From contig JASTWF010000034.1 of NCBI GenBank assembly GCA_030390025.1, positions 620,001 through 684,000 on the forward strand: a DNA stretch of 64,000 nucleotides, in the 5' to 3' direction. The DNA comes from Squalus acanthias. Lineage: Eukaryota. Made by a program: the position numbers and the translations under genes. The notes beneath the pieces are model-generated. The model was not told where the DNA came from. It worked only from the letters and a program-made list of their open reading frames with translations, and searched no databases. Shown here piece after piece: positions 1-64,000 of this stretch (positions within the stretch are counted from its first letter, which is position 1; the number at the start of each line of letters is the position of its first letter).

Positions 1-1772
1 TTACGGCGTCTCTGAGATCCCCTGGCATGCTCTCCTCCTTCCAAATAAGAGAAATGAGTTCATGTATTCGCACCAATAGTACTTCTTCACCATGTTTTAG
101 CGCCTCGGCGGGGATTCCATCTGCTCCTGAGGCCTTGTTGTTCTTCAGTTGTCGGATGACCTTTTCAACCTCATGCCGGACTGAGTTTGTGCTGAGGTGG
201 TTGCGGGCAGCATGCTGCGGGATGGAGTTGAGGACACTCGCATCGAAGACAGAGTTTTGGTTAAGGAGATCTTCGAAGTGCTCCTTCTAGCGAGCACTGT
301 CTGCCTCTCTGTCCTGGATGAGTACCTCTCCATTCTTAGCCCGCAGTGGGGTAGGACCATGGGTGCTTGGGCAGTAGGTGGTCTTGAATGCGCTAAAGAA
401 TTCACGCACGTCGTGGTTGTCGGCTCGCTGCTGGATCTCCTGCGCTTTCTCCATCCACCATCTGTTCTTAGGTCGCGAGTTTTTTGTTGGACCTCGGCCT
501 TCAATGTCTGTAGAGCTGCTTTCTGGCTCTCGAGTTCTGTTACTGTTGCCAGATCAGCAATGCCTTGCCCTTGTGACTTATTAGCTCCTATATCTCCTGG
601 TCGTTCTTGTTGAACCAGTCTTGATTTTTCCTGGTCGAGTGACCGAGCGTCTCTTCGCAGGTGCTGATTATGGAGGCCTTGAGTGCAGACCAGGCGCCGT
701 GGACACACTGTGTCTCTGAATCGCTGGGAGTCGTCAGGGTGGTTGTGAGGCGCAGGCTGAATAGGGCTTTCTTAGCAGGGTCTGTGAGTGCTCCAGCGTT
801 GATTTTCCTGCGGCATTGCATCTGTTGCCGCCGCTGTTTTGGGGCTACGTTGATGGAGATGACAGAGCGGATTAGGCAGTGGGCTGTCCAGCAGTCATCA
901 GCTCCTGTCATGGCACAGGTGATGCGGACGTCCTTGCGGTCCCTCGCTCGGGCGATGACGTAGTCCAACAGATACCAGTGCTTGGAGCGAGGGTGTTGCC
1001 ATGAAGCCTTGTACTTGTCTCTCTGACAGAACAAGGTGTTGGTTATGACAAGGCCATGTTCTTAGCATTTCGTCAGGAGGAGGGTACCATTGGAGTTGGC
1101 TTTCCCTACCCCCTCTCTGCCGATCACACCTCCCCAGAGGTCAGTGTCCTTTCCACCTCTGGTGTTGAAGTCGCCAAGGGGGATCAACTTGTCGCCCATT
1201 GGGACTCGGGACAGGGATTGTTCGAGGCTGGAGTAGAATTCCTCTTTGGTCTTGTCTGTGTCTTCCAGTGTTGGGGCGTATGCACTGATGACCGTAGCGC
1301 ACTGGTTCTGGGCTAGGTTGATCCATGAGTGATGAGGCGTTCGTTTATTCCACAAGGGGAGTCTCTGAGACGTTTAACTAGCTCATTTTTTATGGCGACA
1401 CCTACCCCATGGAGGCGGCGTTCTTCTTCACTTTTGCCTTTCCAGAAGAAGGTGTAACCACAGCCTTGCTCCTTGAGCTGGCCTTCCTCTGGCCACTGGG
1501 TCTCGCTTAGGGTGGTGATGTCTATGTCGAAACGTCTGAGCTCCCGGGCAACGATAGCACAATGGTGTTCCGGTCTGTCGCTGTTGGGCTTGTCCATGAG
1601 GGTCCTGATGTTCCAGGTCCCGAACTTCATTTTAAAGGGTGGAAGATGCCTGTGCGTGAATTCTTTTAACGTGGGGTGGCCGTTGCACACCAGCTACCAC
1701 ACAGGCTTGACAGAGCAAGGTCTTGGTCCAATGGCAAGGGGATCCAAGACGATTGGAGACCAGGCTCTGCTA
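1..1772 (-). mobile_element. RTE-clade LINE, 5' part (5' UTR, APE endonuclease, linker toward RT); frameshifted, runs off the window start
   Basis: Minus-strand fragments read MKFGTWNIRTLMD (ATG at 1630), GYTFFWKG, HGVGVAIK, VISAYAPT, LGDFNTR, SWQHPRSKHWYLLDYVI and KNQDWF, which are RTE endonuclease motifs. They are split over several frames by frameshifts and stops. Confidence 0.9.
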
Positions 1773-1932
1773 CATCGGCCGAGCACACACACACAAACCC
1801 ACTCCTACTGTCCTCCTCCCTCTTCCCGCAGGTCCTCTCTGCCTGGGTTTCATAGGCTGCAGTGTGGTCCTCCCGACCCCGCTGCGCCACTCCTGGGCAT
1901 CGACCTCGCCCCTGGGCCCCGCCCTTCTCATC

Positions 1933-3770
1933 GTGTGCCTCCTTCCAGTGAGTGTGTCCCGCGGTGTGTCTCCTTCCAGTGAGTGTGTCCCGCGGTGTGT
2001 CCTTCCAGTGAGTGTGTCCCGCGGTGTGTCTCCTTCCAGTGAGTGTGTCCCGCGGTGTGTCTCCTTCCAGTGGGTGGGTCCCGCGGTGTGTCTCCTTCCA
2101 GTGAGTGTGTCCCGCGGTGTGTCTCCTTCCAGTGAGTCTGTCCCGCGGTGTGTCTACTTCAAGTGAGTCTGTCCCGCGGTGCCTCCTTCCAGTGTGTGTG
2201 TCCCACGGTGTGTCTCCTTCCAGTGAGTGTGTCCCGCGGTGTGTCTCCTTCCAGTGAGTGTGTCCCGCGGTGTGTCTCCTTCCAGTGAGTGTGTCCCGCG
2301 GTGTCTCCTTCCAGTGAGTGTGTCCCGCGGTGTGTCTCCTTCCAGTGAGTGTGTCCCACGGTGTGTCTCCTTCCAGTGAGTCTGTCCCGCGGTGTGTCTC
2401 CTTCCAGTGAGTGTGTCCCGCGGTGTGCCTCCTTCCAGTGAGTGTGTCCCGCGGTGTCTCCTTCCAGTGAGTGTGTTCCGCGGTGTGTGTCCTTCCAGTG
2501 AGTGTGTCCCGCGGTGTGTCTCCGATGTGAGTGTCACGCGGTGTCTCCTTCCAGTGAGTGTGTCCCGCGGTGTGTCTCCTTCCAGTGAGTGTGTCCCGCG
2601 GTGTGCCTACTTCAAGTGAGTGTGTCCCGCGGTGTCTCCCTCCAGTGAGTGTGTCCCGCGGTGTGCCTCCTTCCAGTGAGTGTGTCCCGCGGTGTCTCCT
2701 TCCAGTGAGTGTGTTCCGCGGTGTGTCTCCTTCCAGTGAGTGTGTCCCGCGGTGTGTCTCCTTCCAGTGAGTGTGTCCCACGGTGTGTCTCCTTCCAGTG
2801 AGTGTGTCCCGCGGTGTGTCTCCTTCCAGTGGGTGGGTCCCGCGGTGTGTCTCCTTCCAGTGAGTGTGTCCCGCGGTGTGTCTCCTTCCAGTGAGTCTGT
2901 CCCGCGGTGTGTCTACTTCAAGTGAGTCTGTCCCGCGGTGCCTCCTTCCAGTGTGTGTGTCCCACGGTGTGTCTCCTTCCAGTGAGTGTGTCCCGCGGTG
3001 TGTCTCCTTCCAGTGAGTGTGTCCCGCGGTGTGTCTCCTTCCAGTGAGTGTGTCCCGCGGTGTCTCCTTCCAGTGAGTGTGTCCCGCGGTGTGTCTCCTT
3101 CCAGTGAGTGTGTCCCACGGTGTGTCTCCTTCCAGTGAGTCTGTCCCGCGGTGTGTCTCCTTCCAGTGAGTGTGTCCCGCGGTGTGCCTCCTTCCAGTGA
3201 GTGTGTCCCGCGGGGTGTGTCCTTCCAGTGAGTGTGTCCCGCGGTGTGTCTCCGATGTGAGTGTCACGCGGTGTCTCCTTCCAGTGAGTGTGTCCCGCGG
3301 TGTGTCTCCTTCCAGTGAGTGTGTCCCGCGGTGTGCCTACTTCCAGTGAGTGTGTCCCGCGGTGTCTCCCTCCAGTGAGTGTGTCCCGCGGTGTGCCTCC
3401 TTCCAGTGAGTGTGTCCCGCGGTGTCTCCTTCCAGTGAGTGTGTTCCGCGGTGTGTCTCCTTCCAGTGAGTGTGTCCCGCGGTGTGTCTCCTTCCAGTGA
3501 GTGTGTCCCACGGTGTGTCTCCTTCCAGTGAGTCTGTCCCGCGGTGTGTCTCCTTCCAGTGAGTGTGTCCCGCGGTGTGCCTCCTTCCAGTGAGTGTGTC
3601 CCGCGGGTTGTGTCCTTCCAGTGAGTGTGTCCCGCGGTGTGTCTCCGATGTGAGTGTCACGCGGTGTCTCCTTCCAGTGAGTGTGTCCCGCGGTGTGTCT
3701 CCTTCCAGTGAGTGTGTCCCGCGGTGTGCCTACTTCCAGTGAGTGTGTCCCGCGGTGTCTCCTTCTAGTG
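1933..3770. repeat. 31-bp CpG-rich minisatellite, unit CCTTCCAGTGAGTGTGTCCCGCGGTGTGTCT (~60 copies, some 29-bp variants)
   Basis: Directly visible tandem repeat. Variant markers recur, e.g. TCCGATGTGAGTGTCAC at ~2521, ~3251 and ~3644. Confidence 0.97.
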
Positions 3771-4319
3771 AGGGAGCTTTATGCTGTATCTAACGTGTAC
3801 TGTACCTGCCCTGCGAGTGTTGATGGGAAACTATAGAGGTGAGCTTAACTCTGTATCTAACTCTTGTTGTGCCTGTCCTGGAAGCGTTTGATGGGACAGT
3901 ATACAGGCAGCTTTACTCTGCATTTAACCCGTATTATACGTGTCCTGGGAGTGATTTGATGGAACAGTGTAGAGGCAGCTTTCATCTGTATCTAATCCGT
4001 GCTGCACCTGCCCAGGGAGCGTTTGATGGGACAGATTAGAGGGAGCTTTAATCTGTATCTAATCCGTGCTGCACCTGCCCTGGGAGTGTTTGATTGGACA
4101 GTATAGAGGGAGCTTTACTCTGTCCAACTCGTGTTCTCCCTGTCCTGGACAGGTTTGATGGGACAGTGAAAAGGGAGCTGTACTCTGTATCACATATGGT
4201 CTGAATGTGTCCTGGAAGTGTTTGATGGGATAGTGTAGAGGGAGCTTTGCTCTGTTTCTAACTCCCGCTGTACCTGCCCTGGGAGTGTTTGATGGGACAG
4301 TTTAGAGGAAGCTTTACTC

Positions 4320-5025
4320 TGCACATTCACTTTCAATGACTCATGTACAAGGACACCCAGGTCCCTTTGTGCATCTGCGTTCCCCAATCTTTCACCATTT
4401 AGGAAATACTCTGCCTTTCTGTATTGTCTACCAAACTGGATAACTTCATATTTATCGACATTATATTCCATCTGCCATGTTCACCCCCCTCACTGAGCCC
4501 TTTGAGATCCCATGAAGTCTCTTCACATCTTCCTCACAACTGACACTGCCACCGAGGTTTGTATCATCAGCAAATTTGGAAATGTCACATTTAGTCCCCT
4601 CATCCAAATCCTTGGTATAGATTGTGAATAGCTGGGGCCCAAGCACCGATCCTTGCGGTACACCACTAGTCGCAGCCTGCCATCCTGAAAAAGTCCCGTT
4701 TTTCCCTACTCTTTGTTTTCTGTCTGTTAACCAATTCTCAATCCATGCTAGTATATTACCCCAAATTCAATGTGCCCTCATTTTGTTCACCAACCTCTTG
4801 TGTGGGACCTTATCGAAGGTCTTATGAAAATCCAGATACACCACATCTACCGGTTCCCCTTTGTCGACTCCACTAGTTACATCCTCAAAGAACTCCAATA
4901 TGTTTGTCAAACAGGATTTCCCTTTCATAAATCCATGCTGACTCTGCCCATCCTTACTATTAGTTTCTAAGTGCCCAGTTATTGCATCCTTTATAATAGA
5001 TTCCAGCATTTTCACAACTACTGAT
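4320..5025 (-). mobile_element. CR1 LINE reverse-transcriptase fragment (decayed)
   Basis: QHGFMKGKSCLTNILEFFE, VDVVYLDF, GSVLGPQLF and KFADDT motifs across broken frames. Confidence 0.93.
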
Positions 5026-5244
5026 CTACCTGCCCTAGGAATGTTTGATGGGACAGTGTAGAGGGAGCTTTACTCTTTATCTAACCCGTGCTTTACCTGC
5101 CCTGGGAGCATTTGATGGGACATTGTAGAGTGAGCTTTACTCTGTGTCTAAGCTGTGCTGTACCTGCAGTGAGAGTGTTTGATGCGACAGTGTGGAGAGA
5201 GCTTTACTCTATCTAACGCGTTCTGTACCTGTCTTGGGAGTGAT

Positions 5245-6788
5245 TTCAATGTTGTGAGCGTTCCTGCCTCTACCACCCTTTAAGGGAGTGAGCTCCAGAT
5301 TTCAACCACCCTCTGGATGAAAAAGTTTTGCCTCAAATCCCCTCTAAACCTCCTGCCCCTTACCTTGAAACTATGCTCCTGGTTATTGACCCCCCCTACG
5401 AAGGGAAGAATTTCCTTTTTATCCACCCTAGCTATGCCCCTCATAATTTTGTACACCTCAATCAGGTCCCCCCTCAGCCTTCTCTGCTCTAAGGAAAACA
5501 ACCCCATCCTGTCCAGTCTCTCTTCACTGCTGAAACGCTCCAGCCCAGGTAACATCCTGGTGAATCTCCTCTGCACCCTCTCCAATGCAATCACATCCCT
5601 CCTATAGTGTGGTGACCAGAACTGCACACAGTATTCCAGCTGTGGCCTAACCAGCGTTTTGTACAGCTCCATCATAACCTCCCTGCTCTTATATTCTATG
5701 CCTCGGCTAATGAAGGCAAGTATCCAATATGCCTTTTTAACCACCTAATCTACCTGTCCTGCTGCCTTCAGGGATCTATGTACATGCACGCCAAGGGCCC
5801 TCTGATCCTCTGTCCTTCCTAGGGTCCTACCATGCATTGTGTATTCCCTTGCCTTGTTTGTCCTCCCAAAATGCATCACCTCACACTTTTCAGGGTTAAA
5901 TTCCATTTGCCACTGTTCTGCCCATCTAACCATCCCGTCTATATCGTCCTGTAGTCTGAGGCTTCCCTTCTCGCTATTTACCACTCCACCAATTTTCGTG
6001 TCATCTGCGAACTTACATTCATATCTAAATCATTAATGTACACTATAAACAGCAAAGGACCCAGCACCGATCCCTGCGGTACACCACTGGACACAGGCTT
6101 CCAGTCACAAAAACTACCTTCGACCATCACCCTCTGCCTCCTGCCACTAAGCCAATTTTGAATCCAATGTGCCAAATTGCTCTGGATCCCATGGCCTCTT
6201 ACCTTCTTGACCAGACTCCCATGTGGGACTTTTTCAAAAGCCTCACTGAAGACCATGTAGACGACATCAACTGCACTATCGTCATCCACACACCTAGTCA
6301 CCCCCTCAAAAAATTCAATCAAATTGGTTCGATATGATCTCCCCCTGACAAAGCCATGCTGACTATCTCTGATTAATTCTTGCCTCTCCAAGTGGAGACT
6401 AATTCTGTCCCTCAGAATTTTTTCCAATAATTTCCCTATCACTGATGTTAGGCTCACTGGCCTGTAATTCCCTGGTTTATCCCTACTACCCTTCTTGAAC
6501 AATGGTACTACGTATGCTGTTCTCCAGTCCTCTGGCACCTCCCCTGTGGTCAGAGAGGTTCTGAAAATTTGTGTCCGAGCCCCTGCAGTCTCCTCCCTTG
6601 CCTCACACAGCAGCCTGGGATACATCCTGTCAGGGCCTGGGGATTTATCATCTTTTAAGCCCGCTAAAACCGCTAGTACCTCTTCCCTCTCAATACTAAT
6701 TTGTTCAAGTATATCACAATCCCCCTGCCTGATTTCTATGCCTCCATCGTCCTTCTCCACAGTGAACACAGATGCAAAATATTCATTT
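5245..6788 (-). mobile_element. CR1 LINE ORF2 fragment (RT and C-terminus; decayed, second subfamily)
   Basis: [49 protein letters not shown] and RRLRGDLIEVYKIM, split by frameshifts and stops. Confidence 0.95.
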
Positions 6789-8229
6789 CAGAGCTTTGCT
6801 CTGGACCAAACATTGTCTGAACCTGCCCTGGGACTTTTTGATGGGACAGTGTAGAGAGTTTTTCTCTGTATCTAACCCCTGCTGTACCTGTCCTGAGAGT
6901 GTTTGATGTTACATTGTAGAGGGAGGTTCACTCTGTATCTACCCTGTGCTTTACCTGCCCTGGGTGAGTTTGATGGGACAGTGTAAACGGAGCTTTAATC
7001 TGTATTGAATACATGCTGCACCTGCTTTGGGAGTGTTTGATGGGCCATTGTTGTTGCAACTTTACTTTGTGTCTAACTCGTGTTGTGCCTGTCTTGGAAG
7101 GGTCTGATGGGACACTGTAGAGGCAGCTTTAGTCTGTATCTAACACATGCTGTACCTGCTCTGGGAGAGTTTGATGGGATAGTGTCGAGGGAGCTTTACT
7201 CTGTTGCTAACCACTGCTGTACATGACCTTTAAATGTTGGATGGGACATTGCAGAGGTAGCTTTACTCTGTATCTAACCCATGCTGTTCCTGCCCTGGGA
7301 TAGTTTGATGAGACAGTTTAGAGGGAGCTTTACTCTGTATCTAACACATGCTGTACCTGCCCTGGGAGTGTTTGATGGGACAGTGCAGAGGGAGCTTTAC
7401 TCTGTATCTAACCTACGCTGTACCTGCCCAGGGAGTGTTTGATGGGACAGTGTAGTGAGAGTTTTACTCTTTACCAATCATTGTTTGAACCTGCCCTGGG
7501 AGTGTTGGATGGGACAATGTACAGGGAAATTTACTCTGTATCTAACCAGTGCTGTATCCAACCAGTGCTGTACCTGCCCTGGCCGGGTTTGATGGGACAG
7601 TGTAGAGGGAGCTCTAAACTATATCAAACGTGGTCTGAACCTGCCAGGGGAGTGTTTGATGGGACAATGCAGAGATGAACTTTACTCTGTATCTGACCTG
7701 TGCTGTACCTGCCCTGTGAGAGTTTAATGGGACAGTGTAGAGGGAACTTTACTCTGTGTCAAACATATTCTGAACCTCCTGTGGGAGTGTTTGATGAGGC
7801 AGTGTAGAGTGAGATTTACTCTGTTTCTAACCTGTGTGAAAATGCCCTAGGTGGGTTTGATGGGACATTGAAGAGGGCGCTTAACTCTGTAGCTAAATCG
7901 TGTTGTGCCTGTCCTGGGAGAGTTTGAGGGGAAAGTCTAGAGTCAGCTTTACCAGTATCAAACATGGTCTCAACCTGTCCTGGGAGTGTTTCATGGGACA
8001 GTGAAGAGGGAACTTTACTCTGCATCTAACCCGTGTTATACGTGTCCTGGGAGCGATTTGATGGAATAGTGTAGAGGGAGCTTTACTCTGTATCTAAACA
8101 GTGCTGTACCTGCCCTGGCAGTGTTTGATTTGACAGTGTAGAGGGATCTTTGCTCTGTATCTAACCCGTGTTGTGCCTGTCCTGGACAGGTTTGATGGAA
8201 CAGTGTAGAGGAAGCTTTACTCTGTATCA

Positions 8230-8872
8230 AACGGTATGTTGGCGTTCATTGCAAGAGGATTTTAGTACAGGAGCAAGAATGTCTTACTACAGTTATACAG
8301 GGCCTTGGTGAGACCACACCTGGTGTACTGTGTGCTGTTTTGTCTCCCTACCTAAGAAAGGATATACTTGCCATAGATGGAGTGCAGCGAAGGTTCACCA
8401 GACTGATTCCTTGGGATGACAGGACTGTCGTTTCAGGATAGGGTGGGTCGACTAGGCCTGTATTCACTAGATATTAGAGAAGGAATGGGCATCTGATTGA
8501 ATGGTATAAAATTCTGACTGTGCTAGACAGACTGGATGCAGGGAGGATGTTTCCCCTGGCTGGGGTGTCTAGAAGGAGGGGTCACAGTCTCAGGATACGG
8601 GGTAGGACATTTAGGACTGAGATGAGGAGAAATATCTTCACTCAGAGGGTGGTGAACCTGTGGAATTCTCTGCCACAGAGGCTGTGGTGTCCAAATCACT
8701 GAATATATTTAAGAAGGAGATAGATAGATTTCTAGACACAAAAGGCATCAAGGGGTATGGGGAGAGACGGGGAATTTGGTACTGAGATAGAGGAGCAGCC
8801 ATGATCATGTTGAATGGCGGAGCAGGCTCGAAAGGCCGAATGGCCGACTCCTGCTCCTATTTTTCTATGTTT
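8230..8872 (+). mobile_element. CR1 LINE 3' end (ORF2 C-terminus, 3' UTR, tail)
   Basis: FRTEMRRNIFTQRVVNLWNSLPQ, followed by a CR1-type 3' UTR ending ...GGCCGACTCCTGCTCCTATTTTTCTATGTTTC. Confidence 0.92.
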
Positions 8873-9879
8873 CAAACATGGACTGAACCTGCCCTGAGGT
8901 CCTTTTATGGGACAGTGTAGAGGGATCTTTACTCTGTATCTAACCCGTGCTGCACCTGCCCTGGGAGTGTATGGCGGGACAGTTTAGAGGGAACTTTACT
9001 CTGTCAAACATGTTCTGAACATGCCCTGGGAGTGTTTGATGGGACAGTGCAGAGTGAGAATTACTTTGTATCTAACCTGTGCTGAAACTGCCCTGGGTGT
9101 GTTTGATGGGACATGGTAGAGGGAGCTATGCTCTGTATCTTATCCTTGCTATACTTGCCCTGCGAGTGTTTGATGGGATAGTGTAGAGGGAGCTTTACTC
9201 TGTATCTTACCCATGCTGTACCTGCCCTGGGAGTGTTTGATGGGACAGTGTAGAGGGAGCCTTATTCTGTTTCTAATCCTTGCTGTACTTGCCCTGGGAG
9301 TGTTTGATGGGACAGTGCAGAGAGCGCTTTACTCTGTATCTAACCAGTGCTGTACCTGCCCTGGGAGTGTTTGATGGGACAGTGTTGATGCAGCTTTATT
9401 CTGTGTCTAACTCGTAGTCTGCCTGTCCTGGACGGGTTTGAAGGGACAGTGCAGGGGGAGCTCTACCCTGTATCAAACATGGTCTGAACTAACCATGGGA
9501 GTGTTTGATGGGACCGTGCAGAGATGAGCTTTACTCTGTATCTAACTCGTGCTGTACCTGCCCTGTGAGAGTTTGTTGGGCCAGTGTAGAGGGAGCTTTA
9601 CTCTGTATCTAACCTTTGCTGAAACTGCCCTGGGAGTGTTTGATGGGACAGTGCAGAGGGACCTTTACTCTGTATCTAACCTGTGCTGTACCTGCCCTGT
9701 GAGAGTTTGTTGGGACAGTGTCGAGGGACCTTTACTCTGTATCTAACCTTTGCTGAAACTGCCCTGGGAGTGTTTGATGGGACAGTGTAGAGGGAGATTT
9801 ACACTGTGTCTAAGTCGTGTTGTGCCTGTCCTGGGAGAGTTTGATGGGGCAGTGTTGGGGTAGATTTACTCTGCCTCTG

Positions 9880-10505
9880 ACCTATTCTGCCCAATTGGTT
9901 TGTGCCGGTGTTTATTCCCCACACAAGCCTCCTCTCACCCCTCTTCATCTAATTCTATTAGCATAACCTTATATTCCTTTCTCCCTCATGTGTTTATCTA
10001 GCTTCTCCTTAAATGCATCTGTACTATCCGCCTCCACTACTCCCTGTGGTAGCGAGTTCCACATTCTCACCTCTCTTTGGGTGAAGAATTTCTCCTGAAT
10101 TCTCCATTGGATTTATTAGTGACTATCTTATATTGATGATCTCCAGTTTTGGACTCCCACAAGTGGACACATTTTCTCCACGACCACCCTTTATAACCTT
10201 CTCATAATCTTAAAGACCTCTATCCGGTCATCCATCAGCATTCTCTTTCTTCAAGAGAAAAGAGACCCAGCCTGTTCAGCCTTTCCTGATAAGTATATCC
10301 TCTCAGTTTGAGGATCATCCTTACAAATCTCCTTCTCCAGTGCCTCTATATTAAGAACATAAGAAATAAGAGCAGGAGTAGGCCATTGGGCCCCTCGTAA
10401 TAATATGGAGACCAGAGCTTTTCACAGTACTCCAAGTATGATCTAACCCAGGGTCAGTACAAGTTTAACATAACCTCCCTGCTTTGCAATTCTATCCCTC
10501 TGCAA
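9880..10505 (-). mobile_element. Old CR1-type LINE 3' fragment with a short nested CR1 tail at ~10332-10378
   Basis: The reverse strand matches the CR1 C-terminus (RMWNSLPQG-like, from GAGTTCCACATTCTCAC). The insert TAAGAACATAAGAAATAAGAGCAGGAGTAGGCCATT is the reverse complement of a CR1 3' tail. Confidence 0.75.
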
Positions 10506-10514
10506 ATACCCCAA

Positions 10515-13500
10515 GCCCCTCACTGTAACACTTTGTGATATACTCCATTTCCCTCGCTGTAACACTCTTATATACCCGACACCCCTCAATGTAACACACT
10601 GATATAAACCCAGACCCCTGACTGTAACTCTCTGTTATACACCACACCCCTCACTGTAACAGTCTGATATGCCCAACACCGGTCATTGCATTACTCTGAT
10701 GTACCCCACACCCGTAACTGTAGCACTCTGATGCAAACCCACTCCCCTGACTACAGCACTCTGATATACCCCACACATGCCTTCGTGTAGCACACCGATA
10801 TACCCCACACCCCTTACGGTAACACCCTGATATACCCCTTAATTTAATCCTCTCTTACATATTTCAAACCTCTCACTGTAAGAGACCGATATACCCCACT
10901 CATCTCACTTTAACACTCTGATATACACCACACCCCTCGCTGTAACAATTTGATGTACCCCACACCCTTCACTGCAATAGTCAATTGTACCCCACACCCA
11001 TCACTATAATCTGATATACCCAACACCCCTCACTGTAACACTCTGATATAAACCACACCCCTCACTGTAACACTCTGATATACCCGACACTCCTGATTAT
11101 AACACTCTCTTACATACCCCCAGGAAGGGAAATGGTATGCTGGCCTTCATTACAAGAGGTTTGAGTACAGGAGTAAAGAAGTCTTACTCCATTTATTTAG
11201 GACCTTGGTGAGACCACACCTGGAGTACTGTGTACAATTTTGGTCTCCTTACCTTATTAAAGATATACTTGCCATAGAGGGAGTGCAATGAAGGTTCACG
11301 AGATTGATTCCTGGGAAGGCGGGACTGTCGTATGAGATGAGATTGAGTAAACTAGGCCTGTATTGTCTTCAATTCAGAGGAATGAGTGGGGATCTCATTG
11401 AAGCATTAAAAATTATTACAGGGCTTGATAGTTTGGATGCTGGGAGAATGTTTCCCTTGGCTGGGGAGTCTAGAACCAGGGGCCACAGCCTCATGATAAA
11501 GGGTAGGCCATTCAGGACTGAGATGAGAATCATAGAAACATAGAAGATAGGAGCATGACTCGGCCATTCGGCCCCTCGAGCCTGCTTCGCCATTTAATGC
11601 GATCATGGCTGATCGTCCAAATTCAGTACCCTGTCCCTGCTTTCTCCCCATATCCCCTGATCCCCTTAGCCTTAAGAAATATATGTAACTCTAATAAAGA
11701 CATTTCTTCACACAGAGGGTGGTGAATGTTTGGAATTCTCTACCCCAGAGGGCTGTGGAGGCTCAGTCATTGGGAATATTCAAAACAGAAGTGTATAGAT
11801 TTCTGACTAGTAAGGGCATCAAGGGATATCGAGATAAGGCCGGTGAATGGAATTGAGGCAGAAAATCAGCCATGATCGCATTGAATGGCGGAGCAGGCTC
11901 AACGGGCCGAATGGCCTACTCCTGCTCCTATTTCTTACATTCTTATGTTCTTAAACCTCTCACTGTAACACACCGTTTTACCCCAGGCCCCTCACTGTAA
12001 CACTCTCTGATATACTCCATACCCCTCACTGTAACACTCTCTGATATACTCCATACCCCTCACTGTAACACTCTGATATACCCAACACCCCTCACTGTAA
12101 CACTCTGATATACTCCATACCCCTCACTGTAACACTCTGATACACTCCATACCCCTCACTGTAACACTCTGATATATTCCATACCCCTCGCTGTAACACT
12201 CTGATATACTCCATACCCCTCACTGTAACACTCTGATATACCCATACCCCTCACTGTAACACTCTGATATACTCCATACCCCTCACTGTAACACTCTGAT
12301 ACACTCCATACCCCTCACTGTAACACTCTGATATACCCCACACCCCTCACTGTAACACTCTGATATACTCCATACCCCTCACTGTAACACTCTCTGATAT
12401 ACTCCATACCCCTCACTGTAACACTCTGATATACCCGACACCCTTCACTGTAACACTCTGATATACTCCTTACCCTTCACTGTAACACTCTCTGATATAA
12501 ACCCACACCCCTCAATGTAACACACTCTGATATACTCCATACCCCTCGCTGTAACACTCTGATATACCCGACACCCCTCACTGTAACACTCTCTGATATA
12601 CTCCATGCCCCTCACTGTAACACTCTGATATACCCCTCACTGTAACACTCTGATACACCCGACACCCCTCACTGTAACACTCTCTGATATACTCCACACC
12701 CCGCACTGTAACACACTGATATACCCGACACCCCTCACTGTAACACTCTGATATACTCCACACCCCTCACTGTAACACACCGTTTTACCCTAGGCCCCTC
12801 ACTGTAACACTCTCTGATATACCCAACACCCCTCACTGTAACACTCTGATATACTCCATACCCCTCACTGTAACACTCTGATATACTCTATACCTCTCAC
12901 TGTAACACTCTCTGATATACTCCATACCCCTCGATATAACACTCTGATATACTCCATACCCCTCACTGTAACACTCTCTGATATACCCGACACCCTTCAC
13001 TGTAACACTCACTGATATACTCCATACCCCTCACTGTACCACTGATATACCCAACACCCCTCACTGTAACACTCTGATATACTCCATACCCCTCACTGTA
13101 ACACTCTCTGATATACTCCATATCCCTCGCTATAACACTCTGATATACTCCGTACCCCTCACTGTAACACTCTCTGATATACTCCATACCCCTCAGTGTA
13201 ACACTCTGATATACCTGACACCCCTCACTGTAACACTCTGATATACTCCATACCCCTCACTGCAACACTCTCTGATATACTCCACACCCCTCACTGTAAC
13301 ACTCTCTGATATACTCCATACCCCTCACTGTAACACTCTGATATACCCAACACCCCTCACTGTAACACTCTGATATACTCCATACCCCTCACTGTAACAC
13401 TCTGATATACTCCACACCCCTCACTGTAACATTCTGATATACTCCATACCCCTCACTGTAAAACACTCATATAAACCCACACCCCTCAATGTAAAACACT

Positions 13501-15345
13501 CATATAAACCCACACCCCTCGCTGTAACACTCTCTGATATACTCCATACCCCTCACTGTAACACTCTCTGATATACGCCATACCCCTCACTGTAACACTC
13601 TCTGATATACTCGTTACTCCATACCCCTCACTGTAACACTGTGTTAATTAACCCAACACCGCTCATTGTATTACTCTGATGTACCCCACACCCCTCACTG
13701 TAGATCTTTGATGTAAACGCACTGCCCTGACTACAACACTCTGATATACCCCACACACCCTCACTGTAAATATCGATATACACAACACCCCTCACTGTAA
13801 CACTCTGATATAAACCCACGCCCCTGACTATAACAGTATGATATACCACACACCCCTCAATGTAACACGCTGATGTACCCCACACCCCTCACTGTGACAC
13901 TCGGACATACGACACACGACTCACTGTAACTCTCTGATATACCCCAGACACCTCACTGTAACTCTCTGATGTACTCCACACCCCTCAATGTAACACTCGG
14001 ATATACACCACACACCTCACTACAATACGCTGATAAACCCCACACCCCTCACTGTAACACGCTGATAAACCCCTCAATGTAATTCTCTCTTACATACTGA
14101 TATACCCCACACCCCTTACTGTAACTCTCTGATAAACCCCACGCCCCTCACTGTAACACTGATATACCCCACACCCCTCACTGTAACTCTCTGATAAACC
14201 CCACGCCCCTCACTGTAACACACTGATAAACCCCACACCCCTCACTGTAACACTCTGATACACCACTCAATGTAATTCTCTCTTACATACTGACTACACC
14301 TCCCACCACTCACTGTAACACGCTGATAACCCCCACACCATTCATTGTAACACTCTGATACACCCCACACCCTCATTTGTAAACACTCTGACTAACCCCA
14401 CACCCCTCACTGTAACTCTTGATACACCCCTCAATCTAATTCTCTCTTACATACTGATATACCCCACCACACCCTCACTGTAATAATCTGATAAACCCCA
14501 CACCCCACACTGTTATCACTTGATATGCTGCACACCCCTCACTGTAACACACTGATATACCCCACACCCTCACTAACACTCTGATAAACCCCACCCCTCA
14601 TTGTAACACTCTGATACACCCCTCAATGTAATTCTCTCTAACACACTGATATACCCCACACCACTCACTGTAACACTCTGATAAACCCCACGCCACTCAT
14701 TGTAACACTCTGATACACCCCTCAATGTAATTCTCTCTTACATACTGATATACCCCTCACCCCTCACTGTAATACTCTGATAAACCCCACACCCCACACT
14801 GTTACACTCTGATAAACACCACACCACTCAATGTAACACACTGATATACCCCACACCCCTCACTAACACTCTGATAAACACCACACCCCTCATTGTAACA
14901 CTCTGATACACCCCTCAATGTAATTCTCTCTTACATACTGATATACCCCACACCCCTCACTGTAACTCTCTGATATACCCCACTTCCCTCACTGTAACAC
15001 TGATATACCCCACACCCCACACTGTTACACTCTGACATACCCCACACCCCTCACTGTAACACTGATATACCCCACACCTCACACTGTTACACTCTGATAT
15101 ACCCCACACCCCTCACTGTAACACTGATATACCCCACACCCCACACTGTTACACTCTGATGTACCCCACACCACTCACTGTAACACTCTGATATACCCCA
15201 CACCACTCACTGTAACACTGATATACACCACACCCCACACTGTAACTCTGATAAAACCCACACACCTCATTGTAACACTCTGATACACCCCTCAATGTAA
15301 TTCTCTCTTACATACTGATACACCCCACACCACTCACTGTTGTCA
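10515..15345. repeat. ~32-bp minisatellite, unit CCCCTCACTGTAACACTCTGATATACTCCATA / ...ATACCCCACA, interrupted by a CR1
   Basis: Directly visible. Homogeneous core ~11990-13600 with diverged flanks. Confidence 0.95.
11123..11951 (+). mobile_element. CR1 LINE 3' end with a nested opposite-strand CR1 tail (~11531-11695)
   Basis: IPGKAGLSYEMRL...GDLIEALKII...FRTEMR breaks at ~11530 and resumes at GACATTTCTTCACACAGAGGGTGGTG. It ends in a TTCTTACATTCTTATGTTCTTA tail. Confidence 0.92.
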
Positions 15346-15609
15346 CTGCCACTTTAATCCCATGGGCTTCAATGTTGGTAATATGTGATCCTTTATCAAG
15401 CACCTTTTGTAATGTTTGGGAAATTGGGAAAGTGTGAGTTGTATCAATCATACAACGATAGAATTGGAGATCCAAGTGCGGTTGACAATTTGTTTAGCGT
15501 ACTTGACGCCCCGCTCTGATCACAGGCCTCATCTGGTTTCAATCAATGAATTATAAAATCATTGATTTTAATCCTATTTTATTATTTCGATGTATTTGTT
15601 CTCAGACTA

Positions 15610-15787
15610 GGGGTGACGCTGTCAAGGTTGGTATCACTTGTCCATCCCTAGTTACCCATGAGAAAATGGTGGGCCTTCATCTTGATCCGCTGCAGTCCGT
15701 GTGGTGAAGGTACTCCCACAATACTGTTACTGAAGGATTTTCAAGCTTTTGACCCAGTGACGATGAAAGAACGGCGATATATTTGAA
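15610..15787 (-). mobile_element. Decayed 3' end of a non-LTR retroelement (same family as 34991-35345)
   Basis: Matches 35030-35190 (CCGCTGCAGTCC..GTGGTGAAGGTACTCCCACA..TTTTGACCCAG..GATGAA). Confidence 0.75.
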
Positions 15788-16171
15788 GGGTACGGTAGCA
15801 TAGTGGTTATGTTGCTGGACTCGTTAATACCAGATGACTCGACAAATGATCCAGAGACATGTGTTCAAATCCCAAAAGCTGGGGGAATTTAAATGCCATT
15901 AATTAAACAAATCTGGAATGAAAAGCTTGTGTAAATCTGGAATAAAACCCAATTGGTTCACTAATGGCCTTTTGGGAAGGAAATCTGCCTTCCTCACCTG
16001 TTCTGGCTGAAATGTGACTTCAGACCCACTGCAATGTGGTTGACTCTTAACTGGTCTCTGTAATGGGCCATCAAGACACTCGCTTGTCTCAGGCGGCTTA
16101 CCACCCCATTCTCAAGGGCAATTAGGGATGGGCAGTAAATGCTGGCCTTGTCAGTCGTGCCCACATCCCAA
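15788..16171 (+). mobile_element. tRNA-derived SINE with a LINE-derived 3' tail
   Basis: A-box-like GGTAGCATAGTGGTT, B-box-like GTTCAAATCCC, and a 3' tail CTCAAGGGCAATTAGGGATGGGCAGTAAATGCTGGCC shared with the LINE end at ~35000. Confidence 0.8.
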
Positions 16172-16479
16172 CAATTAGTTATTCAAATGATTTATTAAGT
16201 GTCAATGATTGAAAACGCATCATAATGGTCATAATGATTTATAAAGGGTTATAAAAGATCTGTAAAGTGGTGTAATGATTTTAAAGGTTTATAATGACTA
16301 AAAAAGTCCTGGTGCCAGGCCATCTCCTCCCAGGGCTGGGGTGCTCGGTGTCCTGTGGGCCGTGCCGGGCCAGGCTGCTCCGCCTCGCCGCCCGCTCTCA
16401 CAGTAACCGGGATTCCAACTGCTCCCGCCATCCGGACACTCACCTCCCGCCGCCAGGGAAAGACCCCGAGTGACGGCCG

Positions 16480-19400
16480 CAATCTTTGTACGGGGCCCCA
16501 GAGCCGCCATCTTTGTGCGGAGCCCTAGAGCCGCAATCCTTGTGCGGGGCCCCAGAGCCGCAATCGTTGTGCAGGGCCCCAGATCCGCCATCTTTGTGCG
16601 GGGCCCAATAGCCGCCATCTTTCAGTCGGGCGCAGGAGCCACCATTTTTGTGCTGGGCCCTAGAGCCGCCATCTTTGTGCTGGGCGTGGGGATGGGGGAG
16701 AGCCGCCATCATTGCGCGGGGCATCAGTGCCGCCATCTTTCTGCGGGGCGCGGGTGCCCCCACCTTTGTGCTTGGACCCAGAGCTGCCATTTGTGTGCGG
16801 GGCCCCAGAGCCGCCATCTTTCTGCTGTGTCCCAGAGCCGTCATCTTTCTGCTGGGTCCCAGAGCCGCCATCTTTGTGCCTGGACACAGAGCAGCCATCT
16901 TTGTGCTGGGTTCCAGTGCCGCCATCTTTTTGCAGTGCCCCAGAGGCGCCATCTTTGTGCGGAGCCCATGAGCCGCCATTTTTGGGCGGGAACCAGAGCC
17001 GCCATCTTTATGCGGAGCCCCGGAGCCGCCATCATTGTGCTTGCTCCCCAGAGCCGCCATCTTTGTGCGGAGCCCATGAGCCGCTATTTTTGGGCGCGAA
17101 CCAGAGCCGCCATCTTTATGCGGAGCCCCGGAGCCCCCATCATTGTGCTTGCTCCCCAGAGCCGCCATCCTTGTGCTGGGCCCGAGAGCTGCCTTCTTTG
17201 TGCGGGGAACTAGAGCTGCCATCTTTGTGCGGTGCCCCAGAGCCGCCATTTTTGTGCGGGAACCAGAGCCGCCATCTTTGTGCGGGGCCCCAGATCCGCC
17301 ATCTTTTTGCGGGAGCCCCGGAGCCTCCATTTTTGTGCGGGAACCAGAGCCGCCATCTTTGTGCGGGGCCCCAGATCCGCCGTCTTTGTGCGGAGCCCCG
17401 GAGCCTCCATCTTTGTGCTGGGCCCCAGAGCCGCCGTCTTTGTGCGGGGCCCCAGAGCCGCCGTCTTTGTGCGGGGCCCCAGAGCCGCCGTCTTTGTGCG
17501 GAGCCCCGGAGCCTCCATCTTTGTGCTGGGCCCCAGAGCCGCCGTCTTTGTGCGGGGCCCCAGAGCCGCCGTCTTTGTGCGGGGCCCCAGAGCCGCCGTC
17601 TTTGTGCTGGGCCCCAGAGCCGCCTTCTTTGTGCTGGGCCCAGAGCCGCCGTCTTTGTGCTGGGCCCCAGAGCCGCCGTCTTTGTGCTGGGCCCCAGAGC
17701 GCCGTCTTTGTGCTGGGCCCCAGAGCCCGCCGTCTTTGTGCTGGGCCCCAGAGCCGCCGTCTTTGTGCTGGGCCCCAGAGCCGCCGTCTTTGTGCTGAGC
17801 CCCAGACCCGCCGTCTTTGTGCTGGGCCCCAGAGCCGCCGTCTTTGTGCTGGGCCCCAGACCCGCCGTCTTTGTGCTGGGCCCCAGAGTCGCCGTCTTTG
17901 TGCTGGGCCCCAGACCCGCTGTCTTTGTGCTGGGCCCCAGAGTCGCCGTCTTTGTGCTGAGCCCCAGAGCCGCCGTCTTTGTGCGGGGACCCGGAGCCGC
18001 CATCGTTGTGCGGGGCCCACCCCAGAGCCGCCGTCTTTGTGCTGGGCCCCAGAGCCGCCGTCTTTGTGCGGGGCCCCAGAGCCGCCGTCTTTGTGCGGGG
18101 CCCCAGAGCCGCCGTCTTTGTGCGGGGCCCCAGAGCCGCCGTCTTTGTGCGGGCCCCAGAGCCGCCTTCTTTGTGCTGGGCCCCAGAGCCGCCATCTTTG
18201 TGCGGGGCCCCAGAGCCGCCATCTTTGTGCGGGGCCCCAGAGCCGCCATCTTTGTGCGGGGCCCCAGAGCCGCCATCTTTATGCGGGCCCCGGAGCCGCC
18301 ATCTTTATGCGGGGCCCCGAGCCGCCATCTTTGTGCGGGGCCCCAGAGCCGCCATCTTTGTGCGGGGCCCCAGAGCCGCCATCTTGTGCGGGGCCCCAGA
18401 GCCGCCATCTTTATGCTGGGCCCCGGAGCCGCCATCTTTATGCGGGGCCCCAGAGCCGCCATCTTTATGCGGGGCCCCAGAGCCGCCATCTTTGTGCGGG
18501 GCCCCAGAGCCGCCATCTTTGTGCGGGGCCCCAGAGCCGCCATCTTTATGCGGGGCCCCAGAGCCGCCATCTTTGTGCGGGGCCCCAGAGCCGCCGTCTT
18601 TGTGCGGGGCCCCAGAGCCGCCATCTTTGTGCGGGCCCCAGAGCCGCCATCTTTGTGCGGGGCCCCAGAGCCGCCATCTTTATGCGAGGTCCCCAGAGCA
18701 GCCGTCTTTGTGCTGAGCCCCAGACCCGCCATCTTTGTGCGTGGCCCCGAGAGCCGCCATCTTTGTGCGGGGCCCCAGAGCCGCCATCTTTGTGCTGGTC
18801 CCAGAGCCGCCATCTTTGTGCGGGGCCCCAGAGCCGCTGTCTTTGTGCTGGGCCCCGGAGCCGCCATCTTTGTGCTGGGCCCAGAGCCGCCGTCTTTGTG
18901 CGGGGCCCCAGAGCCGCCGTCTTTGTGCTGGTGCCCAGAGCCGCCATCTATGGTGCGGGCCCCAGAGCCGCCGTCTTTGTGCGGGGCCCCAGAGCCGCCA
19001 TCTTTATGCGGGTCCCCAGAGCCGCCATCTTTATGCGGGGCCCCGGAGCCGCATCTTTATGCGGGGGCACCGGAGCCGCCATCTTTGTGCGGGGCCCCAG
19101 AGCCGCCATCTTTGTGCGGGGCCCAGAGCCGCCATCTTTGTGCTGGGCCCCAGAGCCGCCGTCTTTGTGCGGGCCCCAGAGCCGCCGTCTTTGTGCTGGG
19201 CCCCAGAGCCGCCGTCTTTGTGCTGGGCCCCAGAGCCGCCGTCTTTGTGCTGGGCCCCAGAGCCCGCAGTCTTTGTGCTGGGCCCCAGAGCCCGCCGTCT
19301 TTGTGCTGGGCCCCAGAGCCGCCGTCTTTGTGCTGGGCCCCAGAGCCGCCGTCTTTGTGCGGGGCCCCAGAGCCGCCGTCTTTGTGCTGAGCCCCAGAGC

Positions 19401-22400
19401 CGCCATCTTTGTGCTGAGCCCCAGAGCCGCCGTCTTTGTGCGGGGCCCCAGAGCCGCCATCTTTGTGCTGGGCCCCAGAGCCGCCATCTTTGTGCGGGGC
19501 CCCAGAGCCGCCATCTTTTTGCGGGGAACCAGAGCCGCCCTCTTTGTGCGGTGCCCCAGAGCCGCCATTTTTGTGCGGCAACCAGAGCCGCCATGTTTAT
19601 GCGGGGCCCCGGAGCCGCCATATTTGTGCGGGGCCCCAGAGCCGCCATCTTTGTGCTGAGTCCCAGAGCCGCCATCTTTGTGCGGGTCCCCAGAGCCGCC
19701 ATCTATGTGTGGGACCCAGAGCCGCCATGTTTATGCGGGGCCCCGGAGCCCCCATATTGGTGCAGGGCCCCAGAGCCGCCATCTGTGTGCTGAGTCCCAG
19801 AGCCGCCATCTTTGTGCGGGTCCCCAGAGCCGCCATCTTTATGCGGTGCCCCGGAGCCGCCATCTTTGTGCGGGGCCCCGGAGCCGCCATCTTTATGTGG
19901 GGCCCCGGAGCCGCCATCTTTGTGCTGAGCCCCAGAGCCGCCATCTATGTGTGGGACCCAGAGCCGCCGTCTTTATGCGGGGCCCCAGTCCCGCCATCTT
20001 TATGCGGGGCCCCGGAGCGGCCATCTTTATGCGGGGCCCCGGTGCCGCCATCTTTATGCGGGGCCCCGGAGCCGCCATCTTTGTGCTGAGCCCCAGAGTC
20101 TCCATCTTTGTGCGGGGCCCCAGAGTCTCCATCTTTGTGCTGGGCCCCAGAGCCGCCATCTTTGTGCGGGGCCCCAGAGCCGGCATCTTTTTGCGGGGAA
20201 CCAGAGCCGCCCTCTTTGTGCGGTGCCCCAGAGCCGCCATTTTTGTGCGGCAACCAGAGCCGCCATGTTTATGCGGGGCCCCGGAGCCGCCATATTTGTG
20301 CGGGGCCCCAGAGCCGCCATCTTTGTGCTGAGTCCCAGAGCCGCCATCTTTGTGCGGATCCCAGAGCCGCCATCTATGTGTGGGACCCAGAGCCGCCATG
20401 TTTATGCGGGGCCCCGGAGCCCCCATATTGGTGCAGGGCCCCAGAGCCGCCATCTGTGTGCTGAGTCCCAGAGCCGCCATCTTTGTGCGGGTCCCCAGAG
20501 CCGCCATCTTTATGCGGTGCCCCGGAGCCGCCATCTTTGTGCGGGGCCCCGGAGCCGCCATCTTTTTGCGGGGCCCCGGAGCCGCCATCTTTGTGCTGAG
20601 CCCCAGAGCCGCCATCTATGTGTGGGACCCAGAGCCGCCGTCTTTATGCGGGGCCCCAGTCCCGCCATCTTTATGCGGGGCCCCGGAGCGGCCATCTTTA
20701 TGCGGGGCCCCGGTGCCGCCATCTTTATGCGGGGCCCCGGAGCCGCCATCTTTGTGCTGAGCCCCGGAGCCGCCATCTATGTGTGGGACCCAGAGCCGCC
20801 GTCTTTATGCGGGGCCCCAGACCCGCCATCTTTATGCGGGGCTCCGGAGCGGCCATCTTTATGCGGGGCCCCGCAGCCGCCATCTTTGTGCTGAGCCCCA
20901 GAGCCGCCATCTTTGTGCGGGGCCCCAGAGCCGCCATCTTTGTGCGGGGCCCCAGAGCCGCCGTCTTTATGCGCGGCCCCAGAGCCGCCATCTTTGTGCG
21001 GGGCCCCAGAGCCGCAATCCTTGTGCGGGGCCCCAGAGCCGCCATCTTTGTGCGGGGCCCCAGAGCCGCCGTCTTTATGCGGGGCCCCAGAGCCGCCGTC
21101 TTTGTGCGGGACCCCAGAGCCGCCATCTTTATGCAGAGCCCCGGACCCGCCATCTTTATGCGGGGCCCCGGAGCCGCCATTTTTATGCAGGGCCCAGGAG
21201 CCGCCACCTTTGTGCGGGGCCCCAGAGCCGGCATCTTTGTGCGGGGCCCCAGAGCCGCCGTCTTTATGCGGGGCCCCAGAGCTGCCATCTCTGTGCGGGG
21301 GCCCCAGAGCCGCCGTCTTTATGAGGGGCCCCAGAGCCGCCATCTTTGTGCGGGGCCACAGAGCCGCCATCTTTGTGAGGGGCCCCAGAGCCACCATCTC
21401 TGTGCGGGGGCCCCAGAGCCGCCGTCTTTATTAGGGGCCCAATAGCCGCCACCTTTGTGCGGAGCCCCATATCCGCAATCCTTGTGCGGGGCACCAGAGC
21501 CGCAATCCTTGTTCTGGGCCCCAGAGCCGCCATCTTTATGCGGGGCGCCAGAGCCGCCGTCTTTGTGCGGGGCCCCAGAGCTGCCATCTTTATGCGGGGC
21601 GCCAGTGCCGCCGTCTTTATGCGGGGCCCCAGAGCCGCCATCTAAGTGCTGAGCCCCAGAGCTGCCGTCTTTGTGCGGGGCCCCGGAGCCGCCGTCTTTG
21701 TGCGGGGCCCCAGACCCGCCATCTTTGTGCGGGCCCCAGAGCCGCCATCTTTGTGCGGGGCCCCAGAGCCGCATCTTTGTGCGGGGCCCCAGAGCCGCCA
21801 TCTTTGTGCGGGGCCCCAGAGCCGCCATCTTTGTGCGGGGCCCCAGAGCCGCCATCTTTGTGCGGGGCCCCAGAGCCGCCATCTTTGTGCGGAGCCCCAG
21901 AGCCGCCATCTTTGTGCTGGGCCCCAGAGCCGCCATCTTTGTGCGGGGCCCCAGAGCCGCCATCTTTGTGCGGGGCCCAGAGCCGCCATCTTTGTGCGGG
22001 GCCCCAGAGCCGCCATCTTTGTGCGGGCCCCAGAGCCGCCATATTTATGCGGGCACCCAGAGCCGCCATCTTTGTGCGGGCCCCAGAGCCGCCACCTTTG
22101 TGCGGGGCCCCAGAGCCGCCATCTTTGTGCTGAGCTCCAGAGCCGCCATCTTTGTGCGGGGCCCCAGAGCCGCCATATTTGTGCGGGCCCCAGAGCCGCC
22201 GTCTTTATGCACGGCCCCAGAGCCGCCATCTTTGTGCGGGGCCCCAGAGCCGCCATCTCTGTGCGGGGCCCCAGAGCCGCCATCTCTGTGCGTGGCCCCA
22301 GAACCGCCATCTCTGTGTGGGGCCCCAGAGCCGCCATCTTTATGCGGAGCCCCGGATCCGCCATCTTTATGCGGGGCCCCGGAGCCGCCATCTTTATGCG

Positions 22401-25400
22401 GGGCCCCGGAGCCGCCATCTTTATGAGGGGCCCAAGAGCCGCCATCTTTGTGCGGGGCCACAGAGCCGCCATCTTTGTGAGGGGCCCCAGAGCCGCCATC
22501 TCTGTGCGGGGGCCCCAGAGCCGCCGTCTTTATTAGGGGCCCAATAGCCGCCACCTTTGTGCGGAGCCCCATATCCGCAATCCTTGTGCGGGGCACCAGA
22601 GCCGCAATCCTTGTTCTGGGCCCCAGAGCCGCCATCTTTATGCGGGGCGCCAGAGCCGCCGTCTTTGTGCGGGGCCCCAGAGCTGCCATCTTTATGCGGG
22701 GCCCCCAGAGCCGCCGTCTTTATGAGGGGCCCCAGGGCCGCCATCTTTGTGCGGGGCCCCAGAGCCGCCGTCTTTTCTGCGGCGCCCCAGAGCCGCCATC
22801 TTTGTGCGGGGCCCCGAAGCCGCCATCTTTGTGCGGCTCCCCAGAGCCGCCATCTTTATGCGGGGCCCCAGAGCTGCCGTCTTTGTGCAGAGCCCGGAGC
22901 CTCCATCTTTGTGCGGGGCCCCGGATCCGCCGTCTTTGTGCGGGGCCCCAGAGCCGCAATCCTTGTGCGGGGCCCCAGAGCCGCCGTCTTTATGCGGGGC
23001 CCCAGAGCCGCCGTCTTTGTGCGGGACCCCAGAGCCGCCATCTTTATGCAGAGCCCCGGACCCGCCATCTTTATGCGGGGCCCGGAGCCGCCATTTTTAT
23101 GCAGGGCCCCGGAGCTGCCACCTTTGTGCGGGGCCCCAGAGCCGGCATCTTTGTGCGGGGCCCCAGAGCCGCCGTCTTTATGCGGGGCCCCAGAGCTGCC
23201 ATCTCTGTGCGGGGGCCCCAGAGCCGCCGTCTTTATGAGGGGCCCCAGAGCCGCCATCTTTGTGCGGGGCCACAGAGCCGCCATCTTTGTGAGGGCCCCA
23301 GAGCCACCATCTCTGTGCGGGGGCCCCAGAGCCGCCGTCTTTATGAGGGGCCCCAGAGCCGCCATCTTTGTGAGGGGCCCCAGAGCCGCCATCTCTGTGC
23401 GGGGGCCCCAGAGCCGCCGTCTTTATTAGGGGCCCAATAGCCGCCACCTTTGTGCGGAGCCCCATATCCGCAATCCTTGTGCGGGGCACCAGAGCCGCCA
23501 TCTTTATGCGGGGCGCCAGAGCCGCCGTCTTTGTGCGGGGCCCCAGAGCTGCCATCTTTATGCGGGGCGCCAGTGCCGCCGTCTTTATGCGGGGCCCCAG
23601 AGCCGCCATCTTTGTGCGGGGCCCCAGAGCCGCCATCTTTGTGCGGGGCCCCAGAGCCGCCATCTTTGTGCTGGGCCCCAGACCCGCTGTCTTTGTGCTG
23701 GGCCCCAGAGCCGCCGTCTTTGTGCTGGGCCCCAGAGTCGCCGTCTTTGTGCTGGGCCCCAGAGCCGCCATCTTTGTGCTGAGCCCCAGACCCGCCGTCT
23801 TTGTGCTGGGCCCCAGAGCCGCCGTCTTTGTGCTGAGCCCCAGAGCCGCCATCTTTGTGCTGAGCCCCAGAGCCGCCACCTTTGTGCGGGGCCCCAGAGC
23901 CGCCATCTTTGTGCTGAGCTCCAGAGCCGCCATCTTTGTGCGGGGCCCCAGAGCCGCCATATTTGTGCGGGGCCCCAGAGCCGCCGTCTTTATGCACGGC
24001 CCCAGAGCCGCCATCTTTGTGCGGGGCCCCAGAGCCGCAATCCATGTGCGGGGCCCCAGAGCCGCCATCTCTGTGCGTGGCCCCAGAGCCGCCATCTCTG
24101 TGCGGGGCCCCAGAGCCGCCATCTTTATGCGGAGCCCCGGATCCGCCATCTTTATGCGGGGCCCCGGAGCCGCCATCTTTATGCGGGGCCCCGGAGCCGC
24201 CATCTTTGTGCGGGGCCCCAGAGCCGCCATCTTTGTGCGGGGCCCCAGAGCCGCCATCTTTGTGCGGGGCCCCAGAGCCGCCGTCTTTATTCGGGGCCCC
24301 ATAGCCGCCACCTTTGTGCGGGGCCCCATAGCCGCAATCCTTGTGCGGGGCCCCAGAGCCGCAATCCTTGTGCTGGGCCCCAGAGCCGCCATCTTTGTGC
24401 GGGGCCCCAGAGCCGCCATCTTTGTGCGGGGCCCCAGAGCTGCCATCTCTGTGCGGGGGCCCCAGAGCCGCCGTCTTTATGAGGGGCCCCAGGGCCGCCA
24501 TCTTTGTGCGGGGCCCCAGAGCCGCCGTCTTTGTGCGGGGCCCCAGAGCCGCCATCTTTGTGCGGGGCCCCGAAGCCGCCATCTTTGTGCGGCTCCCCAG
24601 AGCCGCCATCTTTATGCGGGGCCCCAGAGCTGCCGTCTTTGTGCGGAGCCCCGGAGCCTCCATCTTTGTGCGGGGCCCCGGAGCCGCCGTCTTTGTGCGG
24701 GGCCCCGGATCCGCCATCTTTGTGCGGGTCCCCGGAGCCGCCATCTTTGTGCGGGGCCCCAGAGCCGCCGTCTTTGTGCGGGGACCCGGAGCCGCCATCT
24801 TTGTGCGGGGCCCACCCCAGAGCCGCCGTCTTTGTGCGGGGCTGCAGAGCCGCCGTCTTTGTGCGGGGCCCCAGAGCCGCTGTCTTTGTGCGGGGCCCCA
24901 GAGCCGCCGTCTTTGTGCGGGTCCCCAGAGCCGCCATCTTTGTGCTGGGCCCCAGAGCCGCCGTCTTTGTGCTGGGCCCCAGAGCCGGCGTCTTTGTGCT
25001 GGGCCCCAGACCCGCCGTCTTTGTGCTGGGCCCCAGAGCCGCCATCTTTGTGCTGAGTCCCAGAGCCGCCATCTATATGTGGGACCCAGAGCCGCCATGT
25101 TTATGCGGGGCCCCGGAGCCCCCATATTGATGCAGGGCCCCAGAGCCGCCATCTGTGTGCTGAGTCCCAGAGCCGCCATCTTTGTGCGGGTCCCCAGAGC
25201 CGCCATCTTTATGCGGGGCCCCGGAGCCGCCATCTTTGTGCTGAGCCCCAGAGCCGCCATCTATGTGTGGGACCCAGAGCCGCCGTCTTTATGCGGGGCC
25301 CCAGTCCCGCCATCTTTAGGCGGGGCCCCGGAGCGGCCATCTTTATGCGGGGCCCCGGTGCCGCCATCTTTATGCGGGGCCCCGGAGCCGCCATCTTTGT

Positions 25401-28400
25401 GCTGAGCCCCAGAGCCGCCATCTATGTGTGGGACCCAGAGCCGCCGTCTTTATGCGGGGCCCCAGACCCGCCATCTTTATGCGGGGCCCCGGAGCGGCCA
25501 TCTTTATGCGGGGCCCCGGAGCCGCCATCTTCATGCGGTGCCCCGGAGCCGCCATATTTGTGCGGGTCCCCAGAGCCGCCATCTTTGTGCGGGGCCCCAG
25601 AGCCGCCATCTTTGTGCTGAGCCCCAGAGCTGCCATCTTTGTGCGGGTCCCCAGAGCAGCCATCTTTGTGCTGAGCCCCAGAGCCGCCATCTTTTTGCGG
25701 GGAACCAGAGCCGCCATCTTTGTGCGGGTCCCCAGAGCCGCCATCTATGTGTGGGACCCAGAGCCGCCATATTTATGCGGGGCCCCGGAGCTGCCATATT
25801 TGTGCGGGGCCCCAGAGCCGCCATCATTATGCTGAGTCCCAGAGCCGCCATCTTTGTGTGGGTCCCCAGAGCCGCCATCTATGTGTGGGACCCAGAGCCG
25901 CCATCTTTGTGCGGTTCCCCAGAGCCGCCATCTATGTGTGGGACCCAGAGCCGCCATATTTATGCGGGGCCCCGGAGCCCCCATATTGGTGCGGGGCCCC
26001 AGAGCCGCCATCTTTGTGCGGGTCCCCAGACCCGCCATCTTTATGCGGGGCTCCGGAGCGGCCAGCTCTATGCGGGGCCCCGGAGCCGCCATATTTGTGC
26101 GGGTCCCCAGAGCCGCCATCTTTGTGCAGGGCCCCAGAGCCGCCATCTTTGTGCGGTTCCCCAGAGCCACCATATTTATGCGGGGCCCCAGAGCCGCCAT
26201 TTTTGTGCTGAGCCCCAGAGCCGCCATCTTTGTGCGGGTCCCCAGAGCAGCCATCTTTGTGCTGAGCCCCAGAGCCGCCATCTTTGTGCGTGGCCGAGGA
26301 GCCGCCATATTTGTGCGGGGCCCCAGACCCGCCATCTTTGTGTTGAGTCACAGAGCCGCCATCTTTGTGCGGGTCCCCAGAGCCGCTATCTTTATGCGGG
26401 GCCACGGAGCCGCCAGCTTTGTGCGGGGCCCCGGAGCCGCCATCTTTATGCGGGGCCCCGGAGCCGCCATCTTTGTGCTGAGCCCCGGAGCCGCCATCTA
26501 TGTGTGGGACCCGGAGCCGCCGTCTTTATACGGGGCCACAGAGCCGCCATCTTTATGCGGGGCCCCGGAGCAGCCATCTTTATGCGGGGCACCGGAGCCG
26601 CCATCTTTATGCGGGGCTCCGGAGCCGCCATATTTGTGCGGGGCCCCAGAGCCGCCATCTTTGAGCTGAGCCCCAGAGCCGCCGTCTTTATGCGCGGCCC
26701 CGGAGCCGCCATCTTTGTGCGGGTCCCCAGAGCCGCCATCTTTATGCGGGGCCCCGGAGCCGCCATCTTTGTGCTGAGCCCCAGAGCCGCCATCTATGTG
26801 TGGGACCCAGAGCCGCCGTCTTTATGCGGGGCCCCAGTCCCGCCATCTTTAGGCGGGGCCCCGGAGCGGCCATCTTTATGCGGGGCCCCGGAGCCGCCAT
26901 CTTTGTGCTGAGCCCCAGAGCCGCCATCTATGTGTGGGACCCAGAGCCGCCGTCTTTATGCGGGGCCCCAGACCCGCCATCTTTATGCGGGGCCCCGGAG
27001 CGGCCATCTTTATGCGGGGCCCCGGAGCCGCCATCTTCATGCGGTGCCCCGGAGCCGCCATATTTGTGCGGGTCCCCAGAGCCGCCATCTTTGTGCGGGG
27101 CCCCAGAGCCGCCATCTTTGTGCTGAGCCCCAGAGCTGCCATCTTTGTGCGGGTCCCCAGAGCAGCCATCTTTGTGCTGAGCCCCAGAGCCGCCATCTTT
27201 TTGCGGGGAACCAGAGCCGCCATCTTTGTGCGGGTCCCCAGAGCCGCCATCTATGTGTGGGACCCAGAGCCGCCATGTTTATGCGGGGCCCCGGAGCCGC
27301 CATATTTGTGCGGGGCCCCAGAGCTGCCATCATTATGCTGAGTCCCAGAGCCGCCATCTTTGTGTGGGTCCCCAGAGCCGCCATCTATGTGTGGGACCCA
27401 GAGCCGCCATCTTTGTGCGGTTCCCCAGAGCCGCCATCTATGTGTGGGACCCAGAGCCGCCATATTTATGCGGGGCCCCGGAGCCCCCATATTGGTGCGG
27501 GGCCCCAGAGCCGCCATCTTTGTGCGGGTCCCCAGACCCGCCATCTTTATGCGGGGCTCCGGAGCGGCCAGCTCTATGCGGGGCCCCGGAGCCGCCATAT
27601 TTGTGCGGGTCCCCAGAGCCGCCATCTTTGTGCAGGGCCCCAGAGCCGCCATCTTTGTGCGGTTCCCCAGAGCCACCATATTTATGCGGGGCCCCAGAGC
27701 CGCCATTTTTGTGCTGAGCCCCAGAGCCGCCATCTTTGTGCGGGTCCCCAGAGCAGCCATCTTTGTGCTGAGCCCCAGAGCCGCCATCTTTGTGCGTGGC
27801 CGAGGAGCCGCCATATTTGTGCGGGGCCCCAGACCCGCCATCTTTGTGTTGAGTCACAGAGCCGCCATCTTTGTGCGGGTCCCCAGAGCCGCTATCTTTA
27901 TGCGGGGCCACGGAGCCGCCAGCTTTGTGCGGGGCCCCGGAGCCGCCATCTTTATGCGGGGCCCCGGAGCCGCCATCTTTGTGCTGAGCCCCGGAGCCGC
28001 CATCTATGTGTGGGACCCGGAGCCGCCGTCTTTATACGGGGCCACAGAGCCGCCATCTTTATGCGGGGCCCCGGAGCAGCCATCTTTATGCGGGGCACCG
28101 GAGCCGCCATCTTTATGCGGGGCTCCGGAGCCGCCATATTTGTGCGGGGCCCCAGAGCCGCCATCTTTGAGCTGAGCCCCAGAGCCGCCGTCTTTATGCG
28201 CGGCCCCAGAGCCGCCATCTTTGTGCGGGGCTCCAGAGCCGCAATCCTTGTGCGGGGCCCCAGAGCCGCAATCCTTGTGCTTAGCCTCAGAGCCGCCATC
28301 TCTGTGCGGGGCCCCAGAGCCGCCATCATTGTGCGGGTCCCCAGAGCCGCCATCTTTATGCGGAGCCCCGGACCCGCCATCTTTATGCGGGGCCCCGGAG

Positions 28401-30635
28401 CCGCCATTTTTATGCTGGGCCCAGGAGCCGCCATCTTTGTGCGGGGCCCCAGAGCCGCCATCTTTGTGCGGGGCCCCAGAGCTGCCATCTCTGTGCTGGG
28501 CCCCATAGCCGCCATCTTTATGCGGGGCCCCAGAGCCGCCATCTCTGTGCGGGGGCCCCAGAGCCGCCGTCTTTATGAGGGGCCCCAGAGCCGCCATCTT
28601 TGTGCGGGGCACCAGAGCCGCAATCCTTGTGCTGGGCCCCAGAGCCGCCATCTTTATGCGGGGCGCCAGAGCCGCCGTCTTTGTGCTGAGCCCCAGAGCC
28701 GCCGTCTTTGTGCTGAGCCCCAGAGCCGCCATCTTTGTGCTGAGCCCCAGAGCCGCCATCTTTGTGCGGGGCCCCAGAGCCGCCATCTTTGTGCTGAGCC
28801 CCAGAGCCGCCATCTTTGTGCGGGGCCCCAGAGCCGCCATCTAAGTGCTGAGCCCCAGAGCCGCCGTCTTTGTGCTGAGCCCCAGAGCCGCCGTCTTTGT
28901 GCGGGGCCCCAGAGCCGCCATCTTTGTGCGGAGCCCCTGAGCCGCCATCTTTGTGCGGGTCCCCAGAGCCGCCATCTTTATGCGGGTCCCCAGAGCCGCC
29001 GTCTTTGTGCGGGGCCCCGGAGCCGTCATCTTTGTGCGGGGCCCCGGAGCCGTCATCTTTGTGCGGGGCCCCGGAGCCGCCGTCTTTGTGCGGGTCCCCG
29101 GAGCCGCCGTCTTTGTGCGGGTCCCCAGAGCCGCCGTCTTTGTGCGAGGCCCCAGAGCCGCCGTCTTTGTGCTGGGCCCCAGAGCCGCCATTTTTGTGCT
29201 GGGCCCCAGAGCCGCCGTCTTTGTGCTGGGCCCCAGAGCCGCCGTCTTTGTGCTGGGCCCCAGAGCCGCCGTATTTGTGCTGGGCCCCAGAGCCGCCGTC
29301 TTTGTGCTGGGCCCCAGAGCCGCCGTCTTTGTGCTGGGCCCCAGAGCCGCCATCTTTTTGCGGGGAACCAGAGCCGCCCTCTTTGTGCGGTGCCCCAGAG
29401 CCGCCATTTTTGTGCGGGAACCAGAGCCGCCATGTTTATGCGGGGCCCCGGAGCCGCCATATTTGTGCGGTGCCCCAGAGCCGCCATCTTTGTGCTGAGT
29501 CCCAGAGCCGCCATCTTTGTGCGGGTCCCCAGAGCCGCCATCTATGTGTGGGACCCAGAGCCGCCATCTTTGTGTGGGTCCCCAGAGCCGCCATCTATAT
29601 GTGGGACCCAGAGCCGCCATGTTTATGCGGGGCCCCTGAGCCCCCATATTGGTGCAGGGCCCCAGAGCCGCCATCTGTGTGCTGAGTCCCAGAGCCGCCA
29701 TCTTTGTGCGGGTCCCCAGAGCCGCCATCTTTTTGCGGGGCCCCGGAGCCGCCATCTTTTTGCGGGGCCCCGGAGCCGCCATCTTTATTCGGGGCCCCGG
29801 AGCCACCATCTTTGTGCTGAGCCCCACACCCGCCGTCTTTGTGCTGAGCCCCAGACCCGCCGTCTTTGTGCTGAGCCCCAGACCCGCTGTCTTCATGCTG
29901 AGCCCCAGACCCGCTGTCTTCATGCTGAGCCCCAGACCCGCCGTCTTTGTGCTGAGCCACAGACCCGCCATCCTTGTGCTGAGCCCCAGACCCGCTGTCT
30001 TTGTGCTGAGCCCCAGAGCCGCCGTCTTTGTGCTGGGCCCCAGAGCCGCCGTCTTTGTGCTGGGCCCCAGAGCCGCCTGTCTTTGTGCTGAGCCCCAGAC
30101 CCGCTGTCTTTGTGCTGAGCCCCAGACCCGCCGTCTTTGTGCTGAGCCCCAGAGCCGCCGTCTTTGTGCTGAGCCCCAGACCCGCCGTCTTTGTGCTGAG
30201 CCCCAGAGCCGCTGTCTTTGTGCTGAGCCCCAGAGCCGCTGTCTTTGTGCTGAGCCCCAGACCCGCTGTCTTTGTGCTGAGCCCCAGAGCCGCTGTCTTT
30301 GTGCTGAGCCCCAGAGCCGCTGTCTTTGTGCTGAGCCCCAGACCCGCCGTCTTTGTGCTGAGCCCCAGACCCGCTGTCTTTGTGCTGAGCCCCAGACCCG
30401 CTGTCTTTCTGCTGAGCCCCAGACCCGCTGTCTTTGTGCTGAGCCCCTGACCCGCTGTCTTTGTGCTGAGCCCCAGAGCCGCCGTCTTTGTGCTGGGCCC
30501 CAGAGCCGCCATCTTTCTGCTCAGCCCCAGACCCGCTGTCTTTGTGCTGGTCCCCAGAGCCGCCGTCTTTGTGCTGAGCCACAGAGCCGCTGTCGTTGTG
30601 CTGGGCCCCAGAGCCGCCGTCTTTGTGCGGGGGGC
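16480..30635. repeat. 14-kb GC/CpG-rich 27-bp minisatellite, unit GAGCCGCCATCTTTGTGCGGGGCCCCA (~520 copies), carrying the YY1 consensus motif
   Basis: Directly visible. The 9-codon unit explains the stop-free ORFs (KMAALGPRT, GAPEPPSLC etc.). The core CCGCCATCTT matches the established YY1 motif CCGCCATNTT. Confidence 0.97.
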
Positions 30636-30692
30636 CACATTATCAGGCCCAGGGAACTGTCAACTCTTGGACTGCAAAGTCTCCGCTTCTTC

Positions 30693-31594
30693 TCATCCTT
30701 TAATGAATTTTACAATCAGAGTAAAGGGATATTTCCCCACATTCTTCAACTGCTCTCTGAACTTAGTCTGGGTCACGGCGTAAATCCCAGTGTTTGTGCA
30801 GCAACTCAGCAGCTGCAGCATGAATCCCAGTTCCATGACATAACCAGGTAGAATTACAGACTGATACCCCAACCACGTCATCCGGTTCCATATAAAATAC
30901 ACCATAAACACTGCCCATAACAGGATGAAATTGCCGGAGATAACAAGCAGTAAAATGATGGATTTCCTGCGGCTCTCCATCTCTGGGTCTCTGGGACTCT
31001 CCCCACTGCTGGGACCCCGGAGTCTCCTGCGGGCTCTGCTGGCCACTAAAATGTGTCTGACGGTGACAGCATTGAGCAGCAGAATCACCACAAATGGGAC
31101 ACACGGGGTGAGAATATAATGAAGGAGCTCGATTGGTCCCCAGACCCGTGAATACTGAACATCCATTGTGACATCACAAAACCAGGGGAGGTTCCGAAGC
31201 CAATACGACCTGACAACATAAAATACCAGGTGATGTTCTTTAAACCGCTCAGCACAGTCACTGTTCCCAGAACCACAGCCGCCGTTTTCTCGGTGCAATA
31301 TTTAGTTTTCAGCTTCTGGCAACAAATGGCCACAAATCGATCAAAGGTGAAAGTGACGGTGAACCAGACAGAACAGTCTGTGGCTGCGAACAGCAGGACG
31401 GCGTGGATATTACACACGGGGATCGGAATACACGAAATCAAACTGTTCCCTATAAACAATCGGAATGTGCCTCAATATCAGGTCGAGGATAACGACCAGT
31501 AGATCCGCCGCTGCCATGGCCACCAGGTAGCGAGTGACACATTTGGAGAGACCACACTTTCCCCGAGACAGGATCACAATCGTCAATAAGTTCA
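30693..31594 (-). CDS. Exon 2 of the GPR139-like GPCR (TM1 end to C-terminus; two frameshifts)
   Basis: Preceded by the acceptor CTGTTTATTTCCCTTCCTCACAG. ORFs 31410-31595, 31085-31459 and 30693-31298 are consecutive pieces of one 7TM protein. Confidence 0.88.
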
Positions 31595-32907
31595 CTGTGA
31601 GGAAGGGAAATAAACAGGGAAATTATTCATCAGGCTGGGAGCAAAAGCAGCAGTTTGATGGAATTCGGGGTGAAATCTGCAACTCATTAGCGACATTGAA
31701 TGATATAATCTAATCCTATTACCTGTGGAGCTGAATACAGGGCTTATTGTAAGAATAATCGGGAATACATTGTGGAATCAGTAACTGAAATGGGAATAAA
31801 TACAACATGAAAGTAACAGATGTTTGATCAAGGAGAGATTAAATGATCGATCTAAATTTAGCCCAGCAGACAAAAGCACCGCCCGAGGTACCAGGGACAC
31901 AAAGGACCAGACCCTCTCAGGAAGCCTTCGTGTCCCGGGATCAGTCAGCATTTGGAGCGGTGCAGTTCGCTTCTGTGCCCCTGTGTTCGGGAGGGGGAAA
32001 TCCCGCTTGGATTCCTGCTCTTGGTTACAATATCCATTCTATTTAGAACTGAAAATGAATGCAACAGCAAAATACAGAAACTGCAACCTTGGCATGCAAT
32101 AATTACAGGCAACTGTATGTGAAATGTACGGATGTAATACGACAGTGCTAAGATAATAAATACAAGTGCACTGCAGTTATAAAGATAACTGGCTATCAGA
32201 TATGTTTTGAAGATTGAGTTTTCTGCATTTTTGTTGAAATATACAAATTCTAGCTCATTGAAAGGAAGATTTATCAAGTAACATTGCAAATAATGGACTC
32301 TGAATTAAAGTAAATAGTGATGATTGACCAGGTAATGTCCCACTAAATGCATTTATCAGTATCGAAATCAGACGACTTAACCCACAGGCAAAGTGCCGCC
32401 GAATGCTGTTGTAAAGTATCTGAACACAAATGGAAGAGATTTATCCTTGTACTTTTTCACCTGTTGTTTCCAACTTGTGCAGAGAATATTAGACGAGAAG
32501 ATATCAAAGGATTTTCTTATCCTCAGTACTTCAGTTACAATCAGCTGGGATTGTTTATCCTGAAGGACAGCAGGAGGCAATAGAGAATCACACTGGGTCT
32601 CACTGACAGATCCACTGTACTGTGACAGACGGGCATGGGATCCAATTGTAAATTCAAAACAATGATCAGAAAGAAATGTATTGAAATCTGGCTGAATTAA
32701 CGTTTTGTGAGAATGTAATTTATCCGTTTAATCCAACTTTAACCATCAGAAGCAGTGCCAATAATGCAGAACTGGAGAGGGTGGGAAAGGAGACACTGAC
32801 TGGAACTGAATGATTGCGGATATTTCAGACATTTAACGATGTGGATGTGATCTGCCAGGATTTGTTTCTGTGACTCTGTGAGTAACCATACCGAGCATTA
32901 GGTGAAA

Positions 32908-33040
32908 TCAAAAGCAAAATACTGCGGATACTGGAAATCTGAAATGAAAACAGAAAATGATGGAAATACTCAGCGGGTCAGGCAGCATCTGTGGAGAGAG
33001 AGAGAAACAGAGTTAACGTTTCAGGTCGATGGCCTTTCGC
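32908..33040 (-). mobile_element. Penelope-like retroelement terminal fragment
   Basis: AAAATACTGCGGATACTGGAAATCTGAAAT...GGTCAGGCAGCATCTGTGGAGAGAG is the reverse complement of 37170-37281. The family name is from recall, not a search. Confidence 0.55.
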
Positions 33041-33848
33041 CATTAGGTGAAAAGTCTCCTAAACCAAGACAGCATTCTTCTGACCTGATACTAATGTTCA
33101 GTGTCGGTAGCAGACTGAAATTCGTTAAATAAAGAGTCACCTTCAATAAATTTACTTGAGTTGAACATTTGAATCTTGGTAACACGAAATCACCTTCAGA
33201 ATCAATAGCTGACAGCAGCGCGGATGGGATGGGGAACGACAGAGAGAGAAACACAGATAATCATGGGGGGGAAACGTCGGTTGGTTAGCACCTCCCCTGA
33301 GCACCTTCGGGGGGGGAGGGGTAACGGGGCGATAGGAGCGTAGCGCCCGAGCGCGGCTATTTTAGCGCCGCTCACAAAATTAGCCAGTCGTTTTGCACTG
33401 CCACTAAACACTGCCGCCACGATCTCCTGCGCCTGCAGATCGTGACATCAGTCGAGCGTGCAATGCCCTGGTAGTGCCCCGGACTGAAAATTGAGTCGCG
33501 TGCCCTGCCTCAGCCCCTGCCGCTAGGAACGACACGTAGATGGGGAATGTTTTCAAATCGGGAAGGGGCTGGGGGAGCGCTATTTAAAGGCGGTTGCCTC
33601 CTGCCGTTTCTTGTCGGCGAAATTTTTGTTAGATGCTGTTTGAGAGACGTCTGGAGAGATTCGACGCTCACCGAAGGAGTTTTGGGTCCTGAGCACCAAT
33701 TTGGAGGTTTATTTTTATTTCACCTTCCTTCTAACGATATTAAGATGCTTCGATCGGGGCTGCACTAACTTGGGGCGTCGACGTCCAGCTTCACCTTCGG
33801 AGGCAGCAGAGGCGCAGAGAGAGAGAGAGTGGCAAACGTAACCAGAGG

Positions 33849-34306
33849 GTGTGTGACCACAGACAGCTCATACTCGCCGTTAATGCCCGCTATCCTGGCA
33901 GCAGCACAATGCTTTTATTCTGCGCCAGACCGGTGTTGCACACATCTTCCAACCACCGTGTAAACCTAGTGGATGGCTCCTCGGGGACAAGGGTTATCCA
34001 CTCTGCACCTGGCTGATGACACCGATCCATAACCCCAACACCCCTGTCGAACTGCACTACAATGAGAGCTATAGCGCCACCAGGAACATGATAGAGCAGG
34101 CGTTCGGCGTCTTGAAACAACGGTTCCGCTTTCTAGATCACTCAGGAGGAGCCCTGCAATACTCTCCCGAGCGAGTCTCCCTCTTGATTGTTGTGTGCTG
34201 TATGCTTTATAACATTGCTATCATGAGGACCCAGCCATTGCCACCAGGGATTGGTCCACCCCCTGAGGGGGAGGAGGAAGAGGGAGAGGAGGACGAAAAG
34301 GAGTAG
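33849..34306 (+). pseudogene. Harbinger DDE transposase (HARBI1-like) C-terminal remnant
   Basis: VCDHRQLILAVNARYPGSS-(frameshift)-NAFILRQ...WLLGDKGYP...YNESYSATRNMIEQAFGVLKQRFRFL...IVVCCMLYNIA plus an acidic tail. The N-terminal half is missing. Confidence 0.88.
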
Positions 34307-34660
34307 CAGGAGGATCAAGAGGAGGATCAGCAGCACCAACGTGGGAGGGAGGCGCACAATGTTGCCACTGAAAGGGCCGTCCGTGAACGGCTCATAAGAC
34401 ACCGATTCTAACCCCTTACTGAGAAGATGGCTTCTGTGATGAAGAAGCACATCATTCAAAGCATCCCGCACCCCCTATTGCTGGACAAAGCTGCAATGAG
34501 TCAAATCAGAAAAGATGTAAAGTAACAATTAAAAAAATTAGTTGTGTTACCAACTCTGTGTCATTTATTCAGGACAAACAAATTGAAACAAACCCAACAA
34601 TTCATGAACTAACAAAACTCGTTCTCACAACATGGAGATGAGCGGCAAAACTGTCAACAA

Positions 34661-34990
34661 ATAGTTGAATAGCCATTACTGTGTGCAGCCATGTGTTTGG
34701 CAGAGGTGCCTACCATAGTTGAATAGCCATTACTGTGTGCAGCCATGTGTTTGGCAGATTTGCCTCCCACAGTTGAATAGCCATTACTGTGTGCAGCCAT
34801 GTGTTTGGCAGATATGCCTATTATAGTTGAATAGCCATTACTGTGTGCAGCCATGTGTTTGGCAGATGTGCCTATCATAGTTGAATAGCCATTACTGTAT
34901 ACAGCCATGTGTTTGGCAGATGTGCCTACCACAGTTGAATAGCCGTTATTATGTGCAGCCATGTGTTTGGCAGATGTGCCTCCCATAGTA
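34661..34990. repeat. 54-bp tandem repeat x6, unit ATAGTTGAATAGCCATTACTGTGTGCAGCCATGTGTTTGGCAGATGTGCCTACC
   Basis: Unit starts at 34661 and 34715, etc. Confidence 0.95.
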
Positions 34991-35345
34991 TATTTTTATT
35001 CGTTTATGGGATGTGGGCTTCGCTGGCAAGGCCAGCATTTATTGCCCATCCCTAGTTGCCCTTGAGAAGGTGGTGGTGAGCTGCCTTCTTGAACCGCTGC
35101 AGTCCTTGTGGTGAAGGTACTCCCACAGTGCTGTTAGGTAGGGAGTTACAGGATTTTGACCCAGCGATGATGAAGGATCGGCAATATACTTCTAAGTCAG
35201 GATGGTGTGTGACTTGGAGGGGAACTTGAAGGTGGTGGTGTTCCCATGCGCCTGCCCTTGTCCTTCTAGGTGGAAGAGGTCGCGGGTTTGGGAGGTGCTG
35301 CTGAAGAAGCCTTGGTGAGTTGCTGCAGTGTATCTTGTTGAATAG
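34991..35345 (-). mobile_element. 3' end of a non-LTR retrotransposon (possibly RTE-X-like) inserted in the Harbinger
   Basis: The minus strand encodes ...VGVPSPQGLQRFKKAAHHHLLKGN*, then GGATGGGCAATAAATGCTGGCCTTGCCAGCGAAGCCCACATCCC and an A-rich end. Confidence 0.75.
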
Positions 35346-35499
35346 CGGTTAATGTGTGCAAGGTGTGGGATGCGGATGTGTGTTTTATGAAATGGCCATA
35401 GGTTTGAATGAGTGTTGGGCATTTGGGTTTGTAAATCCTCTGGGCACAGAGTGAAGTTGAGATGGAGGGATGTAAAGGTTTGGAAAAGCAGGTACTCAC

Positions 35500-35736
35500 C
35501 CTGACTACCCGAGTGAGCTCGTTGAATTTCTTCTGACATTGTGTGTGTGTCCTTGGCACCAGGCCCCTCGAGGAGACGTGCTGAGCCACCTCCCTCCACA
35601 CTCTTCTAAACTCCCGGGGCAATGGCCTCCTGCCACTCTCAGGGAACAACACTGCCCATCGCCGTTCCACAGCGCCAACCAGAGCCACCAAAGCTTCGTC
35701 GCTCAAGCCCCTAACTCTTTCTCTGGGCCTCTCTAT
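35500..35736 (-). pseudogene. Harbinger Myb/SANT-like DNA-binding protein, first exon remnant
   Basis: LSDEALVALVGAVERRWAVLF...VWREVAQHVS...RTHTQCQKKFNELTRVVR, followed by a GTGAGT donor at 35499. Confidence 0.82.
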
Positions 35737-35770
35737 TGTTTTGAATTAATAACTGGACATAGATCCTTAC

Positions 35771-35861
35771 TAGGAACGCCGACAGCAGTGAGGAGGGGAT
35801 AGTACATATTTTGTATATCATAACATATTCCTAATATCTTAAGCACTTCACCCCAATCTAT
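35771..35861 (-). CDS. Exon 1 of the GPR139-like GPCR (N-terminus and first half of TM1); start codon uncertain
   Basis: Reads (I)DWGEVLKILGICYDIQNMYYPLLTAVGVP followed by the donor A|GTAAGG, in phase with exon 2. The only in-frame ATG is at 35807; ATA at 35861 may be a mutated start. Confidence 0.78.
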
Positions 35862-35936
35862 GCCTTCGCTTCTGTGAGTGTCTGGTGGTCTTTGTGCTGG
35901 GGGCAGCGCGCGGACTGTGTGAGGTGACACAGTGAA

Positions 35937-35981
35937 GGGAACTCCTTATTTAGAGCAGAGGGAAATCCCCGAGTGACATCA
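35937..35981 (-). promoter_or_regulatory. Candidate GPCR proximal promoter: CRE/ATF-like TGACATCA (35974-35981), NF-kB site GGGGATTTCCC (35960-35970), TATA-like TAAATAA (35946-35952)
   Basis: Motifs read directly, clustered ~80-120 bp upstream of the exon 1 coding start and in promoter order on the minus strand. Confidence 0.45.
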
Positions 35982-36057
35982 TTAGGCCTCACTGTAACTG
36001 GCATTAATTACAGTCATTGAACAAACAGACTCATTGAACCATTGTCACCACAACACT

Positions 36058-36992
36058 TTACTCAACTACCTCCTCTTTCCGTATGACTTTGGCAGCAGCT
36101 TCTTCCTTGCTAAAGACAGATGCAAAGTATTCATTTACTATCTCAGCCATGCCCTCTGCCTCCATTCGTAGGTCTCCTTTTTGGCCCTTAATCGGCCCCA
36201 TCCCTCCTCTTACTGCCCATTTAATATTTATATGCCAAAAGAAGACTTTTGGATTCCATTTTATGTTAGCTGACAATCTATTCTAATACTCTCTCTTTGA
36301 CCCTCTTATTTCCTTTTTCACTTCCTCCCTGAACTTTCTATATTCAGCCTAGTTCTCACTTGTATTCTGAACTTGACATCTGTCATACGCCCCATTTCTC
36401 TGCTTCCTCTTACTCTCTATCTTCCACTATCTCTTCCGTCATCCAGGGAGCTCTGGCTTTGGTTGCCCTACCTTTCCCCCTCGTGGGAATGTACCTCGAT
36501 TGTACCTGAATCATCTCTTCTTTAAAGGCAGCCCATTGTTCGATTACAATTTTGATGCCAATCTTTGATTCCTTTTACCCAAGCCAGCTCCGTTCTCAAC
36601 CCACTGAAATTGGCCCTCCTCCAATTAAGTATTTTTACTCTAGATTGCTCCTCGTCCTTTTCCAAAGCTAATATAAACCTCATGATACTACGATCACCGT
36701 TCCCTGAATGCTCCCTTACTGAAATCTTCTCCACTTCACCTACCTCATTCCCCAGAACCAGATCCAGCAATGCCTCCTTCCTCTTTGGGCCAGAAATGCA
36801 CCAATTAAGAAAGTTCTCTTGAACTCACTAAGGAAATTATTCCCCCTCTCTTCCCTTCATACGATTACTATCTCAGTCTATATTAGGATAACTGAAGTCC
36901 CCCATTATTACCACTCTATATTTCTTCCACCTCTCTGCAATTTCCCTGCAAATTTGCTCCTCTATTTCCTTCCCACTAGATGGTGGCCTATA
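36058..36992 (-). mobile_element. CR1 LINE ORF2 fragment (endonuclease end and linker)
   Basis: LLDLVLGNE, LNWRRANF, NIKWNPKVFF, MAEIVNEYFASVFSKE. Confidence 0.9.
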
Positions 36993-37039
36993 GAAGCGTT
37001 TTACAGCCAATGATTCTGTCATTCCCATTTGCAACATTT

Positions 37040-37281
37040 AACCTCTCCTGCCTTCCACCCGATCACAGACCATCTCTTTTGTTCATTCCTCCCCCCGCCT
37101 TTCCCTGCCCCTACACCTGCTTACAATCTGTTACATCTCTAACTTTTTCCAGTTCTGCCGAAGGGTCACAGACCTGAAACTTTAACTCTGTTTCTCTCTC
37201 CACGGATGCTGCCTGACCTGCTCAGTGTTTCCAGCATTTTTTGTTGTTATTTCAGATTTCCAGCATCCGCAGTATTTTGCT
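37040..37281 (+). mobile_element. Penelope-like retroelement 3' fragment
   Basis: Ends GGATGCTGCCTGACCTGCTCAGTGTTTCCAGCATT...TTCAGATTTCCAGCATCCGCAGTATTTTGCT and is homologous to 32908-33040. Confidence 0.55.
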
Positions 37282-37309
37282 ATTGTAATGTTTAAGATAA
37301 AAGAGAAAG

Positions 37310-37735
37310 AAAGACTTTCACAACCACCGGACGTCTCGAAGCGTTTTACAGCCAATGAATAATTTTGGAGTGTAGTCACTGTTGTCAGGTGAGAAACGCG
37401 GCAGCCAATTTGCGCTCAGCAAGCTCCCACAAACAGCAATGTGATAATGCCCAGATTAATAGATTTTGTTATGTTGATTGAGCGATAATTATTGGCCAGG
37501 ACACCAGGGATAACTTCACTACTCTTCATCGAACTAGTGCAACGGGATCTTTAACGTCCACCTGAGAGAGCAGTTTAACATCTCATCCGAAAGACGGCAC
37601 CTCCAACAGTGCAGCACTCCCTCAGTACTGCACGGGAGTGTCAGCCTAGATTTATGGGCTCAAGTCCCTGGAGCTTGGAACCCACAACCTCTGACTGAGA
37701 GGCGAGTGTGCTACCGACTGAGCCACAGCTGACAC
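37310..37735 (-). mobile_element. DeuSINE-type (SacSINE1/AmnSINE-like) tRNA-headed SINE
   Basis: Minus-strand head GTGGCTCAGTCGGTAGCAC..GTGGGTTCCAAG, with a Deu-domain-like GTGCTGCACTGTTGGAGGTGCCGTCTTTCGGATGAGA...AAAGATCCC. Confidence 0.8.
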
Positions 37736-37744
37736 TGTCAGATG

Positions 37745-38055
37745 GGTTTACAGAGCATGTGTGTAAACGCACGAAGCGTGGTCAATAAGGTGGGTGAGCT
37801 GCAGGCGCAAATAGCCACATAGGAAAATGATGTCGTGACGATAACAGAGACTTGGCTCAAAAAGGGCAGGATTGGGTACTAAATATTCCCAGGTATAAGA
37901 TGTTCGGGAAAGATAGGGAAGGAAAGAAAGGAGGTGGGTTAGCAATATTGATTAAGGAGAATATTAGTGCTGGAGAAAGAGGATGTCTTCGAGGGGTCAA
38001 GGACAGAATCTATTTGGTTAGAGTTAAGAAACAATAGAGGTACCATTACACTGCT
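37745..38055 (+). mobile_element. CR1 LINE endonuclease N-terminal fragment
   Basis: NARSVVNKVGEL...DVVTITETWL...GQDWVLNIPRYKMFGKDREGKKGGGLAILIKENI...RNNRGTITLL. Confidence 0.85.
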
Positions 38056-38698
38056 CCCACCTCAATCCAGGAATGTGATTCCCAGGGCTGCCTAGATTAC
38101 ACTGCTCCCACCTCAATCCAGGAATGTGATTCCCAGGGCTGCCTAGATTACACTGCTCCCACCTCAATCCAAGAATTTCATTCCCAGGGCTGCCTAGATT
38201 ACACTGCTCCCACCTCAATCCAAGAATTTGATTCCCAGGCACGGCCTAGATTACACTGCTCCCACCTCAGTCCAGGAATTTAATTCCCAGGGCTGCCTAG
38301 ATTACACTGCTCCCACCTCAATCCAAGAATTTGATTCCCAGGGCCACCTAGATTACACTGCTCCCACCTCAGTCCAGGAATTTGATTCCCAGGACAGCCT
38401 AGATTACACTGCTCCCGCCTCAATCCAGGAAGTTAATTCCCAGGACAGCCTAGATTACACTGCTCCCACCTCAGTCCAGGAATTTAATTCCCAGGGCTGC
38501 CTAGATTACACTGCTCCCGCCTCAGTCCAGGAATGTGATTCCCAGGGCCGCCTAGATTAAACTGCTCCCGCCTCAATCCAGGAATTTCATTCCCAGGGTT
38601 GCCTAGATTACACTGCTCCCACCTCAATCCAGGAATTTGATTCCCATGGTTGCCTACATTACACTGCTCCCGACTCAATCCAGGAATTTCATTCCCAG
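38045..38698. repeat. 51-bp tandem repeat (~13 copies), unit ATTACACTGCTCCCACCTCAATCCAGGAATTTGATTCCCAGGGCTGCCTAG
   Basis: Unit starts at 38045 and 38096, etc. Confidence 0.95.
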
Positions 38699-38959
38699 TT
38701 CATTTCTCAATTGCCTGAAACTAGAACAAGAACAAGAACAACAAGTTTCTAAAGGTTGAGCTTACCCAGACAAACATGTCATGGTGTTTGACCGAGGGGA
38801 ATAATAATTAAAAGGAGCAAAGGGTTGACACCAAGGAATCAAAGGAAAACGCTTAAAATATTAACCGCTGAGATAAATACCCTGTAACCACCTTAATACT
38901 CCATAAACACACTGGAAACATTGTATTCTCGGATATTCATACTCACAGAATCATAACTA

Positions 38960-39510
38960 TCAGTCAACATTCCCGAATCCTCCATCACCATCCCAGGGTC
39001 TGCACAGACCCACCAGAGGTGGGGGCACAGTCGGGAGGGAGAAACCCTGTGAGTCCTCAACATTGCCTGAGGATATAATGAAGTCTGATGGCTTCCAGTC
39101 AGACATGGACAAGGTAACTTCCTGCCGATTACCACCTACCGCCCTCCCTCAGCTGATGAATCGGCACATCTTCATGCTGAACACCAGTTGATGGGAGCAC
39201 CGAGAGCAGAAAGGGCGCAAATTATACTCTGGGTCGGGAGGGGGAAACTTCAATGTCCATCACCAAGAGTGGCTCGGAAGTACCATCATTAACCGAGCGC
39301 TGAAGAACACAGACTGGGATTGCGGTAGGTGGTGGGAGACCCAAGATGAGAGATTAGCCTGCTTGACCTCATCCTCACCAACCTACCTATCGCATATGCA
39401 TCTGTCTATATTGGTAGGACTGACCACTGCACAATATTTGTAGAGAATAAGTCTCGCCTTCACCCTGAGGACACCGTCCATTATATCATGTGCCTCTACC
39501 ATGGTGATCA
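38960..39510 (+). mobile_element. Decayed non-LTR retrotransposon endonuclease fragment
   Basis: HGQGNFLPITTYRPPSADES...FNVHHQEWLGST...LLDLILTNLP motifs across broken frames. Confidence 0.75.
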
Positions 39511-39689
39511 ATGGAATGAAATTAGACAGAGTCAAGCGATCCAACAACCAACAGATCAAATTATTTCAAAGCTGTCATATTCTGTCGTGAATGGTAATGC
39601 ACATTTAAACAGTTTCCACATACCCCTGAAAATTTCTCCTTTTCAAGTATATATCCAATTACCTTTTGGAAGTTACCGTTAAGAAAGAA

Positions 39690-40270
39690 AGAATTGCATT
39701 GATATAGCGCTTTTCACAACCCTGGGATGTACCAAAGCGCTTTACAGCCAATGAAGTACTTTTGAAGTGTAGTCACTGTTGTAATGTATGAAACGCGGCA
39801 GCCAATTTGCGCACAGCAAGCTCCCACAATCAGCAATGTGATAATGACCAGATAATCTGCTTTAGTGATGTTGATTGAGATAAATATTGGCCAGAACACT
39901 GGGGTTAACTCTGCTGCTCTTCATCAATATAATTCCATGGGATCTTTTACCTCAACCTTAGAGAAAAGACGGGGCCTCGTTTTAAAGTCTCTTCCGAAAG
40001 ACGGCCACTCCGACAGTGCAGTGCTCCCTCAGTAATGCCCCTCTGACTGTGCAGTACTCCCCCAGTACTGCCCCTCCGACAGTGCAGTGTTCCCTCAGTA
40101 ATGCCCCTCTGACTGTGCAGTACTCCCCCAGTACTGCCCCTCCAACACTGCAGCGCTTCCTCAGTACTGCAGTGGCGTGTTAGCCTAGTTTCCTGTACTC
40201 ACGTCGCTGGAGTGGGACTTGAACCCACAATCTTCTAACAAAGAGCCGAGAGTGCTATGAGCTGAGCCGA
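39690..40270 (-). mobile_element. Second DeuSINE-type SINE with an internal ~33-bp tandem amplification
   Basis: Collinear with 37310-37735. Extra copies of (C)AGTACTGCCCCTCCGACAGTGCAG..CTCCCTC at ~40010-40172. Confidence 0.82.
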
Positions 40271-40580
40271 TTGAATCTGCTTCCACCAGACCTTCCGAGT
40301 TCATTCCAGACATAAAAACTCACTGTGTGACCAAAGTTCTTCTCATCTGCCCCGTTTCATTTACCAATTATCTTATATTGTGCCCTTTTGGTAATGACAT
40401 GGCAAGGAGTGGAAACAGTTTCTCCTTTCTTATTGTATCAAAACCCCTCATAATTTTGAACACTTCTTTTCAATCTCCCCATACCTTCTCTGCTATAAGG
40501 AGAACAATCCCAGCTTCTCTCGTCTCCCCACAGAACTGAAATCCCTCATCCCTGGTTTCATTATGGTAAATTATCTCCAC
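40271..40580 (-). mobile_element. Old CR1-type 3' fragment
   Basis: Degenerate similarity to the CR1 C-termini elsewhere in the window (CCCCTCATAATTTTGAACAC..., TCATTCCAGA). Confidence 0.55.
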
Positions 40581-40752
40581 ACAAGTGGCAGACGATGACC
40601 ACCTTCAAGAAGAGGGAGTCTAACCACCTCCACTTGACAGTCAACGGCATTTACAGCACCGAATCCTGAAACATCAAAATCCTAAGGATCGCCATTGATC
40701 AGAAACTCAACTGGGCCAGCCACATAAATGCTGTGGCTACTACAGCAGGTCA
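40581..40752 (+). mobile_element. Non-LTR retrotransposon RT C-terminal fragment
   Basis: KRESNHLHLTVNG...ILRIAIDQKLNWASHINAVATTAGQ. Confidence 0.7.
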
Positions 40753-43700
40753 ATTTGGCGGCAGCGTTTTAAATCTTTAAAAAGGCTGTGTGACTGGTCC
40801 TGTCTCTTTAAAAAGCCTGTGTGACTGGTCCTGTCTCTTTAAAAAGCCTGTGTGACTCGTCCTGTCTCTTTAAAAAGACTGTGTGACTCGTCCTGTCTCT
40901 TTAAAAAGCCTGCGTGAATGGTCCTGTCTCTTTAAAAAGCCTGTGTGACTGGTCCTGTCTCTTCAAAAAGCCTGTGTGAGTGGTTCTGTCAATTTAGAAA
41001 GCCTGTGTGACTGGTCCTGTCTCTTTAAAAAGCCTGTGTGACTGGTCCTGTCTCTTTAAAAAGCCTGTGTGACTGGTCCTGTCTCTTTAAAAATCCTGTG
41101 TGACTGGTCCTGTCTCTTTAAAAAGCCCGTGTGACTGGTTCTGTCTCAGAAGAAAGCTTGTATGATTGGTCCTTCCTCTTTAAAAAGCCAGTGTGAGTGG
41201 GCCTGTCTCTTTAAAAAGCCTGTGTGACTGGTCCTGTCTCTTTAAAACGCCTGTGTGACTGGTCCTGTCTCTTCACAAAGCCTGTGTTACTGGTCCTGCC
41301 CCTTCAAAAAGCCAGTGTGACTGGTCCTGTCTCTTTAAAAAGCCTGCGGGACTGGACCTGTCTCTTTAAAAAGCCTGTGTGACTGGTCCTGTCTCTTTAA
41401 AAAGCCCGTGTGACTGGTTCTGTCTCATAAGAAAGCTTGTATGATTGGCTTTTTAAAGTGCAAGGACCTGTGTGAGTGGGCCTGTCTCTTTAAAAAGCCT
41501 GTATGACTGCTCCTGTCTCTTTAAAAAGCCTGTGTGACTGGTCCTCTCTCTTCAAAACCTGTGTGACTGGTCCTGACTCTTTAAAAAGCCTGTGTGACTG
41601 GTCCTGACTCTTTAGAAAGCCAGTGTGACTGGTCCTGTCTCTTCAAAAGCCTGTGTGCCTGGTCTCAACTCTTTAGAAAGCCTGTGTGACTGGTCCTGTC
41701 TTTGTAAAAGCCTGTATGAATCATCCTGTCCCTTTAAAAAGCTTGTGTGACTGGTCCTGTCTCTTTAAAAATCGTGTGTGACTGAACCTGTCTCTTCAAA
41801 AAGCCTGTGTGACTGATCCTGTCCCTTCAAAAAGCCTGTGTGACTGGTCCTGTCTCTTTAAAATCCTGTGTGACTGGTCCTGTCTCTTTAAAAAGCCTGT
41901 GTGACTGGACCTGTCTCTTCAAAAAGCCTGTGTGACTGGTCCTGTCTCTTTAAAAAGCCTGTGTGACTGGTCCTGTCTCTTTAGAAAGCCTGCATGACTG
42001 ATCCTTGCTCTTTAAAAAGACAGTGTGACTGGTCCTCTCTCTCTAAAAAGCATGTGTGACTGGTCCTGTCTCTTTAAAAAGCCTGTGTGACTGGTCCTGC
42101 CTCTTTTAAAAGCCTGTGTGACTGGCCCTGTCTCTTTTAAAAGCCTGTGTGACTGGTCCTGTCTCTATAAAAAGCCTGTGTGTTTGCTCCTGTCTCTTGA
42201 AAAAGCATGTGTGACTGGTCCTCTCCCTCTAAAAAGCCTGTGTGACTGGTCCTGTCTCTTTTAAAACCTGTGTGACTGATCCTGTCTCTTCAAAAAGCCT
42301 GTGTGACTGGTCCTGTCTCTTTAAAAAGCCTGTGTGACTGGTCATGTCTCTTTAAAAAGCCTGTGTGACTGGTCCTGTCTCTTTAAAAAGCTTGTGTGAC
42401 TGGTCCTGTCTCTTTAAAAATCGTGTGTGACTGAACCTGTCTCTTCAAAAAGCCTGTGTGACTGATCCTGTCCCTTCAAAAAGCCTGTGTGACTGGTCCT
42501 GTCTCTTTAAAAAGCCTGTGTGACTGGTCCTGTCTCTTTAAAAAGCCTGTGTGACTGGTCCTCTCTCTCTAAAAAGCCTGTGTGATTGATCCTGTCCCTT
42601 CAAAAAGCCTGTGTGACTGGTCCTGTCTCTTTAAAAAGCCTGTGTGACTGGTCCTGTCTCTTTAAAAAGCCTGTGTGACTGATCCTTGCCCTTTAAAAAG
42701 ACAGTGTGACTGGTCCTCTCTCTCTAAAAAGCATGTGTGACTGGTCCTGTCTCTTTAAAAAGCCTGTGTGACTGGTCCTGCCTCTTTTAAAAGCCTGTGT
42801 GACTGGCCCTGTCTCTTTTAAAAGCCTGTGTGACTGGTCCTGTCTCTATAAAAAGCCTGTGTGTTTGCTCCTGTCTCTTGAAAAAGCATGTGTGACTGGT
42901 CCTCTCCCTCTAAAAAGCCTGTGTGACTGGCCCTGTCTCTTTTAAAACCTGTGTGACTGATCCTGTCTCTTCAAAAAGCCTGTGTGACTGGTCCTGTCTC
43001 TTTAAAAAGCCTGTGTGAGTGGCCCTGTCTCTTTAGAAAGCCTGTGTGACTGGTCCTGTCTCAATAGAAAGCCTGTGTGACTGGTCCTGTGTCTTTAAAA
43101 AGCCTGTGTGAGTGACTCTGTCTCTTTAGAAAGCCTGTGTGACTGGTCCTGGCTCTTTAAAAAGCCAGAGTGAGTGGCCCTGTCTCTTTAGAAAGCCTGT
43201 ATGACTGGTCATGTCTCTTTATAAAGCTTTGTGTGACTGGTCCTGTCTCTTTAAAAAGCCCGTGTGACTTGTCCTGTCTCTTCAAAAAGCCTGTGTGACT
43301 GGTCATGTCTCTTTTAAAAGCATGTGTGACTGGTCCTGGCTATTTTAAAAGCCAGTGTAAGTGGCCCTGTCTCTTTAAAAAGCCTGTGTGACTGGTCCTG
43401 TCACTATAGAAAGCCTGTGTGACGGGTCCTGTGTCTTTAAAAAGCCTTTTGTGACTGGTCCTGTCTCTTTAAAAAGCCTGTGTGACTGGTCCTGTCTCTT
43501 TAGAAAGCCTGTGTGACTGGTCCTGGCTATTTTAAAAGCCAGTGTAAGTGGCCCTGTCTCTTTAAAAAGCCTGTGTGACTGGTCCTGTCTCTTTAGAAAG
43601 CTTGTGTGACTGGTCCTGGCTATTTTAAAAGCCAGTGTAAGTGGCCCTGTCTCTTTAGAAAGCCTGTGTGACTGGCCCTGTCTCTTGAAAGCCTGTGTGA

Positions 43701-46700
43701 CTGCCCTGTCTCTCAAAAATGCCTGTGTGACTGGTCCTGTCCATTTAGAAAGCCTGTGTGACTGGTCCTGTCTCTTCAAAATGCCTGTATGACAGGTCCT
43801 GTCTCTTTAAAACGCCTGTGTGACTGGTCCTGTCTCTTTAAAAAGCCTGTGTGTCTGGTCCTGTCTCGACAGAATGCCTGTGTGACGGGTCCTGTGTCTT
43901 TAAAAAGCCTTTTGTGACTGGTCCTGTCCCTTTAAAAAGCCTGTGTGACTCATCCTGTCTCTTTAAAAAGCCTGTGTGACTGGTCCTGTCTCTTTAAAAA
44001 GCCTTTGTGAAAAATCATGTCTCTTCAAAAAACCTGTGTGACTGGTCCTGTCTCTTCAAAAGCCTGTGTGAGTGGTTCTGTTAATTTGGAAAGTCTGTGT
44101 GACTGGTCCTGTCTCTTCAAAAGCCTGTGTGACTGGTCCTGACTCTTTCAAAAGCCAGAGTGACTGGTCCTGTCTCTTCAAAAGCCTGTGTGACTGGTCC
44201 TGACTCTTTAGAAAGCCTGTGTGACTGGTCCTGTCTTTTTAAAAGCCTGTGTGACTCGTCCTGATCCTTTAAAAAGCCTGTGTGACTGGTCCTGTCTCTT
44301 TAAAAAGCCTGTGTGACTGGTCCTGTCTTTTAAAAAGCCCGTGTGACTGCTCCTGTCTCTTCAAAAAGCCTGTGTGACTGGTCATGTCTCTTTTAAAAGC
44401 ATGTGTGACTGGTCCTGTCTCTATTAAAACGCCTGTGTGACTGGTCCTGTCTCTTTAAAAAGCCTGTGTGACTGGTCCTGTCTCTATAGAAAGCCTGTGT
44501 GACGGGTCCTGTGTCTTTAAAAAGCCTTTTGTGACTGGTCCTGGCTATTTAAAAAGCCAGTGTGAGTGGCCCTGTCTCTTTAGAAAGCCTGTGTGACTGC
44601 CCTGTCTCTCTAAAAAGCCTGTTTGACTGGTGCTGTCTCTTTAAAAAGCCTGTGTGGTTGGTCCTGTCTCTTTAAAAAACCTGTGTGACTGTTCCTGTCT
44701 CTCTAAAATGCCTGCGTGACTCATCCTGTCTCTTTAAAAAGCCAGTGTGACTGGACATGTCTCTTTAAAAAGACTGTGTGACTGGTCCTGTCTCTTTAAA
44801 AAGCCTGTGTGACTGGTCCTGTCTCTTTAAAATGCCTGTGTGAATGGTCCTGTCTCTTCAAAAAGCCTGTGTGACTGGTCCTGTATCTTCAGAAAGCCTG
44901 CGTGACTGGTCCTGTTTCTTTAAAATGCCTGTGTGAATGGTCCTGTCTCTTCAAAAAGTCTGTGTGACTGGTCCTGTCTCTTTAAAAAGCAAGTGTGACT
45001 GGTCCTGTCTCTCTAAAATGCCTGCGTGACTGGTCCAGTCTCTTCAAAAAGCCTGAGTGACTGGTCCTGTCTCTTTAAAAAGCCCGTGTGACTGGTTCTG
45101 TCTCAGAAGAAAGCTTGTATGATTGGTCCTTCCTCTTTAAAAAGCCAGTGTGAGTGGGCCTGTCTCTTTAAAAAGCCTGTGTGACTGGTCCTGTCTCTTT
45201 AAAACGCCTGTGTGACTGGTCCTGTCTCTTCACAAAGCCTGTGTTACTGGTCCTGCCCCTTCAAAAAGCCAGTGTGACTGGTCCTGTCTCTTTAAAAAGC
45301 CTGCGGGACTGGACCTGTCTCTTTAAAAAGCCTGTGTGACTGGTCCTGTCTCTTTAAAAAGCCCGTGTGACTGGTTCTGTCTCATAAGAAAGCTTGTATG
45401 ATTGGCTTTTTAAAGTGCAAGGACCTGTGTGAGTGGGCCTGTCTCTTTAAAAAGCCTGTATGACTGCTCCTGTCTCTTTAAAAAGCCTGTGTGACTGGTC
45501 CTCTCTCTTCAAAACCTGTGTGACTGGTCCTGACTCTTTAAAAAGCCTGTGTGACTGGTCCTGACTCTTTAGAAAGCCAGTGTGACTGGTCCTGTCTCTT
45601 CAAAAGCCTGTGTGCCTGGTCTCAACTCTTTAGAAAGCCTGTGTGACTGGTCCTGTCTTTGTAAAAGCCTGTATGAATCATCCTGTCCCTTTAAAAAGCT
45701 TGTGTGACTGGTCCTGTCTCTTTAAAAATCGTGTGTGACTGGACCTGTCTCTTCAAAAGCCTGTGTGACTGATCCTGTCTCTTCAAAAAGCCTGTGTGAC
45801 TGGTCCTGTCTCTTCAAAAAGCCTGTGTGACTGGTCCTGTCTCTTTAAAAAGCCTGTGTGACTGGTCCTGTCTCTTTAGAAAGCCTGCGTGACTGATCCT
45901 TGCTCTTTAAAAAGACAGTGTGACTGGTCCTCTCTCTCTAAAAAGCATGTGTGACTGGTCCTGTCTCTTTAAAAAGCCTGTGTGACTGGTCCTGCCTCTT
46001 TTAAAAGCCTGTGTGACTGGCCCTGTCTCTTTTAAAAGCCTGTGTGACTGGTCCTGTCTCTATAAAAAGCCTGTGTGTTTGCTCCTGTCTCTTGAAAAAG
46101 CATGTGTGACTGGTCCTCTCCCTCTAAAAAGCCTGTGTGACTGATCCTGCCTCTTCAAAAAGCCTGTGTGACTGGTCCTGTCTCTTTAAAAAGCCTGTGT
46201 GACTGGTCATGTCTCTTTAAAAAGCCTGTGTGACTGGTCCTGTCTCTTTAAAAAGCCTGTTTGACTGATCCTGTCTCTTCAAAAAGCCTGTGTGACTGGT
46301 CATGTCTCTTTAAAAAGCCTGTGTGACTGGTCCTGTCTCTTTAAAAAGCATGTGTGAGTGGCCCTGTCTCTTTAGAAAGCCTGTGTGACTGGTCCTGTCT
46401 CAATAGAAAGCCTGTGTGACTGGTCCTGTGTCTTTAAAAAGCCTGTGTGAGTGGCTCTGTCTCTTTAGAAAGCCTGTGTGACTGGTCCTGGCTCTTTAAA
46501 AAGCCAGAGTGAGTGGCCCTGTCTCTTTAGAAAGCCTGTATGACTGGTCATGTCTCTTTATAAAGCTTTGTGTGACTGGTCCTGTCTCAATAGAAAGCCT
46601 ATGTGACTGGTCCTGTGTCTTTAAAAAGCCTGTGTGACTGGTCCTGTCTCTTTAAAAAGCCCGTGTGACTGGTTCTGTCTCATAAGAAAGCTTGTATGAT

Positions 46701-46924
46701 TGGTCCTTCCTCTTTAAAAAGCCAGTGTGAGTGGGCCTGTCTCTTTAAAAAGCCTGTGTGACTGGTCCTGTCTCTTTAAAACGCCTGTGTGACTGGTCCT
46801 GTCTCTTCTCAAAGCCTGTGTTACTGGTCCTGCCCCTTCAAAAAGCCAGTGTGACTGGTCCTGTCTCTTTAAAAAGCCTGCGGGACTGGACCTGTCTCTT
46901 TAAAAAGCCTGTGTGACTGCTCCT

Positions 46925-48990
46925 ACATAGATACATAGATACATAGAAGATAGGAGCAGGAGTAGGCCATCCGGCCCTTCGAGCCTGCTCCGCCATTTAA
47001 TGAGATCATGGCTGATCCTTCAATTCAGTATCCCGTCCCCGCCTTCTCTCCGTAACCCTTAACCCCTTTTGCCTGTAGAAATATATCTAATTCCCTCTTA
47101 AATATATTTAATGAGCTGGCGTACACTGCCCTCTGTGGCAATGAGTTCCACAGGTTCACCACTCTCTGAGTGAAGAAATTCCCCCTCATTTCTGTCCTAA
47201 ATGGTTTAGCCCTTATCCTTAAATTATGTCCTCTAGTTCTGTTCTCACCCGCCAAGGGAAACATTCCTTCTGCATCTAATCTGTCTAGACCTGTCAGAAT
47301 TTTATACACTTCTATGAGGTCCCCTCTCAATCTTCTAAACTCCAGTGTGTACATCCCTAAACTACATAGTCTCTCCTCATAGGTCAATCCCGCCATTCCT
47401 GGTATCAGCCTGGTGAATCGCCGCTGCACCCCCTCCATGGCAAGAACATCTTTCCTCAGATGAGGCGACCAAAACTGTACACAGTACTCGAGGTGTGGTC
47501 TCACCAGTGCCCTGTACAGCTGCAGCAAGGTATCCCTGTTCCTGTATTCCAACCCTTTTGCTATGAAGGCCAGCATACCGTTTGCCTTCTTGACCGCCTG
47601 TTGCACCTGCATGCTCGCCTTCAGTGACTGGTGTACAAGAACACCCAGGTCTCTCTGTACTTCCCCCTCTCCCAATTTATTGCCATTTAAATAATAATTT
47701 GCCCTCCCGTTCCTGCACCCAAGGTGGATAACTTCGCACTTGTCCACATTATAGTGCATCTGCCATTTATCCGCCCAATCACCCAGTCTGTCCAAATCGC
47801 TCTGGAGCTTCCTGGTCTCCTCCTCTGAGCCCACCCCCCCTCCTAGTTTAGTGTCGTCTGCAAATTTGGAAATGCTGCATTCGACTCCCTGATCCAGGTC
47901 ATTAATATAAATTGTGAACAGCTGGGGACCCAGGACAGATCCCTGTGGTACCCCACTTGTTACTGCCTGCCATTCAGAAAATGAGCCGTTTATTCCAACT
48001 CTTTGTTTTCTATCTGACAGCCAGTTCTCTATCCACGTCAATACTTTCCCCTTTATCCCATGAGCTTCAATTTTCCATGCTAATCTTTTATGTGGGACCT
48101 TATCGAAGGCCTTTTGGAAGTCCAGGTACACCACATCTACTGGCTCTCCCCCATCTATTTTACCAGTTACTCCCTCAAAAAATTCCAATAGATTAGTCAA
48201 GCACGATTTACCCTTTGTAAATCCATGTTGACTCTGTCCTATCCTGTCCCCATTTGCTAAGTGCTCGGCTATTTCATCCTTAATGATGGACTCCAGCATT
48301 TTGCCCACAACTGATGTAAGGCTTACAGGTCTGTAATTACCTGCTTTTTCCCTACCCCCCTTTTTGAATAGTGGGGTAACGTTAGCTACCCTCCAATCCA
48401 TGGGCACTGTTCCCGAGTCTAATGAATTCTGAAAAATCATGCTTAGTGCATCCGCTATCTCTAGGGCCACCTCCTTCAGTACCCTAGGATGCATGTTATC
48501 AGGCCCTGGGGATTTGTCCGCCTTCAATCCCTTTAGCTTCCTTAACACCATATCCTTAGAGATATTGATTTGCGTCAGTTCCTCCTTTGCCAATGTCCCT
48601 ATTTTTCCCGATATCCCAGGGAGGTTTTTTGTGTCTTCCTTCGTAAAGACTGACCCAAAGTATGCATTTAGTTGGTCTGCCATTTCCTTATTTCCCATTA
48701 TATATTCCCCCGTATCTGACTGCAATGGACCAACTTTGGTTTTCACCAGTCTTTTCCTCTTGATATACTTATAAAAGCTTTTGGAGTTAGTTTTTATATT
48801 TTCCGCCAGCTTGCTTTCGTAAGCTATTTTGCCCTTCTTGATTAAGCCCTTTGCCCTCCTTTGCTCTATCTTAAACTGTTCCCAATCTTCCGCTCTGGCG
48901 CGTTTTTTGGCTATTTTATACGCCCTATCTTTGGATTTTATGCTGTCTCTAATTTCCCCTGTTATCCACGGTTGAGTCACCTTTTTAGAT
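46925..48990 (-). mobile_element. Young 5'-truncated CR1 LINE inserted in the 31-bp satellite
   Basis: Uninterrupted ORF2 portion, CR1 3' UTR, an (ATCTATGT)n octamer tail at 46925-46948, and CTCCT on both sides (46920-46924 and 48991-48995). Confidence 0.96.
47025..48980 (-). CDS. CR1 ORF2 reverse transcriptase, 651 open codons, lacking the endonuclease domain
   Basis: KSPGPD, NYRPVSLTS, QHGFTKGKSCLTNL, YLDFQKAFDKVPH, GVPQGSVLGP, KFADDTKL and FFTQRVVNLWNSLP with no stops. There is no native ATG because the element is 5'-truncated. Confidence 0.9.
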   Translation of the reverse strand: MTQPWITGEIRDSIKSKDRAYKIAKKRARAEDWEQFKIEQRRAKGLIKKGKIAYESKLAENIKTNSKSFYKYIKRKRLVKTKVGPLQSDTGEYIMGNKEMADQLNAYFGSVFTKEDTKNLPGISGKIGTLAKEELTQINISKDMVLRKLKGLKADKSPGPDNMHPRVLKEVALEIADALSMIFQNSLDSGTVPMDWRVANVTPLFKKGGREKAGNYRPVSLTSVVGKMLESIIKDEIAEHLANGDRIGQSQHGFTKGKSCLTNLLEFFEGVTGKIDGGEPVDVVYLDFQKAFDKVPHKRLAWKIEAHGIKGKVLTWIENWLSDRKQRVGINGSFSEWQAVTSGVPQGSVLGPQLFTIYINDLDQGVECSISKFADDTKLGGGVGSEEETRKLQSDLDRLGDWADKWQMHYNVDKCEVIHLGCRNGRANYYLNGNKLGEGEVQRDLGVLVHQSLKASMQVQQAVKKANGMLAFIAKGLEYRNRDTLLQLYRALVRPHLEYCVQFWSPHLRKDVLAMEGVQRRFTRLIPGMAGLTYEERLCSLGMYTLEFRRLRGDLIEVYKILTGLDRLDAEGMFPLAGENRTRGHNLRIRAKPFRTEMRGNFFTQRVVNLWNSLPQRAVYASSLNIFKRELDIFLQAKGVKGYGEKAGTGY

Positions 48991-51900
48991 CTCCTGTCTC
49001 TTTAAAAAGCCAGTGTGACTGGTCCTGTCTCTTCAAAAGCCTGTGTGCCTGGTCTCAACTCTTTAGAAAGCCTGTGTGACTGGTCCTGTCTTTGTAAAAG
49101 CCTGTATGAATCATCCTGTCCCTTTAAAAAGCTTGTGTGACTGGTCCTGTCTCTTTAAAAATCGTGTGTGACTGAACCTGTCTCTTCAAAAAGCCTGTGT
49201 GACTGATCCTGTCCCTTCAAAAAGCCTGTGTGACTGGTCCTGTCTCTTTAAAAAGCCTGTGTGACTGGTCCTGTCTCTTTAAAAAGCCTGTGTGACTGGA
49301 CCTGTCTCTTCAAAAAGCCTGTGTGACTGGTCCTGTCTCTTTAAAAAGCCTGTGTGACTGGTCCTGTCTCTTTAGAAAGCCTGCATGACTGATCCTTGCT
49401 CTTTAAAAAGACAGTGTGACTGGTCCTCTCTCTCTAAAAAGCATGTGTGACTGGTCCTGTCTCTTTAAAAAGCCTGTGTGACTGGTCCTGCCTCTTTTAA
49501 AAGCCTGTGTGACTGGCCCTGTCTCTTTTAAAAGCCTGTGTGACTGGTCCTGTCTCTATAAAAAGCCTGTGTGTTTGCTCCTGTCTCTTGAAAAAGCATG
49601 TGTGACTGGTCCTCTCCCTCTAAAAAGCCTGTGTGACTGATCCTGTCTCTTCAAAAAGCCTGTGTGACTGGTCCTGTCTCTTTAAAAAGCCTGTGTGACT
49701 GGTCATGTCTCTTTAAAAAGCCTGTGTGACTGGTCCTGTCTCTTTAAAAAGCCTGTTTGACTGATCCTGTCTCTTCAAAAAGCCTGTGTGACTGGTCATG
49801 TCTCTTTAAAAAGCCTGTGTGACTGGTCCTGTCTCTTTAAAAAGCATGTGTGAGTGGCCCTGTCTCTTTAGAAAGCCTGTGTGACTGGTCCTGTCTCAAT
49901 AGAAAGCCTGTGTGACTGGTCCTGTGTCTTTAAAAAGCCTGTGTGAGTGGCTCTGTCTCTTTAGAAAGCCTGTGTGACTGGTCCTGGCTCTTTAAAAAGC
50001 CAGAGTGAGTGGCCCTGTCTCTTTAGAAAGCCTGTATGACTGGTCATGTCTCTTTATAAAGCTTTGTGTGACTGGTCCTGTCTCAATAGAAAGCCTATGT
50101 GACTGGTCCTGTGTCTTTAAAAAGCCTGTGTGACTGGTCCTGTCTCTTTAAAAAGCCCGTGTGACTGGTTCTGTCTCAGAAGAAAGCTTGTATGATTGGT
50201 CCTTCCTCATTAAAAAGCCAGTGTGAGTGGGCCTGTCTCTTTAAAATGCCTGTGTGACTGGTCCTGTCTCTTTAAAACGCCTGTGTGACTGGTCCTGTCT
50301 CTTCTCAAAGCCTGTGTTACTGGTCCTGCCCCTTCAAAAAGCCAGTGTGACTGGTCCTGTCTCTTTAAAAAGCCTGCGGGACTGGACCTGTCTCTTTAAA
50401 AAGCCTGTGTGACTGGTCCTGTCTCTTTAAAAAGCCCGTGTGACTGGTTCTGTCTCATAAGAAAGCTTGTATGATTGGCTTTTTAAAGTGCAAGGACCAG
50501 TGTGAGTGGGCCTGTCTCTTTAAAAAGCTTGTATGACTGCTCCTGTCTCTTTAAAAAGCCTGTGTGACTGGTCCTCTCTCTTCAAAACCTGTGTGACTGG
50601 TCCTGACTCTTTAAAAAGCCTGTGTGACTGGTCCTGTCTCTTTAAAAAGCCCGTGTGACTGGTTCTGTCTCAGAAGAAAGCTTGTATGATTGGTCCTTCC
50701 TCTTTAAAAAGCCAGTGTGAGTGGGCCTGTCTCTTTAAAAAGCCTGTGTGACTGGTCCTGTCTCTTTAAAACGCCTGTGTGACTGGTCCTGTCTCTTCTC
50801 AAAGCCTGTGTTACTGGTCCTGCCCCTTCAAATAGCCAGTGTGACTGGTCCTGTCTCTTTAAAAAGCCTGCGGGACTGGACCTGTCTCTTTAAAAAGCCT
50901 GTGTGACTGGTCCTGTCTCTTTAAAAAGCCCGTGTGACTGGTTCTGTCTCATAAGAAAGCTTGTATGATTGGCTTTTTAAAGTGCAAGGACCAGTGTGAG
51001 TGGGCCTGTCTCTTTAAAAAGCTTGTATGACTGCTCCTGTCTCTTTAAAAAGCCTGTGTGACTGGTCCTCTCTCTTCAAAACCTGTGTGACTGGTCCTGA
51101 CTCTTTAAAAAGCCTGTGTGACTGGTCCTGTCTCTTTAAAAAGCCCGTGTGACTGGTTCTGTCTCACAAGAAAGCTTGTGTGACTGGTCCTTGCTCTTTA
51201 AAAGCCAGTGTGAGTGGTCCTGTCTCTTTAAAAAGCCTGTGTGACTGTCCTGTCTCTTTAAACGCTGTGTGACTGGTCCTGTCTCTTCTCAAAGCCTGTG
51301 TTACTGGTTCCTGCCCCTTCAAATAGCCAGTGTGACTGGTCCTGTCTCTTTAAAAAGCCTGCGGGACTGGACCTGTCTCTTTAAAAGCCTGTGTGACTGG
51401 TCTGTCTCTTTCAAAAGCCCGTGTGACTGGTTCTGTCTCATAAGAAAGCTTGTATGATTGGATTTTTAAAGTGCAAGGACCAGTGTGAGTGGGCCTGTCT
51501 CTTTAAAAAGCTTGTATGACTGCTCCTGTCTCTTTAAAAGCCTGTGTGACTGGTCCTCTCTCTTCAAAAGCCTGTGTGACTGGTCCTGACTCTTATAAAA
51601 GCCTGTGTGACTGGTCCTGACTCTTTAGAAAGCCAGTGTGACTGGTCCTGTCTCTTCAAAAGCCTGTGTGCCTGGTCTCAACTCTTTAGAAAGCCTGTGT
51701 GACTGGTCCTGTCTTTGTAAAAGCCTGTATGAATCATCCTGTCCCTTTAAAAAGCTTGTGTGACTGGTCCTGTCTCTTTAAAAATCGTGTGTGACTGAAC
51801 CTGTCTCTTCAAAAAGCCTGTGTGACTGATCCTGTCCCTTCAAAAAGCCTGTGTGACTGGTCCTGTCTCTTTAAAAAGCCTGTGTGACTGGTCCTGTCTC

Positions 51901-54900
51901 TTTAAAAAGCCTGTGTGACTGGTCCTCTCTCTCTAAAAAGCCTGTGTGACTGATCCTGTCCCTTCAAAAAGCCTGTGTGACTGGTCCTGTCTCTTTAAAA
52001 AGCCTGTGTGACTGGTCCTGTCTCTTTAAAAAGCCTGTGTGACTGATCCTTGCCCTTTAAAAAGACAGTGTGACTGGTCCTCTCTCTCTAAAAAGCATGT
52101 GTGACTGGTCCTGTCTCTTTAAAAAGCCTGTGTGACTGGTCCTGCCTCTTTTAAAAGCCTGTGTGACTGGCCCTGTCTCTTTTAAAAGCCTGTGTGACTG
52201 GTCCTGTCACTATAAAAAGCCTGTGTGTTTGCTCCTGTCTCTTGAAAAAGCATGTGTGACTGGTCCTCTCCCTCTAAAAAGCCTGTGTGACTGGCCCTGT
52301 CTCTTTTAAAACCTGTGTGACTGATCCTGTCTCTTCAAAAAGCCTGTGTGACTGGTCCTGTCTCTTTAAAAAGCCTGTGTGAGTGGCCCTGTCTCTTTAG
52401 AAAGCCTGTGTGACTGGTCCTGTCTCAATAGAAAGCCTGTGTGACTGGTCCTGTGTCTTTAAAAAGCCTGTGTGAGTGACTCTGTCTCTTTAGAAAGCCT
52501 GTGTGACTGGTCCTGGCTCTTTAAAAAGCCAGAGTGAGTGGCCCTGTCTCTTTAGAAAGCCTGTATGACTGGTCATGTCTCTTTATAAAGCTTTGTGTGA
52601 CTGGTCCTGTCTCTTTAAAAAGCCCGTGTGACTGGTCCTGTCTCTTTAAAAAGCCTGTGTGACTGGTCCTGTCTCTTTAAAAGCCTGTGTGACTGGTCCT
52701 GGCTCTTTAAAAGCCTGTGTACTGGTCCTGTCTCTTTAAAAGCCTGTGTGACTGGTCCTGTCCTCTATAGAAAGCCTGTGTGACTGGTCCTGTCGTCTTA
52801 AAAAGCCTGTGTGACTGGTCCTGTCTCTTTAAAAAGCCTGTGTGACTGGTCCTGTCTCTTTAGAAAGCCTGTGTGACTGGTCCTGGCTCTTTTAAAAGCC
52901 AGTGTACGTGGCCTGTCTCTTTAAAAAGCCTGTGTGACTGGCCCTGTCTCTTTAGAAAGCCTGTGTGACTGGCCCTGTCTCTTCAAAAAGCCTGTGTGAC
53001 TGGTCCTGTCTCTTTAGAAAGCCTGTGTGACTGGTCCTGTCTCTTCAAAAAGCCTGTGTGACTGGTCCTGTCTCTTTAAAAGCCTGTGTGACTGGTCCTG
53101 TCTCTTTAAAAAGCCTGTGTGACTGGTCCTGTCTCTTTAGAAAGCCTGTGTGACTGGTCCTGTCTCTTTAAAAAGCCTGTGTGACTGGTCCTGTCTCTTT
53201 AAAAGCCTGTGTGAATGGTCCTGTCTCTTTAGAAAGCCTGTGTGACTGGTCCTGTCTCTTTAAAAAGCCTGTGTGAGTGGCCTGTCTCTTTAAAAAGCCT
53301 GTGTGACTGGTCCTGTCTCTTCAAAAGCCTGTGTGACTGGTCCTGTCTCTTTAAAAAGCCTGTGTGACTGGTCCTGTCTCTTCTAAAGCCTGTGTGACTG
53401 GTCCTGTCTCTTTAGAAAGCCTGTGTGACTGGTCCTGTCTCTTTAAAAGCCTGTGTGACTGTCCTGTCTCTTTAAAAGCTGTGTGACTGGTCCTGTCTCT
53501 TTAAAAAGCCTGTGTGACTGGTCCTGTCTCTTTAGAAAGCCTGCGTGACTGTCCTGCTCTTTAAAAAGCCTGTGTGACTGGTCCTGTCTCTTTTAAAAGC
53601 ATGTGTGACTGGTCCTGTCTCTATTAAAACGCCTGTGTGACTGGTCCTGTCTCTTTAAAAAGCCTGTGTGACTGGACATGTCTCTTTAAAAAGACTGTGT
53701 GACTGGTCCTGTCTCTTTAAAAAGCCTGTGTGACTGGTCCTGTCTCTTTAAAATGCCTGTGTGAATGGTCCTGTCTCTTCAAAAAGCCTGTGTGACTGGT
53801 CCTGTATCTTCAGAAAGCCTGCGTGACTGGTCCTGTTTCTTTAAAATGCCTGTGTGAATGGTCCTGTCTCTTCAAAAAGTCTGTGTGACTGGTCCTGTCT
53901 CTTTAAAAAGCCTGAGTGACTGGCCCTGTCTCTCTAAAAAGCCTGTGTGACTGGTGCTGTCTCTTTAAAAAGCATGTGTGTTTGGTCCTGTCTCTTTTAA
54001 AAGCCTGTGTGACTGGTCCTGTCTATCTAAAAAGCCTGCTTTACTGGTCCTGTGTCTCTAAAAAGCCTGTGTGACGGGCCCTGTCTCTCTAAAAAGCCTG
54101 TGTGACTGGTGCGGTCTCTTTAAAAAGCCTGCGTGACTGGTCCTGTCTCTTTAAAAAGCCTGTGTGACTGGTCCTGTCTCTTTAAAAAGCCTGTGTGAAT
54201 GGTCCTGTCTCTTCAAAAAGCCTGTGTGACTGTTCCTGTATCTTTAGAAAGCCTGCGTGACTGGTCCTGTTTCTTTAAAAAGCCTGTGTGACTGGTCCTG
54301 TCTCTCTAAAATGCCTGCGTGACTGGTCCTGTCTCTTTAAAAAGCCTGAGTGTCTGGCCCTGTCTCTCTAAAAAGCCTGTGTGACTGGTCCTGTCTCTTT
54401 AAAAAGCCTGTGTGAATGGTCTTGTCTCTATTTAAAAGCCTGTGTGACTGGTCCTGTCTATCTAAAAAGCCAGCGTTACTGGTCCTGTGTCTTTAAAAAG
54501 CCTGTGTGACTGGCCCTGTCTCTCTAAAATGCCTGTGTGACTGGTGCTATCTCTTCAAAAAGCCTGTGTGGTTGGACCTGTCTCTTTAAAAAGCCTGTGT
54601 GACAGTTCCTGTCTCTCTAAAATGCCTGCGTGACTGGTCCTGTCTCTTTACAAAGCCTGTGTGACTGGCCCTGTCTTTCTAAAAAGCCTGTGTGACTGGT
54701 GCTGTCTCTTTAAAAAGCCTGTGTGACTGGTCCTGTCTCTTTAAAAAGCCAGTGTGACTGGTCATGTCTCTTTAAAAAGCCAGTGTGTCTGGTCCAGTCT
54801 CTTTAAAAAGCCTGTGCGACTGGCCCTGTCTCTTTAAAAAGCCTGTGTGACTGGTCCTGTCTCTCTAAAAAGCCGTTGTGACAGGACCTGTCTCTTTAAA

Positions 54901-57900
54901 AAGCCTGTGTGACTGGTCCTGTCTCTTTAAAAAGCCTGTGTGGCTCGACCTGTCTCTTTAAAAAGCCTGCGTGAATGGTCCTGTCTCTTTAAAAAGCCTG
55001 TGTGACTGATCCTGTAACTTGAAAAAGCCTGGGTGACTGGTCCTATCTCTTCAAAAGCCTGTGTGACTGGTCCTGTCTTTCTAAAAAGCCTGTGTGACTG
55101 GTGCTGTCTCTTTAAAAAGCCTGTGTGACTGGTCCTGTCTCTTTAAAAAGCCAGTGTGACTGGTCATGTCTCTTTAAAAAGCCAGTGTGTCTGGTCCAGT
55201 CTCTTTAAAAAGCCTGTGTGACTGTTCATGTCTCTTCAAAAAGCCTGTGTGACTGGTCCTGTCTCTCTAAAAAGCCTGTGGGAATTGTCCTGTCTCTTCA
55301 AAAGCCTGTGTGACGGGACCTGTCTCTATAAAAAGCCTGTGTGACTGGTCCTGACTCTTTCTAAAGCCTGTGTGAATGTTCCTGTCTCTTCAGAAAGCCT
55401 GCGTGACTGATCCTTGCTTATTAAAAAGCATGTGTGACTGGTCCTGTCTCTTTAAAAAGCCTGTGTGACTGGTCCTATCTCTTTTAAAAGCCTGTGTGAA
55501 ATATCCTGTCTCTTCAAAAAGCCTGTGCGACTGTTCCTGTCTCTTCAAAAAGGCTGTGTAAGTGGTTCTGTCAATTTAGAAAGCCTGTGTGACTGGACCT
55601 GTCTCTTCAAAAAGCCTGTGTGACTGGTCCTGTCTCTTTAAAAAGCCTGTGTGACTGGTCCTGTCTCTTTAGAAAGCCTGTGTGAGTGGTCCTGGCTCTT
55701 TAAAAAGCCAGTGTGAGTGGTCCTGTCAATTTAGAAAGCCTGTGTGGCTGGTCCTGTCTCTTTAAAAAGCATGTGTGAGTGGTTCTGTCAATTTACAAAG
55801 CCTGTGTGACTGGTCCTGTCTCTTCAAAAAGCCTGTGTGACTGGTCCTGTCTCTTTTATAAGCATGTGTGACTGGTCCTGTCTCTTTAAAAGGCCTGTGT
55901 GAATGGTCCTGTATCATTAGAAAGCCTGTGTGACTGATCCTGGCTCTTTAGAAAGCCTGTGTGACTGGTCCTGGCTCGTTAGAAAGCCTGTGTGAATGAT
56001 CGTGTCTCTTTAGAAAGCTTGTGTGACTGGTCCTGTCTCTTTAAAAAGCCTGTGTGAGTGGTCCTGTCAATTTAGAAAGCCTGTGTGACTGGTCCTGTCC
56101 CTTTAAAAAGCATGTGTGAGTGGTTCTGTCAGTTTAGAAAGCCTGTGTGACTGCTCCTGTCTCTTCAAAAAGCCTGTGTGACTGGTCCTGTCTCTTTCAT
56201 AAGCATGTGTGACTGGTCCTGTCTCTTTAAAAGGCCTGTGTGAATGGTCCTGTATCATTAGAAAGCCTGTGTGACTGGTCCTGGCTATTTAAAAAGCCAG
56301 TGTGAGTGGCCCTGTCTCTTTAGAAAGCTTGTGTGACTGATCATGTCTCTTTAAAAAGCCTGTGTGACTGGTCCTGTCTCTTTAAAAAGCCTGTGTGAGT
56401 GGTCCTGTCAATTTAGAAAGCCTGTGTGACTGGTCCTGTCCCTTTAAAAAGCATGTGTGAGTGGTTCTGTCAGTTTAGAAAGCCTGTGTGACTGCTCCTG
56501 TCTCTTCAAAAAGCCTGTGTGACTGGTCATGTCTCTTTTATAAGCATGTGTGACTGGTCCTGTCTCTTTAAAAGGCCTGTGTGAATGGTCCTGTATCATT
56601 AGAAAGCCTGTGTGACTGGTCCTGGCACTTTAGAAAGCCTGTGTGACTGGTCCTGGGTCTTTAGAAAGCCTGTGTCAATGTTCCTGTCTCTTTAGAAAGC
56701 CTGTGTGACTGGTCCTGTCTCTTTAGAAAGCCTGTGTGAATGGTTCTGTCTTTTTAGAAAGCCTGCGTGACTGGGTCTGTCTCTTTAGAAAGCCTGTGTG
56801 AATGGTTCTGTCTTTTTAGAAAGCCTGCGTGACTGAGCCTTGCTCTTTAAAAAGACAGTGCGACTGGTCCTGTCTCTTTAAAAAGCCTGTGTAGTTGGTC
56901 CAGTCTCTCTAAAAAGCCTGTGTGACTGGTCCTGTCTCTTTAAAAAGCCTGTGTGACTGGTCCTGTCTCTTTAAAAAGCCTGTGTGACTGGTCCTGTCTC
57001 TCTAAAAAGCCTGTGTGACTGGTCCTGTCTCTTTAAAAAGCCTGTGTGACTGGTCCTGTCTCTTTAGAAAGCCTGCGTGACTGCTCCTGTCTCTTTAAAA
57101 AGCACGTGTGAATTGTCCTGTCTCTTCAAAAAGCCTGTGTGACTGGTCCTGTCTCTTTAAAAAGCCTGTGTGACTGGTCCTGTCTCTTTAAAAAGCCTGT
57201 GTGACTGGTCCTGTCTCTCTAAAAAGCCGTTGTGACTGGTCCTGTCTCTCTAAAAAGCCTGTGTGACTGGTCCTGTCTCTTTAAAAAGCCTGTGTGACTG
57301 GTCCTGTCTCTTTAAAAAGCCTGTGTGACTCGTCCTGACTCTTTAAAACGCTTGTGTGACTGCTCCTGTCTCTTTAAAAAGCCTGTGTGACTGGCCCTGT
57401 CTCTCTAAAATGCCTGTGTGACTGGTCCTGTCTCTTTAAAAAGCCTGTGTGGTTGGACCTGTCTCTTTAAAAAGCCTGTGTGACAGTTCCTGTCTCTCTA
57501 AAATGCCTGCGTGACTGGTCCTGTCTCTTTAAAAAGCCTGTGTGACGGGCTCTGTCTCTCTAAAAAGCCTGTGTGACTGGTGCTGTCTCTTTAAAAAGCC
57601 TGTGTGACTCATCCTGTCTCTTTAAAAAGCCTGTGTGACTGGTCCTGTCTCTTTAAAAAGCCTGTGTGTCTGGTCCAGTCTCTTTAAAAAGCCTGTGCGA
57701 CTGGCCCTGTCTCTTTAAAAAGCCTGTGTGACTGGTCCTGTCTCTCTAAAAAGCCGTTGTGACAGGACCTGTCTCTTTAAAAAGCCTGTGTGATTGGTCC
57801 TGTCTCTTTAAAAAGCCTGTGTGGCTCGTCCTGTCTCTTTAAAAAGCCTGCGTGAATGGTCCTGTCTCTTTAAAAAGCCTGTGTGACTGATCCTGTATCT

Positions 57901-60900
57901 TGAAAAAGCCTGGGTAACTGGTCCTATCTCTTTAAAAGCCTGTGTGACTGGTCCTGTCTCTTCAAAAAGCCTGTGTGAATGCTCCTGTCTCTTCAAAAGC
58001 CTGTGTGACTGGACCTGTCTCTATAAAAAGCCTGTGTGACTGGTCCTGGCTCTTTAGAAAGCCTGTGTGAATGTTCCTGTCTCTTTAGAAAGCCTGTGTG
58101 ACTTGTCCTGGCTCTTTAGAAAGCCTATGTGAGTGGTTCTGTCTCTTTAGAAAGCCAGCGTGACTGATCCTTGCTTTTTAAAAAGCCTGTGTGACTGGTC
58201 CTGTCTCTTTAAAAAGCCTGTGTGACTGGTCCTGTCTCTTTTAAAAGCCTGTGTGAAATATCCTGTCTCTTCAAAAAGCCTGTGCGACTGTTCCTGTCTC
58301 TTCAAAAAGCCTGTGTGAGTGGTTTTGTCAATTTAGAAAGCCTGTGTGACTGGACCTGTCTCTTCAAAAAGCCCGTGTGACCGGTCCTGTCTCTTTAAAA
58401 AGCCAGTGTGAGTGGCCCTGTCTCTTTAGAAAGCCTGTGTGAGTGGTCCTGTCAATTTAGAAAGCCTGTGTGACTGGACCTGTCCCTTTAAAAAGCATGT
58501 GTGAGTGGTTCTGTCAGTTTAGAAAGCCTGTGTGACTGCTCCTGTCTCTTCAAAAAGCCTGTGTGACTGGTCCTGTCTCTTTTATAAGCATGTGTGACTG
58601 GTCCTGTCTCTTTTAAAGGCCTGTGTGAATGGTCCTGTATCATTAGAAAGCCTGTGTGACTGATCCTGGCTCTTTAGAAAGCCTGTGTGACTGGTCCTGG
58701 CTCGTTAGAAAGCCTGTGTGAATGATCGTGTCTCTTTAGAAAGCTTGTGTGACTGGTCCTGTCTCTTTAAAAAGCCTGTGTGACTGGTCCTGGCACTTTA
58801 GAAAGCCTGTGTGACTGGTCCTGGGTCTTTAGAAAGCCTGTGTCAATGTTCCTGTCTCTTTAGAAAGCCTGTGTGACTGGGTCTGTCTCTTTAGAAAGCC
58901 TGTGTGAATGGTTCTGTCTTTTTAGAAAGCCTGCGTGACTGAGCCTTGCTCTTTAAAAAGACAGTGCGACTGGTCCTGTCTCTTTAAAAAGCCTGTGTAG
59001 TTGGTCCAGTCTCTCTAAAAAGCCTGTGTGACTGGTCCTGTCTCTTTAAAAAGCCTGTGTGACTGGTCCTGTCTCTTTAAAAAGCCTGTGTGACTGGTCC
59101 TGTCTCTCTAAAAAGCCTGTGTGACTGGTCCTGTCTCTTTAAAAAGCCTGTGTGACTGGTCCTGTCTCTTTAGAAAGCCTGCGTGACTGCTCCTGTCTCT
59201 TTAAAAAGCACGTGTGAATTGTCCTGTCTCTTCAAAAAGCCTGTGTGACTGGTCGTGTCTCTTAAAAAAGGCTGTGTGACTCGTCCTGTCTCTTTAAAAC
59301 GCTAGTGTGACTGCTCCTGTCTCTTTAAAAAGTCTGTGTGAGTGGTTCTGTCAATTTAGAAAGACTGTGTGACTGGTCCTGTCTCTTTAAAAAGCCTGTG
59401 TGAGTGGCCCTGTCTCTTTAGAAAGCCTGTGCGACTGGTCCTGTCTCTATAGAAAGCCTGTGAGACTGGACCTGTGTCTTTAAAAAGCCTGTGTGACTGG
59501 ACCTGTCTCTTCAAAAAGCCTGTGTGACTCTTCCTGTCTCTTTGAAATGCCTGTGTGACTGGTCCTGTCTCTTTAAAAAGCCTGTGTGACTGGTCCTGTC
59601 TCTTTAAAAAGTCTGTGTGACTGGTCCTGTCTCTTCAAAAAGCCTGTGTGACTCTTCCTGTCTCTTCGAAAAGCCCGTGTGACTGGTATGTCTCTTTAAA
59701 AAGCTTGTGTGACTGGTCCTGTCTCTTTGAAAAGCCTGTGTGAATGGTCCTGTCTCTTTGAAAAGCCTGTGTGACTGGTCCTGTCTCTTTAAAAAGCCGT
59801 TGTGACTGGACCTGTCTCTTTAAAAAGCCGTTGTGACTGGTCCTGCCTCTTCACAAAGCCTGTGTGACAGGTCCTGTCTCTTTAAAAAGCCTGTGTGACT
59901 TTTCCTGTCTCTTCAAAAAGCCTGTGTGAGTGCCCCTGTCTCTTTAGAAAGCATGTGTGACTGTTCCTGGCTCTTTAAAAAGACATGGTGAGTGGCCATG
60001 TCTCTTTAGAAAGCCTGCGTGACTAGTCATGTCTCTTTATAAAGCATTTGTGACTGATTCTGTCTGTTTAAAAAGCCTGTGTGTGTGGTCCTGTCAATTT
60101 AGAATGCCTGTGTGACTGGTCCTGTCTCTTCAAAAAGCCTGTGTGACGGGTCCTGTCTCTTTAAAAAGCATGTGTGACTGGTCCTGTCTCTTCAAAAAGC
60201 CTGTCTGACTGGTCCTGTCTCTTTCAAAAGCCCGTGTGACTGGCCCTGTCTCTTTAAAAAGCCTGTGTGACTGGTCCTGTCTCTTCAAAAAGCCTGCGTG
60301 ACTGCTCCTGTCTCTTTAAAAAGCACGTGTGAATTGTCCTGTCTCTGCAAAAAGCCTATGTGACTGGTCGTGTCTCTTAAAAAAGGCTGTGTGACTCGTC
60401 CTGTCTCTTTAAAACGCTAGTGTGACTGCTCCTGTCTCTTTAAAAAGTCTGTGTGAGTGGTTCTGTCAATTTAGAAAGACTGTGTGACTGGTCCTGTCTC
60501 TTTAAAAAGCCTTTGTGACTGGTCCTGTCTCTTTAAAAAGCCTGTGTGAGTGGCCCTGTCTCTTGGAAAAGCCTGTGTGACTCTTCCTGTCTCTTTGAAA
60601 TGCCTGTGTGACTGGTCCTGTCTCTTTAAAAAGCCTGTGTGACTGGTCCTGTCTCTTTAAAAAGCCTGTGTGACTGGTCCTGTCTCTTCAAAAAGCCTGT
60701 GTGACTCTTCCTGTCTCTTCGAAAAGCCCGTGTGACTGGTCCTGTCTCTTTAAAAAGCTTGTGTGACTGGTCCTGTCTCTTTGAAAAGCCTGTGTGAATG
60801 GTCCTGTCTCTTTGAAAAGCCTGTGTGACTGGTCCTGTCTCTTTGAAAAGCCGTTGTGACTGGACCTGTCTCTTTAAAAAGCCGTTGTGACTGGTCCTGC

Positions 60901-63114
60901 CTCTTCACAAAGGCTGTGTGACAGGTCCTGTCTCTTTAAAAAGCCTGTGTGAGTGCCCCTGTCTCTTTAGAAAGCATGTGTGACTGTTCCTGGCTCTTTA
61001 AAAAGACAGTGTGAGTGGCCATGTCTCTTTAGAAAGCCTGCGTGACTAGTCATGTCTCTTTATAAAGCATTTGTGACTGATTCTGTCTGTTTAAAAAGCC
61101 TGTGTGAGTGGTCCTGTCAATTTAGAATGCCTGTGTGACTGGTCCTGTCTCTTCAAAAAGCCTGTGTGACGGGTCCTGTCTCTTTAAAAAGCATGTGTGA
61201 CTGGTCCTGTCTCTTCAAAAAGCCTGTCTGACTGGTCCTGTCTCTTTCAAAAGCCCGTGTGACTGGCCCTGTCTCTTTAAAAAGCCTGTGTGACTGGTCC
61301 TGTCTGTTCAAAAAGCCTATGTGAATCTTCCTGTCTCTTCGAAAAGCCTGTGTGACTGATCCTGTCTCTTTAAAAAGCCTGTGTGACTGGTCCTGTCTCT
61401 TTGAAAAGCATGTGTGAGTGGCCCTGTCTCTTTAGAAAGCCTGTGTGAGTGGTTCTGTCAATTTAGAAAGCCTGTGTGACTGGTCCTGTCTCTTCAAAAA
61501 GCCTGTGTGACTGGTCCTGTCTCTTCAAAAAGCCTGTGTGACTGGTCCTGTCTCTTGAAAAAGCATGTGTGACTGGTCTTGTCTCTTTAAAAAGCCTGTG
61601 TGAATGGTCCTGTCTCTTGGAAAAGCCTGTGTGACTGGTCCTGTCTCTTCAAAAAGCCTGTGTGACTCTTCCTGTCTCTTCGAAAAGCAAGTGTGACTGG
61701 TCCTGTCTCTTTGAAAAGCCTGTGTGACTGGTCCTGTCTCTTTGAAAAGCCTGTGTGACTGGTCCTGTCTCTTTGAAAAGCCTGTGTGAATGGTCCTGTC
61801 TCTTGGAAAAGCCTGTGTGAATGGTCCTGTCTCTTTAAAAATCCTATGTGACTGGTGCTGTCTCTTTCAAAAGCCTGTGTGAGTGGCCCTGTCTCTTTCG
61901 AAAGCCTTTGTGACTGGTCCTGTCTCTTTAAAAAAGCCTGTGTGACTGGTCCTGGCTCTTTAAAAAGCCAGTGTGAGTGGCCCTGTCTCTTTAGAAAGCC
62001 TGCGTGACTGGTCCTGTCTCTTTAAAAAGCCGTTGTGACTGGACCTGTCTCGTTAAAAAGTCGTTGTGACTGGTCCTGTCTCTTCAAAAAGCCTGTGTGA
62101 GTGGCCGTCTCTTCAAAAAGCCTGTGTGACTGGTCCTGTCTCTTTCAAAAGCCTGTGTGACTGGTCCTGTCTCTTTAAAAAGCCTGTGTGACTGGTGCTG
62201 TCTCTTCAAAAGCCAGTGTCAGTGGTCCTGTCTCTTTAAAAAGCCTGTGTCAGTGGCCCTGTCTCTTTAAACAGCCTGTGTGACTGGTCCTGTCTCTTCA
62301 AAAAGACTGTGTGACTGATCTTGTCTCTTCAAAAAGCCTGTGTGAAAAATTCTCTCTCTTCAAAAAGCCTGTGTGACTGGTCCTGTCTCTTCAAAAAGCC
62401 TGTGTGACTGGTCCTGTCTCTTTGAAAAGCCTGTGTGACTGGTCCTGTCTCTTTGAAAAGCCTGTGTGACTGGTCCTGTCTCTTCAAAAAGCCTGTGTGT
62501 CTGGTCCTGTCTCTTCAAAACGCCTGTGTGACTGGTCCTGTCTCTTTCAAAAGCCTGTGTGACATGTCCAGTCTCTCTAAAAAGCCTTTGTGAATGTTTT
62601 TTGTCACTGCCTGTGGCTCCGGCCCCTTGTTTAGGTGTTCATCGCATGTTATACAATTAATAGGAGTTGGAATGGATGTTTTTTTTTTTAAACAGGGGAC
62701 CATGGATTTTGGTGCCACAGGGGTGTTGATGGTGCAGGATTACTGAGACTATTTCTTTGACACTGAAGTGACTTCACTGAGTTACGGAGAAAGCTTTGCT
62801 GGAAAAGTAGTGTGAAGAATTGAAGTCCAAGGCCTAGAAACCCGTCATTGAGTGCAGTGGAACTGAATATCAGACGCTGCGTGTCACGGGCGCCCGATCC
62901 GATACCACCCGTTTAACCCACGCCCGAGACACATTTCTCGGCTCCTGTCAGTAGACATCGGCAAATATCAAATGTCACAGTGTGCTGGTGAATTGGACTA
63001 AGACTTTTCCTCTCAAAGGCTCGGCTTGAAACCATTCAGAGACATTTGTTATCATCCGAGACAGATTGCTCGAGGGGTGGGGAGATATAAGAGTTGTATC
63101 TAAAATTAATTACA

Positions 63115-63250
63115 AGCATTTCTGTCTCATCCGAAACTCTGCTGTCCGTGTCCTAACTCGCATCAAGTCCCGTTCATCCATCACCCCTGTGCTCGCTGAC
63201 CTACATTGGCTCCCGGTCCGGCAATGCTTTGATTTTATAATTATCATCCC
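63115..63250 (+). mobile_element. L2-clade LINE fragment
   Basis: LIRNSAVRVLTRIKSRSSITPVLADLHWLPVRQCFDF, the typical L2 ORF2 C-terminal LHWLP motif. Confidence 0.8.
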
Positions 63251-63497
63251 CGTGTTGAGCCCCAACACATTGCCAAGTGTCCAGTAAAGGATTTGCATCC
63301 CGAAAATGCCATACGTCACTTTGTTTAGTATTTAGTATTTTACCATAAGTATGTCTCATCCCCAGGGTCAAAGGTGAATTTCTACTATTTGCATCAAGGG
63401 GCACAGGGAGGGGGTAGAGTTCGGCTCGGACTGTCGCACAAAACACCATCATAACCAAGCTCCAACTTCATGTCACTCACCATCCAGGCTGGAACAA

Positions 63498-63889
63498 TTT
63501 TTTATTCATTCATGGGATGTGGGCGTCGCTGGCAAGGCCACATTTATTGCCCATTCCTAATTGCCCTTGAGAAGGTGGTGGGGAGACACTTATAAAACTA
63601 AATGGCTTGCTCGGCCATTTCAGAGGGCAGTTAAAAGTTAATCACATTGCTCTGGGTCTGGAGTCACATTTCGGCCAGACTGGGTAAGGACGGCAGATTT
63701 CCTTCCCAGATAGGTTTTTATAAAAATCCTGTAGTTTCATGGTCACCATTCTTGATATTAGCTTTTCATTCCAGATTTGTTTAATTAATTGAATTTAAAT
63801 TCCCCAGCTGGTGGGACTTGAACTCTGGATCATTTGTCCAGTCATCTGGTTTACTAGTCCAGCAACATTACCACTATGCTTCCGTACCC
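63498..63889 (-). mobile_element. tRNA-derived SINE with LINE-derived tail (same family as 15788-16171)
   Basis: The reverse complement begins GGGTACGGAAGCATAGTGGTAATGTTGCTGGACTAG and ends ...CCCACATCCCATGAATGAATAAAAAA. Confidence 0.8.
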
Positions 63890-64000
63890 TTCAAATATAT
63901 CGCCGTTCCTTCATCGTCACTGGGTCAAAAGCCTGACATTCCTTCCATAATAGTATTGTGGGAGCACCTTCACCACAGGGGCTGCAGTGGCTCAATTTGA
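63890..64000 (+). mobile_element. LINE 3' fragment abutting the SINE head (counterpart of 15690-15787)
   Basis: ATCGCCGTTCCTTCATCGTCACTGGGTCAAAA...GTGGGAGCACCTTCACCACAGGGGCTGCAG. Confidence 0.72.

Follow-up and report, generated by a model that had tools for sequence, protein, structure and literature searches.

A 2.5-kb tandem repeat in the first intron of Peg3 carries about 10 YY1 sites, and the available text of that study calls the role of such clustered sites unknown (PMC4196374). The 5' ends of mammalian L1 elements start with a YY1 motif and are YY1-initiated, and rodent L1 leaders consist of tandem monomers, according to the accessible portions of two articles (PMC5381506, PMC11602158). 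The second of these states, in the same portion, that the YY1 sites of mouse L1 Tf monomers have an activating effect on the promoter and that CpG methylation lowers binding (PMC11602158). In many human promoters a YY1 site overlaps the start codon, as given in an excerpt that cites Xi et al. (PMC3429435). GC-AG introns are described as enriched in first introns and lncRNAs in an extract of a further article (PMC7242645). Simple tandem repeats abound on short shark chromosomes, as far as the consulted part of one preprint goes (10.1101/2022.10.17.512540).

Here we describe a locus where a 27-bp minisatellite with a YY1-type motif ends in a GC-rich flank. It lies in a 64-kb stretch of DNA, which we call the window. 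An earlier note had read 16290-16520 as a CpG-island first exon whose start-codon region was amplified into the satellite. We give about even weight to a different reading, in which 16290-16520 represents the old, anchored terminus of a cassette that exists in several copies and not a protein start. The cassette consists of the 27-bp YY1-motif minisatellite, the GC-rich flank and an AT-rich tail, and is possibly promoter-derived. The copy in the window is most likely either inert or able to yield no more than unspliced non-coding RNA.

Results

The window and its 27-bp array

The window is composed mostly of tandem repeats and LINE remnants, and a GPR139-like receptor is its sole recognisable host gene (Table 1). 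A young 31-bp GC-rich array (1933-3772, 89% matches) is located directly upstream of a minus-strand LINE endonuclease remnant. A second 31-bp array spans 22 kb (40774-62593), and a 658-aa reverse-transcriptase frame is inserted in it (RVT_1, E 8.4e-32; 47025-49001, minus strand). The receptor intron contains a DDE_Tnp_4 (Harbinger-type) nuclease fragment (33884-34306, plus strand, E 7.7e-19), with a 54-bp tandem repeat beside it at 34661-34989.

Table 1. Positions of the array, its flank and the neighboring features in the window
Feature	Position	Strand	Remarks
27-bp GC-rich minisatellite	16476..30641 (array run 16476-30632)	-	about 525 units, 14 kb
Old, unhomogenised array end	16476..17172	-	singleton units and nearest-unit distance
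Putative exon end, 32 nt past the array	16444..16475	-	carries TGGCGGC core at 16455
Donor-like AG/GTGAGT	16438..16445	-	G at 16443
GC-rich flank past the donor	16306..16437	-	second leftover core GATGGCGG at 16432-16425
AT-rich tail	16171..16305	-	GC 0.24, weak 19-bp tandem
High-copy interspersed repeat bounding the flank	15682..16170	+	80% to copy at 63513-63995
Exon 2 of broken GPR139-like receptor (7tm_1)	30693..31594	-	two frame breaks, near 31420 and 31200
First exon of that receptor gene	35771..35900	-	donor at 35770

A perfect AAGATGGCGGC is present in 191 of the 525 whole array units, in tandem repetition. The motif is of the YY1 type, as the earlier note had proposed, and is like those of Peg3 and L1 as far as the accessible accounts of these describe them. 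By sequence, the array is a candidate clustered YY1 repeat of the Peg3 type. AAGATGGCGG was not found outside the array in the 64-kb window. The triplet in the start slot is ATG in 347 units, ACG in 118, ACA in 19 and ATT in 15. Array ATGs are distributed over the three frames (143/110/116), and 73 of the 525 units differ from 27 nt in length.

The array is polar, and its oldest, ATG-carrying end is located at the flank. Of the 25 units closest to the flank, 24 are singletons within the array. Their mean distance to the nearest other unit is 2.44 letters, compared to 0.0-0.76 in the other 20 blocks. The last 26 units at the flank include 21 with ATG and none with ACG, and the terminal unit carries ATT. 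The rest of the array is homogenised, with ATG, ACG and ACA mixed. An exact duplication of 882 nt at a 1506-bp offset is found within the array (window 25820-28210), and is either a recent unequal exchange or an assembly duplication.

The flank and its relation to the array

Past the array, the minus strand reads as had been reported, in its letters, its frame (…MAALGPRTKIAAVTRGLSLAAG, phase 1) and the AG/GTGAGT sequence. The reported change from GC-rich to AT-rich sequence below about 16300 is also present, from a GC content of 0.71 in 16306-16475 to 0.24 in 16171-16305. The description as a CpG island is not confirmed for the flank. CpG islands are longer than 200 bp, with GC above 50% and CpG o/e above 0.6. 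The GC-rich flank extends over about 170 nt with a CpG o/e of 0.68, which is not above the 0.62-0.68 of the array, and these values are reached only when it is joined with the array.

Two leftover TGGCGG cores are found in the flank, on either side of the donor. The first, at 16455, is in exact 27-nt register with the array, and the second, at 16430, is 25 nt further. Both cores at this 27- and 25-nt spacing occurred in 4 of 20000 shuffles, a count made post hoc. The in-register blocks match the unit at 11/27 and 7/27 positions and, apart from the cores, have no likeness to it. They may be much older units, or a founder stretch with cores at such spacing in which slippage set the period. Either reading ties the origin of the array to the flank, and under either the 'exon' and the 'intron' belong to a single uninterrupted sequence. 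The proposed amplification of a 5'UTR/ATG region thus keeps part of its ground: the polar array, the old ATG end at the flank and the leftover cores are consistent with it, and its coding-exon part is not borne out.

The flank was described as unique, and within the 64-kb window we found no second copy. Outside the window it is not unique, as at least three different versions are present in one sequencing run. Exact DNA patterns gave 0 matches for the flank in metagenome contigs and 0 for the array unit in viral and prokaryote contigs. An Rfam search returned 0 matches, and a profile scan found nothing below E 2.8.

In the earlier proposal, (M)AAVTRGLSLAAG would be a first exon that encodes protein, in a housekeeping gene whose start-codon region was amplified. 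No stop interrupts the frame between the ATG at 16510 and the donor, and the change that related contigs show at 16475 is synonymous in this frame. The YY1 sites that overlap human start codons, which are indeed described in the excerpt cited above (PMC3429435), and start-region amplification in sharks (17 of 120 listed receptor models, see below) also fit this proposal. However, the unit at the head of the unique part carries ATT, and the closest ATG, at 16510, belongs to the preceding unit. Instead of many in-frame upstream ATGs there are three (16618, 16591 and 16510) after an in-frame TGA at 16624. The junction exists in several diverged copies, unlike a housekeeping gene.

Neither a protein homologue nor, downstream, a domain other than those of transposons was found for this exon. 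Searches of 1345 and of 7 candidates with the exon frame gave no match at E≤10, which weighs little for 13 unique residues. The search of 1345 candidates missed P0021, one of the repeat proteins discussed below, and is therefore insensitive. The 50 matches of a third protein search are repeat proteins of a 9-residue type, and none of them matches the unique flank residues. Among 66 minus-strand frames of at least 45 aa in 1-16300, four matched RVT_1, one an endonuclease and one, in a repeat, gave a weak match below the cut-off; 60 were blank, in a frame and domain search that is insensitive to short or non-coding exons. No partner exon for the donor is recognisable within 16 kb, a range and search that short, non-coding or out-of-window exons would escape. 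We consider a coding first exon highly improbable.

Beyond the GC-rich part, the AT-rich tail contains TATAAA at 16293 and 16243 and AATAAA at 16196. The spacing of 47 nt between TATAAA and AATAAA, together with the multi-copy junction, would be compatible with a mobile element, of which this would be the 5' or a terminal portion, either an L1-like leader of YY1 monomers or an LTR with a runaway enhancer repeat. The YY1 start of mammalian L1s and the tandem monomers of rodent leaders point in the same direction, in the accessible text of both articles (PMC5381506, PMC11602158). An L1-type leader is followed, after its monomers and a spacer, by ORF1. No ORF1, gag or transposase was found after the flank, and the longest frame past it is short. 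The flank has neither an inverted nor a direct match at the other array end. We regard a mobile-element origin as very unlikely.

The tail is bounded by a high-copy interspersed repeat, very deep in all four sequencing runs compared, which we take to be a CR1/SINE-type tail.

Related copies of the junction

Contigs of sequencing runs X1, X2, X3 and X5 were aligned to 15350-16620 at 85% likeness, and X4 was left out. All five runs with part of this region (shares 0.09-0.19) carry the guess 'RNA?' and may be DNA. Our comparison lists 40 of 151 differences, 15 of 24 joints, 24 of 403 loose ends and 32 of 4166 pieces; at 85% likeness, high-copy repeats crowd the table of loose ends. Cover is absent at 16210-16467 in X3 and at 16296-16467 in X5, where contigs show presence and not absence. 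The AT-rich tail is found in X2 contigs and partly in X5.

The array-flank junction is present in several copies at about 86-94% identity. X1 records 4, 5 and 6 overlap over 16431-16505 and differ from the window at 7, 6 and 18 positions, respectively. X2 record 14 (16169-16520) has 22 differences and 14 gap letters, and X2 record 15 (16409-16546) has 15 differences. At least three versions in X1 exceed one diploid locus, unless the sample was pooled. The multi-copy junction fits the alternative of a duplicated orphan promoter, which the earlier note had also raised.

For the donor, called perfect in that note, conservation as GT is not supported. With C at its +2 base (16442) it reads GC in five of the six contigs that cover it, and it reads GT in one and in the window. 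The GC form is carried by three X1 contigs (depth 65.6 of 71.7) and two X2 contigs (17.3 of 17.3). X1 record 4, to which subtraction assigns a depth of 6.0, shares the GT of the window. CpG transitions account for this difference and for 3 of the 10 flank differences listed, which suggests methylation of the flank copies.

X2 records 14 and 15 cross the donor as continuous sequence under a 31-letter rule. Summed depth is equal at 16475 and 16442 (71.7/71.7 in X1, 17.3/17.3 in X2), so no compared contig ends at the donor. No joint at the donor is present among the 15 of 24 joints listed, in runs that may be DNA. The contigs establish that unspliced sequence and the GC form exist, and splicing may still occur. 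GC donors are enriched in first introns, and GC copies could therefore still splice.

AGGTRAGT occurs a single time in the whole window, both strands counted, where 4.46 are expected by chance. Within the 176-nt flank, it arose in 18 of 5000 shuffles, and a donor form with GT or GC in 48 of 5000, both counted post hoc. Such a context, improbable by chance in the flank, may indicate that a multi-copy gene or lncRNA family has its working promoter and a non-coding first exon here. YY1 would bind the old units, transcription would begin in them, and the GT/GC donor would join the short exon to a distant one. The GC-rich then AT-rich profile and the maintenance of the junction at about 86-94% identity argue in the same way. 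The enrichment of GC-AG introns in first introns and lncRNAs (PMC7242645) and the tandem YY1 sites that drive mouse L1 Tf promoters (PMC11602158), both from the accessible text, provide precedents. Against this, no compared contig covering 16475 ends at the donor, a point that is weak if the runs are DNA. Close copies carry both GT and GC, and the CpG transitions suggest that the flank is methylated. We consider this possibility somewhat unlikely.

The receptor gene at the other end of the array

The GPR139-like receptor belongs to a very large shark family, with 1432 matches. In the best 120 of these (P0062-P0181), it is 68-81% identical to shark models named 'probable G-protein coupled receptor 139', which places the window in a cartilaginous fish. 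Seventeen of these 120 listed models have at least two tandem 14-residue, Met-initiated units at the N terminus, which indicates start-region amplification within the GPR139-like family. No in-frame ATG for exon 1 was found in the stretch translated, and no array- or flank-coded words were found in the 120 listed receptor proteins. A search of mainly open-access articles listed no paper on the array repeat or on a shark GPR139-like expansion. The array unit motifs appeared in one unrelated paper.

The receptor stop codon (TGA, 30695-30693) is located about 50 nt before the first partial array unit, on the same strand. The array and flank could therefore be the 3' untranslated region of this gene, with the AT-rich sequence as its end and AATAAA at 16196 as the polyadenylation signal. 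X2 record 14 ends at 16169, 22 nt past this signal. The usual distance from a polyadenylation signal to the transcript end is 10-30 nt. However, 16169 is also the edge of the high-copy repeat, where contigs break, and in X1-X3 the sequence beyond 16170 (15350-15936) has a similar depth. The reading frame of the receptor is itself disrupted. In addition, the receptor-side end of the array is its younger end, which suggests a later juxtaposition of array and receptor. We regard a 3' untranslated region as quite unlikely.

A likeness of the initial 20 nt of the flank to a 19-nt stretch upstream of receptor exon 1, at 35958-35977 (minus strand; 18/20, one gap), was rejected. Among whole-flank shuffles, 18 of 100 scored as high; with the first 30 nt alone, 2 of 200 did, a post hoc count. 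The likeness is not beyond chance and is left unproven. Separately, 14 nt at 35890-35903 (minus strand) match an array unit variant.

Discussion

Our analysis favors, at about even confidence, an old cassette end over a protein start. Several points speak against a cassette: the donor context in the flank is better than chance (18 and 48 of 5000 shuffles), one X1 contig carries GT, the in-register blocks are unlike the unit apart from their cores, and the three versions in one run could reflect pooled individuals.

The cassette may have formed as follows. The founder would be a GC-rich, promoter-like stretch in which TGGCGG cores recurred every 25-27 nt. From these cores, slippage or unequal exchange would then produce the 27-nt unit. 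Further unequal exchanges would make the array grow away from the flank; its polarity and the 1506-bp internal duplication are observed. The array end and flank would have been copied, together with neighboring DNA, into several places, where different versions are now observed by whatever route they arose. CpG deamination would toggle ACG, ATG and ACA in the units, and GC and GT at the donor.

It is about an even chance that CpG decay has shaped both the ATG and the GT in the cassette: the pattern is seen in the units and copies, and decay would be its presumed direction. If the cassette reading is true, the locus is another shark minisatellite with a visible birthplace. It also carries a caution, that CpG decay inside a repeat family can make a textbook donor and ATG.

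A bolder proposal would make the locus functional. The YY1 initiator of a shark gene or lncRNA family would have been amplified to a minisatellite that reaches 14 kb and carries about 190 perfect YY1 sites. Its old units would serve as the promoter, and the first exon would be the 32-nt flank with its GT/GC donor. Decay from ACG to ATG would make new YY1 sites, and array length and methylation would tune expression. We consider this proposal unlikely. Should it be true, the near-identical 27-nt unit in an unrelated sequence cluster would suggest an old or recurrent vertebrate element. A working promoter would also make this a YY1-site array about 20 times larger than that of Peg3, and its natural variation in length could be used to study the role of clustered YY1 sites.

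Comparison with known systems

Mouse L1 Tf and other mammalian L1 leaders, as described in the accessible portions, share with the array a head-to-tail arrangement of YY1-motif units followed by a non-repeated spacer, and a CpG in the motif. In these portions, L1 monomers are about 200 bp long, few, and followed by ORF1, whereas the array has about 525 copies of 27 bp, with no ORF1 found.

The Peg3-DMR, in the available text of its description, is likewise a tandem repeat beside a promoter and first exon, with a YY1 site in its unit. This site is GGCGCCATCTT in Peg3 and GCCGCCATCTT in the array, on the plus strand. The same text places about 10 sites per 2.5 kb in the Peg3 first intron, with binding and function demonstrated. 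In contrast, the array lies upstream of the putative exon, spreads 191 perfect candidate sites over 14 kb, and has a multi-copy junction without a gene.

The repeat proteins P0021 and P0052-P0061, from Logan, ENA and JGI contigs, contain variable numbers of a MAALGPQHK unit, which implies a 27-nt YY1-motif repeat. Ten of the 50 repeat-protein matches were checked, and none is annotated as a shark protein. No locus for P0053 was found in three DNA collections, and an Atlas search with P0021 gave nothing above 0.82. These proteins have 2-6 tandem 9-residue units of the MAALGPQHK type followed by non-repeated sequence, in an arrangement like that of the array and its flank. They are 62-78% identical to the MAALGP frame of the array; the repeat matches, and the flank does not. 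From this comparison of sequences, either kinship or convergence may link them to the array.

Follow-up and report, generated by a model that had tools for sequence, protein, structure and literature searches.

The window analyzed here (64,000 nucleotides of Squalus acanthias DNA) carries a long tandem array of a 27-bp unit, which is bordered on one side by a short CpG-rich segment and on the other by a copy of a GPR139-like receptor gene. The features that concern us are located at the following window positions.

16180..16305, no strand assigned: AT-rich (GC 24%), containing TATA-like hexamers and a short repeat of 19 bp, beside a tail that we take to be SINE-like.
16306..16473, no strand assigned: CpG-rich segment adjoining the array (168 bp, GC 70%, 13 CpG, three GC-box-like hexamers).
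16474..30637, plus strand: 27-bp minisatellite of 525 full units, with the YY1 motif in unit columns 5-13 and in the same orientation in every unit.
16474..17340, plus strand: older and more diverged left edge of the array (32 units, CCAT core kept in 25).
17536..17993, plus strand: uninterrupted series of 17 core-broken units.
25363..28374, plus strand: block of 56 units (1506 bp) that is duplicated in tandem inside the array, with identity at 1479 of 1505 aligned bases.
29962..30637, plus strand: GPCR-proximal end, homogenized to a motif-broken variant (core kept in 2 of the last 25 units).
30693..31600, minus strand: main exon of a GPR139-like receptor of a shark-expanded family, with two frameshifts, probably a pseudogene.

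An earlier sequence-only reading described the array as some 520 units of 27 bp spanning 14 kb, and this description is borne out by two approaches. TRF calls positions 16476-30632 with a period of 27, 524.7 copies, and 85% matches. Decomposition into units gives 525 full copies between 16474 and about 30637, among which 207 are distinct. The array has a GC content of 67% and a CpG observed/expected ratio of 0.66. Its head-to-tail units fall within the 10- to 100-bp range of minisatellites (VNTRs), and the 56-unit duplication, the runs of variants, and the diverged edges (about 4.0 differences per unit, compared to 1.6-3.3 in the center) are of the type left by turnover through unequal exchange. 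Tandem arrays make up 72% of the window and belong to about nine unrelated minisatellite families. We rejected the many open reading frames of the array as genes, given that they are by-products of a stop-free 27-mer; a 296-aa repeat frame has no Pfam match and no homologue of 162-518 aa. No decayed units are detectable in either flank of the array, and special folding is absent (z=+0.7).

That part of the 14-kb length is an assembly artefact, produced by over-expanded or merged arrays, is extremely improbable. The summed array-to-flank depth ranges from about 15 to 470 between sequencing runs (a measure of depth rather than copy number) and indels are present in 72 units, as would suit such an artefact. 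However, the 207 distinct units are arranged in an ordered series of domains, and identity within the largest internal duplication is 98% rather than 100%.

The YY1 motif in each unit was scored against the consensus cgCCATntt (PMC2665242). The sequence CGCCATNTT occurs exactly 250 times in the window compared to 0.97 expected from shuffles, and lies on the plus strand in all 200 cases among the matches listed. When up to one flank mismatch is permitted, 331 sites are found in one direction, including the 250 exact ones. Within the array, GCCGCCATCTTT is present 188 times, and in the window outside the array CCGCCATNTT does not occur. The identification of the unit with YY1 was right: It fits the consensus and is one base off a Peg3 site (PMC11602158). 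The further claim that many variants keep GCCAT holds for 320 occurrences in the array, but the CCAT core is broken in 185 of the 525 units, 139 of these through a single A-to-G change. Indeed, the core A is among the four most variable unit columns (A in 380 units, G in 139), and core-free runs extend over 17, 9, and 19 units. The zinc fingers of YY1 are reported to have remained unchanged for ~600 million years (PMC1904287), and therefore shark YY1 should read this motif. No YY1-motif tandem repeat in sharks is described in the literature covered, which came largely from outside subscription journals.

By composition only, the CpG-rich segment at 16306..16473 appears promoter-like. It recurs in other organisms and is apparently multicopy. 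No gene, exon, or start site tied to this left flank was identified, so a promoter origin is unproven. One candidate, a first exon on the minus strand with its start codon inside the motif and a donor at 16445, is weakened by a GT-to-GC change at 16442; this donor-breaking base is present in all three compared runs that cover 16442. A plus-strand acceptor-like base at 16332 is specific to the window copy. Coding use of the flank is likewise unsupported. A 59-aa frame has no match in Pfam, Atlas, or the library, an 86-aa minus-strand frame has none in Pfam or Atlas, and other contigs carry 56- or 69-bp deletions inside the latter. Of the 14 differences listed for the flank (16300 to 16470), nine share a codon phase (uncorrected p=0.017, or about 0.05 when all three phases are allowed for). 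No RNA family was found at 15300-17400, and a tRNA search returned none.

At the other end, about 55 bp separate the array from the receptor stop codon (30693-30695, minus strand), and this interval contains no poly(A) hexamer. An array directly behind a GPCR gene, as first proposed, is therefore correct in that a receptor adjoins it tail-on, but the gene is broken by its two frameshifts, between which its frame contains three stops. A search of the sequence collection with the receptor alignment found no loci.

One alternative that we consider unlikely is that the match to YY1 is a coincidence, such that a neutral array grew from some GC-rich 27-mer that happened to occupy the receptor's 3′ flank and had no promoter history. 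With about nine unrelated families in this window, many units and possible motifs are to be expected genome-wide. Moreover, the left flank is without an identified gene, its donor-like (16442) and acceptor-like (16332) bases are specific to the window copy, and the array begins so shortly past the receptor stop. However, a shuffled 27-mer of the same composition contains the 9-mer motif with a probability of 4.3e-4, and the 11-mer with one of 8e-5. In addition, the units next to the CpG-rich, GC-box-bearing segment keep the core best (25 of 32, compared to 5 of 33 at the far end). The chance of the motif per shuffled unit and the adjoining segment both count in favor of a model in which the array was seeded by a YY1-type site.

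Contigs from four of 15 listed sequencing runs (organisms A, B, C, and F) were compared with the window. Unit-bearing contigs are present in all four runs, contigs bridging the flank and the array are listed in three, and loose ends resembling the GPCR-side junction are found in two. Besides the source, this places the unit in three organisms, the left-flank joint in two, and the GPCR-side junction in one. From these distributions, the cassette of flank, array, and receptor is old, and it is apparently multicopy. The contigs are short, and none of them extends across the whole array. Run X11, possibly of RNA, shows no joint, which weighs neither way. Persistence of the unit in at least three other organisms counts against a neutral reading. 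At position 16535, the intact base accounts for a depth of 1561 out of 2872 in organism B and 96 out of 184 in organism F, values that are subject to contig-fit bias. The unit pattern is absent from the metagenome contigs searched, and three single matches in the viral contigs searched are taken as chance.

If the motif were maintained by selection, its columns would be expected to change more slowly than the rest of the unit, and the sequence-only reading had stated beforehand that equal rates, together with full methylation and no YY1 occupancy, would refute it. For the 207 distinct units, mutation events were counted on a minimum spanning tree, and motif columns were compared with non-motif columns of the same base class by a permutation test. 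Motif columns experienced 68 events compared to 74.7 expected (p=0.23), a ratio of 0.91 with a Poisson 95% range of 0.66-1.24, or 0.94 without the G/C run; these counts are approximate given only 27 columns and gene conversion. Thus, the motif shows no significant protection and accumulates changes at about the same rate as the remainder of the unit, although a reduction in motif events by as much as about one third lies within the 95% range. Variants that break the motif spread no less than others (p=0.76), with a median of 8 copies for 21 motif variants and 7 for 52 others, and the A-to-G change that breaks the core is present in 139 of the 525 units. Raw divergence gives a different impression and counts against a neutral reading: 7.2% in the motif and 11.0% outside it for all units, and 8.6% and 19.2% for the 32 left-edge units (naive p=1e-4). 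The significance of this difference is lost only after base-class matching and removal of duplicates (p=0.13).

The CpG sites of the array decay measurably. Transitions have occurred at 33 of 848 CpG positions and at 50 of 2944 other C/G sites, a 2.3-fold excess (p=0.0003). Where the A-to-G change makes a new CpG, T stands in place of the C in 19 of 139 units, compared to 3 of the 380 units that keep the A. The transition excess is a sign of at least partial germline methylation of the array. A roughly 10-fold excess is expected for fully methylated vertebrate DNA, and two other arrays in the window exhibit 4.6- to 4.7-fold excesses, derived from only 5 and 2.6 events. Because the value for the YY1-motif array is below both, part of it may be unmethylated.

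Given these results, it is quite unlikely that the array as a whole, or just its left edge, functions as a hypomethylated element that recruits YY1 and drives, loops, or insulates the adjacent CpG-rich segment or the receptor cluster. Such an element might need only some of its sites, leaving single sites free to decay, and this redundancy would mask selection on any one of them. The 331 same-direction sites (250 exact) satisfy the cluster definition of PMC2665242, the zinc fingers of YY1 are deeply conserved, the unit is retained in other organisms, and its CpG loss is mild. Tandem L1 Tf monomers act synergistically through YY1 (PMC11602158). However, 35% of units are broken, the motif lacks significant protection, and a core-breaking variant has been homogenized beside the receptor. 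Furthermore, the only identified neighbor is a gene that carries frameshifts and has its 3′ end toward the array, and position 16535 is intact in about half of the depth in organisms B and F. Deletion of all seven Peg3 sites altered expression but not imprinting or survival (PMC5526879).

A bolder proposal, which we regard as very doubtful, is that a conserved family of shark YY1-site minisatellites is tied to GPR139-like cassettes and, when unmethylated, would serve as a dense platform with as many as hundreds of phased YY1 sites that loops or insulates members of this large receptor family, switched by methylation and copy number in the manner of Peg3 and ~20-fold larger. To our knowledge, sharks are a lineage without known imprinting. 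The sink, looping anchor, or methylation switch initially suggested for the array finds no support, because the motif is not protected, breaking variants spread equally, CpG deamination is in excess, and the GPCR-proximal end is nearly without intact sites. The array is likely not a selected control element.

We consider it somewhat probable that the array is a near-neutral 27-bp minisatellite that arose from one YY1-type site and was passed on as a GPR139-like cassette duplicated. A small CpG-rich segment probably carried this single site at its edge, and the seed would be of promoter-type origin. Conservation from fish to mammals is reported for YY1 sites that lie downstream of a start site, among them one that spans the start codon (PMC554972). 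Slippage and unequal exchange would then have expanded the array, which was likely carried along as the receptor cassette duplicated in sharks. This model predicts in vitro binding of YY1 to intact units that are unmethylated and, in vivo, a mostly methylated array with only incidental YY1 occupancy. On such a neutral reading, the array is one more GC-rich shark minisatellite in which a promoter-type motif was multiplied 500-fold without a sign of selection, and it cautions against taking the density of a motif in tandem DNA as evidence of function.

Chromosome regions rich in GC and in tandem repeats have been described from elasmobranch genomes (10.1101/2025.06.08.657570), and the array resembles the GC-rich minisatellites reported there in setting, scale, and mode of evolution. 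It is distinct in that its 27-bp unit carries a canonical transcription factor motif. The macrosatellites DXZ4 and D4Z4 (PMC3287207, PMC3465993) are likewise GC-rich and tandem; they contain YY1 sites, and their state may depend on methylation. However, they consist of ~3-kb units in up to ~100 copies with demonstrated binding of CTCF or Polycomb, whereas the shark array has a 27-bp unit and contains a single 1.5-kb block that was duplicated once.

The 5′ UTR monomers of mouse L1 Tf (PMC11602158) also are tandem units with one near-identical YY1 site each, and binding there is abolished by single core changes and weakened by methylation. Because the YY1-bearing monomers of L1 Tf are followed by a non-repeated segment, the shark unit could represent a retrotransposon's 5′ promoter monomer that became over-amplified, in which case the CpG-rich segment would be its tether. 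We find this highly improbable. About 3-4 monomers precede ORF1 in the mobile mouse element, whereas 525 short units are present here without ORF1. The order of monomers, tether, and ORF1/ORF2 on one strand is lacking, as no minus-strand frame of at least 150 aa lies between 16440 and a CR1-type reverse-transcriptase fragment (5978-6625). Moreover, both junctions are common to organisms (among four of 15 listed runs), which fits inheritance rather than independent insertions with different flanks.

Close parallels are the YY1 clusters in the differentially methylated regions of Peg3 and Xist (PMC2761279, PMC2665242, PMC5526879), which share with the array many strong CGCCATNTT sites in one direction, each with a CpG. 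The density noted for imprinting-type clusters, at least three cgCCATntt sites per 500 bp in the same direction, is reached here. Clusters of this type should also lie within 5 kb of a transcription start site; the array adjoins a CpG-rich flank in which no gene was identified. However, those clusters hold about 7 sites per 500 bp or 12 per 2 kb, compared to 250 in strict 27-bp tandem, and are located at a promoter or first intron, whereas the shark array has no identified promoter. Their motif is kept while spacers diverge between species; within the array, spacers are conserved like the motif (0.91, range 0.66-1.24, p=0.23). Finally, they are shown to bind YY1, whereas for the shark array binding is a prediction. 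If the array were unmethylated and bound, it would constitute a far larger YY1 cluster than the 7- to 12-site clusters of the literature compared, and would be a natural setting in which to examine whether general transcription factors can be titrated or concentrated by satellites.

A single array with a period of 27, 524.7 copies and 85% matches is found at 16476-30632 by Tandem Repeats Finder. Cyclic alignment resolves 525 full units in it, of which 207 are distinct; its GC content is 67%. The published YY1 consensus CGCCATNTT (PMC2665242, PMC5526879) occurs 250 times in the whole window compared to 0.97 occurrences expected; at least 200 of these sites lie inside the array, and all those among the matches listed are on the + strand. 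By the ECMFinder rule, 331 of the 525 units qualify, 9 retain only the core, and 185 carry a broken CCAT core. The array of YY1 motifs described in the sequence-only reading is confirmed, but one third of the units are broken. The array is real and, within the literature searched, undescribed, given that we found no paper on this 27-bp YY1-motif repeat. The most likely reading is a shark minisatellite of some age that evolves near-neutrally and whose unit contains a YY1 motif.

Raw divergence is 7.2% in the motif versus 11.0% outside across all units, and 8.6% versus 19.2% in the 32 left-edge units (16474-17340). However, A/T columns are less mutable across the whole unit, and unit copies are not independent. 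Mutation events were therefore counted with columns matched by base class, using a minimum spanning tree built from the distinct units. The motif columns carry 68 events compared to 74.7 expected (p=0.23), a ratio of 0.91 (95% range 0.66-1.24), and the matched count on 31 distinct left-edge units gives p=0.13; gene conversion obscures descent in such trees, which makes all these counts approximate. Strong protection is excluded and weak protection is compatible with the 95% range, and the suggested comparison of substitution rates yields no significant sign that the motif is spared. Motif variants have been copied about as often as others, with medians of 8 and 7 copies. The A-to-G core change is found in 139 units, and by analogy with mouse L1, where single changes in the GCCAT core are reported to abolish binding in both cases tested (PMC11602158), it would abolish YY1 binding here. 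That the array is a working YY1 element seems quite improbable to us alongside these counts, even with 331 qualifying units.

Differences from the consensus number ~4.0 per unit at the edges versus 1.6-3.3 in inner units, variant units are clustered in domains along the array, and a block of 56 units (1506 bp) is present in duplicate (1479 of 1505 bases identical). Diverged edges, variant domains, and block duplication are the signature of slippage and unequal exchange in minisatellites, and the array probably expanded by these processes.

Of 848 opportunities for a transition at a CpG, 33 were realised, versus 50 of 2944 for C and G bases elsewhere, a 2.3-fold excess (p=0.0003). The C preceding the CpG-creating A-to-G change is T in 19 of 139 units versus 3 of 380 otherwise, and five of seven tree events turning the C preceding the core A to T fall on this A-to-G background. 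Together, these patterns indicate that array CpGs have been germline-methylated at least part of the time. However, the excess is mild and falls short of establishing full methylation, since two other arrays of the window show 4.6-4.7-fold excesses, on very few events. The CpG observed/expected ratio of the array is 0.66. An earlier remark has it that CpGs are well retained; a homogenising array should show such retention anyway, and it does not count as evidence for an unmethylated state. Among non-CpG changes in 16474-30637, transversions outnumber transitions ~2:1, mostly as G-to-T and C-to-A, a lean also present in three of four other arrays tested; oxidative damage, error-prone repair, or read errors may be candidates.

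On its left, the array adjoins a 168-bp segment (16306-16473) with 70% GC, which contains 13 CpGs along with three GC-box-like hexamers; beyond it lies an AT-rich stretch. This flank matched no protein or RNA family, and neither array flank was found again within the window. Because the 9-mer motif is rare in shuffled units (4.3 per 10,000), and because YY1 sites a short way past start sites, including one across the start codon, are reported as conserved from fish to mammals (PMC554972), a promoter-type seed, meaning the original single sequence from which the units grew, is plausible beside this CpG-rich segment. We lean somewhat toward a near-neutral minisatellite grown from such a seed. 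A fair rival, albeit an unlikely one, is a near-neutral minisatellite bearing the motif by coincidence; minisatellite families and known motifs are both numerous, which gives room for a chance match, to be set against the rarity of the 9-mer in shuffled units. A 59-codon open frame at 16294-16473 (+) has its stop immediately before the array, and its third positions take 9 of 14 cross-run differences; it is not supported as a gene, with no homologue and with parts deleted in other contigs. No gene was identified at the left flank, where splice-site-like bases are specific to the window copy.

The window stretch or part of it is present in 13 of 15 listed runs (seven organism labels, seven studies), with most shares small. 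Four runs, from organisms labelled A, B, C, and F, were compared with the window at 16160-16620. All four contain unit-like contigs, and A, B, and F contain contigs joining the left flank to the first units; one F contig, across 16267-16529, has 20 differences in 263 letters. A single contig in A and another in F pass from units into letters resembling the receptor-side junction at 30631-30660 (26/30 and 20/30 by eye). Position 16442 is covered by 10 contigs in organism B and position 16302 by one, and 11 of 274 flank bases in the A run depart from the window sequence; both observations suggest that several paralogous cassettes exist. Contig depth in these comparisons is not equivalent to copy number. 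In its third unit the window has a core-breaking base that seems common in B and F, where the intact base accounts for only 1561 of 2872 and 96 of 184 of the contig depth, fractions that are biased by best-fit contig placement.

To the right of the array lie the following features.

30693-31600 (-): GPR139-like receptor, ending ~55 bp from the array, tail toward the array
34058-34306 (+): transposase fragment (Pfam DDE_Tnp_4), in a CpG-rich stretch upstream of the receptor
34661-34989, 38045-38698, 40004-40170: small arrays with periods 54, 51, and 33
40774-62593: ~700 copies of a 31-bp unit free of CpG, in an array of 21.8 kb
47025-48698: 557-aa reverse-transcriptase ORF (RVT_1), inserted in the CpG-free 31-bp array

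The array is polar, with the core intact in 25 of the 32 left-edge units versus 2 of the final 25 units at the receptor end. Homologues of a 157-aa receptor fragment (30696-31166) number 79, and the top matches are shark models annotated "probable G-protein coupled receptor 139" (83% and 79% identity); three separate receptor frames match or come near Pfam 7tm_1. Compared with intact relatives in an alignment, this copy carries two frameshifts, and three stops lie in the stretch that separates them, so it is a probable pseudogene. On the receptor's strand (-), single-base array variants create AATAAA hexamers at 21427, 22529, 23422, 24286, and 29784, and past the array the first such hexamer lies at 16191. 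The transposase fragment is presumably of Harbinger type. Tandem arrays of several unrelated families make up 72% of the window, which comes from a cartilaginous fish, and GC-rich, tandem-rich regions are reported from elasmobranchs (10.1101/2025.06.08.657570). An exon-like segment at 1831-1948 (+), with a reading frame that is hydrophobic and an acceptor that is strong, had no match in Pfam or protein searches; its 3' end and donor-like site form the repeat unit of the 31-bp, 60-copy array next to it (1933-3772).

The YY1 DNA-binding domain is described as unchanged across vertebrates, with sharks not among the groups mentioned (PMC1904287), and on this basis unmethylated intact units are expected to bind YY1 in vitro, although such binding would not alone demonstrate function. 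Like the array, the Peg3 and Xist clusters, with 7 YY1 sites over 500 bp and 12 over 2 kb (PMC2761279), consist of strong sites all in the same direction. However, the array lacks their reported defining pattern, a conserved motif amid diverging spacers (PMC2665242). The monomers of L1 Tf resemble array units, but the array has neither ORF1 nor independent insertion sites. Tandem arrays able to bind YY1 include DXZ4 and D4Z4, the former in vivo only when hypomethylated (PMC3287207, PMC3465993), and their units are ~3 kb in length compared to the 27-bp unit of the shark array.
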